The translations under genes were made by a program, and so were the position numbers. A model generated the notes under the pieces. The model did not search any database and was not told the DNA's origin. It saw nothing but the letters and a program-made list of their open reading frames with translations. Source: an uncultured Methanomicrobiales archaeon (lineage in GTDB: Archaea; Halobacteriota; Methanomicrobia; Methanomicrobiales; Methanospirillaceae). Taken from it: a stretch of 64,000 nt of DNA. The stretch is taken from contig CAVWXH010000016.1 of NCBI GenBank assembly GCA_963758915.1, positions 224,001-288,000 of the forward strand. Direction: 5' to 3'. Positions 1-64,000 of the stretch are shown piece by piece (positions within the stretch are counted from its first letter, which is position 1; each line of letters begins with the position of its first letter).

Positions 1-231
1 GTGGAATCGCACCTTCACGAGGGGAGTGATTTACCCCCTGTGGACCTCATTATCCGCACTGGAAATGAATGCAGGACTTCTAATTTCCTCCCGTGGCTCG
101 CAAACGGGCATGAAAGTGCCGTATATTTCTCAGCTCCTTACTGGCCTATGTTCCGGAAAATAGACCTGCTCCGCGCGATAAGAGTATATTCACAACGGAA
201 AGCAGCCGGAATTACTGCCCAAAACGCCTGA
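1..231 (+). CDS. uppS: cis-prenyltransferase (UppS family), C-terminal part, truncated by window edge
   Basis: [19 protein letters not shown] and [14 protein letters not shown] are UppS C-terminal motifs; no terminal RxG. Confidence 0.9.
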
Positions 232-886
232 CCCGGGACTGGTAATCACGGAGAGCCCGGAGAACGTCCACTTTCCGGATATATTTCCAGTTGGTATCTG
301 AGAAAAAAAGTTCAGAATACACCGATTGCCATATCAGGAAATCGGTCAGGTGGTCGTCTCCGGTTTTTATCACAAAATCCGGGGTATACTTGAATGTCAG
401 GTATGATTCGAGAAGCTTTTCGTTGACCTGATCAGGCCGGACATGACAGTCAGCCATTGATTTGATACATTCCGTGATCTCTTCTCTGCCACTCTTTCCG
501 ATAGCCACGGTAACGGAAAGTCCGGATCCACGTTCTTCAGTCTGTTCCCTGTAATGGATGACCAGGTGGGCAATACTTCCGATTTTTCTGATTACCGGCA
601 GGTATTTTTCAATGGACGAATTTTCTTTTGTACTGATATGAAATGTCAGGCCCTTTATGGTACTACCATTCCTGGCAGATTTTTCAGTTCCCCTGCTACT
701 CTCAGTAATTGCGGGATCAGCTGTTCTGGCAGCAACACCTTCGGAAATATCAATACACCACCTTGTACATGCAAGGATCTTATCCGGGGCGTCCTGCATG
801 TCCTGTTCGGTGATCATTACGCAGATATGGGCCGGGAGGAGCGAGAGCTGACGTTCCAGGCACCGTTCATATATCCAGTAAATCAA
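212..886 (-). CDS. UppS-family protein lacking the N-terminal catalytic motif (likely Nus1/NgBR-like subunit)
   Basis: [23 protein letters not shown] and C-terminal RVRRFG present; IxDGNRR motif absent. Confidence 0.8.
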
Positions 887-1031
887 AACCCTGACCTCCG
901 GTTGTACTGATTTTTCTAATGCATCCGGCAGGGCAGGTAAAGCAGTTCATACGAGTGATCAAAGGACAATATCCATTATTCTCGCAATCATTAATTGATT
1001 GTTATTATTAGTCAGGTTTCCACCTGATCAT

Positions 1032-2735
1032 TTAAGAAGCCCAGTCATGGAGCTCCTTCAATGTAAGGCTGTTTACAATATCCCTGGCACTGCACCAGCC
1101 GCGTTGTGCGATGGTTATACCGTAACGCATGTGCGAAAATTCATTATCACGATGTGTATCAGTACCGATTGAAATACGGACGCCCTGTTCTTTCGAATGC
1201 CTGATATCCGTGTCATCAAGGTCGAGCCTCCAGGGTGAGGCATTACATTCGAGTGCAGTCCCGGTATCCCGGGCACGATCGATTACCCGGGACATATCTA
1301 TTTCGAATGCAGGCCTCTTACCCAGGAGCCTGCCGGTGGGATGGCCGATAATATCAACGTTTTCATTCTCTAACGCCATTATTATGCGGCGTGTCATTGT
1401 GTCACGGTCCTCTTTAAGCCCGGAATGAACCGAGGCAATAACGAGGTCAAGGTCTGAAAGTGCATGATTTGGGAGTCCCAGTGAGCCATTTGAGAGGATA
1501 TCAACTTCAATGCCATGCAGGAGTGTACAGGTCCCTGCCTTCCTGTTGATTCGTTCAATTTCATGGCCCTGTTGTTGTAGTTTTTCTTCATCGAGGCCAT
1601 GGGTGATGCCGAGGGTTGCAGAGTGATCAGAACAGAGGATATAGTCATACCCAAGCCCCTCACCTTTGGTCGCCAGCTCTTCCAGGGAAAGCGCCCCGTC
1701 ACTCCAGTCAGAATGGACATGGAGATCACCTCTGATGTCGGATGGTCCGACCAGGTGCGGCAACTGGTAATTTTTTGCAAGTTCGATCTCTCCAAGGTTT
1801 TCCCGTAGTTCAGGGATTATAAACTGGAGTCCCAGGAATGCAAACATATCTTTCTCAGAAGAGAATTCATGGAGTTTACCATCTATCCGGTCTTCTATGC
1901 CGTATTCGTTTACCTTCCGGCCTTTTTCAATGGCAATTTCCCGGAGACGTATATTGAATTCTTTAGACCCTGTCAGGTACATCAGCATGGAACCTAACTG
2001 TCGCTCATGGGTGAACCTGATATCAACCCGTTGCCCGAACACACGCACGGAAGTCTTTCGTTCACCTTCATCGATTACCTCGTCGGAACTATTTTTGAGT
2101 TTTGGATTGATAACGGATGGGGATTCAGTTGTGACAATATCGATATCACCTATCGTGCTCCTGCCCCGGCGATAACTGCCGGCAACAACCCATGTTCCTG
2201 GCGTAAGGGATCCTGCAAGCCTGTTGACAACTGCTTCTGCCGCTACCCTGTTCATCCGCCCGCCGGCTGAACGATACAGAGCAATAGACTTAAGAAATCC
2301 CTTTTCTTTTTTTTCACCAAATCCCTTCAGAGACCGTATTCGCCGGCCACGTGCGGCCTTCTCAAGGTCCCCGATACTCTGGATATTCATCTTTTTCCAG
2401 AGCACTGCAATGGTTTTTGGGCCCACTCCTTCCAGGTTAAGGAGTTCTACCAGTGATGGTGGTACCTTTGCCCTGAGTTCTTCGAGTTCACTGCAGGTTG
2501 CGGTATCAACGATCTCCCGGGCATTCTTTGCAATCGCCTGCCCTATCCCCGGGACCAGTTTGAGGTCCTCTTCACTCATTAGTGCTACAGGGTTGTTAAA
2601 TCGTTCAATCACGCCTGCAGCCCTTTCGAATGCCCGGATTTTATAGAAATTGTCACCGGTGATTTCCAGAAGCTGGCCGATTAATAATAATTTTGCTGCT
2701 ATCTCCCTGTTTGAGACATCCATTACTGTGGCCAC
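1032..2735 (-). CDS. polX: DNA polymerase X family / PHP domain protein
   Basis: HhH repeats (VPGIG, EGVGPK, KGFGEK), AGSYRRG..GDID, TGSKEFN, PHP motifs DLHVHS, GHPTGR, GTDTH. Confidence 0.93.
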   Translation of the reverse strand: MATVMDVSNREIAAKLLLIGQLLEITGDNFYKIRAFERAAGVIERFNNPVALMSEEDLKLVPGIGQAIAKNAREIVDTATCSELEELRAKVPPSLVELLNLEGVGPKTIAVLWKKMNIQSIGDLEKAARGRRIRSLKGFGEKKEKGFLKSIALYRSAGGRMNRVAAEAVVNRLAGSLTPGTWVVAGSYRRGRSTIGDIDIVTTESPSVINPKLKNSSDEVIDEGERKTSVRVFGQRVDIRFTHERQLGSMLMYLTGSKEFNIRLREIAIEKGRKVNEYGIEDRIDGKLHEFSSEKDMFAFLGLQFIIPELRENLGEIELAKNYQLPHLVGPSDIRGDLHVHSDWSDGALSLEELATKGEGLGYDYILCSDHSATLGITHGLDEEKLQQQGHEIERINRKAGTCTLLHGIEVDILSNGSLGLPNHALSDLDLVIASVHSGLKEDRDTMTRRIIMALENENVDIIGHPTGRLLGKRPAFEIDMSRVIDRARDTGTALECNASPWRLDLDDTDIRHSKEQGVRISIGTDTHRDNEFSHMRYGITIAQRGWCSARDIVNSLTLKELHDWAS

Positions 2736-2925
2736 GCTCCTGAATAGTTCCTTTGGGTACGTACTGCAATGATGAACAGGTAAATTAGTTTCTTTTTATC
2801 TGTCTGGAATTGGGGTCCCCCAAAAAAATTCCATTCATCAGGAAGTATGGGGAAAAACAGAATGCAGAGCGTCGCAACAGCTGCGAGCTCCCTTACCCCG
2901 ATAGGTTATTGTACCATACTATTGT

Positions 2926-3246
2926 TCAGGGGTTCTTTTTCTCCAGTATCTTAACCGGTATTGGCATAATGCCAGGTCGCGTATCGGTCATCCAGGAAGT
3001 GTACGAAAGTACATGGACATAGTATTCGAGATACCCACGGATGAAGTCAGAGAGGCCTTCACTGCGACGGCCGAGAACGAGGATCACAAACCACTGGATA
3101 ATCATGATAATCCCGGCAATGAACCCGTACACCATCAGGACGATTGCTATTGCAATACTGTAAAATATACGGACTAGGAGTTCCAACCTTCTGGCGTTAC
3201 GCTCATAGGTGAAGAGCTGGGACATATTTTCTTCTGGATCAGACAT
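2926..3246 (-). CDS. DUF4389-like small membrane protein
   Basis: ARRLELLVR..IQWFVILVLGRR..GYLEY...TDTRP pattern; two hydrophobic segments. Confidence 0.7.
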   Translation of the reverse strand: MSDPEENMSQLFTYERNARRLELLVRIFYSIAIAIVLMVYGFIAGIIMIIQWFVILVLGRRSEGLSDFIRGYLEYYVHVLSYTSWMTDTRPGIMPIPVKILEKKNP

Positions 3247-3332
3247 ATAAACTCACCTTAATTTGGCCGGACAGGATGAATACTCTGTTTCTGCCGGTCT
3301 TGTATAACTGTCAACCTTTTACCTAAAATAAT

Positions 3333-3685
3333 CGCTCTGTAGAAACACACATGAATAGGAAGTTCACACCCGGGCTTTGAAAATACCTCGTTCAAAATTT
3401 CTATATATTGGGGTCCGTTTTGATATTTTCATAGGAAATCCTCTCAAATCTATCTTGCAGACTGGTAATTCGAAAATTCGTCACGCTCCCGGGGCTCATG
3501 GCCCGCCTCTTTGGCGATCCCGTTAGGGATAGAGACTATCCCTCAATACTCTGAATTTGATGAACCTTCTGGAAACCCTGCACGAAGAATATCTTAATCG
3601 GGATGGGGCAGGAAGAGGGTGAAACCCCCCCTGTCTTCGTATTTCCCTCTTATTTTTTACGACGCCGAAGGGTTTCAACGAAGCC
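3333..3685. mobile_element. MITE-like element, copy 1 (IS5 family IS903-like terminal inverted repeats)
   Basis: Left end (c)GCTCTGTAGAAA 3333-3345, right end TTTCAACGAAGCC 3673-3685; interior shared with 4476-4598 and 47855-48068; no transposase ORF. Confidence 0.7.
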
Positions 3686-3809
3686 TGAATAATGTTATTT
3701 ACCTGAAATGTTCGCGAATAAAAAAAATATTTGATTTCCCTTTGAGGCACATGTTTTTAAACCATTAAAACGAATCTATTGAGTCAGATCCTTGTCTGAT
3801 AACGCCTGT

Positions 3810-3881
3810 GTCCCGGTAGGGTAGTGGATATCCTAGAAGCCTGCGGAGCTTTTGACCCGGGTTCAAATCCCGGCCGGGGCG
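3810..3881 (+). tRNA. tRNA-Arg(GCG)
   Basis: Acceptor stem GTCCCGG/CCGGGGC; anticodon arm GAAGC-CTGCGGA-GCTTT; T-loop GGTTCAAATCC; no encoded CCA. Confidence 0.96.
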
Positions 3882-4166
3882 CTATTATCTTCAGGTTAAA
3901 TCTCTTTTATTCGATTATTTATTTGCGCCTCAATATTGAGATCACCTTAACTTTCCGTATTGAGACATTTTAAATAAGCCACCTGATTAGCCGGAGTGAA
4001 ATATTAACCGTGGACAAACAGAAAATACCTGTCCTGGTTCAGGTCAGATAAACCGTTTTCACGGGATACAAGATTATTTAATATTTCAGCATAAAAGTTG
4101 AAATTTAAGTAAGGTGGCAATTTATGAAAAAGAATACATCGAAAATTACTAAGCTATAGACGAGTT

Positions 4167-4430
4167 GTGACAGTTATTGCAATTCTCATCGCTTTGATCT
4201 TTATGGCTGCGCCGGTTTCGGCATCTGCGTGTCATCCGGGCTTCGTTGTCATATACCCCTCAAGTTCATTCGAGTTTGCACAGCCTTCCTTTTCAGGTAT
4301 CGTTATCCAAAGTCCGACTTTGAATCAGGGGAGTGCAATCCAGTTTTCGCGACCCACGTTTTCCAGCAGTGCACCGGGTTTTCTCATCAAAGGCAAGGCA
4401 TATACCCCCGCGAACCCGTTTGGATGGTAA
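4167..4430 (+). CDS. small putative secreted protein, start uncertain
   Basis: Signal-peptide-like N-terminus (IAILIALIFMAAPVSA); upstream ATG at 4124 is out of frame. Confidence 0.45.
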   Translation: MTVIAILIALIFMAAPVSASACHPGFVVIYPSSSFEFAQPSFSGIVIQSPTLNQGSAIQFSRPTFSSSAPGFLIKGKAYTPANPFGW

Positions 4431-4475
4431 TCCCTCTCCTTTTTTGCTCTTCGCTATTTATGAGTGGGTAACATT

Positions 4476-4598
4476 GAGCCTTTGGATAACCCTGCCCGAA
4501 GAATATCTTAATGGGATGGGGCAGGGAAGGGTAAAATCCCCTCATGTCTTCGTATTTCCCTCTTATTTTTTATGACACTGAAGGGCTTCAACAAAGCC
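4476..4598. mobile_element. MITE-like element, copy 2 (right-hand modules only)
   Basis: Closely matches 3563-3685 and ends in TTCAACAAAGCC. Confidence 0.7.
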
Positions 4599-4639
4599 AA
4601 GATTCCTTCACTATTTTCATTAAAAGTCCGGAATTATAA

Positions 4640-4840
4640 TCAGTCTTCTGGTTCAAAACCTCGCGTAAACCCACGTTTATAATCATCTTCGTGGTTCGGT
4701 AACCATGCCGCAGCCTTCAGGTAACCCCTGTCCCCGGCCATTTTTATGATTTTCTGGAAATCCAGGGTGTAATGTACTTCCCTGTTGAGGGGGACGAGCT
4801 CATCATAGACCTTCCGGGGGACCTTGACCTTCTCAATCAT
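4640..4840 (-). CDS. small hypothetical protein (DUF5049-like)
   Basis: MIEKVKVPRKVYDEL...GYLKAAAWL..HEDDYKRG; ATG at 4840 chosen; family resemblance recalled from memory. Confidence 0.55.
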   Translation of the reverse strand: MIEKVKVPRKVYDELVPLNREVHYTLDFQKIIKMAGDRGYLKAAAWLPNHEDDYKRGFTRGFEPED

Positions 4841-5008
4841 AGCTGATTCAGATATTTTACTATAATAGTTTAAGATCTTATGGTTCCGTTGAAAGAAAAT
4901 TTCCTGCAAACACAAATAAACTGCAGTTCTGATATGGAACTACATAGACATCTGGCTGAATTATGTGGAAACCTATAAGTAACTCTCTGGTTGATACATC
5001 AATCACCA

Positions 5009-5209
5009 ATGGTCGTTATGGACAGCAGAGGGTGGATATTTTATTCCCTTATATCATTTGTAGCCTTGCTCTGGGCGGGATTTATCTACCAGCAGGGGAT
5101 AATGCTGTGGGTCAGTTTTTTTATCACCCTGACAGTGCTCGGCGTTTCTGCAATCCTCCTTGTATTTCTAATCATGGAGACCCGGGAAAAAGAAAAAGAC
5201 TCCTCGTAG
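5009..5209 (+). CDS. small two-TM membrane protein, paralog of 50161-50415
   Basis: WIFYSLISFVALLWAG..QQGIMLWV matches WVFFYLICFVALLWAV..TQGMMLWV. Confidence 0.65.
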   Translation: MVVMDSRGWIFYSLISFVALLWAGFIYQQGIMLWVSFFITLTVLGVSAILLVFLIMETREKEKDSS

Positions 5210-5391
5210 GTCTTTTCTGGTAAGATCCGTTATGGTCTTAAACTATCAAATCCTGGCCGTGCCACCTTACCGAATATCAAACGAGAATTGAGGTTTAATT
5301 GCAATATAAAGGCTACCTTTCTAAAATTCCTGATTCCTGTAACGGTAAAAGAGAAGAGTATTTATGTTCCATAGTGGAGTAAAATAATCTT

Positions 5392-5637
5392 ATGAGGGTA
5401 AGATCAGGGGAAGTATTCTATATGGCTATCCTGATGATCATTCTCTTATTCGGAATGTTTGTCCTCGTTGCTCTTGCCATGATGATTTCGGCGGACCAGA
5501 GTATGATCGCCGAACGCAAAGGAGCTATTTTCCAGTTGGTTGACCAGCTTACACAGTCACTGCAACCTCTAATAGTTGCTCTTGCCCAGATGACAGAATT
5601 CTTTATTGATCAGTTCTGGCAACTCATCCCCAGTTAG
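5392..5637 (+). CDS. small hypothetical membrane protein
   Basis: One N-terminal TM helix; followed by a T-tract. Confidence 0.45.
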   Translation: MRVRSGEVFYMAILMIILLFGMFVLVALAMMISADQSMIAERKGAIFQLVDQLTQSLQPLIVALAQMTEFFIDQFWQLIPS

Positions 5638-5950
5638 TCCTTTTTTTAATGGTATCTAAAATTACAGCTGTGTACCCGGTCAGAAGTGAATATCTGCTGA
5701 TCCTATCGAGAGAAGATAAAACGGATATATAAACCTGATTATTCCATACTCCGCGTATTGAACGGTATATTCCGGAACTGCCATGTCCGGTTACGAGAAT
5801 GCTGGTTTTTCGTTTTGAACAATTAAGGATAAGAGCCGATTGCAATAACATTAACCCGGCATTGCCGCTTAATACTGATTTCCTGGCTATGGAATGAAGG
5901 AATAGTGGAAAATAAGGTCATCAGACCTGATTAGGATCAAACTAATACTA

Positions 5951-6583
5951 TTACCTGGTTTGTTTGTGGTGCCTGATAAGTGATTTGAATTCCCGGGTGG
6001 CCTTGGCAATATCATCAGAACATAGGATAGCCGAAACCAGGGCGACTCCATCGGCCCCTGATACCAGTACTTCCCTGATATTTTCTTTATGAATGCCCCC
6101 TATGCCTATTACCGGGATTGAAATATGTTGCTTAATCGCGGTAATGAGGGTAGTCCCATGTCCCGGGCCTGCATCCGGCTTTGTTCTGGTTCCAAACACC
6201 GGGCTGACTGCTACATAAGCCGCCCCGCCTGCTTCAGCATTCACTGCCTCCGCAACTGATCCCACGGATATACCGATTATAAAATCACCAGGAGCCAATT
6301 TTCTTGCTTCGTTTAATGGCAGGTCATCCTGCCCCAGATGCACTCCGTCCGCACCGGATGCAATGGCAATATCGATCCGGTCATTGACGATGAACAATGT
6401 GCCGGCTCTGCTGGTAATGTCCCTGATTTCGCAAGCTGTAATGAACAGGCTGCGTCCAGTCATATCCTTATCGCGGAGCTGGATAACATCCGCACCTCCG
6501 GATATGGCTTCTTGTGCAATGTGTTTATGAGTCAGTCTTTTTCGGAGTTTTTCATCAGTAACCACATACAGGTCGTATGGCAT
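5951..6583 (-). CDS. thiE: thiamine-phosphate synthase
   Basis: LYVVTD, IQLRDK, IVNDRIDIA, GVHLGQDD, SPVFGTRTK; start at MPYDLY just after thiM. Confidence 0.95.
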   Translation of the reverse strand: MPYDLYVVTDEKLRKRLTHKHIAQEAISGGADVIQLRDKDMTGRSLFITACEIRDITSRAGTLFIVNDRIDIAIASGADGVHLGQDDLPLNEARKLAPGDFIIGISVGSVAEAVNAEAGGAAYVAVSPVFGTRTKPDAGPGHGTTLITAIKQHISIPVIGIGGIHKENIREVLVSGADGVALVSAILCSDDIAKATREFKSLIRHHKQTR

Positions 6584-6585
6584 CT

Positions 6586-7386
6586 TCAGAGCATCCTGAT
6601 TTTTGCATCGCGTGCGAGTTCCGCCGGGGTTAGCAGCGACAGGTGATCGAATACTGCAGTTTTGAAAGATCCCGGGCCGGAAGTGGTTGCCGCCGCCCTT
6701 TCGCCTGCAATTCCGAATGCCGCAAGTGATGCTGCGGACGCTTCTGCCATGTCCCGTTGAACTGCGGCGAATGAAGCGATGATGGAAGTTGCCATGCAAC
6801 CGGTCCCTGATATTCTGCCCATCATGGGATGCCCGTTCTCAACGGCGATGAGTTGACTGCCGTCACTTACAATGTCAGTAGCGCCACTTACTACGATGGT
6901 AATCCCGGTCTCAAGGGCAAAATCATGTGCAATACGGGGGAGGTCCCCTTTTACATCCCCGGAATCCACCCCCCTGACCCTTGCATCAGCACCAGCAAGT
7001 GTTCCTATCTCTCCTGCATTCCCTTTGATAACCGATATCTGTAAATCGGTAATCAGGCGTGACATGAAATCTGTCCTGTAACGGGTTGCCCCGGCACCTA
7101 CAGGGTCGACAATTATTGGAATACCAAGGTCATTTGCTGCACGACCTGCAAGGAGCATGGATTTCTCCTGGTAAGAGTCCAGTGTCCCGATATTCAGCAC
7201 AAGGGCACCTGCATGGCGAACCATCTCTTCGACTTCCTCCCATGCATGAGACATAACCGGGGATGCACCAATACAGAGGGTAATGTTCGCACAGTCATTT
7301 ACGGTTACATAATTCGTTATGTGATGAACCAGGGGTTTTTTCTGGCGTATTGATTCGAGCATGGCTGAATATTTCATGGGGCTCAC
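6586..7386 (-). CDS. thiM: hydroxyethylthiazole kinase
   Basis: [39 protein letters not shown]. Confidence 0.96.
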
Positions 7387-7490
7387 GATTCAACTCCGGC
7401 AATAATATGATTAAAACCTGTCAGTTATTCACTTATTCCGGGTTAGTATTGAATATTCTGCATAAACCCAACAATTAGAAAAAAACAGTA

Positions 7491-7565
<75 letters not shown>

Positions 7566-7657
7566 GCTTTACAAGAAGTTGCTTTAACTAGTTTCTATTA
7601 CACGTAAAAATAGGTTGTGGAACGGGTAGGGGGTAAGGGAGAAAATCTGATATATAA

Positions 7658-8524
7658 TCAGTAGATTGGTGTCCCTTCAGTCTCTGTTATCCTCTTGAAC
7701 GCGGCCATAAATTGCCTTGTCACAGGCCCCGGCTTCCCTGTCCCTATACTCCTTCCGTCGATTATTGTTATAGGTGCAACTTCGGCAGCTGTCCCGGTAA
7801 CAAACACTTCATCAGCCGTATAGAGATCGAAATATCCCATGTTTTGTTCTTTCACGGTGACTCCCATGGATTGGGCAATCTCAAGGACCACGTCACGGGT
7901 TATACCCCGGAGGTTATTGAGGGTGGGCGGGGTAATAATAACCCCGTTTTTCACTGCAAAGATATTATCTCCTGACCCTTCAGAAAGGTAGCCATTTGTA
8001 TCAAAAATGATCGCCTCGTCTCCCCCCTTGTAGTTTGCCTCAATTTTTGCGAGAATATTATTCAGGTAATTAAGACTCTTCACGTTTGGCGGGAGTGCAG
8101 CGGCAGCATTTCTCCTGACAGAAACGGATACCCCGACAAGGCCTTTTTCATAGAGATCACCATACATGGCCCCCCATTCTATGGCGATACAGATGACGGT
8201 TGCTTTTGCGCATTTACGCGGGTCGAGGCCGAGATCCCCCACACCCCTTGTGACAATCGGACGTATATACCCGTTTTTCAGGTTATTCTTCCTTAGTGTC
8301 TCAATAATGACCTTTGCCATCTCTTCCCTTGATATCGGGACGGCAAGATCGATTGTCTTTGCCGAATCAAAAAGCCGGTCAACATGCTCCATGAGCCGGA
8401 ATACTCTTCCGTTGTATGCACGGATCCCTTCAAAAGCCCCGTCCCCGTACAGGAGCCCGTGGTCAAATACAGATATCTTTGCCTGTTCCCGCGGCAAAAA
8501 CTGGCCATCGATATAGATCAGCAT
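7658..8524 (-). CDS. ilvE: branched-chain amino acid aminotransferase
   Basis: [45 protein letters not shown]. Confidence 0.95.
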
Positions 8525-8677
8525 ATCTTAAGATTGTACATTCCCTAGTATTTTTTACCTCTCAATTGATGTGCACTAGTTACGGTTGTACTAACCCCGT
8601 GAGGAAGGGAATTTGCGAATTACGATAGCTAATAAAATATTGCAGAAAATGGGATGTTAAGGCAATTCTGATTTGTT

Positions 8678-10055
8678 TCACGTACGGGTCCTGCACCTTC
8701 CAACGAAATGCCTGAACATTGCGATTCCCGGCACCGGGTGCAGGTGTGTGTAACTACCCAGGGTCTGTCCAGTCACAGCACCGTCATACATTCCGTCAAT
8801 CCCGGTCCCACGGGTGAGCCTGTATGCGTAATTGGTTTCAGGTGCCAGGCAGACATCGGAGTAATGAAACTCATGGCCTCTGAAACTCCCTGCCCCGAGC
8901 GGGCAGTCTGCCCTGCTCTCCCCCTCTACGTAACTGACTACACGGCGCGCGGGCATCCGCGTTTCACCCGTAAAAACACCTGCCATTTCATATACCCGTT
9001 CTTGTTTATGGCCCTGCCATCCTTCCATCAGGCGTATCCGTTCTGTCAGGTACATCAGCCCGCCGCACTCCGCATAGATCGGCACGCCGTTCCCTGATTG
9101 TTCACGGATCGCCTCCCGCATCCGGGTGTTTGATTCAAGCCCGGGGAGAAATAATTCGGGGTAGCCCCCTCCGATTATATAGCCCTCTGCATCGGGTAAC
9201 CGATCCCTGACAGGGCTGAATGGTATCACATCGGCCCCAAGTGCCGGCAGGACATCAAACAGGTCAGAATAATAAAAATTGAACGCTTCGTCACGGGCAA
9301 CAGCGATCCTGGTATCTGTTTCATGTTCTTTTGGAAAGAGTGGCGCCCCTTTCGGCACATCCGGGATATCAGCTGCAATGCTGGTGAACGCATCGAGTGA
9401 TACATGCTCTCCAATCAGTCCGGTTACCCTGGCTATTCTCTTTTCAAATTCACTGCTGCCCTGCCGTTCTATGAAGGGCACCAGGCCGAGATGCCGCATG
9501 GTAAGTTCCATCTCTTCCATACGTGGAATTGCACCAATAACCGGGACATTGCAATAATGCTCAATTGCAGAGGTTGCCTTATCCGAATGTTTTACGCCCA
9601 TGACATTGTTGAGAATCACTCCCTTAATCTGTATATCAGGAGAAAATGCCTGGAAACCCTTAACGACGGCTGCAGCGCTCCTGGTAATGCTCCGGGCACT
9701 GATTACGAGCACAACAGGCAGGTCAAGGGCACGTGCGATCGCTTCAGTACTTCCAACATCTGTAAGTGCCTCAGCGCCTTCGAACAAGCCCCGCACTCCT
9801 TCCACCAGGGCAAAATCAGCACCCTGGCAGCCATGGGTGAATACCCGTGATATCTCTGAAGGGGACATGACAAAACTGTCAAGGTTCCGGCATGGCCGTC
9901 CTGTGACGCCCGTGAGATACGATGGATCGATGTAGTCCATCCCCGCCTTGAAGGTCTGTACCTGTCATCCTGCGGGAAAGAAGCGATGAAAGTGCAAGAG
10001 AAATACTAGTCTTTCCACAACCTGACCTGTCACCTGATATCAGGACAGCTTTCAT
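8678..10055 (-). CDS. cfbB: Ni-sirohydrochlorin a,c-diamide synthase; one extra base near 9962 splits the frame
   Basis: N-terminus MKAVLISGDRSGCGKT from ATG 10055 joins VQTFKAGMDYIDP if one G is removed; EGVRGLFEG, RHLGL, AECGGLMYL, GHEFHYS; lies in the cfb cluster. Confidence 0.9.
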
Positions 10056-11116
10056 GCGAGGCTCCGGAGGACTGCCCCGAACTCACTCTCTACCACGTGC
10101 CGCACCCCGAGTGTTTTCGGATGAAGGTCAATTTCAACAACGACAAACTGGTGGCCGATCTCTTTTAAGGGTGCGACCTGTCGTGGGCCGTTTGTAATAG
10201 AATAACAGCAGATACCTTCTGTATACTCAGGTGGAATCGCATGGGGGACTCCTGCGAGAAGTGCGAAGTCCGGGTCAATTTCCCTGATCCGTTTTCCCAG
10301 CGCCTCCCCGTTTGCACCATATTCATCAAGTGCCCCGATAGTTTCCAGGGGGACTGAGGCATCAGAAAATGCTTTCCTGATTATTCCGGCATCACGCCGT
10401 ACCTTGGGAAGTCCGCGTTCTTCGAGGTTGGCGATGTAGTTGATATCCGCACCAGGACAGACCTCGTGGAGGGCTATCAGTTCATCGGCGAACATGTATG
10501 CGGTCTCTTTTTTCGCGTTCATCACTGCCACGCCCCGTTCACCCATTTTAATACGATTAAGGAGATCGACGGCAACTTTGTGCTTGAGGTCTCCGCGTGA
10601 TGGCTCGATATATGACTGGCTTGCGGCTCCCCTGAGGCGTTCCACCTCGTTCGCTTTTGAAAGTACGTATTTCTGGCGGTCGAGTTCTTCCGGACTGATC
10701 CAACCAGCTTCTGCCGCAGGGACCAGTGTGGCAATCACCCCGTCAATATTTTCAGGATACCCGGCATGGATGTCTACGACAATTGTCGGGGTCGTGATCC
10801 CTGAATCATCCACCGCTGATAACAGGTCTTCACCAATAATCATGGATACACAGGTGCCTACCACGGCCATTCTGTCAGGAGAAAATTCCCTTTCTGCATA
10901 CTGCAGCGCGGTAACCAGCGGGTCATGTCCACCGAAAATAAATTCGTTATCAGCCAGGGAAGTAGTCAGCACCCGTAAACCGTCCTCTTCGAGGAGACGG
11001 GCGTGCTTGAAGGAACAACCCGAAGGACCGTGCAGGATGGCGACATCCACTTCAAGGTCCCTTGCAGTATAAAGCGCGGCAACAATCGAACTCGGCCTTG
11101 GCTGCATGTATTTCAT
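10052..11116 (-). CDS. cfbD: Ni-sirohydrochlorin a,c-diamide reductive cyclase catalytic subunit
   Basis: QPRPSSIVAALYT, HGPSGCSFKHARLLEEDG, GTCVSMIIGED, EIDLHPKTLG. Confidence 0.95.
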   Translation of the reverse strand: MKYMQPRPSSIVAALYTARDLEVDVAILHGPSGCSFKHARLLEEDGLRVLTTSLADNEFIFGGHDPLVTALQYAEREFSPDRMAVVGTCVSMIIGEDLLSAVDDSGITTPTIVVDIHAGYPENIDGVIATLVPAAEAGWISPEELDRQKYVLSKANEVERLRGAASQSYIEPSRGDLKHKVAVDLLNRIKMGERGVAVMNAKKETAYMFADELIALHEVCPGADINYIANLEERGLPKVRRDAGIIRKAFSDASVPLETIGALDEYGANGEALGKRIREIDPDFALLAGVPHAIPPEYTEGICCYSITNGPRQVAPLKEIGHQFVVVEIDLHPKTLGVRHVVESEFGAVLRSLA

Positions 11117-11120
11117 CCTG

Positions 11121-12341
11121 TTATCTCCACGATTTAACTGCGAGTACCACGCACGCATCCTCCGGGGTTGCGAGTGCAGCGGACTTCCCCTCACAAAAGG
11201 TACCTGTGTAGGTAATCCTGTTTGTTTCCAGATATCTGGTTAGAGAAGATGCCATATACTCGTTCCTGTACTGTTCTCCGACAATAACAACCCGGCATGG
11301 CCTGACATTTTCTATTGTGCGGATAATCTCTTCAGGAAGGAATCCTTCACATACTGCGTGGGCCTCCTGACCGATGACCAGTACCAGGTCATCTTTACCG
11401 GAAACCGATCGTGCATACCGTGCGGCGTCTACTGTGGTATCCCTTGTTGTCCCACTGTTTGCATTGTCAATAACAAAATGCCCCTGCTCTGTTGTGACCG
11501 CCATTCTCCCTGGCAATGCAGTAAAATTCCGGAGTGAGACGGGATCGAAACCAAGCATACAGCCTGCTGCTGCAGCAACCATCAGTGGTGTTTTGTAACC
11601 GGCAAGTTCGAAGAGCGTGTTTTCAAACGATCCACTCACACCATTATAAGAATAATCACACCGGTCCCCGGATATCCGGACTATCTCATCCGCATGAACC
11701 ACGTCTGCACGTGATAAATAAACTCCCGGGGCAACAAGGAGACGCCGTGCATGTGCTGAAGAATCCATTTTGATGGCAAGTGCAGATTTCTTCCCGGCAG
11801 CGCACCGGTAATCAAGGGCTGAAGTAATTATTGCAAGGTCCCCGGCACCGGTAACCCCCAGCGACTCTTCCGCAACGAGCCAGCCTCCCTGCTTTCTTGC
11901 GGCAGCAACCACGGAGATCAGGGAGGCCGGTGTGATACTGCGCCTGAAAAGTTTTGCCTGTTCCGGGTAACGGTATGTCCCCCCCGAAGTATGGAGGATA
12001 CCGCATCCAGGCAGTATATGTGCTATTGCATGGGCTGTTGTTGTTTTTCCCTGTGCCCCTGTCAACTCGATCATGGGCTGAGGCAATTCGTCCCCGAGAA
12101 TCCATTTTACTGCTTCATGATGAGTGATCCGGGGGGTGCTCCGGTATTGTTGAAGGATTGGATGATCGGGGTTGAGATGCACGGGGACTATCAATCTGTC
12201 GTAGGAATTCCCCCCATGTGTTGAACTATCCCCTGCTGGCCCCCGGTAAACATCTACCATATCCACGTGATGCCCGGCGGCTGTCAGGGCATTGCCTATT
12301 TCTTTACCACCATGGATGGTATCGAGGACAAGGAGGTCCAT
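11121..12341 (-). CDS. cfbE: coenzyme F430 synthase
   Basis: LDTIHGG, PVHL, ITHH, TGAQGKTTT, ESLG, Mur-ligase-like GRM..DNANSG, VKSWR end. Confidence 0.92.
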   Translation of the reverse strand: MDLLVLDTIHGGKEIGNALTAAGHHVDMVDVYRGPAGDSSTHGGNSYDRLIVPVHLNPDHPILQQYRSTPRITHHEAVKWILGDELPQPMIELTGAQGKTTTAHAIAHILPGCGILHTSGGTYRYPEQAKLFRRSITPASLISVVAAARKQGGWLVAEESLGVTGAGDLAIITSALDYRCAAGKKSALAIKMDSSAHARRLLVAPGVYLSRADVVHADEIVRISGDRCDYSYNGVSGSFENTLFELAGYKTPLMVAAAAGCMLGFDPVSLRNFTALPGRMAVTTEQGHFVIDNANSGTTRDTTVDAARYARSVSGKDDLVLVIGQEAHAVCEGFLPEEIIRTIENVRPCRVVIVGEQYRNEYMASSLTRYLETNRITYTGTFCEGKSAALATPEDACVVLAVKSWR

Positions 12342-12348
12342 TTTTTAT

Positions 12349-12750
12349 TCAGATCAGAGCTAATGCGTTTTTGGCATTTTTAGCCATCAGGTCCGCAAGG
12401 AGTGGGTCTGATCCAATAGGCTCAGCATATACGAGCGGGATTTCCCTGCCATTCATTGCGAAAGTCCCTTTATATGCCCCTTCCGGGAGACCGATTAATC
12501 CTGGAATATCTTTCAGGATATGCACACCTTTGGCAAGGAAGAGTGGGACAATGACAAGTGCATCAATATTTTCCTTTTTGAACTCATTGAGGCTCTCTTC
12601 GATGCTTGGGGAGTTCATATTCATGAAGGCGCATTTCACGACGTACTCGGGGTGCCTTTCCTGGACTATTTTACCTGTTGATTCAACGAGATCCTGATTG
12701 TAGGGGAGTTTGCTTCCATGTCCTACGAGTAACATTCCCTTCCTTTCCAT
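12349..12750 (-). CDS. cfbA: sirohydrochlorin nickelochelatase
   Basis: LVGHGSKLPYN, PLFLAKGVHILKDIP; CbiXS-size chelatase heading the cfb cluster. Confidence 0.92.
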   Translation of the reverse strand: MERKGMLLVGHGSKLPYNQDLVESTGKIVQERHPEYVVKCAFMNMNSPSIEESLNEFKKENIDALVIVPLFLAKGVHILKDIPGLIGLPEGAYKGTFAMNGREIPLVYAEPIGSDPLLADLMAKNAKNALALI

Positions 12751-13159
12751 ATAGTAAATACTGGTGTGGCGAGTCTTAAAATTGTTACCAAATTATCCTT
12801 ACTTCCAATATTTGCTATATTACTCCCTTTCTTTGTAAAATACGGAAAATAATTCACTTGTCACAGGATAAAAAAACCATGTGGTTCGAAGGGATGACTT
12901 CATAACCGGTAACCAAACAGCCAAAACAGGAGTTAATGAGCATGGTTAGTGCCCGGATTATTGGGTTCACACCCTGGTGATACGGTGAAAAAATCCGGTC
13001 AACGCTTTTTAGTCTCAAATTCAAAGCAAATTTTAAAATTAACCATGATTTTCAGTATTATATTGTTATGAGTACAATAGTTTTGTTCTTTGTGAAACAA
13101 CTCCGGTTGACATCACGCCAAAAGTAATTTTGCCTGTGACTTTCAATTTATATGAATCC

Positions 13160-14296
13160 ATGATGGAGCACTTTGAGAGATTCGGACTTCTGATAAATAA
13201 CCAGGTGGTGCGGACACCCGTCGCTATAGCTTCTATGGCAGGATATGTCGATGCGGAGTACGTGCGTGCCCGTGAGAAGCACATCGGTCTGGCATTTATC
13301 GGAGGGTACTCCATCGATGAACCGGCAATGAGGGCAAGTGTGCTGATGGCTTCGGGAGGGAGGGAGGAATTCCTTCGAGAGGATATGATTTCCGAACTGC
13401 ACAGCCAGGTCTCCCGCATGGCCGGAAGTGATGTTGTACTCGGGATCAACATGAGAGGATGTTCTCCCGCAGCCTTTACCACGGTCGCTGAAGAGTTTGG
13501 TGATGGTGTGGTCTATGAAATTGATGCCCATTGCCGCCAGCTACCCATGGTAGAGGCGGGGTCCGGTGAATATTACCTTAAAAACCCTGCAAAGCTTACC
13601 GACATAGTTACAACACTTAAAAAGTCTGGTGTAACTGTTTCTGTTAAAATCCGGGCAGGCGTCGCCACTGATGACCGCGCACTGGCGAAGGCCCTGTGGA
13701 AAGCAGGGGCGGACATTCTTCATGTTGACCTGATGGATTTTGGGTACCTTAAACTTAAGCAAATCAGGAACAGCTGCCCTGTCCTTTTAATTGCAAATAA
13801 CTCGCTGAATACGTTTGACCGCGTAAAGGACATGTTTGCTCATGGTGCAGACATGGTCTCGCTCGCAAGAAAATCAGATGAACGGACATTATCCGGGCTC
13901 GATGCGGCTATTACAAGGTATACCGATGAGCAGGGGTGGTACAATGCGCCAAAACAACTCTGCCGTGGCGGGGATATAAGGGCACTTACCTTCTGCTGTA
14001 TGCCCGTGAAAAGCTGCCCGTTAATTCCCACGCTTGATAGTCTCGGTATAAAGCGGGATGAATATATCAGGCTGAAGGAGGAATCCGTTCTGGGTACTCC
14101 TCTTGAGGCGGGAAAAAATACCTGTTTCGGAAGCCTTGCATGGTGCTGCAAGAACTCATCCCCCTGTATGTTCCGTGATATCACACTTCAACAGGCCGGG
14201 ATTCCCAGCAAGGAATATATGCGGTTGAAACGTCAGCTTTCTGAAAAGATAATTCATCATATCTACAATGACAGGGAAGGGGATGACGCCTGCTGA
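13160..14296 (+). CDS. methanogenesis marker protein 9 (Dus-like TIM barrel plus Cys-rich C-terminal domain)
   Basis: ASMAG, EIDAHCRQ, VSVKIR; duplicated LCRGGDIRALTFCC..CP and TCFGSLAWCCK..PC motifs. Confidence 0.85.
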   Translation: MMEHFERFGLLINNQVVRTPVAIASMAGYVDAEYVRAREKHIGLAFIGGYSIDEPAMRASVLMASGGREEFLREDMISELHSQVSRMAGSDVVLGINMRGCSPAAFTTVAEEFGDGVVYEIDAHCRQLPMVEAGSGEYYLKNPAKLTDIVTTLKKSGVTVSVKIRAGVATDDRALAKALWKAGADILHVDLMDFGYLKLKQIRNSCPVLLIANNSLNTFDRVKDMFAHGADMVSLARKSDERTLSGLDAAITRYTDEQGWYNAPKQLCRGGDIRALTFCCMPVKSCPLIPTLDSLGIKRDEYIRLKEESVLGTPLEAGKNTCFGSLAWCCKNSSPCMFRDITLQQAGIPSKEYMRLKRQLSEKIIHHIYNDREGDDAC

Positions 14297-15089
14297 GCAG
14301 GCACAGATGGCAATGATGCTCGAGGTCACCGCATATCCCAAACCAGGGAATGTTGACCGCTGCCATGATTACCCTAGCACCTGCCTCGAACATTTCCTTG
14401 CATCGATTATTCTCTCACGACCTTCATTTGAAAGGGCATCGGAACCAGGTGCCTCGGTGGGCGCACTTATTTATGATGCGGTTCAGCGCACTAATGTCCA
14501 TTCCGGGGGAAATACCCATTTTGGAGCGTTTATGCTCCTTATTCCTCTCATAATGGGGGGGGATATCCCCGGTGCGATGAGGGTTGTCCGTGCTACCACT
14601 GTTAATGATGCTGTGGACTTTTACAAGGCGTTTGGGATGACCCAGGTGAGAGTACTGTCTTATGATAGTCTCGACGTGAATGATCCCTCTGCCCTTGACA
14701 CCATCAGGCAGCAGCAGCTGACCCTGTACGATATTATGGGTCATTCATCGGAAAATGACATGATCGCAAGGGAATGGACAAGTGGATTTAAAAAGGTGAG
14801 AATGGGGGCTGACTGTCTTAAGGCCAACGGGCGAGGAAGAAATTCAATTGTAATGTCTTTTTTAGATCTCCTTTGTGATGAGCCTGACACGTTTATTATC
14901 AAGAAACACGGGTGTGAAATTGCAGAAAAAACAATGGAAAGGGCCCGCGAGGTGCGCAAAGGCACCCTCGAACTCGCTACGTTTGACAGGAATTGTATCT
15001 ATGCCGGCATTAACCCCGGTTCAACTGCAGATATCATTATCGGGTCTCTCTATATTGCAATGGGGGAAGGATGGCAATGGGACTCTTAA
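14283..15089 (+). CDS. citG: CitG-family triphosphoribosyl-dephospho-CoA synthase-like protein
   Basis: LEVTAYPKPGNV, GNTHFG, DTFIIKKHG, INPGSTADI. Confidence 0.85.
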   Translation: MTPAEQAQMAMMLEVTAYPKPGNVDRCHDYPSTCLEHFLASIILSRPSFERASEPGASVGALIYDAVQRTNVHSGGNTHFGAFMLLIPLIMGGDIPGAMRVVRATTVNDAVDFYKAFGMTQVRVLSYDSLDVNDPSALDTIRQQQLTLYDIMGHSSENDMIAREWTSGFKKVRMGADCLKANGRGRNSIVMSFLDLLCDEPDTFIIKKHGCEIAEKTMERAREVRKGTLELATFDRNCIYAGINPGSTADIIIGSLYIAMGEGWQWDS

Positions 15090-15637
15090 ACGAAGGGATT
15101 AACGAAATAATAGCGACAACTCACCTGAATGCAGCCCCTATAGGGATTATCCGGAGAAACGAAAAGCTCCGCATGGTCCTGTACCACGGCTCTCACACTG
15201 CGGAACGGGTAGTTTCCGGAGGCTGGGTTGTTGCAAACTTCATTTTTGATCCGGTACTGTATGTTACCACGGCCTTTGATGACCTGCCTGAAGAGCTATT
15301 TATTGAGGAAAATGCCGGAGAATTCACCGTTGAAAGACTTTCCTCCTGTGAAGCATGGGCGGCTTACAAGGCAAAGGTCGAACGTAGTACCGGGCAGAGC
15401 CTGCTTATCTCACTGGAGCCTGTCAGGGAAGAGATCGGAAATCTCGTGTTACATCCTGTAAACCGGGGCTTTAACAGTATCATTGATGCCACAGTTCATG
15501 GTACACGGTACAAAGTGACCCGTGAAAAGGGATTGCTGGATTTAATTGAATATCACGCGGGAATTATTAAAAAGTGCGGAGGCCCCCGGGAATCAGAAGC
15601 ACTGATACTTCTTTTTGACTATATTGACTATCCCTGA
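15071..15637 (+). CDS. DUF447 family protein
   Basis: EIIATT.LNAAPIGI, GSHT, VNRGFNSIIDATVHGTR. Confidence 0.8.
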   Translation: MAMGLLNEGINEIIATTHLNAAPIGIIRRNEKLRMVLYHGSHTAERVVSGGWVVANFIFDPVLYVTTAFDDLPEELFIEENAGEFTVERLSSCEAWAAYKAKVERSTGQSLLISLEPVREEIGNLVLHPVNRGFNSIIDATVHGTRYKVTREKGLLDLIEYHAGIIKKCGGPRESEALILLFDYIDYP

Positions 15638-15728
15638 TATTTCAGCGAGGGTCTGGAAAATATTAACGTCCTGGCTGATATGAAAAACTCCGGTCAAACA
15701 TCTGAAAGATAACCTTTTTCATGCTCAT

Positions 15729-15749
15729 CTATGAGCCAAAGGCTCATAG
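15729..15749. terminator. perfect 9-bp hairpin between convergent genes
   Basis: CTATGAGCC-AAA-GGCTCATAG. Confidence 0.35.
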
Positions 15750-15801
15750 CACGCTAATGTTGAAGCACGCATGAACGGGACTAAAAAACAGGGGTGATCT
15801 T

Positions 15802-16797
15802 TCAGCAGACACGGGGTACCGGGTCGCCTATTGGGGGCTCAATGAACCGCTCTCCTCCAATTGGCGTCTCCATAATTACCCCCGATCCCTTTGTGACCAT
15901 CCCAACAATTGCGGCATCCCTGCCATATTTATGGGATTTTATCGCAGCCAGGATGGCCCCGGCATCTGCCTCCGGGACCCCCATTACAACTTTTCCCTCG
16001 TTGGCTACTTCAAGAGGGTCGATACCCAGCATACCAGCAGCACTGCGGACGCTTTTACGCAACGGGAGTGCCTCTTCATATATCCGCACACCAGTACCTG
16101 ACTTTCTCGCCATTTCATTGATTGCGCTGGCAAATCCCCCCCGTGTCGGGTCTTTCATCGCGTGAATACGACCTGCACCAAGGGCTTCCTTTACAAGTCC
16201 CCAGACCGGGGCAACATCGGAACGGATCTGCTCCCCAAGGTCAAAGCCCTCCCTGTGCGCAAGGATTGCTATTCCGTGATCCCCAAGCGTCCCGCTCACA
16301 ATGATCCGGTCGCCGGGAACAAGGCCGTTATCACGAACAATTTCTTCTGCTACACCGATCCCCGAGGTATTGATCATGATTCCATCTAGCGCTCCACGTT
16401 CCATTACCTTTGTATCGCCGGTGACGAGATTCGCACCTGCTTCACCAAGTGCCTCGTCCATTGAAGCAACGATCCGTTCGAGGTCGCTGATCTCGAACCC
16501 TTCTTCAATAACCATCCCGCAGGAGAGGGCGATTGGGCACCCCCCCATCATCGCGAGGTCATTTACCGTCCCGGCAATTGCAATGCGTCCAATGTCGCCC
16601 CCCGGGAAAAAGATCGGTCTCACAATATGCGAATCGGTAGTGAACACAATATTTTTTCCGCCGATTGGAAATACTGCGCCATCATCCAGGGATTCAAGTC
16701 CGATTCCTCCGGCATTGTTATGGGTAATCTTTGTAAGGACGCGAAGAAGTTCACCCATCACTTCCCCGCCGGCTCCGTGCATCATATTGACTTTCAT
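15802..16797 (-). CDS. hypE: hydrogenase maturation protein HypE
   Basis: HGAGG, FTTDSH, GTVNDLAM, GDTKV, DPTRGG, ANEGK, terminal PRVC. Confidence 0.96.
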   Translation of the reverse strand: MKVNMMHGAGGEVMGELLRVLTKITHNNAGGIGLESLDDGAVFPIGGKNIVFTTDSHIVRPIFFPGGDIGRIAIAGTVNDLAMMGGCPIALSCGMVIEEGFEISDLERIVASMDEALGEAGANLVTGDTKVMERGALDGIMINTSGIGVAEEIVRDNGLVPGDRIIVSGTLGDHGIAILAHREGFDLGEQIRSDVAPVWGLVKEALGAGRIHAMKDPTRGGFASAINEMARKSGTGVRIYEEALPLRKSVRSAAGMLGIDPLEVANEGKVVMGVPEADAGAILAAIKSHKYGRDAAIVGMVTKGSGVIMETPIGGERFIEPPIGDPVPRVC

Positions 16798-16800
16798 CGT

Positions 16801-17136
16801 TCAGTCAACCTCTACTTCGATATTTGAGACAAGGACCTCTTTTCCCCTGACTAACTCCGGTAATGCTCCACATACAGGGCAGACATAAAGAGTTGTCCCT
16901 TCATATCCACAGATACACTTTACCTCCGCGGGAATCGTTTTGGTCTCAAGTGTTACCCCCTTAAAAAGCGGGTCTTCTTCTGCAATTGCATGGAACAGGA
17001 ACTCCACCTGGTCTGGATTAACCATGGCCATCTCGCCGATATCGATATATATCCGCTTTACCTGGATCGCCCGGTGTTCGAGTGCCGCTTTCCGTGCTGT
17101 TGCATAGATATCATATGCAATGCTGTATTCATGCAT
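16801..17136 (-). CDS. hypA: hydrogenase nickel metallochaperone HypA
   Basis: MHEYSIA; CxC and CPVC zinc motifs. Confidence 0.93.
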   Translation of the reverse strand: MHEYSIAYDIYATARKAALEHRAIQVKRIYIDIGEMAMVNPDQVEFLFHAIAEEDPLFKGVTLETKTIPAEVKCICGYEGTTLYVCPVCGALPELVRGKEVLVSNIEVEVD

Positions 17137-17294
17137 CCGGAAAATACTCCTGCTGTATCCTTAGTTATATACCCATTCTATGGTGATAAAGGCGGGGCAC
17201 CAGGCCCTGGAAACCCCCTGGCTCCCGGGTTCTTTATTACCCATTCATGTCCGTTTATTCAAATACAATCGCAGGTAACTATGACTGTACTTCT

Positions 17295-17945
17295 ATGTTT
17301 CCGGGTCTCCCTGATTTTTTCACACAGATTGATAAGACCGTTCCCATGATGACCGAATCATATGGTTTCTGGGTCTATTGCATATTTTTTATCCTGATCC
17401 TTTTTGAGACCGGCGTGATAATTACACCGTTCCTGCCCGGGGACTCACTGTTATTTGTTGCAGGGATGGTGGCAGCGCAGGGAAGTCTTGATATCGTGTG
17501 GCTGGTTATGACGTTCCTCGTTGCAGGTATTGCAGGTGATACCCTGAACTACTGGATCGGCAACCATATCGGTTTCCGGGTTGTACAGCAACGCTTTCCT
17601 TCAATCGTCCGGAAAAAATATATCAGCCGGACGTATGGATTTTTTGAGCGATATGGCGGGAAAACTATTTTTTTCGCCCGTTTTATACCATTACTCAGGA
17701 CATTTGCCCCGTTCCTTGCGGGAGTGGTCTCAATGGACTACCGGCGGTTTGTTTTTTTCAACGTGGCGGGGGCTATCGTCTGGGCTTTCCTGTTAACCAT
17801 GGCCGGTTACTATCTGGGTTCAATTCCGTTTATCCGGGACAACCTATCCCTTTTCATCACGTTGTTCATTATCCTGACCATGATATCAATCATCATATTC
17901 GCGGCAGGTTTGATCAAAGCTGTAAGGGATGGCAGCATGGAATGA
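17295..17945 (+). CDS. DedA/VTT-family membrane protein
   Basis: ETG...PFLPGDSLLF, GDTLNYWIG, ARFIPLLRTFAPFLAG; start may be 17247. Confidence 0.9.
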   Translation: MFPGLPDFFTQIDKTVPMMTESYGFWVYCIFFILILFETGVIITPFLPGDSLLFVAGMVAAQGSLDIVWLVMTFLVAGIAGDTLNYWIGNHIGFRVVQQRFPSIVRKKYISRTYGFFERYGGKTIFFARFIPLLRTFAPFLAGVVSMDYRRFVFFNVAGAIVWAFLLTMAGYYLGSIPFIRDNLSLFITLFIILTMISIIIFAAGLIKAVRDGSME

Positions 17946-18048
17946 CAGGATGATGGATGATGGGATGCCAGGCGCAGTATCCCGGATATAAGCCTGTATT
18001 ACCAGGAAAATAGTGGGGTATTGGTAGAATATGAGGGTTTCCGGGTTA

Positions 18049-19128
18049 CTATTTAGGTAAATGGACTACACTGAGCCCTTTATTATCCACGTTCGTCCTG
18101 ATTGCAATTTTCAGCCCCAGGGGGTGAAGCACTGATTCAACAAATTCATGACTCCGGTTTGTGATGATGGCAATTGCCGGACCAACCGAACTCATACCCA
18201 CAAACTCAAGCCCGGCATCACGAAGCTGGCTCATGATATGGTAGATGGCGAAACTATGATGTTCCACTTCTGCCCGTTTCGAGCCCCTGAAATCTATCTC
18301 CCATATCACATCACCAACTTTTTTAAGATCCCCGGATTCGATTGCAGGGACCATATCCATCATAATCATATAGGCTTTCAGTTCGCGGTCACGGTAGTCG
18401 AGCATTCTTGCCTTATTCATCAGGAGGTCAAATTCCTGGTCTCCTGCCGATGAGATATCTGTCGGTGGAATAACAATATACACGTGGCTCTCATCGGCAA
18501 ACGGGTGGTGATATATCAAAGAAAGTTCGTCGCCCATTACTGCCATGCCCCCGTGGACACTCACTGCGGGACCGACCCCTGTCTCAAACCCGGATGCGAT
18601 TCTTCCATCTGCGGTTTCTTCAACATAGTTGTAACCAACGAGTTTCCGGAGCTGGTCATCAGTCAGCGGGGACCCGACAGACACATTGAGTGCTTTTGCA
18701 AGTGCAATCATTACCGTACTGGTTGATCCGAGTCCTACATGCTTATGCTCATGGTCCCGTGCCCTGATGCGGAATCCTCCGGTATACCCAATGGTCTTCC
18801 GGAACACACTGACAAAATGCCGGATCAATGCTGCACGGGAGTAATCTATCTCAAGGCCTTCCCGGGTGCACTCAACTGAAACAGTACAGTATACCTGGAT
18901 TGCAAAACCGATCCCTCCTCCCCCCGGGCGATCAGGAGAGAAACGGTTCATATCCAGCACTGTAAGGTGAATCCTTGCCGGTGCGTTAACGGTTATAACT
19001 TCATCCGCCGGTACAAGTGAATAGGACCCTTCATATCCCAGAGTCCTGATATTTTCGCCTGGAGAAAACGATGTAAATTCATACTCGACGAGGTCGAGGT
19101 CCCCGCCGCGTATCTTCATTATTGCCAT
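18049..19128 (-). CDS. GHMP-kinase-family protein, beta-RFAP synthase (MptG)-like
   Basis: APARIHLT, HVGLGSTS, GMSSVGP. Confidence 0.75.
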   Translation of the reverse strand: MAIMKIRGGDLDLVEYEFTSFSPGENIRTLGYEGSYSLVPADEVITVNAPARIHLTVLDMNRFSPDRPGGGGIGFAIQVYCTVSVECTREGLEIDYSRAALIRHFVSVFRKTIGYTGGFRIRARDHEHKHVGLGSTSTVMIALAKALNVSVGSPLTDDQLRKLVGYNYVEETADGRIASGFETGVGPAVSVHGGMAVMGDELSLIYHHPFADESHVYIVIPPTDISSAGDQEFDLLMNKARMLDYRDRELKAYMIMMDMVPAIESGDLKKVGDVIWEIDFRGSKRAEVEHHSFAIYHIMSQLRDAGLEFVGMSSVGPAIAIITNRSHEFVESVLHPLGLKIAIRTNVDNKGLSVVHLPK

Positions 19129-19152
19129 CCTGGAAATCACCTTTGTTTGCAG

Positions 19153-19703
19153 TTATCTGTCAAAGAATATGTTCTTTCCTGATCCTTTGAGTGGGATACC
19201 ATATACAGATGTACCTCCATTGAGCCACCCAAGGGCACGTGCGGCAACTCCGGCTGAATACATGATCCTGTTATCCACATTATGCACCTGGGCCGTCTTC
19301 ACGGCTGATCCGACCGCGATATCAAGATCTGAAATCCTGATAATGCAGTTAGGCCCGGCAAACGGAACACTGGCAGGTTCTTTTTGGGCGAATGCATCCT
19401 GTAAGTCAGTACAGGTTGGAAAACCACATCCCTGGCAATTGACACCCACAGCCACCGCTCCCCTGATACCGAAAAGGACACAGGCATCGCTTACGGCCAT
19501 GCATTTTCCATCCCTGATAAAAAACGGGACGGCATTTCGTTCACCAATGGCAACCATCTCGTCTGCGAGCTGCTTTAACTCCGTATCCGAGATTTTTTTA
19601 GTTTTAATTTCATCTACGCCCCGTGCTTTCTGGGCCGCCCTCGCCGGAGGACCATCAGGCCAGCCACCGTCCTGATTGCCTCAGTCTCTTCAGTCTGGGG
19701 TAT
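19153..19703 (-). pseudogene. DUF2148-type ferredoxin-domain protein, N-terminus disrupted
   Basis: NCQGCGFPTC, GSAVKTA...VDNRIMYSAG, KNIFFDR; the upstream AIRTVAGLM..AR(A)A(Q)KARG part is out of frame and has no ATG. Confidence 0.65.
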
Positions 19704-19842
19704 CGTCAGATGCACGACAATTTAAATTCGATCTACCCGCCTTCAATTATGGTTAAATGGGTTGAAAAAAAGATTTGGTGACCGATTGTAGTTACCCTTT
19801 CAGTGAGATTTTGTCAGGCAGGTGTCCATCCTTTCAACGACT

Positions 19843-20358
19843 CTATGATGTTACAACAATTTGTGCAAGAACTACTGCGAGGTTCACGGACTCGTTACCG
19901 GTTGCATCCCCTTTTGCGTACAGGTAATCAACAACCCCGATGGTTTGTCCGGAAAGGAATCCGCTTTCACCCTGGTTACCTTTATGCCAGGCATATCCGG
20001 AATCAGCTATTTTTTCTTCACTGACTGAATAATTTCCAAGTTCCTTCTTCATGGAACTGAATGAATTTTGTGCAGCTGAAATTGAGGGATACCTGGTAAG
20101 GGTGACCACTATCGTGTCACCATTAGCCGCGAGAAGTTGCTGCCTGCAGGAACCTTCTGCACAGAGGGAGCTGTTAATATACCAGTCCTGCGGGGACCTC
20201 TCAAGGTAACCGTCAAACATTGACAACCTCTCATACAGATCTGATTTCCCGGTCAGTACCGGGGTATTTTTTTCTTTAGAGGTACCTGATGTGCCCATAC
20301 ATCCCGCTGTCAATAATCCCAGTAGTACAAGTGCAACTAACCAATTGTTACTATTCAT
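19843..20358 (-). CDS. putative lipoprotein
   Basis: Lipobox LLTAGC after a hydrophobic stretch. Confidence 0.7.
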   Translation of the reverse strand: MNSNNWLVALVLLGLLTAGCMGTSGTSKEKNTPVLTGKSDLYERLSMFDGYLERSPQDWYINSSLCAEGSCRQQLLAANGDTIVVTLTRYPSISAAQNSFSSMKKELGNYSVSEEKIADSGYAWHKGNQGESGFLSGQTIGVVDYLYAKGDATGNESVNLAVVLAQIVVTS

Positions 20359-20727
20359 CTCTTCCCCACTATCACTTCTTTTCATTCTCGCCCTGAATAG
20401 TATATAGTTATGAGGGAGACCTTTTGAGTTGACCCGGTTTACCTGGCAGTGATTATTAAAAATCGTTATCAGGGCAGGAAAATATCCAATTCCTTCGCAT
20501 AACGCGTTTCACAATATGTGAAATAACCGGGTGTACCAGGTACCGGCCTTCCAGCCTACCCCCTCCCTCCAAGACTGGAGAAGTACAATGCAGGAAAATT
20601 TAATGCTGGTTTTTTTGGTCAAGCCATTTTTGTAAAGGCCCTCATCTCGAAATCATTTTATTCTGACTAAGACGTATGGTTTCATAGTCATTTGGAGACT
20701 CTTTAACTATACAGGTGATTCGGAAAT

Positions 20728-20889
20728 ATGATGGAAAAGCATGGTAGTCAGGTATGCAGGTATACCTCTGATCCCGCAGAGGGAGATCCGGATGCAGGAA
20801 TAAATCCAGGTACAGCATTTACATCACTTACTGGTACCTGGCATTGCCCGGTCTATGAATCCCCAAAAGAAAAATTTACCATGATGTAA
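20728..20889 (+). pseudogene. degenerate rubredoxin (2 of 4 Cys retained), absent from the ORF track
   Basis: MMEKHGSQVCRYTSDPAEGDPDAGINPGTAFTSLTGTWHCPVYESPKEKFTMM; GGTGA RBS upstream. Confidence 0.75.
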
Positions 20890-20903
20890 TGGGAAGTGCA
20901 ATA

Positions 20904-22096
20904 ATGGTTTTCAGAACTGTAACTCCGGACTGTTACTCAATTGCTGCGCTCGATTTTGATCGGCGACTTTTTGATGCTCTTATCCCATTACCTGATGGGA
21001 CAAGTTATAATGCATATCTGATCAGGGGGAGTCAGAAGACTGCACTTATTGACACGGTTGACCCCGCAAAAGAGCTGGAACTGGTATCTGATCTGATCCG
21101 TCATGGCGTGGATTCGATAGATTATGTGGTTATTAATCATGCTGAGCAGGACCATTCGGGGTCCCTGCCGATGGTCCTCGAGTTGTTTCCAGTCATCAAA
21201 AGTAGTGACTAATGAGAAGTGCAGGGACCTGCTAATCCATCACCTCGATCTGGAGGAAGACCGGTTTATTACTATTAAGGACCGGGAAACGCTCTCGCTT
21301 GGGAATAAAACACTCGAATTTATCATTGCACCGTGGGTCCACTGGCCTGAAACAATGCTCACCTATCTGAGGGAGGACCGTATCCTTTTTTCATGTGACC
21401 TGTTCGGTATTCATTATGCAACCAGTGACCTGTTCCTGAAAGATGAAAAGACCCTGTATACTGCTGCCAAGCGGTATTATGCAGAAATTATGATGCCTTT
21501 CCGGGCCAGCATCAAAGGGCATATGGAAAAAATCGGAGCACTGGATATTGAGATCATTGCGCCGAGCCACGGTCCTGTCCATAATAATCCAGGTTTTATT
21601 CTCAATGCGTATAATGAATGGATATCAGATTCGGTAAAGAATGAAGTTGTGATCCCCTATGTATCGATGCATGGCAGTACCGAAAAACATGGTGGACCAT
21701 CTGACCAATGCGTTAATTGAGCGGGGGATCGCGGTAAAACCCTTCGATATGACGGTTACCGATACCGGTAACCTTGCAATGTCGCTGGTGGATGCTGCGA
21801 CGGTGGTAATCGCTACCCCTACCGTTCTGTTCGGCCCTCACCCCCAGATTGTTTATGCAACCTACCTTGCGAATATGCTCCACCCCAAAGTAAAATTTGC
21901 ATCGATAATAGGTTCCTATGGCTGGGGTGGTAAGACAACTGATATTTTAAAAGCCATGATGACCCATATCAAACCCGAGCTGCTTGAACCGGTGCTTGTT
22001 CAGGGATTGCCGGGAGAAACCAGTACCAGGGGCCTCGACCGTCTTGCAGATGATATTGCACGGAAACATAAAGAAATCGGACTGCTACCACCATGA
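20904..22096 (+). CDS. fprA: flavodiiron protein FprA; two +1 frameshifts (near 21192 and 21689)
   Basis: GTSYNAYLI, NHAEQDHSG, HWPETM, SCDLFG.H, PSHG, flavodoxin part YVSMHGST and GSYGWGG, spread over three frames. Confidence 0.88.
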
Positions 22097-22441
22097 GTAA
22101 CGGTAGCAGCCATTCACATCTGCATCTATACCCCTGTTTTTTAATCAGGTCATGGAATTCCTGTCAGGATGTTCCCAAGGCCCCGCCCTGCTGAATCTGA
22201 TAGGTGTCAAAGATACCCCGGAAGGTAGTGCTGTTACCTAATCCGGAGGTGACCCGCCAGGAAATTTTCAGGGCAGAAATATAGTTGGAATGTAGATTAT
22301 TGCTTAATTCAAAGGCATAATTGAATAATTTCCCTCCAGAATACTGGCCAATATAATTCCCGCCTGGTACCACAGAAAATCAACTCTTTTTACTTTAACA
22401 TCAGAAAATTGAATAACCTCACAGTCCAACCTGTTATCCCA

Positions 22442-23254
22442 ATGAAGCAGATCGCCCTGTACGGAAAGGGTGGTATCGGCAAGTCCACCACATCGGCCAA
22501 CCTGTCAGCAGCACTGGCAGAGAAGGGACTCGATATTCTCCAGATTGGGTGTGATCCCAAGCGTGACAGCACACGAATGCTGATGCAGGGCAGGTTCATC
22601 CCTACGGTAATGGACCATGTAAGGAAAGAAGGCGATAATGACGTCAGACTTGAAGATATTATGTTCACGGGGTACCGGGGAGTACGGTGCGTCGAGGCAG
22701 GAGGGCCTGAACCCGGTGTAGGGTGTGCCGGACGTGGAATTATTGCCACCTTCCAGATCCTTGAACGCCTTGGTGCTCTGAAAGGGGACATTATTGTCTA
22801 CGATGTCCTTGGAGACGTGGTATGCGGTGGGTTTGCTATGCCGATGCGTGAAGGCTATGCGCAGGAGGTCTACCTTGTCACGTCGGGGGAACTCATGTCC
22901 TTATACGCTGCAAATAATATCTGCAAGGCTATCCAACGCCTGTCCCTGAGGGCGAAGAACCGGTGCCGCCTTGCAGGTGTTATTTGTAATTCAAAAAATA
23001 TGGAAAACGAAGAGGAACTCGTACTCGAATTTTCGAAACGGATCAACAGCCGGCTTATCCATTTCATTCCCCGTGACAGGACTGTCCAGCTGGCCGAACT
23101 TCATAAAAAAACCGTGATTGAATATGCACCCGGGTCTCCTCAGGCAGGGGTATACCGGTCACTTGCAGGGATTGTTGCGACGAATGAACAGTTTACAATT
23201 CCCAATCCGCTGGATACCGATGAGCTTGAATCCCTTGCCTTTGAGTATATCTAG
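22442..23254 (+). CDS. cfbC: nitrogenase iron-protein homolog (NifH/CfbC type)
   Basis: [49 protein letters not shown]; cfbC assignment inferred because cfbC is missing from the cfb cluster. Confidence 0.7.
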
Positions 23255-24287
23255 GACCGGCGGGTGCACCCTTACCGGGGCGCTTGCGGTCACCACCGGG
23301 ATTAAGGACTCAGTTACAATAATTCATGGTCCTCCGGGTTGTGCGCATCATAATTTTTCTCTGCTTCATGCGACTATCCTTGATAATGACTGCCTGGTAA
23401 TCCCCAGCGTCATGTCTTCGGGGATGTCTGAACACGATGTGATATTCGGAGGCGAGGAAGCGCTAATGAGGACGATTAAGGAAGTGGCTTCCGGTGATCC
23501 TGGAATAATATTCGTACTTTCGACATGTATCACCGAGACGATTGGTGACGATGTTCTTGCGGTTACTGAGAATGCGGGAGTTCCTGTCTGCATGGTACCT
23601 ACCGGGGGATTTTTAGGAGGAGATTTTGAAAAAGGTTTTTCCAAAGCCCTCATCGCAGTTTCAAATCTTGCCCTGCCGGTGGTCATTATTCCTGAATGTT
23701 ACCAGAAAATTAAGGGCTCGGTTAATCTGATTGGAGAGAAAAACCTCGAATACGAGGTGGAACAAAACTTCTTGGAAGTTAAGCGCCTGGTTTCCCTGCT
23801 AAACCTTACAATCAATCTCCGTTTTGCCCATGATATCATCCGCTCCGATATTAACCGTCTTCCCCTCGCATCGGTGAATATTTTAAGAGAACCTGCACTG
23901 TCTGGGGTTGGTGATCACCTGCAGTCCATGTTCGGGACGCCGTATATCAGTTCATTTCCCCTGGGTATCAGCGGGACGCTGTCTTTTATCAGGAATGTCG
24001 CCGTCCGGTCAGGATTATGTCCGGATGATGCGTTAGAGAGTGAAAAGGAACGTCACAAGGAGATATTAGAAGGATTTTCAGACCTTCATGGCGCTCCGGT
24101 ACGGCTGATTATTCCGGCAGAGGGACCGGAATACCTGCTGATCAAGGAGATCTCCCGTGCAATCGGACTCAGGGAATCACCTGAAGGGACCATATTGCCG
24201 GTGCCTTACCCATTTCCGGTCGGTACAAGTGGTATGAAAAGGATGCTCCATCTTTGGAGGAGGACACTTACATGCCGGGCTGCTTAA
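23220..24287 (+). CDS. nitrogenase component-1-like protein (short NifD/NifE-like)
   Basis: GCTLTGA (C16), HGPPGC (C41), [23 protein letters not shown] (C103), VNLIGE; 355 aa. Confidence 0.85.
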
Positions 24288-25408
24288 ACCCTGTATGGCC
24301 ATGTGCGCTGACCGGGGCGGTTGCGGCATTATCTGGCTTCTCTGGTATAGCTGTCGTAATTCACGGCTCAAGTGGCTGTTATTTTTACCCGGCCACGTTG
24401 TTGCACAATGATCTCCACAGCACCTTTCTGGTCGAGCAGGAAGTGATCTTCGGTACGAGTGAACGTCTTGTAGAAGTCGTGAAGGAACTTTCCCGGACCT
24501 ACAAAAAAGTAGCAGTTGTCAATTCGTGTGTCCCTTCCATTCTTGGGGAGGATATCAGGGATATTCTGTCAGAATATAATATAATTTTTGTAGATCGCCC
24601 CGGATTTACCGGAGAATTCGAATCCGGCTATCTTAGTGCAGTGAAGGACCTTCCGGTTTGTGTCGGTCAGGGCACCGACAGGGTGAATATTGAAGGGATA
24701 AATCTCATCGACCCGTTCGTGCGTGGTAACCAGCGGGAGGCAGAACGCCTGCTGCAACTGATGGGGGTTTCTGCAGGTACAATATTCTGCCATGACTCGT
24801 ATGAGTCACTCAGTAGTACGGCCGGTTTTTCAGTCACGGTAAATCCAGACCTTTCTGCAGGAATAGGGCAAGAAATAGGCTCATTTCTAGGTCTTCCTGC
24901 AATAAGTAAAACGGCCTGCACTCTTGCAGACAGCTTTTGTAATGCAGAGACCCGCGGAATTGAAAAAGAGATCATACTTGTTGAAGAACGTATTACAAAA
25001 GCAGCAGATAAATACCTGAAACGATTTGATCCGCCCTCGGTAGCCATTTTTACTACCTGTTCATATTCCAGGTTTGCGGCGGCAACCTTACAGAAGTACC
25101 TTGATGCCGATATTCTCTACTGCGGGTCACGAAATGAACCCGGGAATTCATGTACCGCGGCTACGAAAGTTACTTCCCTGGCAATAATTGAGTCGGCGAT
25201 CCGTAAGCATGCTCCCGACCTGGTTATCGGGTCCACCTTTGAACGTTCGGTTGCAGGAAATGCGGCTTTTATCGGACTTACCCCTCCTATCCGTGGTGAG
25301 TTCCGGCTTTCATCGAAACCACTCGCCGGTACAGAAGGGGAACTGTCCTTCATGGAGGACATTCTGAACGCCTGCATGGACTTCCAACAGCGGAAACCCA
25401 TTAAATAG
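24272..25408 (+). CDS. nitrogenase component-1-like protein (short NifK/NifN-like)
   Basis: [11 protein letters not shown] (C11), HGSSGC (C36), EVIFGT, NSCVPSILGEDI (C86), PDLVIGSTFE; 378 aa. Confidence 0.85.
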   Translation: MPGCLNPVWPCALTGAVAALSGFSGIAVVIHGSSGCYFYPATLLHNDLHSTFLVEQEVIFGTSERLVEVVKELSRTYKKVAVVNSCVPSILGEDIRDILSEYNIIFVDRPGFTGEFESGYLSAVKDLPVCVGQGTDRVNIEGINLIDPFVRGNQREAERLLQLMGVSAGTIFCHDSYESLSSTAGFSVTVNPDLSAGIGQEIGSFLGLPAISKTACTLADSFCNAETRGIEKEIILVEERITKAADKYLKRFDPPSVAIFTTCSYSRFAAATLQKYLDADILYCGSRNEPGNSCTAATKVTSLAIIESAIRKHAPDLVIGSTFERSVAGNAAFIGLTPPIRGEFRLSSKPLAGTEGELSFMEDILNACMDFQQRKPIK

Positions 25409-25514
25409 CCCCGAATGAGCGTATCAGTATTTCTTATTTTCTTCCGGTGTTTTTTTATCACTTTCACCCCGCGCATATCGAGATTTTATATACCGTTATA
25501 GTTAGAGAGAATCT

Positions 25515-25955
25515 TTGGCAGACGAGATGACCATGATTTCTAAAGCGGGATACTTTCAACAGAACGGGTATGCGGCACTCGATGACGAAGGAAAGCCAGA
25601 GCACATCGCTGAGTTGAATATCCACGGGACAAAATACGGGATTAGAATAGAAGAACTGAAAGAGGCACTCTATGGGCGCAACCCGGCACGGGTTGAGCGG
25701 GTGTTCCAGAACTGGCAGCAGTACCTGGGGGGCATCGCAGGGCTTGCCCGTATATCCCGTTCGGGAAAGGCATTGAATATTGAACTGGTCGAAGGGGGAA
25801 GATATACTGTCGCTCTTGACTCCCTGGTTTCAGCGCTTTCGCGGCGGGGTGTGTATGCATCGGTCGGAGAGATTCCGGAGACTGTTACTTCGTGGGACAT
25901 CAGTGGACGAAGAATCGCACAGGGTCAGCAGACAATTCCGGTACATGCTACATAA
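25515..25955 (+). CDS. hypothetical protein
   Basis: 146-aa ORF with protein-like composition and a TTTTATA promoter-like sequence upstream. Confidence 0.6.
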
Positions 25956-27114
25956 TCCGGGAATATTCGTTAGTACGACATAAAAATGAGAGAGTAATCA
26001 GGTCTTTAATTACTAGATCTGCAATAGCATCACCGACGCCGGATGTCCCCAACAGACCCCCCATATCTTTTGTTACATTTCCTGAAAGAATACATTTCTC
26101 TATTGCACTGACAATTGCAGCAGCAGCTTGATGTTCCCCGATATGGTCGAGGAGCATGGAACCCGCCCAGATGGTGGCCATCGGGTTCGCAACCCCCAAT
26201 CCCTTGTACTTCGGAGCAGACCCGTGAATAGGTTCAAACATCGAGGTCCCTTCAGGATTGATGTTACCGCCCGGGGCAAGGCCAAGACCCCCCTGTATCA
26301 TTGCACCAAGATCAGTGATAATATCACCAAACATGTTCGGGGTGACCACTACATCGAACCATTCCGGGTTCTTTACGAACCACATCGTGATGGCATCGAC
26401 AAAATTAAACTCCGTCGTAACCCCGGGGTGTCCTGATGCACTTTCAAGAAAAACGTCCCGCCAGAGGCCATATATATCAGACAGCACATTTGCCTTGTCT
26501 ACTGAGGTCAATTTCTTCTTACGTCTCTCTGCGAGGTCAAAGGAGTAATCAATTACGCGACGGGCTCCTTCCCTGGTAATAACCCCTATCTGGTAGGCGA
26601 TCTCTTCCGCATCGCTCTCCACATCGAGGTCGAATTTTACGTTATAGAGTTCACGGTTGATTAATAACTCAATGCTCTGTTTCTTTTTGAACCGGGAACC
26701 AATTCCAACGTAGAAGTCCTCGGTGTTTTCTCTCACCACGACAAAGTCGATATCTTCCGGACGCTTTCCGGCAAGTGGTGTTGTCACACCTTCCAGCAGG
26801 CGGATTGGTCGTAGATTAATATATTGATCAAAGTAAAAGCGGAGGCTTAGAAGGATTCCTTTCTCCAGGATTCCCGGTTTAACCCGTTCATCCCCGATAG
26901 CCCCGAAATAGATCGCCGGGAACGCTGATAATTCTTTTAAGTCCGTCTCGGTGAGTAGGGTTCCTGTTTTAAGGTACCGTTCAGCACCGATATCAAAGTC
27001 AGTCCACCGGATGTCAAAGTTGAACCGCTCTCCGGCTGCGTCCAGGACTTTTTTTCCTTCAAGAATAATTTCCGGCCCTATTCCGTCGCCACCTATTGAT
27101 GCGATGCGATACAT
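25948..27114 (-). CDS. leuB: 3-isopropylmalate / isocitrate-family dehydrogenase
   Basis: [40 protein letters not shown]. Confidence 0.8.
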
Positions 27115-27593
27115 AGCGGCACCTCCTGAAATTCCCGGGCATATTCCACCAGACCACCTGAGTTTACAATTTTCATCAGGAAATCAGGAATAGGCTCTAT
27201 GGGCAGCTTCTTCCCCTCAACAATGAGATGACCCCCTGTTAAATCAACCATTACACTGTTCCCTTCGATAATGGAACCCGCTTTATCGCAGATAACAGGA
27301 AGCAGCCCGACGTTTATCGCATTCCGGTAAAAAATCCGTGCGAATGATTCGGCTATCACCATGGTAATCCCGGCCCCCTTCAATGCAATCGGTGCATGCT
27401 CACGGGATGACCCGCATCCAAAATTCTTACCGGCAACAATAACGTCCCCCATTTTCACTTCACTGGCAAATTCGTCCCGTATGCCTTCAAATGCATGTTT
27501 TGCGAGTTCATGGGGATCGTAAATGGTAAGGAACCTTCCGGGTATTATTGCATCAGTGTCGATATTATCTCCAAATTTCCATATTCGCATCAT
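27093..27593 (-). CDS. leuD: isopropylmalate dehydratase / homoaconitase small subunit
   Basis: [33 protein letters not shown]. Confidence 0.8.
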
Positions 27594-28843
27594 CCCACCT
27601 CCCGTGGATCAGTTATTTCACCATACATGGCGCTTGCAGCTGCTGTGGCAGGTGAACAAAGGTAAACTGAAGCACCGGTACTCCCCTGGCGGCCCTTAAA
27701 ATTACGGTTGGACGTTGATAGTGAGACCTCTCCCGGCGCCAGGAGCCCGAATGCACCTCCCATGCATGGCCCGCAGCAGGGGGCTTCAACAAGTGCACCT
27801 GCTGTAACGAAACGTTCTACCAGTCCCGCACGCAGGGTCTTTAAATATTCCTGCCGTGATGCAGGTATGATGATGACCCTGACGTTATCTGAGAACTTGC
27901 GGTTTCCAAGAACTTCGGCAACCTCAATAAAATCTTCAAACCGCCCGTTCGTGCAGGAACCGATAAACACCTGGTCGATGGTTGTCCCGGCAACTTTTGT
28001 CACATCAACTCCAAGGTCGACATTATGAGGTTCTGCGACCTGTGGTGGAAGGTTTGTCACATTATAGGCCCGTTCATCGATGAAAGATGCATTATTATCG
28101 CTTTCCAGCAAAAAAGGTATCACATCCCGTAACCTGCTGATGTAGTCCCATGTAATGGTATCCGGTGGTACTATCCCTGCTTTTGCGCCCATCTCAATTG
28201 CCATGTTACAGCAGGTCATACGCCCTGACATGTCCATGGCCTTCATGGTGTCTCCGGTAAATTCAATCGCCTTGTACGTGGCCCCGTCGGCACCGATATC
28301 TGCTGCTACAGCGAGGATCAGGTCTTTTGGCCCTACTCTTTTCTGAAAAGAACCATTGGTAGTTACCCTGATAGTTTCCGGTACACGGAAATATAATGCT
28401 CCGAATTTCAGGGCAAATCCCATGTCTGTAGAGCCGATACCTGTTGCAAAGGCACCTCCGGCTCCATACATACAGGTGTGGGAATCTGCACCTACGACGA
28501 TCTCACCGGGTGCTGCTTTACCCATCTCCATGGTCACCTGGTGGCATACACCCTCCCGGAGATCATAATTATATATTCCCTGTTCTTTTGCAAAATTTCG
28601 CATATACACATGATTTTCAGCAGCTTCTATTGAGTCAGCAGGGATCTGGTGGTCAAAGAGCATGGTGACCCTTTCCGGACTGTGGACCTGTTTCCCTCCC
28701 ATTTCATAAAATTTCCGGATGGCAAGGGGCCCCGTAATATCGTGGATCATGGCGTTATCCACAGGAGCCATGACTACTTCACCTGCACAGACATCCTTTT
28801 TACATTTCATCGAAAATATTTTCTCAACTATCGTTGCACCCAT
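27590..28843 (-). CDS. leuC: isopropylmalate dehydratase / homoaconitase large subunit
   Basis: HDITGP, GVCHQ, GADSHTC, GSCTNGR, CGPCMG, STSNRNF.GR. Confidence 0.82.
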   Translation of the reverse strand: MGATIVEKIFSMKCKKDVCAGEVVMAPVDNAMIHDITGPLAIRKFYEMGGKQVHSPERVTMLFDHQIPADSIEAAENHVYMRNFAKEQGIYNYDLREGVCHQVTMEMGKAAPGEIVVGADSHTCMYGAGGAFATGIGSTDMGFALKFGALYFRVPETIRVTTNGSFQKRVGPKDLILAVAADIGADGATYKAIEFTGDTMKAMDMSGRMTCCNMAIEMGAKAGIVPPDTITWDYISRLRDVIPFLLESDNNASFIDERAYNVTNLPPQVAEPHNVDLGVDVTKVAGTTIDQVFIGSCTNGRFEDFIEVAEVLGNRKFSDNVRVIIIPASRQEYLKTLRAGLVERFVTAGALVEAPCCGPCMGGAFGLLAPGEVSLSTSNRNFKGRQGSTGASVYLCSPATAAASAMYGEITDPREVG

Positions 28844-29066
28844 GCTCGATCACCTGTTACATTAGATTTTTTATTATATTCCATTTTGGGTTGACTCCTC
28901 TGCTTTCTGTCACAAAAAAAAGTTATCTGTTCTGTTAATGCCTTCTTCCCTGTTGACCGGGGTCTTATTCTTAATTTATTCAAACAGAATCCGGATAAAT
29001 TTGTTGGATTGTACCGTTAATAACCCTTTTAATGCTGAATGCCGTATCTTATCACGGATTTAAATA

Positions 29067-29507
29067 ATGGAAAGAAATATCGGATTCAAAGAAAGGAGAT
29101 ATATTGAGGAATTACGGATCCTCACAAAGTCAACAGCACTTGATTGTGTGATTGATGAGCGTTTCTGCCGGGTAATATATGTTGTAAAAGTTGGTGATAT
29201 GGGTCTGGCCATAGGGAAAAAAGGTGAAAATATCCGGAGGATGCAGAATGTACTTGGAAAAAGGATTGAGATGGTGGAGTACGCCGATTCATTGGATGAA
29301 TTCATCGTGAATATCTTCAGGCCGGCTGAAATAGATCATATCCGGAAAAAGAACGGCGAATTACAGGTAGACATATTTCTAAAGAATAAAAATGATCTTG
29401 GGATTGCTATTGGTAAAGGAGGATGCAATATTGAGAAAGGGCGTATACTTCTGAAACGCTTTTTCGGTTATGATTTATGTGAAGTGCTTGCGGAAGGTGT
29501 AGAATGA
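29067..29507 (+). CDS. nusA: archaeal NusA-like KH protein
   Basis: Two GxAIGKxG KH motifs. Confidence 0.9.
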   Translation: MERNIGFKERRYIEELRILTKSTALDCVIDERFCRVIYVVKVGDMGLAIGKKGENIRRMQNVLGKRIEMVEYADSLDEFIVNIFRPAEIDHIRKKNGELQVDIFLKNKNDLGIAIGKGGCNIEKGRILLKRFFGYDLCEVLAEGVE

Positions 29508-29797
29508 GTGAAACGGAAGTCCTCGACGAACTGTTCAGGGTAATCGATGATAGAATTGTAAACCCGAAACCCGGGTCATATGTGAGCGGTCTTGTTACGG
29601 ACCCGAAAGGGATTGACAAGGTCCTGGAAAAAGTGGGTGAAGAGACTACCGAGTTTATTATTGCCATGAAAAACGGTATCCCGCGGCGTACCATTGAAGA
29701 GGCGGCTGACCTGCAGTTCCACCTCCTTATAGCGCTTCGGCTTGCCGGAATTGATCTCTCCGATCTTATGACCGAGTTAAAAAAACGAAGACGTTAG
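29504..29797 (+). CDS. hisE: phosphoribosyl-ATP pyrophosphatase
   Basis: SYV, EKVGEETTE, EEAADLQFH. Confidence 0.92.
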   Translation: MSETEVLDELFRVIDDRIVNPKPGSYVSGLVTDPKGIDKVLEKVGEETTEFIIAMKNGIPRRTIEEAADLQFHLLIALRLAGIDLSDLMTELKKRRR

Positions 29798-29953
29798 AGA
29801 TTTTCTTAAAAAAACTGATATCTGAATTATTTAAAGGGTAACTATTTTTTTATAACAGGCAACAGTTATATCAATTCTAATAATTTTTTGTATCATTCTG
29901 CTGTGATACTACAGGTAAATTAATTTTCAAAATCCAGGTTTTTCCCCAGTTAT

Positions 29954-30418
29954 TCATCCATAGAGGAACGCCTGTAGTCCAATAAACGGGGGGAGATCTC
30001 TGTTCTGTAACCCGGATGATTCTGCCACCGCTCGTTCAAGGAATATATTGGATTTACATCGTATTGCAATTGCAATTCCATCACTCGGGCGGCAGTCTAT
30101 CATTTCCTCGTGATTGTCCCTGTAGAGCATGAGATTTGCATAATATACCCCTTCCTCGAGAGAGTCGATGTGGAGGGCCCTGAGTGTGACCTGGTAACGG
30201 TTCAGGAATTCGAGAAAAAGGTCATGGGTCAGGGGTCGTGGAGTTATTTCATTATGTAATGCAGTATTGATAGAAATTGCTTCCCAAAGCCCGATATATA
30301 TCGGGAGGCAGGTGTCACAAGCCATATCAAGAATTACTGCAGGTGAAGTACCTGCTTGTGATACCGCAACAAAAACCCCCCTGACACTGCAGGGAATCAG
30401 ATCCATGTGAGGATTCAT
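29954..30418 (-). CDS. bifunctional nuclease family protein (DUF151)
   Basis: LPIYIGLWEA, PRPLTHDL, DCRPSDGIAIA. Confidence 0.9.
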   Translation of the reverse strand: MNPHMDLIPCSVRGVFVAVSQAGTSPAVILDMACDTCLPIYIGLWEAISINTALHNEITPRPLTHDLFLEFLNRYQVTLRALHIDSLEEGVYYANLMLYRDNHEEMIDCRPSDGIAIAIRCKSNIFLERAVAESSGLQNRDLPPFIGLQAFLYG

Positions 30419-30466
30419 CAGTCTGATTGATGATAAGAGTTCGCGTCAGGTCATGTGTCTCATAAA

Positions 30467-31039
30467 TCAGATCGCAAAAAGATCGCGGTTTCCCGTAATC
30501 CTGATAAGGCCTGCCCTGAGCGCGGCATCAAGCCAGCCATGTCCATAACTGAAACAGGCAAGTGCATCCTCGTTCCTCTGCACCTTCAAAAACATTTTCC
30601 CCCCGATCAGATAGGCCGTTGCCACGGCAATCACACGCTCACCTCCATCATACCAGTGGATACCTGTTTCAGAACCTGGTTTTGATGATGTAATGGCGCT
30701 ATCGAGAAGTCGTTCGTACCGGCAGGCTTTTTCAATAAGTTGATGATGATAATGGCTGGGAACCGGGGTCCCTTCTGACAAAAGGTTTCTGCAAAGGGTA
30801 CCGGACGCAAAAATTCCAATATAGTGACCGGTATCCAGCCAGCCCGCAGCATAGGCAAAACTTGCAAGTGCGTTTACAGGGTCACCGTTACCCATAAAAC
30901 ATCCCCCGTCCGCCAGGTAGCATTGAGCCATCCCGAGGATATCCCCGCCTGCGAGTGCAAGCAGGCTTCCACGTGGAGCCAGGATATCTGATTGTTCCAG
31001 GATTGCGGATAGATCCTTATGGAATGTGCTGATTTCCAT
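30467..31039 (-). CDS. tandem DUF357 domain protein
   Basis: Two repeats of Y..DG..F...D.VNALA.F.YA.GWLD. Confidence 0.8.
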
Positions 31040-31784
31040 AACCTGCAAACACCTCCAGGTATTCGCGCTCCATATCATGGAGACCTGCGGGGATTACCAG
31101 GATATGAAGCGGCCCGCCGAAATCCGTAGTTCTCATGATATCTGCGTTACCTGCCCTTACCACGGGTTCCCGTGAACCCGCACGGGCTATCCCGACATAG
31201 CAGGAAATTTGAAATCCGGATTCCATAATCATGGGTTCGAGGAGATTTACCGCCTCCCGGATTGTCATATAACGGTTCTCCTGGATATCCAGGTAGACGA
31301 TGGTGTGCAGGTTATCAGCCAGATTTTTCCCGATCACCTGGGCCGGGGTAGTCGGGCACCATTTGCCATGGGGGAATGGAAGTGAACAGGACTTCCCAAA
31401 CCTGTAATTCTGCAGCCCTGAAAGACCACAGACTGCCGATACAATTGATGAACCATGAATAATTTCTGTCTTCACCCCCATGTGCGCAGCCCGTACCCGG
31501 AGATCGATGTGGGTGGTCGAGACCAACGGGTCGCCCCCGGTGAGAAAGACCACCTTCTTTGTCAGCGCTTCTGATAAGAACACTTCAGGGTGCTGTTCAA
31601 CGTCATCTCTTTTCAGGACCTCAAGGTCTTTCCCGTAATACCGCACCATCTCTTCCGGCGAGGTCCCGGTGAGGAGTGAGGTATATGCTTCGAGATAGAC
31701 CCGGTCAGCACTCCTGATAGCCTTTAAACCCTTCGCCGAGACATCTTCAAGGTCATAGAGGCCCAGCCCTACAAACGTAAGCAT
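31017..31784 (-). CDS. dph5: diphthine synthase
   Basis: [45 protein letters not shown]. Confidence 0.95.
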
Positions 31785-31856
31785 ATTACAATCGCCGCCT
31801 GTTATTGGTTCGCTCTGGTTGAATCAAACCTATACTGCTCACAATCCTGGTACTGA

Positions 31857-32348
31857 TCATTCTGGGTTCTCCCCGTCGCTCTCTTCATAGTGAAGGGGCG
31901 ATTTTCTGGGTCCAAGAAATTCCTGCTCTGTGCTCCATACTACAAAACGCGTTAAGGCAGGGGAAAAGACTGGTGTTTGCCCGCCAGTGATCCCCTGCGT
32001 GATTGGTTCTGCAGAGATCAGGTGCCCGTTACGCATCACGTAGAGGCGGCGGAATGGCCAGTCCTCCTCAGGTTTAATCTCCCGGTCATAGTAGATCTGC
32101 TTTGCAAAGGCGAGGGAACAGTAATTTCCTCCAGGGAATTCGAACAGGACGTCCTGCATGTAGCGGCGTATATACCAGCGCAGTTCTCCTGCAAGGGACA
32201 GGCCGCTTACCAGGGATTCAATAGGGATGATAACCCCTCCAGGCCACTCTTTCGGGTGATAAAACCGCAATGTGTTCCGGGATGTCTCAGAGGCAGAGAG
32301 TGTGTGGTACAGGTTGATACCTTCACGCTGGAGGAAGAATATGTTCAT
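31857..32348 (-). CDS. conserved hypothetical protein (DUF5804-like)
   Basis: LYHTL.ASETSR..LRFY and ELRWYIRRY motifs; co-oriented with pan and dph5. Confidence 0.65.
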   Translation of the reverse strand: MNIFFLQREGINLYHTLSASETSRNTLRFYHPKEWPGGVIIPIESLVSGLSLAGELRWYIRRYMQDVLFEFPGGNYCSLAFAKQIYYDREIKPEEDWPFRRLYVMRNGHLISAEPITQGITGGQTPVFSPALTRFVVWSTEQEFLGPRKSPLHYEESDGENPE

Positions 32349-32521
32349 TCGAGCTATTCCAAGAGAATAATCAGTTTCCAATAATAAAATACTGCCCTGT
32401 ACCGGCAGCCTGAATCCTTTGCACACGGGTAACGAGGTGGTAAACAACCAATAATTCCAGAAAATTCCAGGAATACCATGTAGGTATTAAAAAGGGAGTG
32501 TTAATCTCTCAGTGGAGGTAC

Positions 32522-33682
32522 TCAGGTATACATCCGGTCATCGAAGGCAATTTTGTTCCTGACCTTCCTGACCGCTGCCAGAAAGTCTTCGGCATTTACA
32601 TTATCTGCTTCTTTCCGGACTGCAATCATCCCAGCCTCCCGGCAAATTGCCTGGACTTCTGCACCCGTCGTATTTTCAGTGAGATCAGCGATTTCTTCAA
32701 GTGAAACACCTTCCAGACGGAGTTTTGCAGAGTGGATTTTAAGGATTTCCAGCCTGGAATCCCGGTCTGGCAGTGGTATCTCAATGACACGGTCAAACCT
32801 TCCGGGCCTGAGAAGTGCCGGGTCGAGCATATCAACCCTGTTTGTTGCAGCCATTATCCGGACATCCCCACGGTTATTGAATCCATCCATCTCGGCAAGG
32901 AGCTGCATCAGTGTTCTCTGTACTTCGGCACTTCCTGAAGTCCCGTCATTTGTCCTCGTACTGCCGACTGCATCAATTTCGTCAATAAATACTATAGAGG
33001 GTGCCCGTTCCCGGGCGAGCATGAATAACTCGCGCACCAGCTGGGCCCCTTCGCCAATGTATTTATGGACAAGTTCGCTCCCGGACATCCTGATAAACGT
33101 GGCCTTGGCCTGGTGGGCCACAGCCTTCGCAATCAATGTCTTACCGGTTCCCGGAGGTCCGTATAAAAGAATACCCTTTGGAGGTTCTACACCAAGCCGC
33201 TCAAAGATTTCCGGCCTGGTAAGGGGGTACTCTACAGATTCCCGGACCTCTTCTATTTCTTTTAAAAGCCCGCCAATTTGTTTGAACGTAACATTCGGGG
33301 ACTCTTCGAGTTCCATTACACGGACACGTGAGTCAAAAACACTGCCTACAATTTTTACGATGGAGAGGGCGTTGTTAACTGCTACTTTCGTTCCAGGTTT
33401 TAATTCCTTCCCGATTTCTGTACTTACATGTGTCAGGTATTCCTGGTTGTTACCCTGCTGTCGTAAATAGATCTCCCCGTTCTCAAGGATGTCCACCACT
33501 ACGGCGATGAACAACGGCATGCGCTTGAGCTGGGCATTTTCACGTTTCAGCTGGGTGTTATCCCGTAAGAGTTCGTCATTTTTTATTTTGACTTCCAGAA
33601 GTTGTGCCTCAATATCCTGGAGCCTGAGTTTTAATTTCAGCTCCCCTTCGTTTAAGGGATTATTAATGACGGTCTCTTCCAT
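32522..33682 (-). CDS. pan: proteasome-activating nucleotidase
   Basis: Coiled coil plus OB domain, GPPGTGKT, FIDEIDA, ATNR..LDPALLRPGRFDR, HbYX-like end MYT. Confidence 0.95.
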   Translation of the reverse strand: MEETVINNPLNEGELKLKLRLQDIEAQLLEVKIKNDELLRDNTQLKRENAQLKRMPLFIAVVVDILENGEIYLRQQGNNQEYLTHVSTEIGKELKPGTKVAVNNALSIVKIVGSVFDSRVRVMELEESPNVTFKQIGGLLKEIEEVRESVEYPLTRPEIFERLGVEPPKGILLYGPPGTGKTLIAKAVAHQAKATFIRMSGSELVHKYIGEGAQLVRELFMLARERAPSIVFIDEIDAVGSTRTNDGTSGSAEVQRTLMQLLAEMDGFNNRGDVRIMAATNRVDMLDPALLRPGRFDRVIEIPLPDRDSRLEILKIHSAKLRLEGVSLEEIADLTENTTGAEVQAICREAGMIAVRKEADNVNAEDFLAAVRKVRNKIAFDDRMYT

Positions 33683-33726
33683 GTTACTATTATATCTCAA
33701 TTTTCATACATATATCAGGTGCGATT

Positions 33727-34128
33727 GTGATATTTCGAGGCAGGGGGATTGCGAAAGGGTGTGCATCCGGTGAACTTCTGGTTAGTCCGGAGCCGATCTC
33801 GTTCCTGTCAGGTGTAAATCCTGATACCGGAGTGGTAGTAGAAAAAGGGCATCCATTAGAGGGTCAGAATCTTTCAGGCAGGGTGATTGCTTTTGATCAT
33901 GGAAAAGGATCCACGGTCGGATCATATGTACTCTATGCCCTGTCTAAAAACGGGCATGCTCCTGCGGCGATAGTGAATACCGAAGCTGAACCGATTATTG
34001 TGGTAGGGGCAATAATGGGGGGCATCCCGATGATCGACAGGATTGGAGTCCCCGTTACGGAGCTGAAATCCGGTAGACTGGTAACGGTAAACGGGGATAC
34101 CGGAGAGCTCATGTACGAGGAACATTAA
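33727..34128 (+). CDS. DUF126 / aconitase X swivel protein (phosphomevalonate dehydratase small subunit-like)
   Basis: PISFLSGV.P.TG, GKGSTVGSYVLY, APAAIV. Confidence 0.85.
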   Translation: MIFRGRGIAKGCASGELLVSPEPISFLSGVNPDTGVVVEKGHPLEGQNLSGRVIAFDHGKGSTVGSYVLYALSKNGHAPAAIVNTEAEPIIVVGAIMGGIPMIDRIGVPVTELKSGRLVTVNGDTGELMYEEH

Positions 34129-34177
34129 CCCGGATAACTTCAAAAGAATGAAGTAGTACCTGGCAGAATCCATTTTT

Positions 34178-34606
34178 ATGAAACAATGGGTTTTCATTAG
34201 TATTCTGGCTCTTATGGCGATCATTTTTGCGGGTTGCACGAACCTGCCAGCACCGCCCCCCGCACAGGGGCAGAACCCGACCGGAACTCTGGTAACCGGT
34301 CCTGTTGTCACGCTTCCTGTAACTACTTCTGTTGATATCCAGGTCATGCAGAAAGATTCAGTCTATTCAACTGTCGACGTGGTATTTGGAGGTGGTAATG
34401 GACAGTTACAGGTCAGTTCCTGTGATGTGGTATTTACACGGAGCGATGGGACTTCAGAATCAAGGAAGTTACAACCAGAAAAAGGGGCTACAATTACCTT
34501 GCAGGGGACAAAGGGAACAGATCGTGTTGAAGTTTCCGTTACCATGAAGGACGGAAAGACCTACAGGGTTATTGACCAGCTTGTTCCGTACAGGACGCGT
34601 GGATAG
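34178..34606 (+). CDS. putative lipoprotein
   Basis: Lipobox IFAGC; Pro/Thr linker. Confidence 0.75.
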   Translation: MKQWVFISILALMAIIFAGCTNLPAPPPAQGQNPTGTLVTGPVVTLPVTTSVDIQVMQKDSVYSTVDVVFGGGNGQLQVSSCDVVFTRSDGTSESRKLQPEKGATITLQGTKGTDRVEVSVTMKDGKTYRVIDQLVPYRTRG

Positions 34607-34877
34607 GACGTATTTCTATGTATCCCTGTCGGGTACTGGAAAAATATGTAAGACCTATAATTTTTTATGAATGCAATAAACCATTCATCAGTACATGAAC
34701 GTGATGAGATGCAGGATTAGCAGGAGAAAGGTACCGCGTAGCAGGTAATAATAGTACAGCGTTGGCCTGATGCCACGTTTAAATTCCGGCGTTGTTATTC
34801 ATGGCTGTCAGATGCATTTCATTTTTTTACTGTGCCGGGATGAACAGGTTACTATCAAGGAGAGAATGGAGAGGCTT

Positions 34878-35999
34878 ATGAAGACCTGCTGGAGGGACAT
34901 AGCTGCTGCCGGAAATTCCTATGCAGCACTCAGGGCAGCATGTAGCGTCCATGGAATCTCCCTTCACCCTGTCCGTGCTCCTTCGGCGGATATTACTTGT
35001 TACAGTCTCAATTCTGTGACCGCCAGAAGATATGAAAACGAGATCAGGGAAGCGGAGTGCATAACCATCGCGGGTGGCCCCTATTCGTCCGCATGTTACC
35101 GCGAGGTGTCGCTCTATGCAGATTATGTCGTCGTTGGTGAAGGTGAACATACCCTGCCGGCATTACTTCACCATATTATGGGTCCTGAAATAACGCCTCT
35201 TCCCCCAGGGGTTGCGACATCGGAGGCGTTCAATCCTCCGGATTCAAACGTTTTCCTTGATGCATATCCTCCCTTTCGTGAGGTGAAAGGATATATTGAA
35301 TGCTCACGGGGATGTCCGTTTCATTGTGGATATTGCCAGACTCCTTCGCTATTTGGCGGATCAATGAGGCACCGTAGTATTGATTCAATTGTCAAATACG
35401 CTAACAGGGTCAGGGATGCACGCTTCGTTACACCCAATGCATTTGCATATGGTTCTGACGGCAGGTCACCGAGATTTGAAAAAATCCGGAAATTGCTCGG
35501 TAACATAGAATCAAATATCTATTTTGGAACATTTCCAAGTGAAGTCCGCCCCGAATTTATCTGCCGCGAGGCACTCGAGATTGTCAGAGACTATTGCATG
35601 AACACGAAACTGCATTTTGGCGCGCAGTCTGGTAGCGACCGGGTCCTCAAACAGCTTCACCGCGGGCATTCGGTATCCGATGTGGTCTCGGCTGTTGAAT
35701 TATGCCACGAATACGGCATTACCCCTGTTGTAGATTTTATCCTTGGTCTTCCTGATGAAGTCGATGAAGACCAGCTGAAAAGCCTTGATCTTATCAGGTG
35801 GATTTCGAAATACGGGCATATCCATGTCCACCAGTTCCTCCCGTTACCTGGGACTGCGCTATCAGGTGCATTACCACGTCCTATTATAAGCGAGGTCCAG
35901 CAGGTCCTCGGGAAGCTGGCACTCCGGCGAAAAGTAACGGGTTCCTGGTGTGATCATGAGATAAGGTTTTTTACAACCCCTTCGAATGATATTACATGA
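34878..35999 (+). CDS. B12-binding-domain radical SAM protein (TIGR04013-like)
   Basis: NSYAAL, IAGGP, VVGEGE, SRGCPFHCGYCQ, FPSEVRPE, GAQSGS. Confidence 0.88.
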   Translation: MKTCWRDIAAAGNSYAALRAACSVHGISLHPVRAPSADITCYSLNSVTARRYENEIREAECITIAGGPYSSACYREVSLYADYVVVGEGEHTLPALLHHIMGPEITPLPPGVATSEAFNPPDSNVFLDAYPPFREVKGYIECSRGCPFHCGYCQTPSLFGGSMRHRSIDSIVKYANRVRDARFVTPNAFAYGSDGRSPRFEKIRKLLGNIESNIYFGTFPSEVRPEFICREALEIVRDYCMNTKLHFGAQSGSDRVLKQLHRGHSVSDVVSAVELCHEYGITPVVDFILGLPDEVDEDQLKSLDLIRWISKYGHIHVHQFLPLPGTALSGALPRPIISEVQQVLGKLALRRKVTGSWCDHEIRFFTTPSNDIT

Positions 36000-36637
36000 T
36001 GGATGTGCTATTGTTAGCAGATCTGCATGGTCAATTTGGTAAAATTGATTCATTTTTGGATCTCGGGGCCGATGCAGTTTTTATTGCCGGCGACCTCACC
36101 GATATGGGACCCGCAGATTCCGTTGAACCCCTAATGTCCCGGATAGATGTACCCTGTTTTGTGGTACCGGGCAACTGTGACCCAAAAGAGATATTAGATG
36201 TCCTTGAACACTCTGACAGTGTCTGCCTTCATGCGTCTCAGATCAACCTCGGGAAGATCTCAATCGCAGGAATTGGTGGCTCTAATCCGACACCGTTCAA
36301 TACTCCGTTCGAAATGACGGACAAACAGATTGAAAATATCTTGAACGAAATCATGCCGAAGATGGAACGGACTGTTCATAATGTCCTGTTAACCCATGCA
36401 CCACCCTATGGTAGTCTTGATGTAATTAACGGGGAGCATGTTGGCAGTGCCAGTATCCAGCGCCACATGAAATCTTTCGACCTTGTATGTTGTGCCCATA
36501 TCCATGAGCAGCGGGGCATAATTGAAGTAGAAGGTACAAAAGTGGTAAACCCAGGCATGGCATCAACAGGTAACTGTGCCATGATCCATTTCGGCAATGA
36601 AGCAAAAGACATAAAGATCGAGCTCCTCACTGTTTAG
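35996..36637 (+). CDS. metallophosphoesterase
   Basis: ADLHG, GDLTD, PGNCD, THAPP, AHIHE, VNPG. Confidence 0.92.
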   Translation: MMDVLLLADLHGQFGKIDSFLDLGADAVFIAGDLTDMGPADSVEPLMSRIDVPCFVVPGNCDPKEILDVLEHSDSVCLHASQINLGKISIAGIGGSNPTPFNTPFEMTDKQIENILNEIMPKMERTVHNVLLTHAPPYGSLDVINGEHVGSASIQRHMKSFDLVCCAHIHEQRGIIEVEGTKVVNPGMASTGNCAMIHFGNEAKDIKIELLTV

Positions 36638-37154
36638 CGAGGATAAGCTCAAGGTACGAGGCGAGAATCTGTTCTCCCCTGACACCGATCTTTTCTGCAA
36701 TATTCTCAATTATGCTGGTATCCGATACATCAGACTCCGACCGTATTACCTCAATCTCCACGAAGGATCCCAGATCCCGAACTTCATCAAGGGCGATTGA
36801 AGCATGTCCGAATGAATAATACTCCCGGACTTTGTCGACAACAGCTGTTTTGCGAAAACCGATACGTTCGAGCATCTGCTCAAAATCAGGGCCCCCTTCG
36901 ACGGTAACATTCAGTTCTTCGCGGGCTTTAAATGCGAGGTCCCTTCGCTTGGCACCTTTATAGGTGATCGTGGTCCTGCCGCTGCTGTACCGGACCCTCA
37001 GTGCCTCGTCGGTAACGGCAAAATCCCGGTGGGGGGCGTTGTAGTAAATATCATGTTCCCCCGTTTTTTCTGTCATATGGGCGCCAATTGCCAACAGGCG
37101 TTCCCGGACTGGTACGAGGTCAGATACCTGGACTTTTAGTTCTATTTCAAGCAT
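36627..37154 (-). CDS. cyaB: CYTH-domain protein (class IV adenylate cyclase-like)
   Basis: EIELK, DIYY, ALRVR, TYKG, REE, LGSFVEIE. Confidence 0.88.
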   Translation of the reverse strand: MLEIELKVQVSDLVPVRERLLAIGAHMTEKTGEHDIYYNAPHRDFAVTDEALRVRYSSGRTTITYKGAKRRDLAFKAREELNVTVEGGPDFEQMLERIGFRKTAVVDKVREYYSFGHASIALDEVRDLGSFVEIEVIRSESDVSDTSIIENIAEKIGVRGEQILASYLELILAKQ

Positions 37155-37210
37155 ACAAGTGACACAGGTTTATCTATCATCGCCTCGACGTTATATACCA
37201 AGTGATAACG

Positions 37211-37903
37211 ATGGCAATACAGGAAGGAGATTTTGTTAAACTGAGCTATACCGGTGGCGTGAACGGACGGATTTTTGACACCACTGACGAAGAGGAGGCT
37301 AAAACAGTCGGAATTCATAACCCCCAGGCGTTGTACGGTCCGATCGTGATTCGTGCAGGAAGTCACCATGTAATTCTCGGACTGGATGAAGCACTTATTG
37401 GGAAAGATGAAGGCTTCGAGGGAGATCTCGAGATATCTCCAGAGAAGGGGTTTGGCCTTCATGACCCGAAACGTGTTGAATCATTCCCGAAAAATAAGTT
37501 CAAGGAGAAACCTGTCAAGGGGATGAGTGTTAAAGTCGAGGAACTTGGTGAAGGGGTTGTTATCGATGTTATCGGCGGGCGTGTGATTGTTGATTTTAAC
37601 CACCCGCTTTCAGGAAAAACCCTCAATTATCATTTCAGGATTGATTCCAAAGTTGATGACCTCGTGGAAAAAGTAAAAGGATTGCTCCACCTTTATGCAG
37701 GCCGCGACATGGATCTCTCTTTCCTGGACGGTAACCTCACAATCAGCCTGCCCCCGGGTATTAACTATGACCGACGCTGGGTGATGTGGAGGAGCCGTGT
37801 TATTCATGAATCTTTTGAATACATTCCTGACATCCAGGAGATTATCCTTGTTGAATCCTTTAAAAGACCAGCGGAATCCGGAAAGGAAACCGTTGAAGAA
37901 TAG
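37211..37903 (+). CDS. FKBP-type peptidyl-prolyl isomerase (archaeal long SlyD type)
   Basis: GDFVKLSYTG, FDTT, VDFNHPLSGKTL. Confidence 0.92.
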   Translation: MAIQEGDFVKLSYTGGVNGRIFDTTDEEEAKTVGIHNPQALYGPIVIRAGSHHVILGLDEALIGKDEGFEGDLEISPEKGFGLHDPKRVESFPKNKFKEKPVKGMSVKVEELGEGVVIDVIGGRVIVDFNHPLSGKTLNYHFRIDSKVDDLVEKVKGLLHLYAGRDMDLSFLDGNLTISLPPGINYDRRWVMWRSRVIHESFEYIPDIQEIILVESFKRPAESGKETVEE

Positions 37904-37981
37904 ATATTCCAATAATTTTTTCCCTTTTTTGATATCGCCAAAAAAAAATGTAATTCTGGTGATCGGAATGATTTGTTCGTT

Positions 37982-39322
37982 TCACAGGGTTACTGGCCTG
38001 AGCTTTTGGATTACCTGTTCAACCTGCCGGACAGCGGTGCCGATATAGTTGTCAGGGTTTAACAGCTCCCCAATCTCCGCGGGAGTTAACAATTCGAGTA
38101 CCCTGGCATGTGTACCCAGTACTTCTGAGAGTGCGCGTTTTTCTGCCAACGCCTCCATGCTGGCAACCCTGACAATTTCATGAGCTTCCTGGCGGTCCAT
38201 ACCTTTTTTTGTCAGTTCGATCATAATTGACTCCGCCATATTGACCCCATGGAGAAAATTTAAATTATCGCGGATCCGGTCTTCCCTGATGCATAACCCT
38301 TCGAGTACACGGATCATCACATGCAGGACATGATCGGTTAATATGGTGGCTTCGGGGAATATTACCCGTTCACAGGATGAATTAGTAAGGTCACGTTCGT
38401 CCCAGAGTGTGTTATTGAGGAGTGCAGGTTCAACTGCAGCCCGTATTACTCGTGCCAGCCCGCATACCTGCTCACTTTTTATAGGATTTCTTTTATGCGG
38501 CATTGTGCTTGAACCGACCTGCTTTTTTCCAAACGCCTCCTCCAGTTCACCGATCTCTGTCCGTTGGAGTGACCTGATTTCGACCCCGATTTTATCAAGT
38601 GTGGTAGCAACGTTCGCAAGGAACATAAAATACTCTGCATAACGGTCACGGGAAATAACCTGGTTGGAGACATCGACATGTGAGAGACCAAGAATTGACA
38701 TCATGGTCTCCTGTACTTCGATACCCCTGTTGCCAAGTGATGCCTGGGTTCCGACTGCCCCGGTCATCTGGCCAACTGCCACGCGAGGCCTGATCTCATT
38801 CAGTCTCTCAATATGTCTTCCGGTCTCACTTGCCCAGATTGCAAATCTCAACCCGTACGTGGTTGGTACGCCAATCTGGCCGTGTGTCCGTCCGGCACAA
38901 ACAAGGTTTATTGTCTCGCCGCTACGGGTAAGAAGTACGGAGAGAAGATTTTTTAATTTTTTATCTATCAGTTCAAGTGATTGTTTTAACTGAAGCCCGG
39001 TTGCGGTGTCAAGCATATCGTTCGAGGTTGCGCCGTAATGGACCCACCTGGCAGAAGTCCCGCATTCTTCTGATATTGATTTTACAATTGCCATCATATC
39101 ATGGCTGATCTCTTCCTCAATTTCTTTTGCACGTGCGAGTTTTGCATTTTTTGCATATTTTTCAATCTCATCTGCTGCCGATGACGGGATCATGTGATGA
39201 ACTGCCTCTGCGCGGGCAAGAGCAATTTCAGCAGCGATGATACAGTTGAACCGGTTTTCTTCGCCCCAGATGTGGCGCATTTCTTTTGTTCCATAACGGT
39301 ATTCGATCGGGTGGACTGCCAT
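37982..39322 (-). CDS. purB: adenylosuccinate lyase
   Basis: HYGATSND, GRTHGQ, GSSTMPHKRNP. Confidence 0.97.
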   Translation of the reverse strand: MAVHPIEYRYGTKEMRHIWGEENRFNCIIAAEIALARAEAVHHMIPSSAADEIEKYAKNAKLARAKEIEEEISHDMMAIVKSISEECGTSARWVHYGATSNDMLDTATGLQLKQSLELIDKKLKNLLSVLLTRSGETINLVCAGRTHGQIGVPTTYGLRFAIWASETGRHIERLNEIRPRVAVGQMTGAVGTQASLGNRGIEVQETMMSILGLSHVDVSNQVISRDRYAEYFMFLANVATTLDKIGVEIRSLQRTEIGELEEAFGKKQVGSSTMPHKRNPIKSEQVCGLARVIRAAVEPALLNNTLWDERDLTNSSCERVIFPEATILTDHVLHVMIRVLEGLCIREDRIRDNLNFLHGVNMAESIMIELTKKGMDRQEAHEIVRVASMEALAEKRALSEVLGTHARVLELLTPAEIGELLNPDNYIGTAVRQVEQVIQKLRPVTL

Positions 39323-39376
39323 CTGAAAAGATCCTCTCCTGCTATTCTAAAGCATTGTGAAACCTATTATATGTTA

Positions 39377-41383
39377 ATGGATCACCTCGACGAATGGTTC
39401 CCCTACAACAACTACCGGCCGAATCAACGGCAGATGCTTGAAGTGGTAGCGGCAAGCGCAAAACAGGGGGGTATTGTCATGATTGATGCCCCGACCGGAA
39501 GCGGTAAGTCGAGCGCTGTTGCGGCATTACTATCTGAGCGGGGGAGCCGCAAGGTCATCATCGCCGTGAGGACAATCAGCCAGCTGACTACCTTTATTCG
39601 TGAATTATCACTTATAAAAAAAAAGAAACCTGCACTGAAATTTTCATTTCTTGTCGGTAAATCCAATTTATGCCCCCTTGGCGGGGAAGGGGACGTCTAC
39701 CGGAGATGCGAAGGGGTAAAAGGTCTCACCACATCGCTGATGCGCGAACGCGCTGAACAGGGGTCGCTGGTCCCGGCATTAGATCCGGTCATAAAAAAGC
39801 AGGTTGCTCGGATTGACCGCGATCACCCTATGATCTGCCCTTATTTTATTAATAGCAGGATTTACATGAAGGCAGAAGGGGGCGCACTGAAGATGGCCCC
39901 GTCCCCCCCGCTGCGGTTGAAAGCAGACAGGGTGCTGTTACCGGGTGTCCAGCCCCAGCAATTAACGGAGTTGTGTGGTGAAATATGCCCATACGAGACG
40001 ATGCTCTATGCAGCCCAGAAAGCTGACGTTATTATCCTTAATTATTACCACCTGTTTGATGATATGGTCAGGGAGCAACTCTACCAGTCAATCGGAGTTG
40101 AACCTTCAGATGTACTCCTGCTAATCGATGAGGCGCATAACTGTGGTGAGGTATTACAGGATGTCCAGTCTGTCCGTTTAGAAGAACCCTCGCTAGAGCA
40201 GGCTGCCCACGAGCTCCTCCACCTGAAAAGGACAATGAAAGGTGTCGATGCGGTTCATCACCTGATACCAAGGATCAAGGACTATATGCAGGGCCTGAAG
40301 AGTTCCCTCGAAACTGAGGACTGGTTCGACCCCGGGATATTCGAACGGATTATCCTTAAAGGTTCATTATACGGGTCACTTTCTGAAATTGTAGAGGAAC
40401 TTATGACCATCAGCGAACGGATCAGGGAGAGCAATATCCGTGCGGGTGAGTTTAAGGAAACTGCCATTGAGCGCCTTACCGCTTTCATGTTCCGTCTGGA
40501 ACAGTCAGCTTCTGATACGTCGTATCTTACCGTTTATAAAAAAGATGAAGATTCAATCTTTCTTGAAGTGCGAAATATTGACCCCGGGCCAAAAATGCGC
40601 GAACTGGGTGGATCGCATTACAGTTGCACGATGATATCGGGGACCCTTTCCCCGGTCACCAGTTACCGGAAGTACTATTTTGGAGATACGGATGTTACAC
40701 TGTGTTCTCTCCCGAATTCGTTCCCGAAACAGAACAGGAGGATCTTATGTGCACGTGATATTACCACCTCATTCTCACAGCGGCAGGATAAAGGAAATAC
40801 CCAGAATATCGTGGATTATATAGGGGTATTTACAAAGATCCCCGGCAACCTGGCTGTTTACTTCCCGTCCTACCAGATCCTTGACCAGTACGCAGCCAGG
40901 GTAGTGTCAGGGATATCGAAAAAAAAGGTCTATATTGAGCCAAAAGATGCAAAAGATGCAAATATTGCATTAAATGAATTCATGGAGCTTCCGGCCATGA
41001 ATAAATCAGGAGTAATTTTTGCAGTCTGTGGGGGGAAATGGAGTGAGGGCCTTGATTACCGGGGGGATATGCTCTCGGGAGCACTTGTGATTGGATTACC
41101 CCTTGCGCCTTTCAACCGGCCCAGAAGGATGGTTATTGATTACTTTCGCCACAAATTCGGGGAGGAAGGTGAATTCATCTGTTACACCCTGCCGGCAATT
41201 AACCGCGCACAACAGGCCCTTGGCCGGGTAATACGGACTCCGGAAGACCGTGGTGTGCTGGTATTCGGTGAGAAACGGTTCCTTGAGTCAAAGGTCATCC
41301 GTGGACTCCCTGCGTGGATCAGGGAAGAGATAATAGAATGCGACCTCCATGAATTCAGGGAGATGATGTCAGGTTGGAGGTAA
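39377..41383 (+). CDS. XPD/Rad3/DinG-family DNA helicase
   Basis: FPY..YRP.Q, APTGSGKS, Fe-S cysteines, IDEAHN, SGTL, SEGLDY, QALGRVIR. Confidence 0.92.
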   Translation: MDHLDEWFPYNNYRPNQRQMLEVVAASAKQGGIVMIDAPTGSGKSSAVAALLSERGSRKVIIAVRTISQLTTFIRELSLIKKKKPALKFSFLVGKSNLCPLGGEGDVYRRCEGVKGLTTSLMRERAEQGSLVPALDPVIKKQVARIDRDHPMICPYFINSRIYMKAEGGALKMAPSPPLRLKADRVLLPGVQPQQLTELCGEICPYETMLYAAQKADVIILNYYHLFDDMVREQLYQSIGVEPSDVLLLIDEAHNCGEVLQDVQSVRLEEPSLEQAAHELLHLKRTMKGVDAVHHLIPRIKDYMQGLKSSLETEDWFDPGIFERIILKGSLYGSLSEIVEELMTISERIRESNIRAGEFKETAIERLTAFMFRLEQSASDTSYLTVYKKDEDSIFLEVRNIDPGPKMRELGGSHYSCTMISGTLSPVTSYRKYYFGDTDVTLCSLPNSFPKQNRRILCARDITTSFSQRQDKGNTQNIVDYIGVFTKIPGNLAVYFPSYQILDQYAARVVSGISKKKVYIEPKDAKDANIALNEFMELPAMNKSGVIFAVCGGKWSEGLDYRGDMLSGALVIGLPLAPFNRPRRMVIDYFRHKFGEEGEFICYTLPAINRAQQALGRVIRTPEDRGVLVFGEKRFLESKVIRGLPAWIREEIIECDLHEFREMMSGWR

Positions 41384-41820
41384 TGAGTGGCTCCTGCCGT
41401 TTCGGACTCTGGTTTGTGCATGTCTGGTGGTCGGGAGACCAGATTTTCCAGGTGGTATTTTCGAAATCCCCTTTGACCGGGACGGTTCCCCCACCCTTTA
41501 TACGCTATTGTGCAGGGAAAGAAGAGAATTTCCAGTCCCATGAGAGCGTTGCAACCACCTATCCGACAATATTTGGACGTATTTACCAGGAGGTAAGGAA
41601 GGTGCCGTATGGAGAGACTACAACCTATGGGGACATTGCGGTAAAGGTTTCCACCTCTCCGAGAGTAGTCGGGCAGGCGATGCGACACAACCCCACACCC
41701 CTGGTCATTCCATGCCATCGTATTGTTGGAAAGCATGGTGTCGGCGGGTTTACCCCATCACCCGAAATAAAAGAAATGTTGATACTGATGGAAAAAAAGA
41801 CCAAGGACAGAAGAAAGTGA
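41383..41820 (+). CDS. ogt: methylated-DNA--protein-cysteine methyltransferase
   Basis: VPYGETTTYG, PRVVGQAM..NP, IPCHRIV. Confidence 0.9.
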   Translation: MSGSCRFGLWFVHVWWSGDQIFQVVFSKSPLTGTVPPPFIRYCAGKEENFQSHESVATTYPTIFGRIYQEVRKVPYGETTTYGDIAVKVSTSPRVVGQAMRHNPTPLVIPCHRIVGKHGVGGFTPSPEIKEMLILMEKKTKDRRK

Positions 41821-42054
41821 GGGAGCACAAGGTGACGCGGTGAAGTTGGATAAATTTTTTTATGGATTTTTTGTTGATCCGGAGAAAAAAAACTATTAAA
41901 CCCGCTTAACCAAGCTAGTACAATAATCCTGATGGATTAAATTGCAGTCCTTTCTGCATCACGTCACTGAAATGGTTTACATTGTAATAAAAAATTAACC
42001 ATGAATCTAAAACAGCGTAATGATAATCTGATCTTGTAAGACAGGAAAATTTAG

Positions 42055-42642
42055 ATGAGGACTGCAATAATTCTCGTGGGAGGCGAAGCAAAAAGAGCCG
42101 AGGGGCGCGAGAAATATTTTTTTCTCCATGAAGGGAAGACATTTCTGTCGAGATTACTTGATTCTCTTGTACCGGTAGTTGACGAGGTGATACTTGTTGC
42201 AAGAAATCCTGATCAATGTATCCGTTTTAAAGACTATGAGAATATTTTTTGCGTTACCGATATCAGGACAGGTATTGGTCCAATCGGGGGTATCCATGCC
42301 GGTGTTCTTGCTGCAAAAGGGGAGAATGTTTTCATATCCGGGTGCGATATGCCATTTGTCTGCACGGAAATTGTAAATCAGCTCTTTTCACGGATTAATG
42401 GATACGATGCAATCATACCTGCCTGGAATAATGAAAAATTTGAGCCCCTTCATGCCGTTTATAAAAGAGATGCCTTATTACAATACCTGATATCCCACGA
42501 ATCTTTGTCTCTTCGTACAATGATCCGCAGCCTTTACACGTATTATATTAATGTTGATGAATTCAGAAAGGTTGACCCTAATCTCCGCACGTTTGTGAAT
42601 ATAAATATGGTTGAGGACCTCTCGACACTCAATAAATTATAA
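42055..42642 (+). CDS. mobA: molybdenum cofactor guanylyltransferase
   Basis: LVGG.AKR, GPIGGI, CDMPF, EPLHAVY, FVNIN. Confidence 0.88.
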   Translation: MRTAIILVGGEAKRAEGREKYFFLHEGKTFLSRLLDSLVPVVDEVILVARNPDQCIRFKDYENIFCVTDIRTGIGPIGGIHAGVLAAKGENVFISGCDMPFVCTEIVNQLFSRINGYDAIIPAWNNEKFEPLHAVYKRDALLQYLISHESLSLRTMIRSLYTYYINVDEFRKVDPNLRTFVNINMVEDLSTLNKL

Positions 42643-42818
42643 AAAAAACCTCCTGAAATTTCCTAAAATATGGTAGACTAAAAAAATGAACAAAGTTTGA
42701 GCATTAAATTCCATTTGATATAATTCACTAATCCGGAATACTGCTGATATTTTATCACTGACTCTTCTTTGGAACAGGGAAATGATAGGAAATGAAAAAG
42801 AAAACTATTGATTGATAT

Positions 42819-43595
42819 TCAGGCGGTACCGTTGATAATATACATCCTGACAGATACATTCACTTTATTTCCCGACATTTCAATCTGGTAGTTCCCGAAA
42901 CTACGTACGCTGACTGTCTTTTTCGTATCGCCACCGAAGGTTTTTCCAAATCCGTCATCAAGGACAACATTTCCCGTAGTTTTATCCAGGACTTTAATTT
43001 CAAACCATGCATCAGGACTTAACTGGGTTACATGTGTATATACATCCGCCCGTTTCGGGTCCACAACACCCCCACCCGTCCCGGTTGTTGCACCCGATAA
43101 GCTTCCACTCCTGCTTTCAGACCATATTGTCAGATCATCCATCTTGGGCTTGACGTCAAAATCTATCATTAATGGTGGTTTTTTAAGATCGTAGGCATAA
43201 GCGACGGTGTAATCTTTTAATGAAAGTTCATTATTGTAGATATCCTGGTAATTACGGATGATCTGGGTCGGATCTGCATATATCGACAGGTTCCTATAGG
43301 CAGGGCTGTTGTCAGAAGTTACCGGATATGTCGGGACCTGAGTAAGGTAGCGTGTATCGTCCGGCATAGGAGTTGGTGTGGGACTACCCTGGCTGGCTGC
43401 TATCCCTGAATTTTGTGTGTTTTCCTGGGCTTGTTGTTGAGGATTTCCTCCTGTTCCTGGTACCAGGTAATTGGTACCCTGAGACTGGCTGTTTGCTGGT
43501 GCTGGGTTATCCTTTGTCGGGACGATACATCCGGCTGAACATACAACTGCAACAATGAAGAGTATCAGGATATAATATTGGATCTTCTGGCTCAT
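42819..43595 (-). CDS. putative lipoprotein
   Basis: Lipobox CSAGC; Q/P/T-rich linker. Confidence 0.7.
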   Translation of the reverse strand: MSQKIQYYILILFIVAVVCSAGCIVPTKDNPAPANSQSQGTNYLVPGTGGNPQQQAQENTQNSGIAASQGSPTPTPMPDDTRYLTQVPTYPVTSDNSPAYRNLSIYADPTQIIRNYQDIYNNELSLKDYTVAYAYDLKKPPLMIDFDVKPKMDDLTIWSESRSGSLSGATTGTGGGVVDPKRADVYTHVTQLSPDAWFEIKVLDKTTGNVVLDDGFGKTFGGDTKKTVSVRSFGNYQIEMSGNKVNVSVRMYIINGTA

Positions 43596-43751
43596 TGATC
43601 CCAACTTATTCTGATTCCTATATATTCCTTTAGAATCAACCTGACAGACTTCATATTTTTTACCTGGTTTTATTTCACTATCCATTCTTGAGGTTAATTA
43701 TGAAACAAACGATAACAAAAAAATGATAATTGTTTTTCAAATTAAAAAATA

Positions 43752-43943
43752 TCAACTATCCAGTCGTTTGAATACACCCTTTTTAACTTTTAATATTTTG
43801 CACTCAGGACATCGCCAGGTATCAGGAACTTTTTCGAACGGTGTTCCGGGCGGGATATTTCCCTTCGGATCACCTTTTGCAGGGTCATAGATATACGCGC
43901 ACTCAAGGCAGATATAGCGGCAAACTGATCCGGTCTCACTCAT
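43752..43943 (-). CDS. rubredoxin
   Basis: [14 protein letters not shown]....[18 protein letters not shown]. Confidence 0.92.
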
Positions 43944-44271
43944 AGGTAGTAATTTTCCCGGAAAGGTTAAAAAATTCTCCCAAAATAACCAGATGATCTC
44001 TTCTAATCTGAAAGATTGGATCGGTCGCCCTTTTCTGCCTTATAAATGCGATGTATGCTGCAGGTCAAAATAATCATGACCGTTATCCGCATTGATAACC
44101 TGCCCGGGTTCCTGGTACCGGGTTATTGTTACTAACCAGCCAGAAATTTCCATATCCCTAACATTCATATACTCTGGTTGCAGAAACGATTAACAGGAGC
44201 TGAATAGTATTTCCGAAGGAGTAAAAAAATCCTGGAATAAAAAAGAGGATCTCCTGAATCTGTCAGATGAA

Positions 44272-44616
44272 ATGGCACTTAAAGCCGATCTCCTTGCATT
44301 TGAGAGCAGATACGAGGAGGCTGACCAGTACTATGAAAAAGCACTGCAGTTAAACCCATCGAATGCGAACCTGTGGGCATTTAAAGGGATCAACCTGAGT
44401 GGGGGGCTCAACAGGGATGAGGAAGCAAGGAAGGCCTGGGAAAATGCAAAAAGACTGGACCCGGTCCTTGCAGATGCCATTGATATGAAGAAAACAGAAA
44501 AAGACGAGGGTGAGGAATTCGCCAGCCCTGTGTTATGTGGGATGCCGGATAATATCCGGGATAAAATCAAGCAGCTGATGCAAAAACAGAAAGAACAGCT
44601 TGATAGCTGTAAATAA
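44272..44616 (+). CDS. TPR-repeat protein
   Basis: YEEADQYYEKALQLNP..ANLWAFKG; the open frame extends upstream without an ATG. Confidence 0.75.
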   Translation: MALKADLLAFESRYEEADQYYEKALQLNPSNANLWAFKGINLSGGLNRDEEARKAWENAKRLDPVLADAIDMKKTEKDEGEEFASPVLCGMPDNIRDKIKQLMQKQKEQLDSCK

Positions 44617-44642
44617 CATTTTTCACCTGTATACAGGGCCCG

Positions 44643-44867
44643 TTATTTCTTCATTGGTTCATCAATATCTACATCTTTTACAGAGCCCATCTGGTGAACT
44701 TTTTCAAGCTCCACGAGGACCGGTGCGATTGTACCGGAATCTATGCAACGTCGCGCAATCCTTGTAATCTTGCGCACATGATAAATATGGGCCATCTGGA
44801 AACTGATCAAAAGTCCAAAACACAATGTGACGATGCAGATCACCAGCTCTCCCAGAAGATCAACCAT
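44643..44867 (-). CDS. small single-TM protein (tandem paralog 1)
   Basis: TM helix followed by ARRC....TIAPVLVELE. Confidence 0.6.
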   Translation of the reverse strand: MVDLLGELVICIVTLCFGLLISFQMAHIYHVRKITRIARRCIDSGTIAPVLVELEKVHQMGSVKDVDIDEPMKK

Positions 44868-44901
44868 GGTGAGCACCTCTTAATGCATGTTTTTTGTTCA
44901 T

Positions 44902-45078
44902 TTAGGATTCCCTCTCAAGTTCGGCGATGAGTGGTGCAATAGTCTGCACTTTTTCACACTGTTTGGCTACCACCAGGAAACGTTTTGTATAATACCGCAC
45001 GGTCACCTTGTAACCGACAATAATTCCGATGATAACCATAATCACGCCACTCATCAGGTAAATTATAATATCGTCCAT
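44902..45078 (-). CDS. small single-TM protein (tandem paralog 2)
   Basis: TM helix followed by AKQC....TIAPLIAELE. Confidence 0.6.
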   Translation of the reverse strand: MDDIIIYLMSGVIMVIIGIIVGYKVTVRYYTKRFLVVAKQCEKVQTIAPLIAELERES

Positions 45079-45342
45079 CTGATCTTCCTGATATAGTGTC
45101 ATGCACGAACGATCAGATAAAATTATCCCAAAAAGGCAAAAAAATCCGGATTTTTGTATCAAAATTAAATTCCTAACACAGTCTGTAATATTTCAGGCCG
45201 GAGGATTATCGTGCCGGATTTATGATTTAATGAAGGAACCTATTGTATTCTTCTATTACCAGGGTAATCTTCCAGACTGGTCACTTCTGTCAATAGTGAG
45301 TGGCTGTAAGTTCAAATCTGATATATTCAAATCAGATGACAG

Positions 45343-46207
45343 ATGAATATTCACGATGAGGTGGAACGGATTACGATCATCACATTTGCCCATCATAAGG
45401 GGGGTACAGGTAAGACGACATCCTGCCTGAATATTGCAGGATTTCTCGTAAAATCCGGTAAAAATGTGCTGGTTGTTGATGTTGATCCACAGGCCAATGC
45501 AACTTCAGGTCTTGGCATAAGCCCTGATTCATTGAAGGCTCAGCATGTATGATCTCTTTATGGGGAAATGCCAGGGGTATGAGCCCATAACAATTATTGA
45601 TTGTATCCAGAAGACCAAATCGGGAATTGACATCGTTCCTTCAAATCTTGAACTGGTTGGTGCCGAGCCATTTCTCTATACTATGGAAGACCGGGCGAAA
45701 ATGCTGTCCGAAATACTGGCTCCCGTAAAAAAAAGGTATGACTATATCCTGATAGACACACCCCCCAGCATGGGACAATTTGTGATAAACGGACTGGTAG
45801 CATCAGATCATACCGTAGTCACCTTTGACCGGGGTGTATTTGCACTACAGGGCCTGCATACGCTCATGACAATTTTTGCCGATATCAGAGAAATTGTTGG
45901 GAACCGGATAACGCCGGATCTCGCAATCCTGACCCGTTGGGATTGCAATGTCGCAGGAAAACGAGGAATAAAGGCATTTTTTTCCCGTTTTTCATTGAAG
46001 GATTCATCTGACCGCGTAAAAGAAGAAGTGCTGGTCCGGGAATTTGAGGAGGAAGTCCGGAAGTATTTCAACCTGGTATATACAGTGCCCTACAGCAGGG
46101 AGATATATGAGGCCCAGAGGGCCGGGTTACCGATTTCACATTTTGCCCCGGATAGTCCTGCTGGTAAGGCATATTCCGGCATAGCAGAGGTAATACAAAA
46201 ATGGTAA
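45343..46207 (+). CDS. parA: ParA/Soj-family ATPase; +1 frameshift near 45538
   Basis: KGGTGKTT, VDVDPQANAT, then DYILIDTPPS and EAQRAGLPI in the next frame. Confidence 0.88.
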
Positions 46208-46231
46208 TTATTATTTGAGGAGGGGATTCTG

Positions 46232-47608
46232 ATGGTCGCAGATAATGCAGTAGAAGGTACTGGATCTGAACTGAATGCAAAGGCGGGAAGGAGAGCACTT
46301 CTCCTCGGAGTACCCTGCAGGACAGCCTCCGGGCCTGTTCACCCGGCACCGGGAGAAAATGTGATACTATCCAACATAGAAGAACAACTCTGGAAAGGAC
46401 TAAAAGGGGATTATTCAGGCCAGATTAATGAAGCAAACGTTGATGCATCATGGCAACCTCTCGTTAAAGCAGTAAATGAGGTTAACCGGAAGATGGAGGG
46501 GGAAAATACAGAAATTCTTCGTCTCCGCAGGATTGAGGACGCCAGCAGCAATCAGGAATCCCAACTAACTGAATTATCTCTCCTCAAGGAAAGTGTTTTT
46601 ATTAAAAATCCGATGCCCCTGCTCCTCCTTGATACGGTACAGCAAATACATGATGTCAATGAGGCGTTCTGCCGTGTAAGCGGTTTATGTCCAGAAGAAT
46701 TAAAGGCCATGAATTACCAGGATTTCAACATTGTTACAACCCGGGGAAACGGGGTACAAGACGTCCTGAAATTTAAACGTCACAATGTCAGCGACCTGAT
46801 TATTGAATTTCCCTCGGGTGTACATGCCTTTGAGCAGTATAGTATTCCCATGATTACTGATTCCGGTTCATTATCCGGTATAATGGTAGTCTTTTATGAT
46901 AAGACTGCCAGTCTGCAGGAAGAGGAACAGATGAAGAGCGAAATCCAGGAACTGAAACTGCTTCTCGAAGAGGAATCGAAAAAGAAGGACCTCTCCCCCA
47001 AGCTGACAGGAATTCCCGCTATTCCGAATAAAGTTGTCCCAGCGGCTGAGCCCGGATTTACTGTCGCGTCACCTTTAACTGAAGATAAACAACAAAATGG
47101 GAAGAAAGATGCAAAAAAAAGCCTCACGTTTGATGTTGTGGAATTTGATCTGTGCGGGGAGAAATATGCCCTAGATATCAATCTCGCCCGCGAGATTGTT
47201 GAGATGATGCCGATCACCCCGATACCCTGTTCTCCCGATTACCTTCGTGGAATTATGAACCTCCGTGGTGAAATAACCAATATTATTAATATTACCGCAA
47301 TTCTCGGCCTGCCAGCCCGCGATGAAAATTCAGGCAGTAAAATTATTGTATTATCCGCAGAAGCAACAGGAGGAGAGAATATCGGGGTGATTGTGGACGA
47401 TGTCCAGAGTGTCATCCAGATTAATGAACGTGATGTTGAGCACCTTGGTGAAGGGTTGTCGTCCCAGTCCTCTCTGCACATCAAAGGAATTATTAAAATC
47501 GGAAGCAGGGGGCTTGACAAAAAATCAGAGACTGATGAAAAAGACCTCGTTATCTGGCTTGATATGCTGAAGGTTATCGAGGATCTGTCCATCCAGAAAT
47601 CAAAATAA
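46232..47608 (+). CDS. PAS-domain + C-terminal CheW fusion protein
   Basis: PAS-like NPMPLLLLD....DVNEAF; coiled coil; CheW part VVEFDL..EKYALDI..AREIV, GIMNLRGEI, IGVIVDDV. Confidence 0.85.
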   Translation: MVADNAVEGTGSELNAKAGRRALLLGVPCRTASGPVHPAPGENVILSNIEEQLWKGLKGDYSGQINEANVDASWQPLVKAVNEVNRKMEGENTEILRLRRIEDASSNQESQLTELSLLKESVFIKNPMPLLLLDTVQQIHDVNEAFCRVSGLCPEELKAMNYQDFNIVTTRGNGVQDVLKFKRHNVSDLIIEFPSGVHAFEQYSIPMITDSGSLSGIMVVFYDKTASLQEEEQMKSEIQELKLLLEEESKKKDLSPKLTGIPAIPNKVVPAAEPGFTVASPLTEDKQQNGKKDAKKSLTFDVVEFDLCGEKYALDINLAREIVEMMPITPIPCSPDYLRGIMNLRGEITNIINITAILGLPARDENSGSKIIVLSAEATGGENIGVIVDDVQSVIQINERDVEHLGEGLSSQSSLHIKGIIKIGSRGLDKKSETDEKDLVIWLDMLKVIEDLSIQKSK

Positions 47609-47854
47609 TACCCTTAAACGGAGCAACGTTTGGCTTTGTAAAATTACGTTTCAATCGATCCTGAGATTAGGGTATTCCAAAACTGGATCACGTTCCGCTT
47701 TAACTCAACCTGTTTTTACCAGCTGAATATTCACAAAATCCTTTATTTACCGCAATAAGAGGAATTTCCTTATTGTGCGATTGAACCCCGATAATGACTA
47801 ACCTGCAATATCCGTGTTAATAATACAGTTACCAATTGGAATATGCCTTTTTAG

Positions 47855-48068
47855 GGCTCTGTAGAAATCCTCTTAAATCTATTTTGCAGATTGGTGATTC
47901 CAAAATTTCGTCACGCTCCCGGGGCTCATGGCCGCCGCTTTGGCGACCCAGATTGGGATAGAGACTATTCTCCAATACTCTGATTTTTAATGAGACTTCG
48001 GGAAACCCTCTCCCGTCTTCGAATTTCACTCCTATTTGTTATGACACCGAAGGGTTTTCAACAAAGTT
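47855..48068. mobile_element. MITE-like element, copy 3 (internally shorter)
   Basis: GGCTCTGTAGAAA ... TTTCAACAAAG; interior matches 3431-3578 and 3621-3685. Confidence 0.72.
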
Positions 48069-48246
48069 TAAAAAATCAATAAGTCTATAACAGATGAATC
48101 CTGATGTAAAGTTGTACAAGATCCCTGAAAAATTAATTCCAGTGTTGATTGAGAACGTGTTTCTTATATTATGGTATAGAATAATCAGTTGCTTATAAAA
48201 AACGGGTTTGTAATTCATGTGTTATGCTTCCCGGGAATGATTCACC

Positions 48247-48744
48247 ATGGCAGAGACAAAAGATATTGTAGAGTTTGAAATCGGAAGCGGGCTCTACGGG
48301 ATGGATATCAGTCTGGTACGTGAGATCGTTGAGATGTTACCAATCACCCGCCTCCCGGGAAGCCAGAACTGTATTGTAGGTGTGATCAATCTCCGTGGGG
48401 AGGTGACCATGATCATATCAATCAACGAACTGCTGAGCATTAACGAGGAATCAGAGAAAAAAAACGGTAAGATAATTGTAATGGTACCGGATTTTACCGG
48501 AGGTTCCAATATAGGGATTATCGTTGGAGAAGTACACAGCGTCCTTTCAATACCCGTTGATGATATTGAACCTGTAACTGGCATACTTGCCACCGATTCC
48601 GGAGGGTTTGTGAAAGGAATTATAAAAACTTCTTCAGGTGATAAGGAAAGACTGGAAGAGGCAGGGAAAAAGTCATGCTTAATGCTGTACCTGGATATCG
48701 AGAAGATTCTTACCGATCTTCGTCTGCCCTGCAATATCAGGTGA
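48247..48744 (+). CDS. cheW: chemotaxis coupling protein CheW
   Basis: IVEF, VREIV, GVINLRGEV, IGIIVGEV. Confidence 0.92.
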   Translation: MAETKDIVEFEIGSGLYGMDISLVREIVEMLPITRLPGSQNCIVGVINLRGEVTMIISINELLSINEESEKKNGKIIVMVPDFTGGSNIGIIVGEVHSVLSIPVDDIEPVTGILATDSGGFVKGIIKTSSGDKERLEEAGKKSCLMLYLDIEKILTDLRLPCNIR

Positions 48745-48753
48745 GACCGGAAA

Positions 48754-49545
48754 ATGGATGATTTTCATACCCTCACGGCTACAATAGAACGGCTCCTTCA
48801 CATACGGTGTGGAAATTATAAGGAAGATTATATCAAACGTCGTCTTTCCTCCCGCATGAACGCCGCGAACATCAAAGAATATCTTGCCTACAATAAGTAC
48901 CTCCTGTCAAACCCTGAAGAACAGGAAAAACTTCGAAATGCCCTGACAATTAACGTTACAAAATTTTTCCGTGACAAGGAAGTATTTGAAACGGTGAAAC
49001 GGGAATTAATCCCCGAAATCCTGAAAAAAAAGCAACGGGTCCGTATCTGGAGTGCAGGGTGTTCATCCGGCGAGGAACCGTACAGCTATGCTATTGTTCT
49101 TTATGAGATCGGCCTTACCAATCCCACTATGGACGCATTGATTATTGCTAGTGATATTGACTACGAAATCCTAAAACGGGCAAAAGCGGGTGTCTATGAA
49201 AGACAGGCACTTGATAATATGACAGAGCTGCAGATCAAGAAACATTTCACCCTTCTGCCAGACGGGAAATATGAAATTAAACCCCATATCCGGGAAAAGG
49301 TACGGTTTCAATATCATGACCTTATGCGGGGAGAACCTGTAGCAAAATATCTTGACCTTATCTCCTGCAGGAATGTAACTATTTATTTTAATGAACAGCA
49401 AAAAAACGATCTTTGCAAGGAATTTCATAATGGCCTCGTTGCCGGAGGATATTATGTAATGGGTCTTTCAGAATATCTGGGAAAGGAAATGGAACCTCTC
49501 TTCAAGTCGTACCGCCCTCTCCTGAAAATATTTGTCAGGCAGTAA
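48754..49545 (+). CDS. cheR: chemotaxis methyltransferase CheR
   Basis: TINVTKFFRD, IWSAGCSSGEEPYS, CRNVTIYF. Confidence 0.96.
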   Translation: MDDFHTLTATIERLLHIRCGNYKEDYIKRRLSSRMNAANIKEYLAYNKYLLSNPEEQEKLRNALTINVTKFFRDKEVFETVKRELIPEILKKKQRVRIWSAGCSSGEEPYSYAIVLYEIGLTNPTMDALIIASDIDYEILKRAKAGVYERQALDNMTELQIKKHFTLLPDGKYEIKPHIREKVRFQYHDLMRGEPVAKYLDLISCRNVTIYFNEQQKNDLCKEFHNGLVAGGYYVMGLSEYLGKEMEPLFKSYRPLLKIFVRQ

Positions 49546-49568
49546 TCTGCCTCTGTAATTCTTAATAA

Positions 49569-50159
49569 TTAGAGGGATACCCGGTATTCAATAAGTGATT
49601 GTGCGGGTAATTTTAATCTGACATGGGCACACCGTCTTGGATAGAGTTCATCCATTATCTGCAGGGAACACCTGTCCATTATACCCCCTAAAAGTATGTC
49701 ATAACGTGCCTCTTCCTCCCGAAAAAATAAAAGGACTGCATCAAGTTTTTTTGGCCCCTTGGACTCAAGGATCAGGCTGGTGAACCTGGCCCCAATCTCG
49801 ACAGGCAGGTCCTGGATTTCGTCGTCAACAATGAGCCTGATACTATTCATTTCAATTCTGCCACCTTCGATGATGGTAAATTCCATCTCGATATCAGCAC
49901 GGTGGAGGACCTGCATACTGACACTGATAAAATTCAGAAGATAATCAAAAAATATCTTTTTATTTTCCTGTAATTCTGTGGACAATGCTTTGACTGCAAG
50001 GTCCCTGGCATGTTCAGGGATTACGATCTCCTCACGGATCGCCCGGATTAGTTCAGCACGCTGCCTCATGCGGGCAAGCATAGTCTGGACACCTGAAAAC
50101 CGTTTCCAGAATTCATCGTCAGGTGTTGTTCCCCTGAGTTCGACCTGATTTTCCCTCAT
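49569..50159 (-). CDS. hypothetical protein
   Basis: 196-aa ORF starting 1 nt after the stop of the upstream small membrane protein. Confidence 0.65.
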   Translation of the reverse strand: MRENQVELRGTTPDDEFWKRFSGVQTMLARMRQRAELIRAIREEIVIPEHARDLAVKALSTELQENKKIFFDYLLNFISVSMQVLHRADIEMEFTIIEGGRIEMNSIRLIVDDEIQDLPVEIGARFTSLILESKGPKKLDAVLLFFREEEARYDILLGGIMDRCSLQIMDELYPRRCAHVRLKLPAQSLIEYRVSL

Positions 50160-50160
50160 G

Positions 50161-50415
50161 TTATTTCCCGTTATTCTTATCCCCTTGTATACTTTCAGGT
50201 TTCATTGAAGTAATATTCTTCATCATTTGTTCCTGTTTTTTATGACCTCGCATTTCTGCAGCGACGAGGATGAAGTTAAATCCGACAACAATAAGGACGA
50301 GTGAAAGACCCACCCAGAGCATCATCCCCTGTGTAAGAAGGAATACCGCCCAGAGTAATGCAACAAAACAAATCAGATAAAAAAAAACCCATGTCCTCAC
50401 GTTAAGAATGTTCAT
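50161..50415 (-). CDS. small two-TM membrane protein, paralog of 5009-5209
   Basis: FVALLWA...QG.MLWV motif. Confidence 0.65.
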   Translation of the reverse strand: MNILNVRTWVFFYLICFVALLWAVFLLTQGMMLWVGLSLVLIVVGFNFILVAAEMRGHKKQEQMMKNITSMKPESIQGDKNNGK

Positions 50416-50769
50416 AAAACTATGGTGTCTATCAGCAAGTGGCAATATAAATGTATCATACCCGGCGTATCCCGGACCTGGTCATGTTACAATAATCAGC
50501 CAATTTTTCGGCCTTATTCATCTATCCACAGATAAATATTGACATTTAAGCAATCAGGTGGCCGGGTAAAAATGGGAACTATCTCCCCTTTGTTGTCTCC
50601 GTCATAATCTAAAATGGATAAGGTATAATGGATGAGAAATTGTATTAACAGATACTCTCACACAATCAACAGGACTGGACTCCTGATAAAAATACCCGGA
50701 TTAGTGGTTATGATACGAGACCTGAGTGCAGGCTGGATGATAGTTGGATGAAAAAATGGTGAAAATGGA

Positions 50770-51747
50770 ATGACTGCATCACATAATAGTTCACCTGCCC
50801 TGGATAAACTGGTAACCCACATCGAGGATATCCTGGAGACCGAGATTATAGTCCACAGGGAAAAAGAAGCCCCTGCACATGGGATCCTCCTCGATACCTA
50901 TTCATATACTACCAATAAAAATGTCATCGTTTTTTCAAGTGCACAACTCGGATTATTAAAGGACTTTGTTATAGCCCAGAACAGTCTCCGTTTGCTTATG
51001 AGGGGAATAGCTCACCGGAGAGGAAATTACCGTGTCCTCTCCTATGATGCAGAAACTGCCGGGGTTGGCATGACCCAGATCTATCTTGATACACTAAAGG
51101 ATGAAAAAACAAGAAATCTCGGGGTCTGGCAAAAAAAGAAACTGATGTATTACCTGTACATGCTCTTCCATGAATCGATAACGGATGTTCCATGGGAGAT
51201 CTTGTCAAACGTGTATATTGCGAAACGGTGCAGGGTATTGCAGAATGCACAGACCTACTTCCTGGTAAAAGAGAGCATGAAGGATATGCACGAACTGGTT
51301 TCGTTTAAAGATATGCTCCCACGCCGGTACTTTGTCCTGCACAATGCGATGTACTATGCAAGGGATATGTACCTGGCAGATATAACGGCCGAGTTGAAAT
51401 TAAACCCGCTGATAAATATCCCGGAACTCCAGAAATTCAAGAACCTTGATGTGAAAGAGATGATGTCGCACCGGTGGAGCCAGTCATACTGGTACCATAC
51501 AAAACTCGTAGGCGACGCGATGACAAATATTATTAAAATGGTACTGACGTTTGATTTTTCCGGGAAACTTGATGAAAACTATTATTACCGGATGTATGAG
51601 TTCGGCCAGGAGATTACAAACCGGTGGCTGATGATGATGAGGATGCAGGAATGGTACCGCTGGGAACCTCCCGGACACCTCCGCGATGCTGAAACACGGG
51701 GGGATGAAATTGAAAATATTGCGACACAGTTTGTCTTTGGTATATGA
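50770..51747 (+). CDS. hypothetical protein
   Basis: 325-aa ORF with GGTGA RBS; no recognised motif. Confidence 0.75.
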   Translation: MTASHNSSPALDKLVTHIEDILETEIIVHREKEAPAHGILLDTYSYTTNKNVIVFSSAQLGLLKDFVIAQNSLRLLMRGIAHRRGNYRVLSYDAETAGVGMTQIYLDTLKDEKTRNLGVWQKKKLMYYLYMLFHESITDVPWEILSNVYIAKRCRVLQNAQTYFLVKESMKDMHELVSFKDMLPRRYFVLHNAMYYARDMYLADITAELKLNPLINIPELQKFKNLDVKEMMSHRWSQSYWYHTKLVGDAMTNIIKMVLTFDFSGKLDENYYYRMYEFGQEITNRWLMMMRMQEWYRWEPPGHLRDAETRGDEIENIATQFVFGI

Positions 51748-51950
51748 CCGGTAAGACGTTTCGGGTCCATTTTAAGACTTCGGCATGCAGCCAGTCGTCA
51801 GGAATGGTAGTATTCGAACTATCCTGGTTGCAATAACATTTTGAGGATGTATAGTGCCAATTATGGGTGACTCAGGAATTGCACCAATCGGTTTAATTTG
51901 TTACAAGGAACCATAAGGATCTGGTAAGTCCCCCGGATGGATATTGAAAA

Positions 51951-53111
51951 ATGAAACGGCTCGATCAACATATCCAGGAGATCCAAAATGGCGAATCCTT
52001 AAAAATAATGGTGATTAGCGCATTTGCAATATTTGCCCTTATTGTGACCCTGTTCACCATCCAGGTACGGGACCAGTTATTCTCCTCGCAGATCTACACA
52101 CTGTTACCACACCTGTACATTATTCCCGTAATTCTTGTGGCACTCTGGTACCCGAAACGAGGCCTCCAGATTACGGTCCTTATTATTACGGCAATCATTA
52201 TTCTTACCGCAATCCTGTACAACACCGGGATCACCATAAATCCTGTGCTCTCCCTCCTGAATGCCGGCCTCGATATCATGATATTCGTCGCGGTTGCCCT
52301 GTATGCCAAGGACCGGAATATGGTTGATGCGGCACTGAAGGATTTCTTCGAACGGTCCGGCATGATGGATACCGGTACCGGGAGTAACAGTGAAGGAAAA
52401 GGGAAAGCAAAAGTAAAATTTTCAGGTGATTTTGACGAGGTCACCGTTGCCCTCCGGAGTAATGATGATGATACCAGGGAGGAGGCCGCACGGGCTCTCG
52501 GGGAACTTAACGACCCGAGGGCAGTGACTCCGCTTATTTCTGCACTGGAGGACAAAAACCATTATGTCCGTCGTGAAGCTGCCAAGTCCCTCGGTCGCCT
52601 GGGCGATGAACGGGCAATTCCTGCGTTACTACATGCCCTCAAGGATGAGGACCGTTCCGGACGGGAAGGTGCTGCAGAAGGTCTTGCCGAACTGAAAGAT
52701 ATGGCATTGGACCCATTAATCAAGGCATTAAAAGACCCTGACTGGCATGTCCGGATGGGTGTCCTTGTCTCACTGCGGATAATCGGGGATAAAAGAGTAA
52801 TTCCCGATATTATTGATGCATTAAAGGACGAGAACCGGTTTGTCAGAAGGGAGGCTGTAAAATCCCTGGGGCGTATCGGTGATGAGCGGATGGTTGTCCC
52901 CCTGACAGGTGCGTTGCGGGATGAAGACCGGAGCGTCAGGATGAGAGCGGTAGGCGCACTTGCAAAATATGGTGGTGATTCTACCATCGAGCCCCTTATA
53001 GAAGCATTAAAGGACAGTGACAGCGGTGTCAGGCTCCGTGCGGTCCAGGCGCTGGAAGAAACAAAAGACCCGCGGGCAATCAGGGCACTCCATAGCTACC
53101 GTTGTTATTGA
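51951..53111 (+). CDS. membrane protein with N-terminal TM domain and HEAT/PBS-lyase repeats
   Basis: About 4 TM segments (HLYIIPVILVALWYPKRG), then about 7 repeats of L..AL.D....VR..AA..LG..GD. Confidence 0.88.
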   Translation: MKRLDQHIQEIQNGESLKIMVISAFAIFALIVTLFTIQVRDQLFSSQIYTLLPHLYIIPVILVALWYPKRGLQITVLIITAIIILTAILYNTGITINPVLSLLNAGLDIMIFVAVALYAKDRNMVDAALKDFFERSGMMDTGTGSNSEGKGKAKVKFSGDFDEVTVALRSNDDDTREEAARALGELNDPRAVTPLISALEDKNHYVRREAAKSLGRLGDERAIPALLHALKDEDRSGREGAAEGLAELKDMALDPLIKALKDPDWHVRMGVLVSLRIIGDKRVIPDIIDALKDENRFVRREAVKSLGRIGDERMVVPLTGALRDEDRSVRMRAVGALAKYGGDSTIEPLIEALKDSDSGVRLRAVQALEETKDPRAIRALHSYRCY

Positions 53112-53273
53112 AAGTACCTGACCGGTGAATTGGGAGTATAATCCTTCTTCAATGAATCTGATACCAGATACCGGTGGTAAATATCGGGACAATCGATATT
53201 ATTATATAGGACTGAAACAATCTAACATTTGCAGTATGTTCTGGAGGGATCCAGCGTCTGCGAGGTGTAGTAA

Positions 53274-53861
53274 ATGTCAATGAAAAACAGAAATGAAAAC
53301 GCGTTCACCGGTCTCGAGGCGGCAATCGTTCTGATTGCGTTCGTCGTCGTCGCCGCAGTGTTCAGTTACGTCGTGCTCGGTGCAGGTTTCTTCACCACAC
53401 AGAAAAGCCAGCAGGTTGTCCATGCAGGTGTTACCCAGGCTGCATCAAACATTGTAGTCAAGGGGAACGTGTATGGGATTGTCGAGCAATGGGTACTAAT
53501 ACGTACTGTTGGATAGATTCAGTTTGATCTTGGTCTTGCAGCAGGTGGATTACCTGTTGATGTGACTAAGATACAGATGGTTTATTCTACAGCAAATGCA
53601 ACGCCGTATACAATTCCAGGTATTACAACAGGACTGCAATCGGCTACTACTGGTGGATAAGTGGAATGTCACAGGTAGATCACCTGGAGCAAATGACCTG
53701 ATCCAGGAAGGGCAGTATTTCACTGTCATGTTATGCCCCACAGACTAATCTAACCGCAAGGGAAGCATTCAGTCTTGAAATCAAACCTGAAAATGGTGCG
53801 GCACTTGGTATTGAGAGAACGGTACCTGCCGGGATAACGAACACAACAGTTACTATTCTAA
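53274..53861 (+). CDS. flaB: archaellin, with several single-base insertions and in-frame stops as assembled
   Basis: Class III signal NENA|FTGLEAAIVLIAFVVVAAVFS; later fragments IQFDLGLAAGGLPVD, NDLIQEGQYF, FSLEIKPENGAALGIERTVP lie in shifting frames. Confidence 0.88.
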
Positions 53862-54012
53862 TCTAATCTTAACCCCTTTTTCGGGAATTTTAAATTATTA
53901 TTCTATTCTTCGTAAGTTGTTTTCAGAAATTATTTTTCCTTATTGTCATTCGTCACTGTCATCCAAATGGCAAAGCTATATTAACGAATAACAGTGAAAC
54001 ATTGTACTTAAT

Positions 54013-54852
54013 ATGGCAGTAAACCAGGCACAGGTTGACCACATCATTTCGACGGCATCTGCCGATGACCCTGAAGTGAAACTGCTGAAATTACAGGACG
54101 AGGTCGAACTGTTAAAGACCTCAATAAAACGTCTTCTGATTGATATCCGCGAACGGATGAACGATATGGAGAACCCGTTCAACGTGGGGATCCAGGCTGG
54201 CAGTGTTCCGGATGCTCCTACAAAATCAATAAAAATTAACAGGCAGGACCCTGTGGAAACCATAGAGATCGAGGAAGTTCATTCTCAGAAACCTGAACAC
54301 GTTCCAGCAGCAGCTCAAATCCCGCCGATCACCCCGCCCATTACTCAACCCCACCAGGATACCGGGACCATTACAAGGATCCCTCTGAATTCCGGTAATT
54401 CTGATGAAATGATGCTGGCAGCGATCCGGGCCCAGTTTGCAGGTATGCCGGGCCAGGCAGTGCCTGTTATTAAAGAATCCGAATCTGCCGGTAAAGTCCG
54501 CCTGCAGAAAGTATTTCGGCTCTTTGAATGGACAAGCAAGACAGTAAAGAAATACGGGCATGACCGGGTTGACCTGATGCTCGAGTCGTATCGTGCGATG
54601 GGCTATATTTCAGATGAATCTGCAAAACTCGTCAGGGATATCACCCGCCTGATGCCGACAACACTCGGCGAGATACATGAAATCCGTGCAGACGAATTTG
54701 TTTCTGAATTATACGAGCTGAACCATATCCTGAACCCGTCAGATGCCACACTGGACCGTGACATGATAGAGGTCCTCATGGAGAAACGTGGTAGTCCTGT
54801 TACGAGCCATGGGAGTTGCCCGGGAAGACCACTCACGGGAAGAACAGCCTGA
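54013..54852 (+). CDS. ArlC/D/E-like archaellum switch protein
   Basis: N-terminal coiled coil ending MENPFN; C-terminal FEWT....KYG......LESYRAMGYIS resembles the FlaD/E domain; position between flaB and flaG. Confidence 0.7.
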   Translation: MAVNQAQVDHIISTASADDPEVKLLKLQDEVELLKTSIKRLLIDIRERMNDMENPFNVGIQAGSVPDAPTKSIKINRQDPVETIEIEEVHSQKPEHVPAAAQIPPITPPITQPHQDTGTITRIPLNSGNSDEMMLAAIRAQFAGMPGQAVPVIKESESAGKVRLQKVFRLFEWTSKTVKKYGHDRVDLMLESYRAMGYISDESAKLVRDITRLMPTTLGEIHEIRADEFVSELYELNHILNPSDATLDRDMIEVLMEKRGSPVTSHGSCPGRPLTGRTA

Positions 54853-54889
54853 AGCTGATTTTCTACATTCCAAAGACAGGATCTGATGA

Positions 54890-55351
54890 ATGTCGAGTGA
54901 GACAATCGTCACCGCCCTCTTTCTGATCGCTGCCGTGGTGGCTGCTGGTGTGCTGATTAATGCGGTTTTTCCTATCATCTCGAGGACGACGGAGACATTT
55001 GGTTCTGTGGCACATTCGACGGATAACCAGATCCGGACCGATATCAAGATTGTAAATTACTTTGCAAAAAATCCCGATGCCCAGATATGGCTGAAAAATA
55101 TCGGGACTTCACGGATATCTGCAACCGAACTGGATGAATCGGATGTTTTCATCGGTGGAGTGGGTAATTTTTCACGCTCCTCCCTCGCCAACCATTGGGA
55201 TAAGGATTTGACAGGTCAATGGTGGGACCCCGGGGAGACCCTTCACGTTACCCTTACCAGTGACAAAATTCCAGCTACCGGTGGAATGGCATATTTTGCT
55301 ATTGTTTTACCGAATGGAGTAAAACGGTCAGTTGAATTTGTTACTGACTAA
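54890..55351 (+). CDS. flaG: archaellum protein ArlG
   Basis: MSSETIVTALFLIAAV, RTDIKI, WLKNIG, WDPGETL. Confidence 0.85.
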   Translation: MSSETIVTALFLIAAVVAAGVLINAVFPIISRTTETFGSVAHSTDNQIRTDIKIVNYFAKNPDAQIWLKNIGTSRISATELDESDVFIGGVGNFSRSSLANHWDKDLTGQWWDPGETLHVTLTSDKIPATGGMAYFAIVLPNGVKRSVEFVTD

Positions 55352-55374
55352 ATTTAAGAAGGACTGGTTACCGG

Positions 55375-55818
55375 ATGGCATTTGCATCGATTATCGGCTC
55401 AGCTATCGGAATTATCCTCCTGATAGTTACGGCCTATGTGCTCGTCGGGGGTGTCCTGACTACCACGCAGATTGCGATGAATGCACAGTCTGACATGACG
55501 GCGGTTCACATGCAAATGATTGGGACTGCCATCACCATTGATTCAGCTTCAGTGGCAAACAGCTCCCCGATAATACTCCAGATGCGGAATACCGGCAGTG
55601 AGCCGGTTGACCTCTCTAATATAAATGTTTTTATCCAGGTACCGGGGACTGCCCCTGTATTGATCCCAAAAGGATCAATCTCAATCTCACCTGATAGTAA
55701 ACAATGGCGCCCCACAGCCGAGCTGACTATGAATGTTACCTATGCTGGCACGTACCCGGTCATTATACAGCTGACAACAGAAAATGGCTTTTCAGCCATT
55801 ACCAAAGTTACACCATAA
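55375..55818 (+). CDS. flaF: archaellum protein ArlF
   Basis: N-terminal TM, NTGS, WRP, TENG; operon position. Confidence 0.75.
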   Translation: MAFASIIGSAIGIILLIVTAYVLVGGVLTTTQIAMNAQSDMTAVHMQMIGTAITIDSASVANSSPIILQMRNTGSEPVDLSNINVFIQVPGTAPVLIPKGSISISPDSKQWRPTAELTMNVTYAGTYPVIIQLTTENGFSAITKVTP

Positions 55819-56073
55819 AGGAATTGTGCATTGAAACGATGTGAAATCCGGCTGTATTATTCTTGTGTGGAATGGTTATGACATTGACTAATTACTGTTG
55901 CAAATATTCTTATTAAATCAGATACATGCCCGTCCTGTTCTGTGGCCGGGGTGATCTGAAAATATTACGAATGCATCACCCTATCTGAAATCCGGGATGT
56001 ATTTGTACAAGGCAGAGAATTAAATAGTGTTGAATCGATTATTCAATATATATAATTATATGAAGGGTGGCAA

Positions 56074-56811
56074 ATGGGATTTGAGGGCATCGCAGGTATT
56101 CTTGGTGGTGAAGACAAGAAAATTCTCTCAACCGGGAATAATGAAATAGATAAGAAAATAGCTGATGGTCTTCCATTGGGTTCCCTCACGCTTATTGAAG
56201 GAGAGAATGATACCGGTAAAAGTGTCCTGACAGAGCAGATAATCTGGGGTGCAATGAAACAGGGCCTCTGCGTTGACCTTTACTCTACCGAAATGACTGC
56301 AAAAAGTTTCCTTTCCCAGATGGAGTCAATGAGCCTTGATGTATCAGATTATTTTGCATGGGGTTATGTAAAGCTCTTCCCGCTGCACATGGTCGGGTTC
56401 AAATGGTCTAAAGAAGAGATGGACGGGATCCTGGAAAACATCATTGAACATATCAGGGGGAGCAAAGCCCAGGTCATAATTATCGATTCTCTTACCATGT
56501 TTACCGAGTATACCACCCAGGGGACGATCCTCACGTTCCTGACGAACTGTAAGAACCTGGTCGACCATGGAAAGACAATTCTCATCACACTTCACACGTA
56601 TGCATTCCAGGAGGATACCCTGATCCGTATCCGTTCCATCTGCGATGCACATCTCTACATGAAAAAATCCCTGATTGGTGACAAATATGTCATGGTCATG
56701 GAAGTGGTAAAAGTCCGGGGTGCACGGAAAACAACCGGTAACCTGGTAAGTTTCGAAGTTCACCCCGGTTACGGCATGAAAATAATTCCGATTTCAATGG
56801 CAAAGGTCTGA
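56074..56811 (+). CDS. flaH: archaellum KaiC-like ATPase ArlH
   Basis: STGNNEID, EGENDTGKS, IIDSLT, FEVHPGYG. Confidence 0.93.
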   Translation: MGFEGIAGILGGEDKKILSTGNNEIDKKIADGLPLGSLTLIEGENDTGKSVLTEQIIWGAMKQGLCVDLYSTEMTAKSFLSQMESMSLDVSDYFAWGYVKLFPLHMVGFKWSKEEMDGILENIIEHIRGSKAQVIIIDSLTMFTEYTTQGTILTFLTNCKNLVDHGKTILITLHTYAFQEDTLIRIRSICDAHLYMKKSLIGDKYVMVMEVVKVRGARKTTGNLVSFEVHPGYGMKIIPISMAKV

Positions 56812-56812
56812 T

Positions 56813-58693
56813 ATGAGTTCCGGAGAAATTTCAGTCGCAACAAGCCTCTCCCTGCCCTTTAAACGCGCGGTAAACACAGAAGACAACGACTGCGCGAATA
56901 ATATCGAGTCCTGTGCACTCTACAGGATGTTACCTACCAATGCAAAAGAGTACGTGCAGCACAGTCCGCACCTCCTCGAATACCTGCATATCTTCCCGGT
57001 CGATGAATATGGAATCCCCCTCTTTTTTTCGGAATTAAAACGTGATTTAAAGTCGATGACGGAACCTAACCTCATCTACCCTGCCGATAAAGATACATTT
57101 GTCCACATTTTTTTCGATCCCAACGATGTCAGGAACTATTACATCCCGATTGAGCCCTCCTTCCTGCACAGTGTCAAAGACCTTGTTCCCGCGGTTGAAT
57201 ACAAGTTGATCGATCTCCTTGACGCACTGGAAGATGACCCGGTTACCGATGAGGAACGGAGCACGGTATTACGAAAGCTCCTCAAACAGGTCGTCCAGAT
57301 TAAAATGCCCGGGGAAAATATTCCCACAATGGGGAGTGAAGAAACAGAAAATCCGGGATTCATGGGAAAAATGAAGGGTTTCCTGAATAAGGACCTCACG
57401 AAGAAGGACAGTTCCGGGAGGGCACATGCGTTCGCACATGTTGCACGTACCCCTGATGGCAGGGTCATTATGACGCCCCAGGAGTATTCAGCCCTTGAAT
57501 ACATGATGGTCCGCGACAAGGTTGATATCGGCCTTTTAAAGCCGTTCCTCAGTGACAGGTATATTGAAGATATCACCTGTGACGGTATCGGCCCGATATT
57601 TGTTGAACACAAAATATTCAAAGGCCTTAAATCGGTGGTTGGCTGGGACAAGGAAAAAGAGCTGGATAATTACGTGATAAAACTTGCAGAACGGACAAAG
57701 CGGCCTATCACGTACCGGAACCCGATCGTTGATGCAACACTGCCTGACGGTTCCCGTATCAACATTGTATATAGCACGGATATCAGCCGTAAAGGCTCAA
57801 ATTTCACCATCCGTAAAGCGATGGACGACCCGATCAGTATCCTGAAACTGATTGAATTCAAGACCTGCGATTATATGTGTGCTGCGTATCTCTGGATCTG
57901 TATCGAGAACGGCATGTCACTTTTCATGAGTGGTGAAACGGCAAGTGGTAAGACGACATCACTCAATGCAATGACGACGTTCATTCCACCGGAGAACAAG
58001 ATTGTAACCATCGAGGACACCCCCGAACTCCAGATCCCTCACCTGAACTGGACACGTGAAGTCTCAAAAGGCAAAGGGAAGGGGGAAGGGGAAGGAGGTG
58101 ATGTGACGATGTTTGACCTCTTACGGGCCGCACTCCGTCAGCGTCCGAACCAGATCCTTGTTGGTGAGATCCGTGGTGTTGAAGGTGCCGTCGCATTCGG
58201 TGCGATGCAGACCGGCCACCCGGTACTTTCAACATTCCACGCGGCCTCTGTTGAAAAACTTATCCAGCGTCTTTGTGGTGACCCGATCCTTATCCCGAAG
58301 ACCTATGTCGATAACCTGAACCTTGTTGTTATCCAGAGTTCGGTTCGTCGCCCGACTGGTGAAATGGTCCGTAGGATCCTCTCTATAAATGAACTGGTGG
58401 GTTTTAACCCGGAAACCGGTGGTTTCTCGTTTGTCGAGATGTTCAGCTGGAACCCTATCACAGACGCCCATGATTTCCATGGAAGGGGAAGCAGTTTCCT
58501 CCTTGAAAACAGGATTGCCACAATGCTCGGTATTCCTGATCATAAAAAAGCGGGTATGTACCTTGAAGTGGAAAAAAGGGCACGTATTCTTGAAAGACTG
58601 CATAAGGCCGGTTATACCGGGTTCTATGACCTGTACCACATGATGACCAAAATCAAGAAGCAGGGGCTCCTTACTATTGATATCCCCGACTAG
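56813..58693 (+). CDS. flaI: archaellum secretion ATPase ArlI
   Basis: LPDGSRINI, GETASGKTT, IEDTPE, ALRQRP, VGEIRG, MQTGH. Confidence 0.95.
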   Translation: MSSGEISVATSLSLPFKRAVNTEDNDCANNIESCALYRMLPTNAKEYVQHSPHLLEYLHIFPVDEYGIPLFFSELKRDLKSMTEPNLIYPADKDTFVHIFFDPNDVRNYYIPIEPSFLHSVKDLVPAVEYKLIDLLDALEDDPVTDEERSTVLRKLLKQVVQIKMPGENIPTMGSEETENPGFMGKMKGFLNKDLTKKDSSGRAHAFAHVARTPDGRVIMTPQEYSALEYMMVRDKVDIGLLKPFLSDRYIEDITCDGIGPIFVEHKIFKGLKSVVGWDKEKELDNYVIKLAERTKRPITYRNPIVDATLPDGSRINIVYSTDISRKGSNFTIRKAMDDPISILKLIEFKTCDYMCAAYLWICIENGMSLFMSGETASGKTTSLNAMTTFIPPENKIVTIEDTPELQIPHLNWTREVSKGKGKGEGEGGDVTMFDLLRAALRQRPNQILVGEIRGVEGAVAFGAMQTGHPVLSTFHAASVEKLIQRLCGDPILIPKTYVDNLNLVVIQSSVRRPTGEMVRRILSINELVGFNPETGGFSFVEMFSWNPITDAHDFHGRGSSFLLENRIATMLGIPDHKKAGMYLEVEKRARILERLHKAGYTGFYDLYHMMTKIKKQGLLTIDIPD

Positions 58694-58710
58694 AGAGTCT
58701 GCAGCCTGTT

Positions 58711-60334
58711 ATGGATGTTAAAAACCTTCCCGCCGGGCCAACCGCCCTTCCGGTTAAAGAAGGCCGCCAGGTACCCTTCAAGGGTATGATAAAGTCGATC
58801 CGCGAGAAGACTGGACTCAATTCTTGAGGCCAAGCGGATGGCTGCAGATATGCTGTTTATGGCCACCTACATGTGTGCGATTACAACCGCACGTGCAACC
58901 CGGCCCGAGATCTTTGCATATACTGCCCTCAGAAAAGAGTATGCGACAGCCAAGTATATTGCAAAAGTTGAATTTTTTGTCAAGCGCTGGAATTACAGTT
59001 ACGTCGAAGCCCTTACAGCGGTTGCGGAACGGACAAAAAACAAACTGCTGGCGAGTATGCTGAACCGCTATTCAAACTCAATAGAGTCCGGTGTACCGGA
59101 TGAGGACTTCCTTAACCGCGAACTTGCAACCGTCAGGAGTGTTTACCGGAACAACTACGAGCAGGGCCTTGAAATGCTCAAAAAATGGGGCGATGCGTAC
59201 ATTGCGATGCTGTTCTCCGGCGCCCTTGTCGGGATTATCATCATGGTCTCAGTTGCCCTTTTTACACCTGATAATATCCAGGGGACCCTGATGTTGTCCT
59301 ACATGATTGTAATTACAACTTCGCTGTTTGGAATTATAACAATGTACACTTCTGTCCCTTCAGACGAGAAGATCCATGACCTTCCTGTAGGTTCAAAGGA
59401 GCAGATGATAATCAAGCGTCTTGAACGGAGGATTATTCCTGTTATTATCATTGTCACGGTAGTTTTTATTGGTATCAGTGCATCCGGGCTTATCAAGGAC
59501 GTATACGGCCTTGTTATGCTATTAATCGGGCTTATGCTCCTTCCCCTTGGTATTATCGGGTACCTTGACGACAGCAATATTATCCAGCGGGACGCTGACT
59601 TTACTTCGTTCATACGAAGTATTGGTGCAGTTATGGGTGGAAAAGGGACAACAATGGGCCATGCGCTGGCAGAAATTGACCGGAAATCCCTTGTTGTTCT
59701 GGAACCGTTGATCAATGGCGTATATTCAAAACTGAACCTCGGCCTTGACGAGAACGCCAGTTGGGAGAAATTTATCGGGGAGAGCGGGAGTAACCTGATC
59801 TATAAGTATCTGAATATTTTCAGGGACTCATGTGAGCTCGGAGGGTCCCCGGACACGATTGGCGAGATAGCCGGCTCATCAATGCTTGAACAGGTCCTGC
59901 TCAGGGAGAAGAGAAATTCGGTTTCCATGGGTTTTGTCGTCCTCATTATCCCTATGCATACGATGATGATTGCCATTTTCCTGTTCCTTTTCCATATTCT
60001 CCTGACTATGTCCAAGGCAATTGCAGGTGTTATGGACAATCTCAATGCGATGGGTGAAGGTACCCAGGCCGCCCAAAGCGTCGGGGGGTCAATGGTCAGC
60101 GGTATCAATATGTTTGTTTCATTTCCTGAAGCAGAAATGACGCTCTATATCATAATCATGATTACGATTATTACGGTTGCAAATATTTTTGCAGGAAAAA
60201 TTGTGATGGGCGGCGGGAGATATATTTTTTACTTCTTTGCTAGCATTTTATCGATTATGACGGGGCTTGTATATATTGTGGCGCCGCATATTGTAGCGAT
60301 GTTCTTTAACATCCCGGTCTTTCAGGGGGTATAG
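58711..60334 (+). CDS. flaJ: archaellum platform protein ArlJ; +1 frameshift near 58810 in the N-terminus
   Basis: MDVKNLP...IREK joins LDSILEAKRMAAD if one base is removed; multi-TM GspF-like protein after flaI. Confidence 0.9.
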
Positions 60335-60337
60335 CGC

Positions 60338-61603
60338 ATGAAGGATACAGTCAGGCGGATCCTGTTATTTGTCGTCATCCTTATAGCCGGGCTGGTACTA
60401 ATCCTGTTTGATTTACCCGCAGTTCTTTTGGTACTGGTGGTCATTGTACTGGCATTTGTGGCACTTTTAATCAATGGGTCAATCAAACTACCAAAACTAC
60501 GGGTACCGAATATTGCATTTTCATTAAAAAAAGGTCCTAAAAAACAGGATAAAGAACAAAAATCTCCGGTAGTGCAAAAAGCAGCACCGGAAAAAAGCGG
60601 GAAAAAACAGGAACCTCCGCCTAAAAAAACAACGAAAAAAACATCTTCAAAAACTACCGGCAGTCTCTCCACAATCAGGGGCGCATTTTCATCAATGGGA
60701 CAGGCTCTCTCGGTCATAGCAGGCGATATTGGTAAGGCAAGGAAGCCTTCATCTGCCAAACAGCGGGACAAACAGAAACTTGACCAGATGCTCGACCAGT
60801 CAGTCCAGGGCCGTGCGCCTGATATCAGGTCTCTTAAGGAGGCAAATCCCGAAATTGTCCCTTCGGGAAAACAGACTGTCAGCGATCCCTTCTCAACCCT
60901 TGTGAAAGAGCAGATGAACACGGAGTTGCTTGAATCCGAGGGAGCGGGTGAAGATCTGGGGGACCTTGCTTCACTGAACGACTTTGATCTCGGTGCTGAC
61001 ATGTCGGGAGCATTTAGTGATGATATATCAAATCTTGATATCTCTCTTGATGCTGAAGAAGGCATTGCAATTGATGACGATTCTGATACCGACGAAGTTG
61101 CATCAATACTTGCTGCGAATATGGGGGACCTGGACCCGGCAGAAGAAGAAAAGGACCTGCTATCGAGTGATATGAATCTCGGTGGTCTCGAGGACCTTGA
61201 TATAAACAGTATTGATCTGGACCAGGAACTCGGGGACCCTGATAACCCGGAGACTAAAGAATCCAGAATGGTATCCCAGCCAGAAAAAAGCTCCCCTGGT
61301 TCATCCCAAAAACCCGCATCATCATCTCCTGCACCGATGGGGGGGTCCCCGCCTGCATCCGCTCCTTCCGCGAAGCCTGCAGTAATGGAAACGCCAAAGG
61401 ATATGAGTGCCTCGATGATGGCATTTTCCTCCGGAAAAGGCATGGATGATGACCTGATGTCTTCACTTAAATCTGATGCTTCAGGTGTGAAGAGAAATGA
61501 TAATGCACCCCTGCTCCGGGACTTGAAGGATGTGAAAGTCCCGGCTGCAGATCTCGAGAAAGATCTGGAAGGGATATTAAGTATGACGAAAGCAAAGAAA
61601 TAA
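60338..61603 (+). CDS. membrane-anchored protein with Lys-rich and Asp/Glu-rich low-complexity regions
   Basis: Two N-terminal TM helices; long D/E/L-rich segment; starts 3 nt after the flaJ stop. Confidence 0.75.
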   Translation: MKDTVRRILLFVVILIAGLVLILFDLPAVLLVLVVIVLAFVALLINGSIKLPKLRVPNIAFSLKKGPKKQDKEQKSPVVQKAAPEKSGKKQEPPPKKTTKKTSSKTTGSLSTIRGAFSSMGQALSVIAGDIGKARKPSSAKQRDKQKLDQMLDQSVQGRAPDIRSLKEANPEIVPSGKQTVSDPFSTLVKEQMNTELLESEGAGEDLGDLASLNDFDLGADMSGAFSDDISNLDISLDAEEGIAIDDDSDTDEVASILAANMGDLDPAEEEKDLLSSDMNLGGLEDLDINSIDLDQELGDPDNPETKESRMVSQPEKSSPGSSQKPASSSPAPMGGSPPASAPSAKPAVMETPKDMSASMMAFSSGKGMDDDLMSSLKSDASGVKRNDNAPLLRDLKDVKVPAADLEKDLEGILSMTKAKK

Positions 61604-61635
61604 GTGACGAGAGAGTATCCGGATCGAGGGCTGAT

Positions 61636-62445
61636 ATGACTGAAATACCTGTAAAAATTGAAAAAGATGGGAAATGGGTTGTCTCAAAGATTGATATCAC
61701 CCAGGACCAGCTTTCCATCAGGGAGCCTGTCAACACGGATATACCATTTAAATCGATCATCAACCTTGAAGAGAAGAAAAGTATCCTTCTCATCATGGTA
61801 AAAGGGAACCCTGAAGTAATATATCGGATTGCCACCGTCCCGAAGGCTTTGCAGGTCTTAAAGCGTATGATCATTATGTCATGCAGTGCGTACCGCCTGA
61901 GTGCGTATTTCATGTCACCGGCTGTCCGGGGTGGCGTAATGGTCACTGATGCACAATGGGAGAAAGGGGCGATCGCGGTACTGAAAACCGGGATCTGGTT
62001 TGTAAGCCAGAACAAGCAGGTATGTGTCCCGATTTCCGAAGTCGCAGGCATTGAAATGACGCAGCGCGACCTCCAGAATAAACAGGTGGATGTCATCAAA
62101 ATCGACCATCTTGAAAATGGTGAAGTAGTAACAAGTTTCGTCCTTTGCCCGCTCTCGACATTGCAGGTCCTTCTTAACTTTTTGAAAGATGCGACCAAGG
62201 AAATGGACATGAAGGGTGATGAGTTAGACCCGCTTGCTGCGCAGGTAGGAATGCTCGTCTATAGTGGCATGGACTCACATGCAATTGAAAATATGCTGAA
62301 TATTCCCCATAATGAACTCGACCAGATATTCGATAAACTATTAAAACTGGGAGTTGTCGAAGTGATGTTTACCAGGAGAGAAGTCCAGCTTACTCCAAAA
62401 GGTGTCCGTTTCATCTCGGATGCGGTTAAACCTCCAACACCGTGA
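61636..62445 (+). CDS. cheF: archaeal chemotaxis adaptor CheF
   Basis: FMSPAVRGGVM...WEKG, KIDH, C-terminal wHTH (RREVQLTPKG). Confidence 0.9.
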   Translation: MTEIPVKIEKDGKWVVSKIDITQDQLSIREPVNTDIPFKSIINLEEKKSILLIMVKGNPEVIYRIATVPKALQVLKRMIIMSCSAYRLSAYFMSPAVRGGVMVTDAQWEKGAIAVLKTGIWFVSQNKQVCVPISEVAGIEMTQRDLQNKQVDVIKIDHLENGEVVTSFVLCPLSTLQVLLNFLKDATKEMDMKGDELDPLAAQVGMLVYSGMDSHAIENMLNIPHNELDQIFDKLLKLGVVEVMFTRREVQLTPKGVRFISDAVKPPTP

Positions 62446-62514
62446 CCAATCTGCAAACGCATAAGCGGCATTAAGTACATATAAGTGCCGGACAAAGAGC
62501 TGGTGTGATTACAT

Positions 62515-62877
62515 ATGGGGCGAATTCTGATCGTTGACGATACACTTTTTATGAGGACACTTCTTAAAAACATCCTGTTCTCCGGAGGACATTCGATTGT
62601 CGGTGAGGCCGGGGATGGTGATGAAGCCATTGAGAAGTACAAGGAGTTAAAACCAGACCTGGTTACCATGGATGTAGTGATGCCGAAAATGAACGGGATA
62701 GAGGCATTAAAGGGAATTAAGGCCCTGGATCCAAATGCACGGGTAATTATGTGCACGGCTGTCGGGCAGGAGCAGATGGTGAAGCTGGCGATAAAAAGTG
62801 GTGCGAGAGGATATGTTGTAAAACCATTCCAGGCACCAAAAGTGCTCGAAGAGATTAAAAACGTCCTCGGATCGTGA
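62515..62877 (+). CDS. cheY: chemotaxis response regulator CheY
   Basis: IVDD, TMDVVMPKMNG, MCTA, VKPF. Confidence 0.95.
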   Translation: MGRILIVDDTLFMRTLLKNILFSGGHSIVGEAGDGDEAIEKYKELKPDLVTMDVVMPKMNGIEALKGIKALDPNARVIMCTAVGQEQMVKLAIKSGARGYVVKPFQAPKVLEEIKNVLGS

Positions 62878-63908
62878 CGATGATCCGTGTTCTTGTGATT
62901 GATGATTCGCTATTTATGCGTACGATCATCACTGACATGCTTCAAAAAGACCCGGAAATAGAGGTTGTCGGAGTGGCCACAAACGGTGAGGACGGGCTGG
63001 AAAAGATCCATGAGTTAAAACCAGATGTCATAACGCTGGATATCGAGATGCCAAAGATGGATGGTATCGAAGTGCTCAGGCGTAAAGCTTCATTGGAGCA
63101 CCAGCCGAAAACACTGATGCTCAGTTCACTCACCTCACAGGGGGCCCTGATGACAAAAAAGGCGATGGCATACGGTGCTGACGATTTTATGCTGAAACCA
63201 AAGGACCTTGCGCGCATACGAGGTATATCACAGGAACTAGTGATCAAAGTAAAAAACCTGGTGAATATCGCCTACGTATCAAGAAAACCAGGTCCCGCTG
63301 GCGAAATTGCAAATAAAATCGTCCTGATTGGGTCCTCGGCCGGTGGTCCCCCTATGCTTGACGTCCTTCTCTCATCATTCACATCGAGTATACCCGCGGC
63401 CATTATGATCACCCAGCACATGCCTGAAGGTGGATTCACCGCAGCGCTTGCAGCACGGCTCAACCGGCTCTCCCCAATGCCGGTAAAAGAGACCGAAAAC
63501 GGTGATGTCCTGTCAAGTGGGCAGGTTTACGTATCGATGGCCGGGTACCATACGGTTATTTCCAGCATGGTCTCCCAGTCCGGAGTAAAAGGTGGGAGGG
63601 TCATCCATTCACGAGCCCCACCGGAGCACGGCGTACGACCTGCTGTAAACAAAACTTTTTCATCTTCAGCTGCTGCGTTTGGCCCCTTCACAGTGTCAAC
63701 GATTTTATCGGGAATGGGAAGTGACGGGGGAGATGGTACCCTCGCAGTGAAACAGCATGGAGGGACGACGATGGTCTGCCGCGAATCGGAATGCCTTGTA
63801 TATGGGATGGCTCGTGCAGCACTCAAACTTAACTGCGTGGACTCGGTATTGCCACTTCGTTCGATGGCCGGTGAGATAACACGGGTAGTGAAAACCATGG
63901 GTGGATAA
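62874..63908 (+). CDS. cheB: chemotaxis methylesterase CheB
   Basis: REC domain; GSSAGGP, TQHMP, RPAV, LSGMGSDG. Confidence 0.95.
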   Translation: MTMIRVLVIDDSLFMRTIITDMLQKDPEIEVVGVATNGEDGLEKIHELKPDVITLDIEMPKMDGIEVLRRKASLEHQPKTLMLSSLTSQGALMTKKAMAYGADDFMLKPKDLARIRGISQELVIKVKNLVNIAYVSRKPGPAGEIANKIVLIGSSAGGPPMLDVLLSSFTSSIPAAIMITQHMPEGGFTAALAARLNRLSPMPVKETENGDVLSSGQVYVSMAGYHTVISSMVSQSGVKGGRVIHSRAPPEHGVRPAVNKTFSSSAAAFGPFTVSTILSGMGSDGGDGTLAVKQHGGTTMVCRESECLVYGMARAALKLNCVDSVLPLRSMAGEITRVVKTMGG

Positions 63909-63909
63909 C

Positions 63910-64000
63910 ATGTCCGAGATGGATGCCTACCGGGCACTCTATATCGCCGAATCGAGGGAAAACCACGAAAATATTGTAAAAAATCTTCTTGTGCTCGAGA
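63910..64000 (+). CDS. cheA: chemotaxis histidine kinase CheA, N-terminal Hpt start (truncated by window edge)
   Basis: MSEMDAYRALYIAESRENHENIVKNLLVLE directly after cheB. Confidence 0.8.
   Translation, partial: MSEMDAYRALYIAESRENHENIVKNLLVLE

Follow-up and report, generated by a model that had tools for sequence, protein, structure and literature searches.

A miniature nitrogenase-like gene pair encoded with a CfbC-type Fe protein is near-universal in Methanomicrobiales

Within the window, the 64-kb stretch of Methanomicrobiales DNA that was analysed, a gene for a NifH-family ATP-dependent Fe protein of 270 aa (cfbC; 22442..23254, + strand) opens an operon that continues with nflD, encoding a miniature NifD/NifE-type subunit of 355 aa (23220..24287, +), and nflK, encoding a miniature NifK/NifN-type subunit of 378 aa (24272..25408, +), and the locus raises the question of what kind of enzyme these three genes make. 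The genes overlap by 35 nt at the cfbC/nflD junction (23220..23254, +) and by 16 nt at the nflD/nflK junction (24272..24287, +), suggesting translational coupling. These overlaps and the two subunit lengths, re-derived from the coordinates, are as claimed in the initial annotation, and the motifs it listed were located at residues 36-41 of NflD (HGPPGC) and at residues 6-11 (NPVWPC) and 31-36 (HGSSGC) of NflK. The presumed promoter region is the intergenic region 5' of cfbC (22097..22441, +), the sequence of which was inspected. Exact GGAA-N6-TTCC sites, which we take to be the NrpR-type operator motif, number zero in the whole 64-kb window against approximately two expected by chance, an uninformative count. 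Downstream, an ORF of 146 aa (25515-25955) matches nothing in Pfam or NCBIfam, and its synteny is limited to the window's own family. The F430 genes cfbB (8678-9940, -; NCBIfam CfbB 578.6 bits, cut-off 560), cfbD (10052-11194, -; TIGR03282 498.6 bits, cut-off 268.4) and cfbE (11121-12341, -; NCBIfam CfbE 319.3 bits, cut-off 250) span 8678..12341 on the opposite strand, approximately 10 kb from the operon.

On its sequence, the first gene is CfbC, the F430 Fe protein. It matches PF00142 in Pfam (E 7.6e-110) and scores 416.8 bits on the NCBIfam model F430_CfbC (NF033200), above the cut-off of 402, a pass that is partly circular because the NCBI model may be trained on these very sequences. On the nifH model (TIGR01287) it scores 387.5 bits, under the cut-off of 394.35, and the true NifH of a relative exhibits the opposite pattern, with 447.7 bits on the nifH model and 380.9 bits on the CfbC model. 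A profile search of the 94%-complete genome, which also contains cfbD, returned cfbC alone as a strong PF00142 match. As the organism's only NifH homologue, CfbC must therefore also serve CfbD in F430 synthesis. In five other genomes that were checked, the CfbC-type copy is the one adjoining nflD, and the second NifH copy present in two of the five scores as nitrogenase-type NifH (approximately 420 bits).

Both subunits belong to the nitrogenase component 1 superfamily. NflD scores 181 bits on PF00148 (E 4.6e-53) and NflK 128.4 bits (E 4.1e-37), relative to a gathering cut-off of 28.6 bits; NflK covers the full profile, whereas NflD covers only positions 1-267 of 399. AF2 models of the two proteins have pLDDT values of 89.2 (NflD) and 91.9 (NflK), and the top Foldseek matches are NifE, MAR, BchB and NifD, with E values of approximately 1e-17 to 1e-18. 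The initial annotation had found no FeMo-co ligand motif, and an alignment with NifD, NifE, NifK and NifN bears this out: NflD and NflK are gapped at the column of the NifD/NifE cofactor cysteine, leaving NflD with no equivalent of the cysteine that holds FeMo-co or the L-cluster. Its third domain is much reduced, at approximately 66 residues; beyond the cofactor-cysteine column there are 66 residues in NflD versus 141 in NifE and 206 in NifD (the NCBIfam-labelled proteins of a relative), and no conserved histidine was found in the short C-terminal part of NflD.

The cluster site at the subunit interface, in contrast to the cofactor site, appears to be complete. When aligned with the relative's NCBIfam-labelled NifD, NifE, NifK and NifN, C16, C41 and C103 of NflD and C11, C36 and C86 of NflK fall on the P-cluster columns of these proteins. 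C103 of NflD is a cysteine in 47/47 orthologue rows and C16 and C41 are cysteines in 46/47, the remaining row being gapped; in NflK, all 42 rows have cysteine at C4, C11, C36 and C86. The six P-cluster-type cysteines are thus invariant across orthologues, C4 of NflK is a seventh, and the orthologue alignments of the two subunits contain no further invariant cysteine. Overall identity among orthologues across the order is 37-54%, yet the invariant residues include many Gly, His, Arg and Glu. CfbD of the same window has Ser, Cys and Cys in the corresponding columns, and so keeps two of these cysteines, as had been noted at the outset. A predicted complex of NflD with NflK has an ipSAE of 0.84, where the best of three controls reaches 0.10, and the mark used for this score is reached by 58/80 solved complexes and 2/110 mismatched pairs; at least 87% of contacts recur between prediction runs, with a partner pLDDT of no less than 89. 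Structures of NifDK and NifEN have already been solved, so that this pass may reflect likeness to them. The predicted contacts include D103-K86/87, D40-K11 and D38-K86, with residues 1-11 of NflK in the interface, and all six cysteines, together with C4 of NflK, lie there in the model, the point that the initial annotation had proposed to check.

To place the pair among characterised families, NCBIfam equivalog models for NifD, NifE, NifK, NifN, CfbD, DPOR and COR were applied, and neither protein passes the cut-off of any. The best NCBIfam match of NflD is nifE, at 103.9 bits versus a cut-off of 505.1, which does not support membership in NifEN, and its best PDB sequence match is NifEN (9i0g), at 102 bits; the nifD model gives 70.3 bits versus 653.55. 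For NflK the best match is nifK (57.3 bits versus 427.3), and the nifN model gives 18.4 bits versus 326.8. Of the features of NifDK, VnfDK and AnfDK, the pair possesses the six P-cluster cysteines and lacks the equivalents of the cofactor ligands NifD Cys275 and His442 as well as the equivalog scores. The BchN, BchB, BchY and BchZ models give no support for DPOR or COR, the best score being 73.4 bits on BchB versus 490.35. The pair was claimed to be a different enzyme from CfbD, and the scores agree: on TIGR03282, which the window's CfbD passes, NflD reaches 48.8 bits and NflK 52.3 bits versus the cut-off of 268.4. Membership in the MAR/Nfa enzymes (Group IV-C/IV-A) is likewise not supported, as the pair has no cofactor Cys/His pair and nifB is located on another contig.

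In phylogenetic trees, which did not include named references for Groups IV-A to IV-F and VI, the pair forms a clade of its own apart from NifD and NifE, with NflD on the D/E side and NflK on the K/N side. Closest to it are small NFL pairs of bacteria and a set of uncharacterised NifH-NifE-like fusions that have a NifN-like partner; the clade that unites these with the pair has 98-99 SH-like support (88-91 SH-aLRT in a second tree). The fusions, which are mentioned in PMC3464626, occur in Methanosarcina-type genomes and anaerobic bacteria and differ from the pair in having their own NifH domain (270.6 bits on the CfbC model). Among the bacterial proteins, P0145 from a Limnochordia/Bacillota MAG (372 aa) exhibits 38% identity, the three cysteines, no cofactor cysteine and a conserved WRR tail, but its operon is preceded by TonB, a Peripla_BP_2 binding protein and a FecCD permease. 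No member of the fusions or of the bacterial NFL pairs has a known function.

The distribution of nflDK makes it a near-universal core gene set of the whole order Methanomicrobiales. Of the 151 genomes sampled from the order, 149 have a match to NflD at E<=1e-10, and in 148 the match reaches E<=1e-62; NflK likewise has matches in 149 genomes, which reach E<=1e-74 in 145, and the same two genomes lack both. No orthologue was found in a search of 253 genomes from other orders of the phylum, where the best match is approximately 100 bits, versus at least 228 bits inside Methanomicrobiales. A lone 396-aa PF00148 gene from another family of the phylum (G202) was considered and rejected as an orthologue; it has no adjoining NifH or K partner. 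Gene order is conserved as well: cfbC lies immediately 5' of nflD, with an overlapping or abutting junction, in 20/20 loci from other genomes, and nflK lies immediately 3' of nflD in 15/20, the other five, all of one genus, having it a few kb away. One 99%-complete Methanomicrobiales genome has lost nflDK while keeping cfbC and cfbD, and therefore the pair is dispensable there and lies outside core F430 synthesis.

The gene context was surveyed by clustering ORFs from 26 loci of approximately 17 kb each in six families, and no clue to the substrate was found in it. Recurrent upstream neighbours are FprA, desulfoferrodoxin, phosphoribulokinase and TrkH, and recurrent downstream neighbours are LeuB, LeuD and LeuC; one family instead has PyrG, GuaA, ArgD and HisC-like genes. 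These conserved neighbours are read as inherited gene order and not as function, and the adjacency of cfbC to nflDK could also reflect inherited gene order rather than partnership. The survey found no conserved sulfur or nitrogen genes near the operon. A link to a Co/Ni ECF transporter (cluster c11, six loci) was dropped, as this cluster lumps unrelated ABC types, mixing an ECF CbiQ-type system, an Opp/Dpp-type importer, an exporter-type ABC protein and a glycine-betaine system. In the genome as a whole, PF00148 matches are limited to NflD, NflK and CfbD, with no nifD, nifK, nifE or nifN; a nifB homologue above its cut-off is present on a different contig from the operon, consistent with the early statement that nifB, nifE and nifN are not nearby. 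Short identical contigs in four metatranscriptome runs from three studies cover parts of cfbC (three runs) and nflK (one run), weak signs of transcription that could also be DNA carry-over; regions to which no such contig maps are uninformative.

These results suggest that cfbC-nflD-nflK probably encodes a two-component ATP-dependent reductase, and that this enzyme would use an Fe-S cluster at the subunit interface to reduce an organic substrate directly. The heteromeric, ATP-driven, nitrogenase-like reductase distinct from CfbD that was first proposed fits every test run, namely family scores, cysteines, the modelled D-K interface and the clade. CfbC would drive NflDK as well as CfbD, much as NifH serves both NifDK and NifEN, and NflD and NflK would form a NifDK-like heteromer, presumably alpha2-beta2, in which the seven invariant cysteines (three from NflD and four from NflK) may ligate either a P-cluster-like 8Fe cluster or two 4Fe-4S clusters. 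From the absence of a FeMo-co/L-cluster ligand in NflD and its reduced third domain, we infer that the interface cluster would reduce the substrate directly, passing electrons straight to an organic molecule in an opened pocket, as in DPOR, COR and CfbD. The electron path, cluster type and substrate class given here for NflDK are all inferred. CfbD resembles NflDK in its lack of cofactor ligands, in being methanogen-specific and in having CfbC, encoded in the nflDK operon, as the putative common Fe protein; CfbD, however, forms a homodimer in which two cysteines from each chain hold one 4Fe-4S cluster, as outlined in PMC13474568, whereas NflDK is predicted to be a heteromer and has 3+4 cysteines. 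DPOR and COR, in the account that the same source gives of them, are of the heterotetramer type and reduce a tetrapyrrole directly through an inter-subunit cluster with no FeMo-co ligands, which NflDK also lacks, and the fold scores are comparable (BchB TMq 0.69); the DPOR cluster is held by three Cys and one Asp according to that account, whereas NflDK has seven cysteines.

As to the substrate, the favoured though tentative candidate is a tetrapyrrole from the branch of sirohydrochlorin and F430, or else a related metal chelate, and the sharing of CfbC and the missing cofactor ligands weakly favour tetrapyrrole/F430 chemistry. The two roles initially put forward, tetrapyrrole/F430 chemistry and C-S cleavage, are conjecture, and no support for C-S cleavage was found in this analysis. 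It is a rather doubtful extension of this proposal that CfbC also drives a P-cluster-only 'minimal NifDK' that reduces or re-reduces a nickel or cobalt tetrapyrrole in Methanomicrobiales, such as F430, a precursor or a breakdown product.

Different functions for the same proteins must be weighed against a direct reductase. One possibility is that NflDK, like NifEN, scaffolds, carries or matures a complex Fe-S cluster, such as the NifB product that the MCR activation complex of methanogens requires, with CfbC acting like NifH. NifE and NifEN are indeed the best sequence matches of NflD; like NifEN, the pair consists of a D/E-type and a K/N-type paralogue whose interface cluster site uses the same cysteine columns, the Fe protein of NifEN also serves a second component 1 protein, and the genome has a nifB homologue. 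According to PMC12176620 and 10.1101/2023.10.20.563283, the MCR activation complex contains L-cluster-like clusters and NifB is essential in methanogens. In NflD, however, the L-cluster cysteine of NifE and NifD and most of domain III are missing, and the protein is approximately 110 aa shorter than the relative's NifE; NflDK occurs in non-diazotrophs with no nif context, and nifB is unlinked to the operon. All methanogens have NifB and MCR activation, yet NflDK is restricted to a single order and was lost from the 99%-complete genome. A scaffold role is therefore distinctly unlikely. An N2-reducing nitrogenase of cryptic or minimal form would account for NifH-, NifD- and NifK-type genes in nif order and for all six P-cluster cysteines, but is scarcely credible for a protein with no FeMo-co cysteine column, no histidine region of domain III and NCBIfam nitrogenase scores far under the cut-offs, particularly as diazotrophic relatives have a separate full nifHDKEN set besides.

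A small-molecule reductase resembling MAR or ISR, which would cleave a C-S or other bond for sulfur or nitrogen scavenging or detoxification, would share with NflDK the ATP-dependent H + DK architecture and the six (3+3) P-cluster cysteines of MAR (MarBHDK) and Nfa. The characterised Group IV enzymes MAR and ISR act in this way, and many Group IV clusters adjoin sulfur genes, as portions of PMC13753814 and PMC13474568 report. This reading is nevertheless unlikely, since MAR and Nfa (Groups IV-C and IV-A) possess both a cofactor Cys/His pair and a NifB homologue encoded in the cluster, according to PMC13474568, and NflD and its operon have neither; the MAR chains (466 and 519 aa) match NflD at only 57.5 and 34.7 bits, below every one of the 150 best unnamed representatives (77.8 bits or more); conserved sulfur or nitrogen genes are missing nearby; and near-universal retention in an order is unusual for scavenging. 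NflDK could also be non-catalytic, a structural, regulatory or storage partner that buffers CfbC or Fe-S clusters, for example, and both its dispensability in one genome and the lack of a substrate clue in the gene context are in keeping with such a role. It is highly improbable given the seven invariant cysteines and the many other invariant residues, which, at 37-54% identity, point to selection on the cluster site and pocket. The direct reductase remains the preferred reading of NflDK.

A literature search found no description of a cfbC-nflDK operon and no paper mentioning CfbC together with Methanomicrobiales, and the main text of PMC2686161, on Methanomicrobiales signature genes, does not mention nitrogenase. 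Sections of PMC13474568 and 10.1101/2023.10.20.563283 refer to further nitrogenase-like proteins of unknown function in methanogens, and such enzymes are an acknowledged gap. NflDK is kept by a whole order of major methane producers, including Methanoregula, Methanoculleus and their relatives in peat, sediments and digesters, and is tied to the F430 Fe protein through operon structure. The very small scaffold has every P-cluster ligand but no cofactor site, which raises the questions of whether a P-type cluster alone can be a catalytic centre, how one Fe protein picks between two partners, and whether there is a tetrapyrrole that Methanomicrobiales make or recycle but other methanogens do not. 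Its small size also makes NflDK an attractive model for P-cluster assembly. If the minimal NifDK acting on a tetrapyrrole were true, no smaller NifDK-type protein capable of holding a P-cluster would be known, and it would imply either an undescribed order-specific cofactor variant or a step of cofactor repair or salvage.

The operon under study comprises three genes on the forward strand: a NifH-family gene, cfbC (22442-23254; 270 aa; Pfam PF00142, E 7.6e-110); nflD (23220-24287; 355 aa; PF00148, E 4.6e-53), which overlaps cfbC by 35 nt; and nflK (24272-25408; 378 aa; PF00148, E 4.1e-37), which overlaps nflD by 16 nt. NflD, a miniature NifD/NifE-type subunit, covers only profile positions 1-267 of 399, and NflK, of NifK/NifN type, covers the full profile. 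The sequence was re-read and the coordinates, lengths, overlaps and motifs of the initial annotation are correct; the N-termini of aligned orthologues also agree with the start codons of NflD and NflK. A CfbC-type gene lies immediately 5' of nflD in 20/20 loci from other genomes, and nflK lies immediately 3' in 15 of these; in the remaining five, all from a single genus, nflK is a few kb away on the opposite strand. Several families of Methanomicrobiales (loci L145-L164) share the gene order FprA, desulfoferrodoxin, phosphoribulokinase, TrkH, cfbC, nflD, nflK, of which the window, over 14000-33500, lacks the three middle genes between FprA and cfbC. The FprA-like flavodiiron gene directly 5' of cfbC (20889-22096, +) changes frame near 21190 and 21687, next to short A runs, and so occupies three reading frames, but is single-frame and intact in five close relatives (L063-L066, L070); the split gene is either a pseudogene or a result of assembly indel errors. 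On the 3' side of nflK lies ORF146 (25515-25955, +; 146 aa), which is present there only in the window's family and has no Pfam or NCBIfam match.

On the NCBI CfbC model the first gene reaches 416.8 bits, above the cut-off of 402, and on the nifH model 387.5, below the cut-off of 394.35; true NifH from a diazotrophic relative exhibits the opposite pattern (nifH 447.7, CfbC 380.9). As a caveat, sequences of this kind may have contributed to the CfbC model. It is the sole strong PF00142 match in the window's genome (94% complete), where PF00148 matches only NflD, NflK and CfbD, and so this genome lacks a nitrogenase. The genes cfbB, cfbD and cfbE, each above its NCBIfam cut-off, are grouped elsewhere on the reverse strand (8678-12341). 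The F430 Fe protein is therefore encoded by the first gene of the nflDK operon and not beside its known partner. NifH genes are single-copy in three of five further genomes, with an extra nitrogenase-type copy elsewhere in the other two; the CfbC-type copy adjoins nflD in four, the fifth being G053, which lacks nflD. A nifB homologue above its cut-off sits on another contig, and its presence is expected in any methanogen (10.1101/2023.10.20.563283). Elsewhere in the window, an ORF at 13130-14296 (+) joins an MJ0144-type dihydrouridine-synthase-like part to a methanogenesis marker 9 domain (TIGR03277, 164 bits), and a beta-RFAP-synthase-family gene below curated cut-offs (18049-19557, -) adjoins a DUF2148 ferredoxin-domain gene, with which it may form a methanopterin-related pair.

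The best 80 related loci are recorded under the names Methanomicrobiales, Methanoregulaceae, Methanoregula and Methanoculleus. NflD is present in 149 of 151 sampled Methanomicrobiales genomes at E<=1e-10 (148 at E<=1e-62), and NflK likewise in 149 (145 at E<=1e-74; fragments or split frames account for the other four). Across 301 genomes of the phylum Halobacteriota, all matches of at least 228 bits fall in this order, and the best match in the 253 genomes of other orders reaches about 100 bits. A library of 1.84 billion representatives yielded only 41 proteins at E<=1e-30, many of them fragments, and scores fall to 155 bits beyond the family.

Phylogenetic analysis was performed with FastTree on 152 rows (23 NflD, 22 NflK, labelled NifD, NifK, NifE and NifN, CfbD, and 102 outside representatives of at least 300 aa, left after the shorter ones among 126 were dropped) and with a quick IQ-TREE run on 65 of these rows. 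NflD forms a single clade (SH-like 95-97 in FastTree; SH-aLRT 92 alone and 97 with one 342-aa sister in IQ-TREE), as does NflK (99-100), and the tree divides into a D/E side that includes NflD and a K/N side that includes NflK (97 each, IQ-TREE). NifH-NifE-like fusions and small NFL proteins of bacteria join NflD in one group (98-99 FastTree, 88-91 IQ-TREE), which is separate from the NifD/NifE clade (96-99). One such fusion, in another family of the phylum (locus L144 2446-5975, genome G386), is a 745-aa NifH-NifE-like protein followed by a 431-aa NifN/BchB-like gene; it is related to the NflDK clade and uncharacterised.

No NCBIfam equivalog was passed: NflD scores best on nifE (103.9 bits vs cut-off 505), NflK on nifK (57.3 vs 427), and on the CfbD model the two reach 48.8 (NflD) and 52.3 (NflK) vs 268. 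Among solved structures, NflD is closest to NifEN (102 bits), then to NifE and NifD (about 66-68 bits), whereas the two chains of the nitrogenase-like enzyme MAR score 57.5 and 34.7; NflK is closest to NifK (49 bits). Foldseek recovers a generic component-1 fold (TMq 0.63-0.72) that does not separate the families. Judged by the descriptions in a review (PMC13474568), membership in Groups IV-A and IV-C is disfavoured because these possess a cofactor Cys/His pair and linked NifB, and in Group IV-F because it lacks the P-cluster cysteines. NflDK matches a description of NifE/N-like pairs that carry 3+3 cysteines but lack cofactor ligands, from Proteobacteria, Archaea, Firmicutes and Fibrobacteres (Dos Santos et al. 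2012, PMC3464626), whose supplementary lists may include Methanomicrobiales genes.

The cysteines, whose loss among orthologues would have told against a shared cluster site, are conserved: NflD C16 and C41 in 46/47 rows (the remaining row is gapped there) and C103 in 47/47, from 44 other genomes, and NflK C4, C11, C36 and C86 in 42/42 rows from 39. Aligned with NCBIfam-labelled NifD, NifE, NifK and NifN of the relative, six of them, three per chain, occupy the P-cluster columns, where CfbD has Ser, Cys, Cys, as the initial annotation's count of two implied; none of the aligned proteins has an equivalent of NflK C4. No further invariant Cys is present in the orthologue rows, and C-terminal His is not fully conserved. 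AF2 models are confident for NflD (pLDDT 89.2, pTM 0.88) and NflK (91.9, 0.91). The predicted D-K complex reaches ipSAE 0.84, where the highest of three controls gave 0.10; this mark was attained by 58/80 solved complexes and 2/110 mismatched pairs, with the proviso that custom alignments and the inclusion of two 4Fe-4S ligands lie outside the tool's calibration. At least 87% of contacts are common to the runs, partner pLDDT is at least 89, and the pass may reflect likeness to NifDK/NifEN because those complexes are solved. The confident interface (D11-16, D37-44, D103-104, K1-11, K32-36, K86-87), with direct pairs D103-K86/87, D40-K11 and D38-K86, contains C16, C41 and C103 of NflD and C4, C11, C36 and C86 of NflK. 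Both subunits are gapped at the NifD/NifE cofactor-cysteine column, consistent with the reported lack of FeMo-co ligand motifs; after the L289 column, NflD retains 66 residues, modelled as one strand and two helices only, and the relative's NifE and NifD retain 141 and 206.

The best-supported reading of these sequences and models is that NflDK would act as a CfbC-driven reductase with an interface cluster. CfbC2 and ATP would supply this cluster, located between NflD and NflK, with electrons; as seven cysteine ligands are available, it could plausibly be either a P-type 8Fe cluster or a pair of cubanes. By analogy with DPOR, COR and CfbD, this cluster would reduce an organic substrate directly, given the missing cofactor site and reduced domain III. 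A tetrapyrrole or metal chelate is the favoured candidate, albeit a tentative and rather doubtful one, because the Fe protein is shared, cofactor ligands are lacking and bacterial transporter genes give a hint. The hint comes from P0145, the nearest bacterial relative (372 aa, 38% identity; Limnochordia/Bacillota MAGs), which has the three cysteines and a conserved C-terminal WRR tail in common with NflD. On one bacterial metagenome contig (L166 197-7352), its H-D-K operon is preceded on the same strand by genes for TonB, a protein of unknown kind, a Peripla_BP_2 binding protein and a FecCD permease, with no ABC ATPase gene in between. This transporter family imports siderophores, haem or B12, and the single locus is a weak indication of substrate.

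Short contigs identical to parts of the operon occur in four metatranscriptome runs from three studies (cfbC 22441-23060 in three runs, nflK 24748-24968 in one), with DNA carry-over a possible source. Nitrogenase-like proteins of unknown function in methanogens are acknowledged in two sources (PMC13474568; 10.1101/2023.10.20.563283), and no account of the operon, its order-wide conservation or its coupling to cfbC was found in the literature covered, most subscription papers and supplements lying outside that coverage.

NflD and NflK are absent from the same two of the 151 genomes. One is 62% complete and lacks even CfbD, and is therefore uninformative. The other, G053 (99% complete, same family as the window), looks like a clean nflDK loss: it possesses exactly one CfbC-type gene and a single PF00148 gene, of CfbD type, and on contig C13 (L038 1-3804) TrkH is followed by cfbC and then directly by an ORF146 homologue. 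Since this lineage lost nflDK and kept cfbC and cfbD, nflDK is not required for F430 synthesis itself. NflDK is a real, conserved nitrogenase-like enzyme, so far uncharacterised, that is unusual in its minimal architecture and shares its Fe protein, and the G053 lineage provides a natural knock-out useful for comparison.
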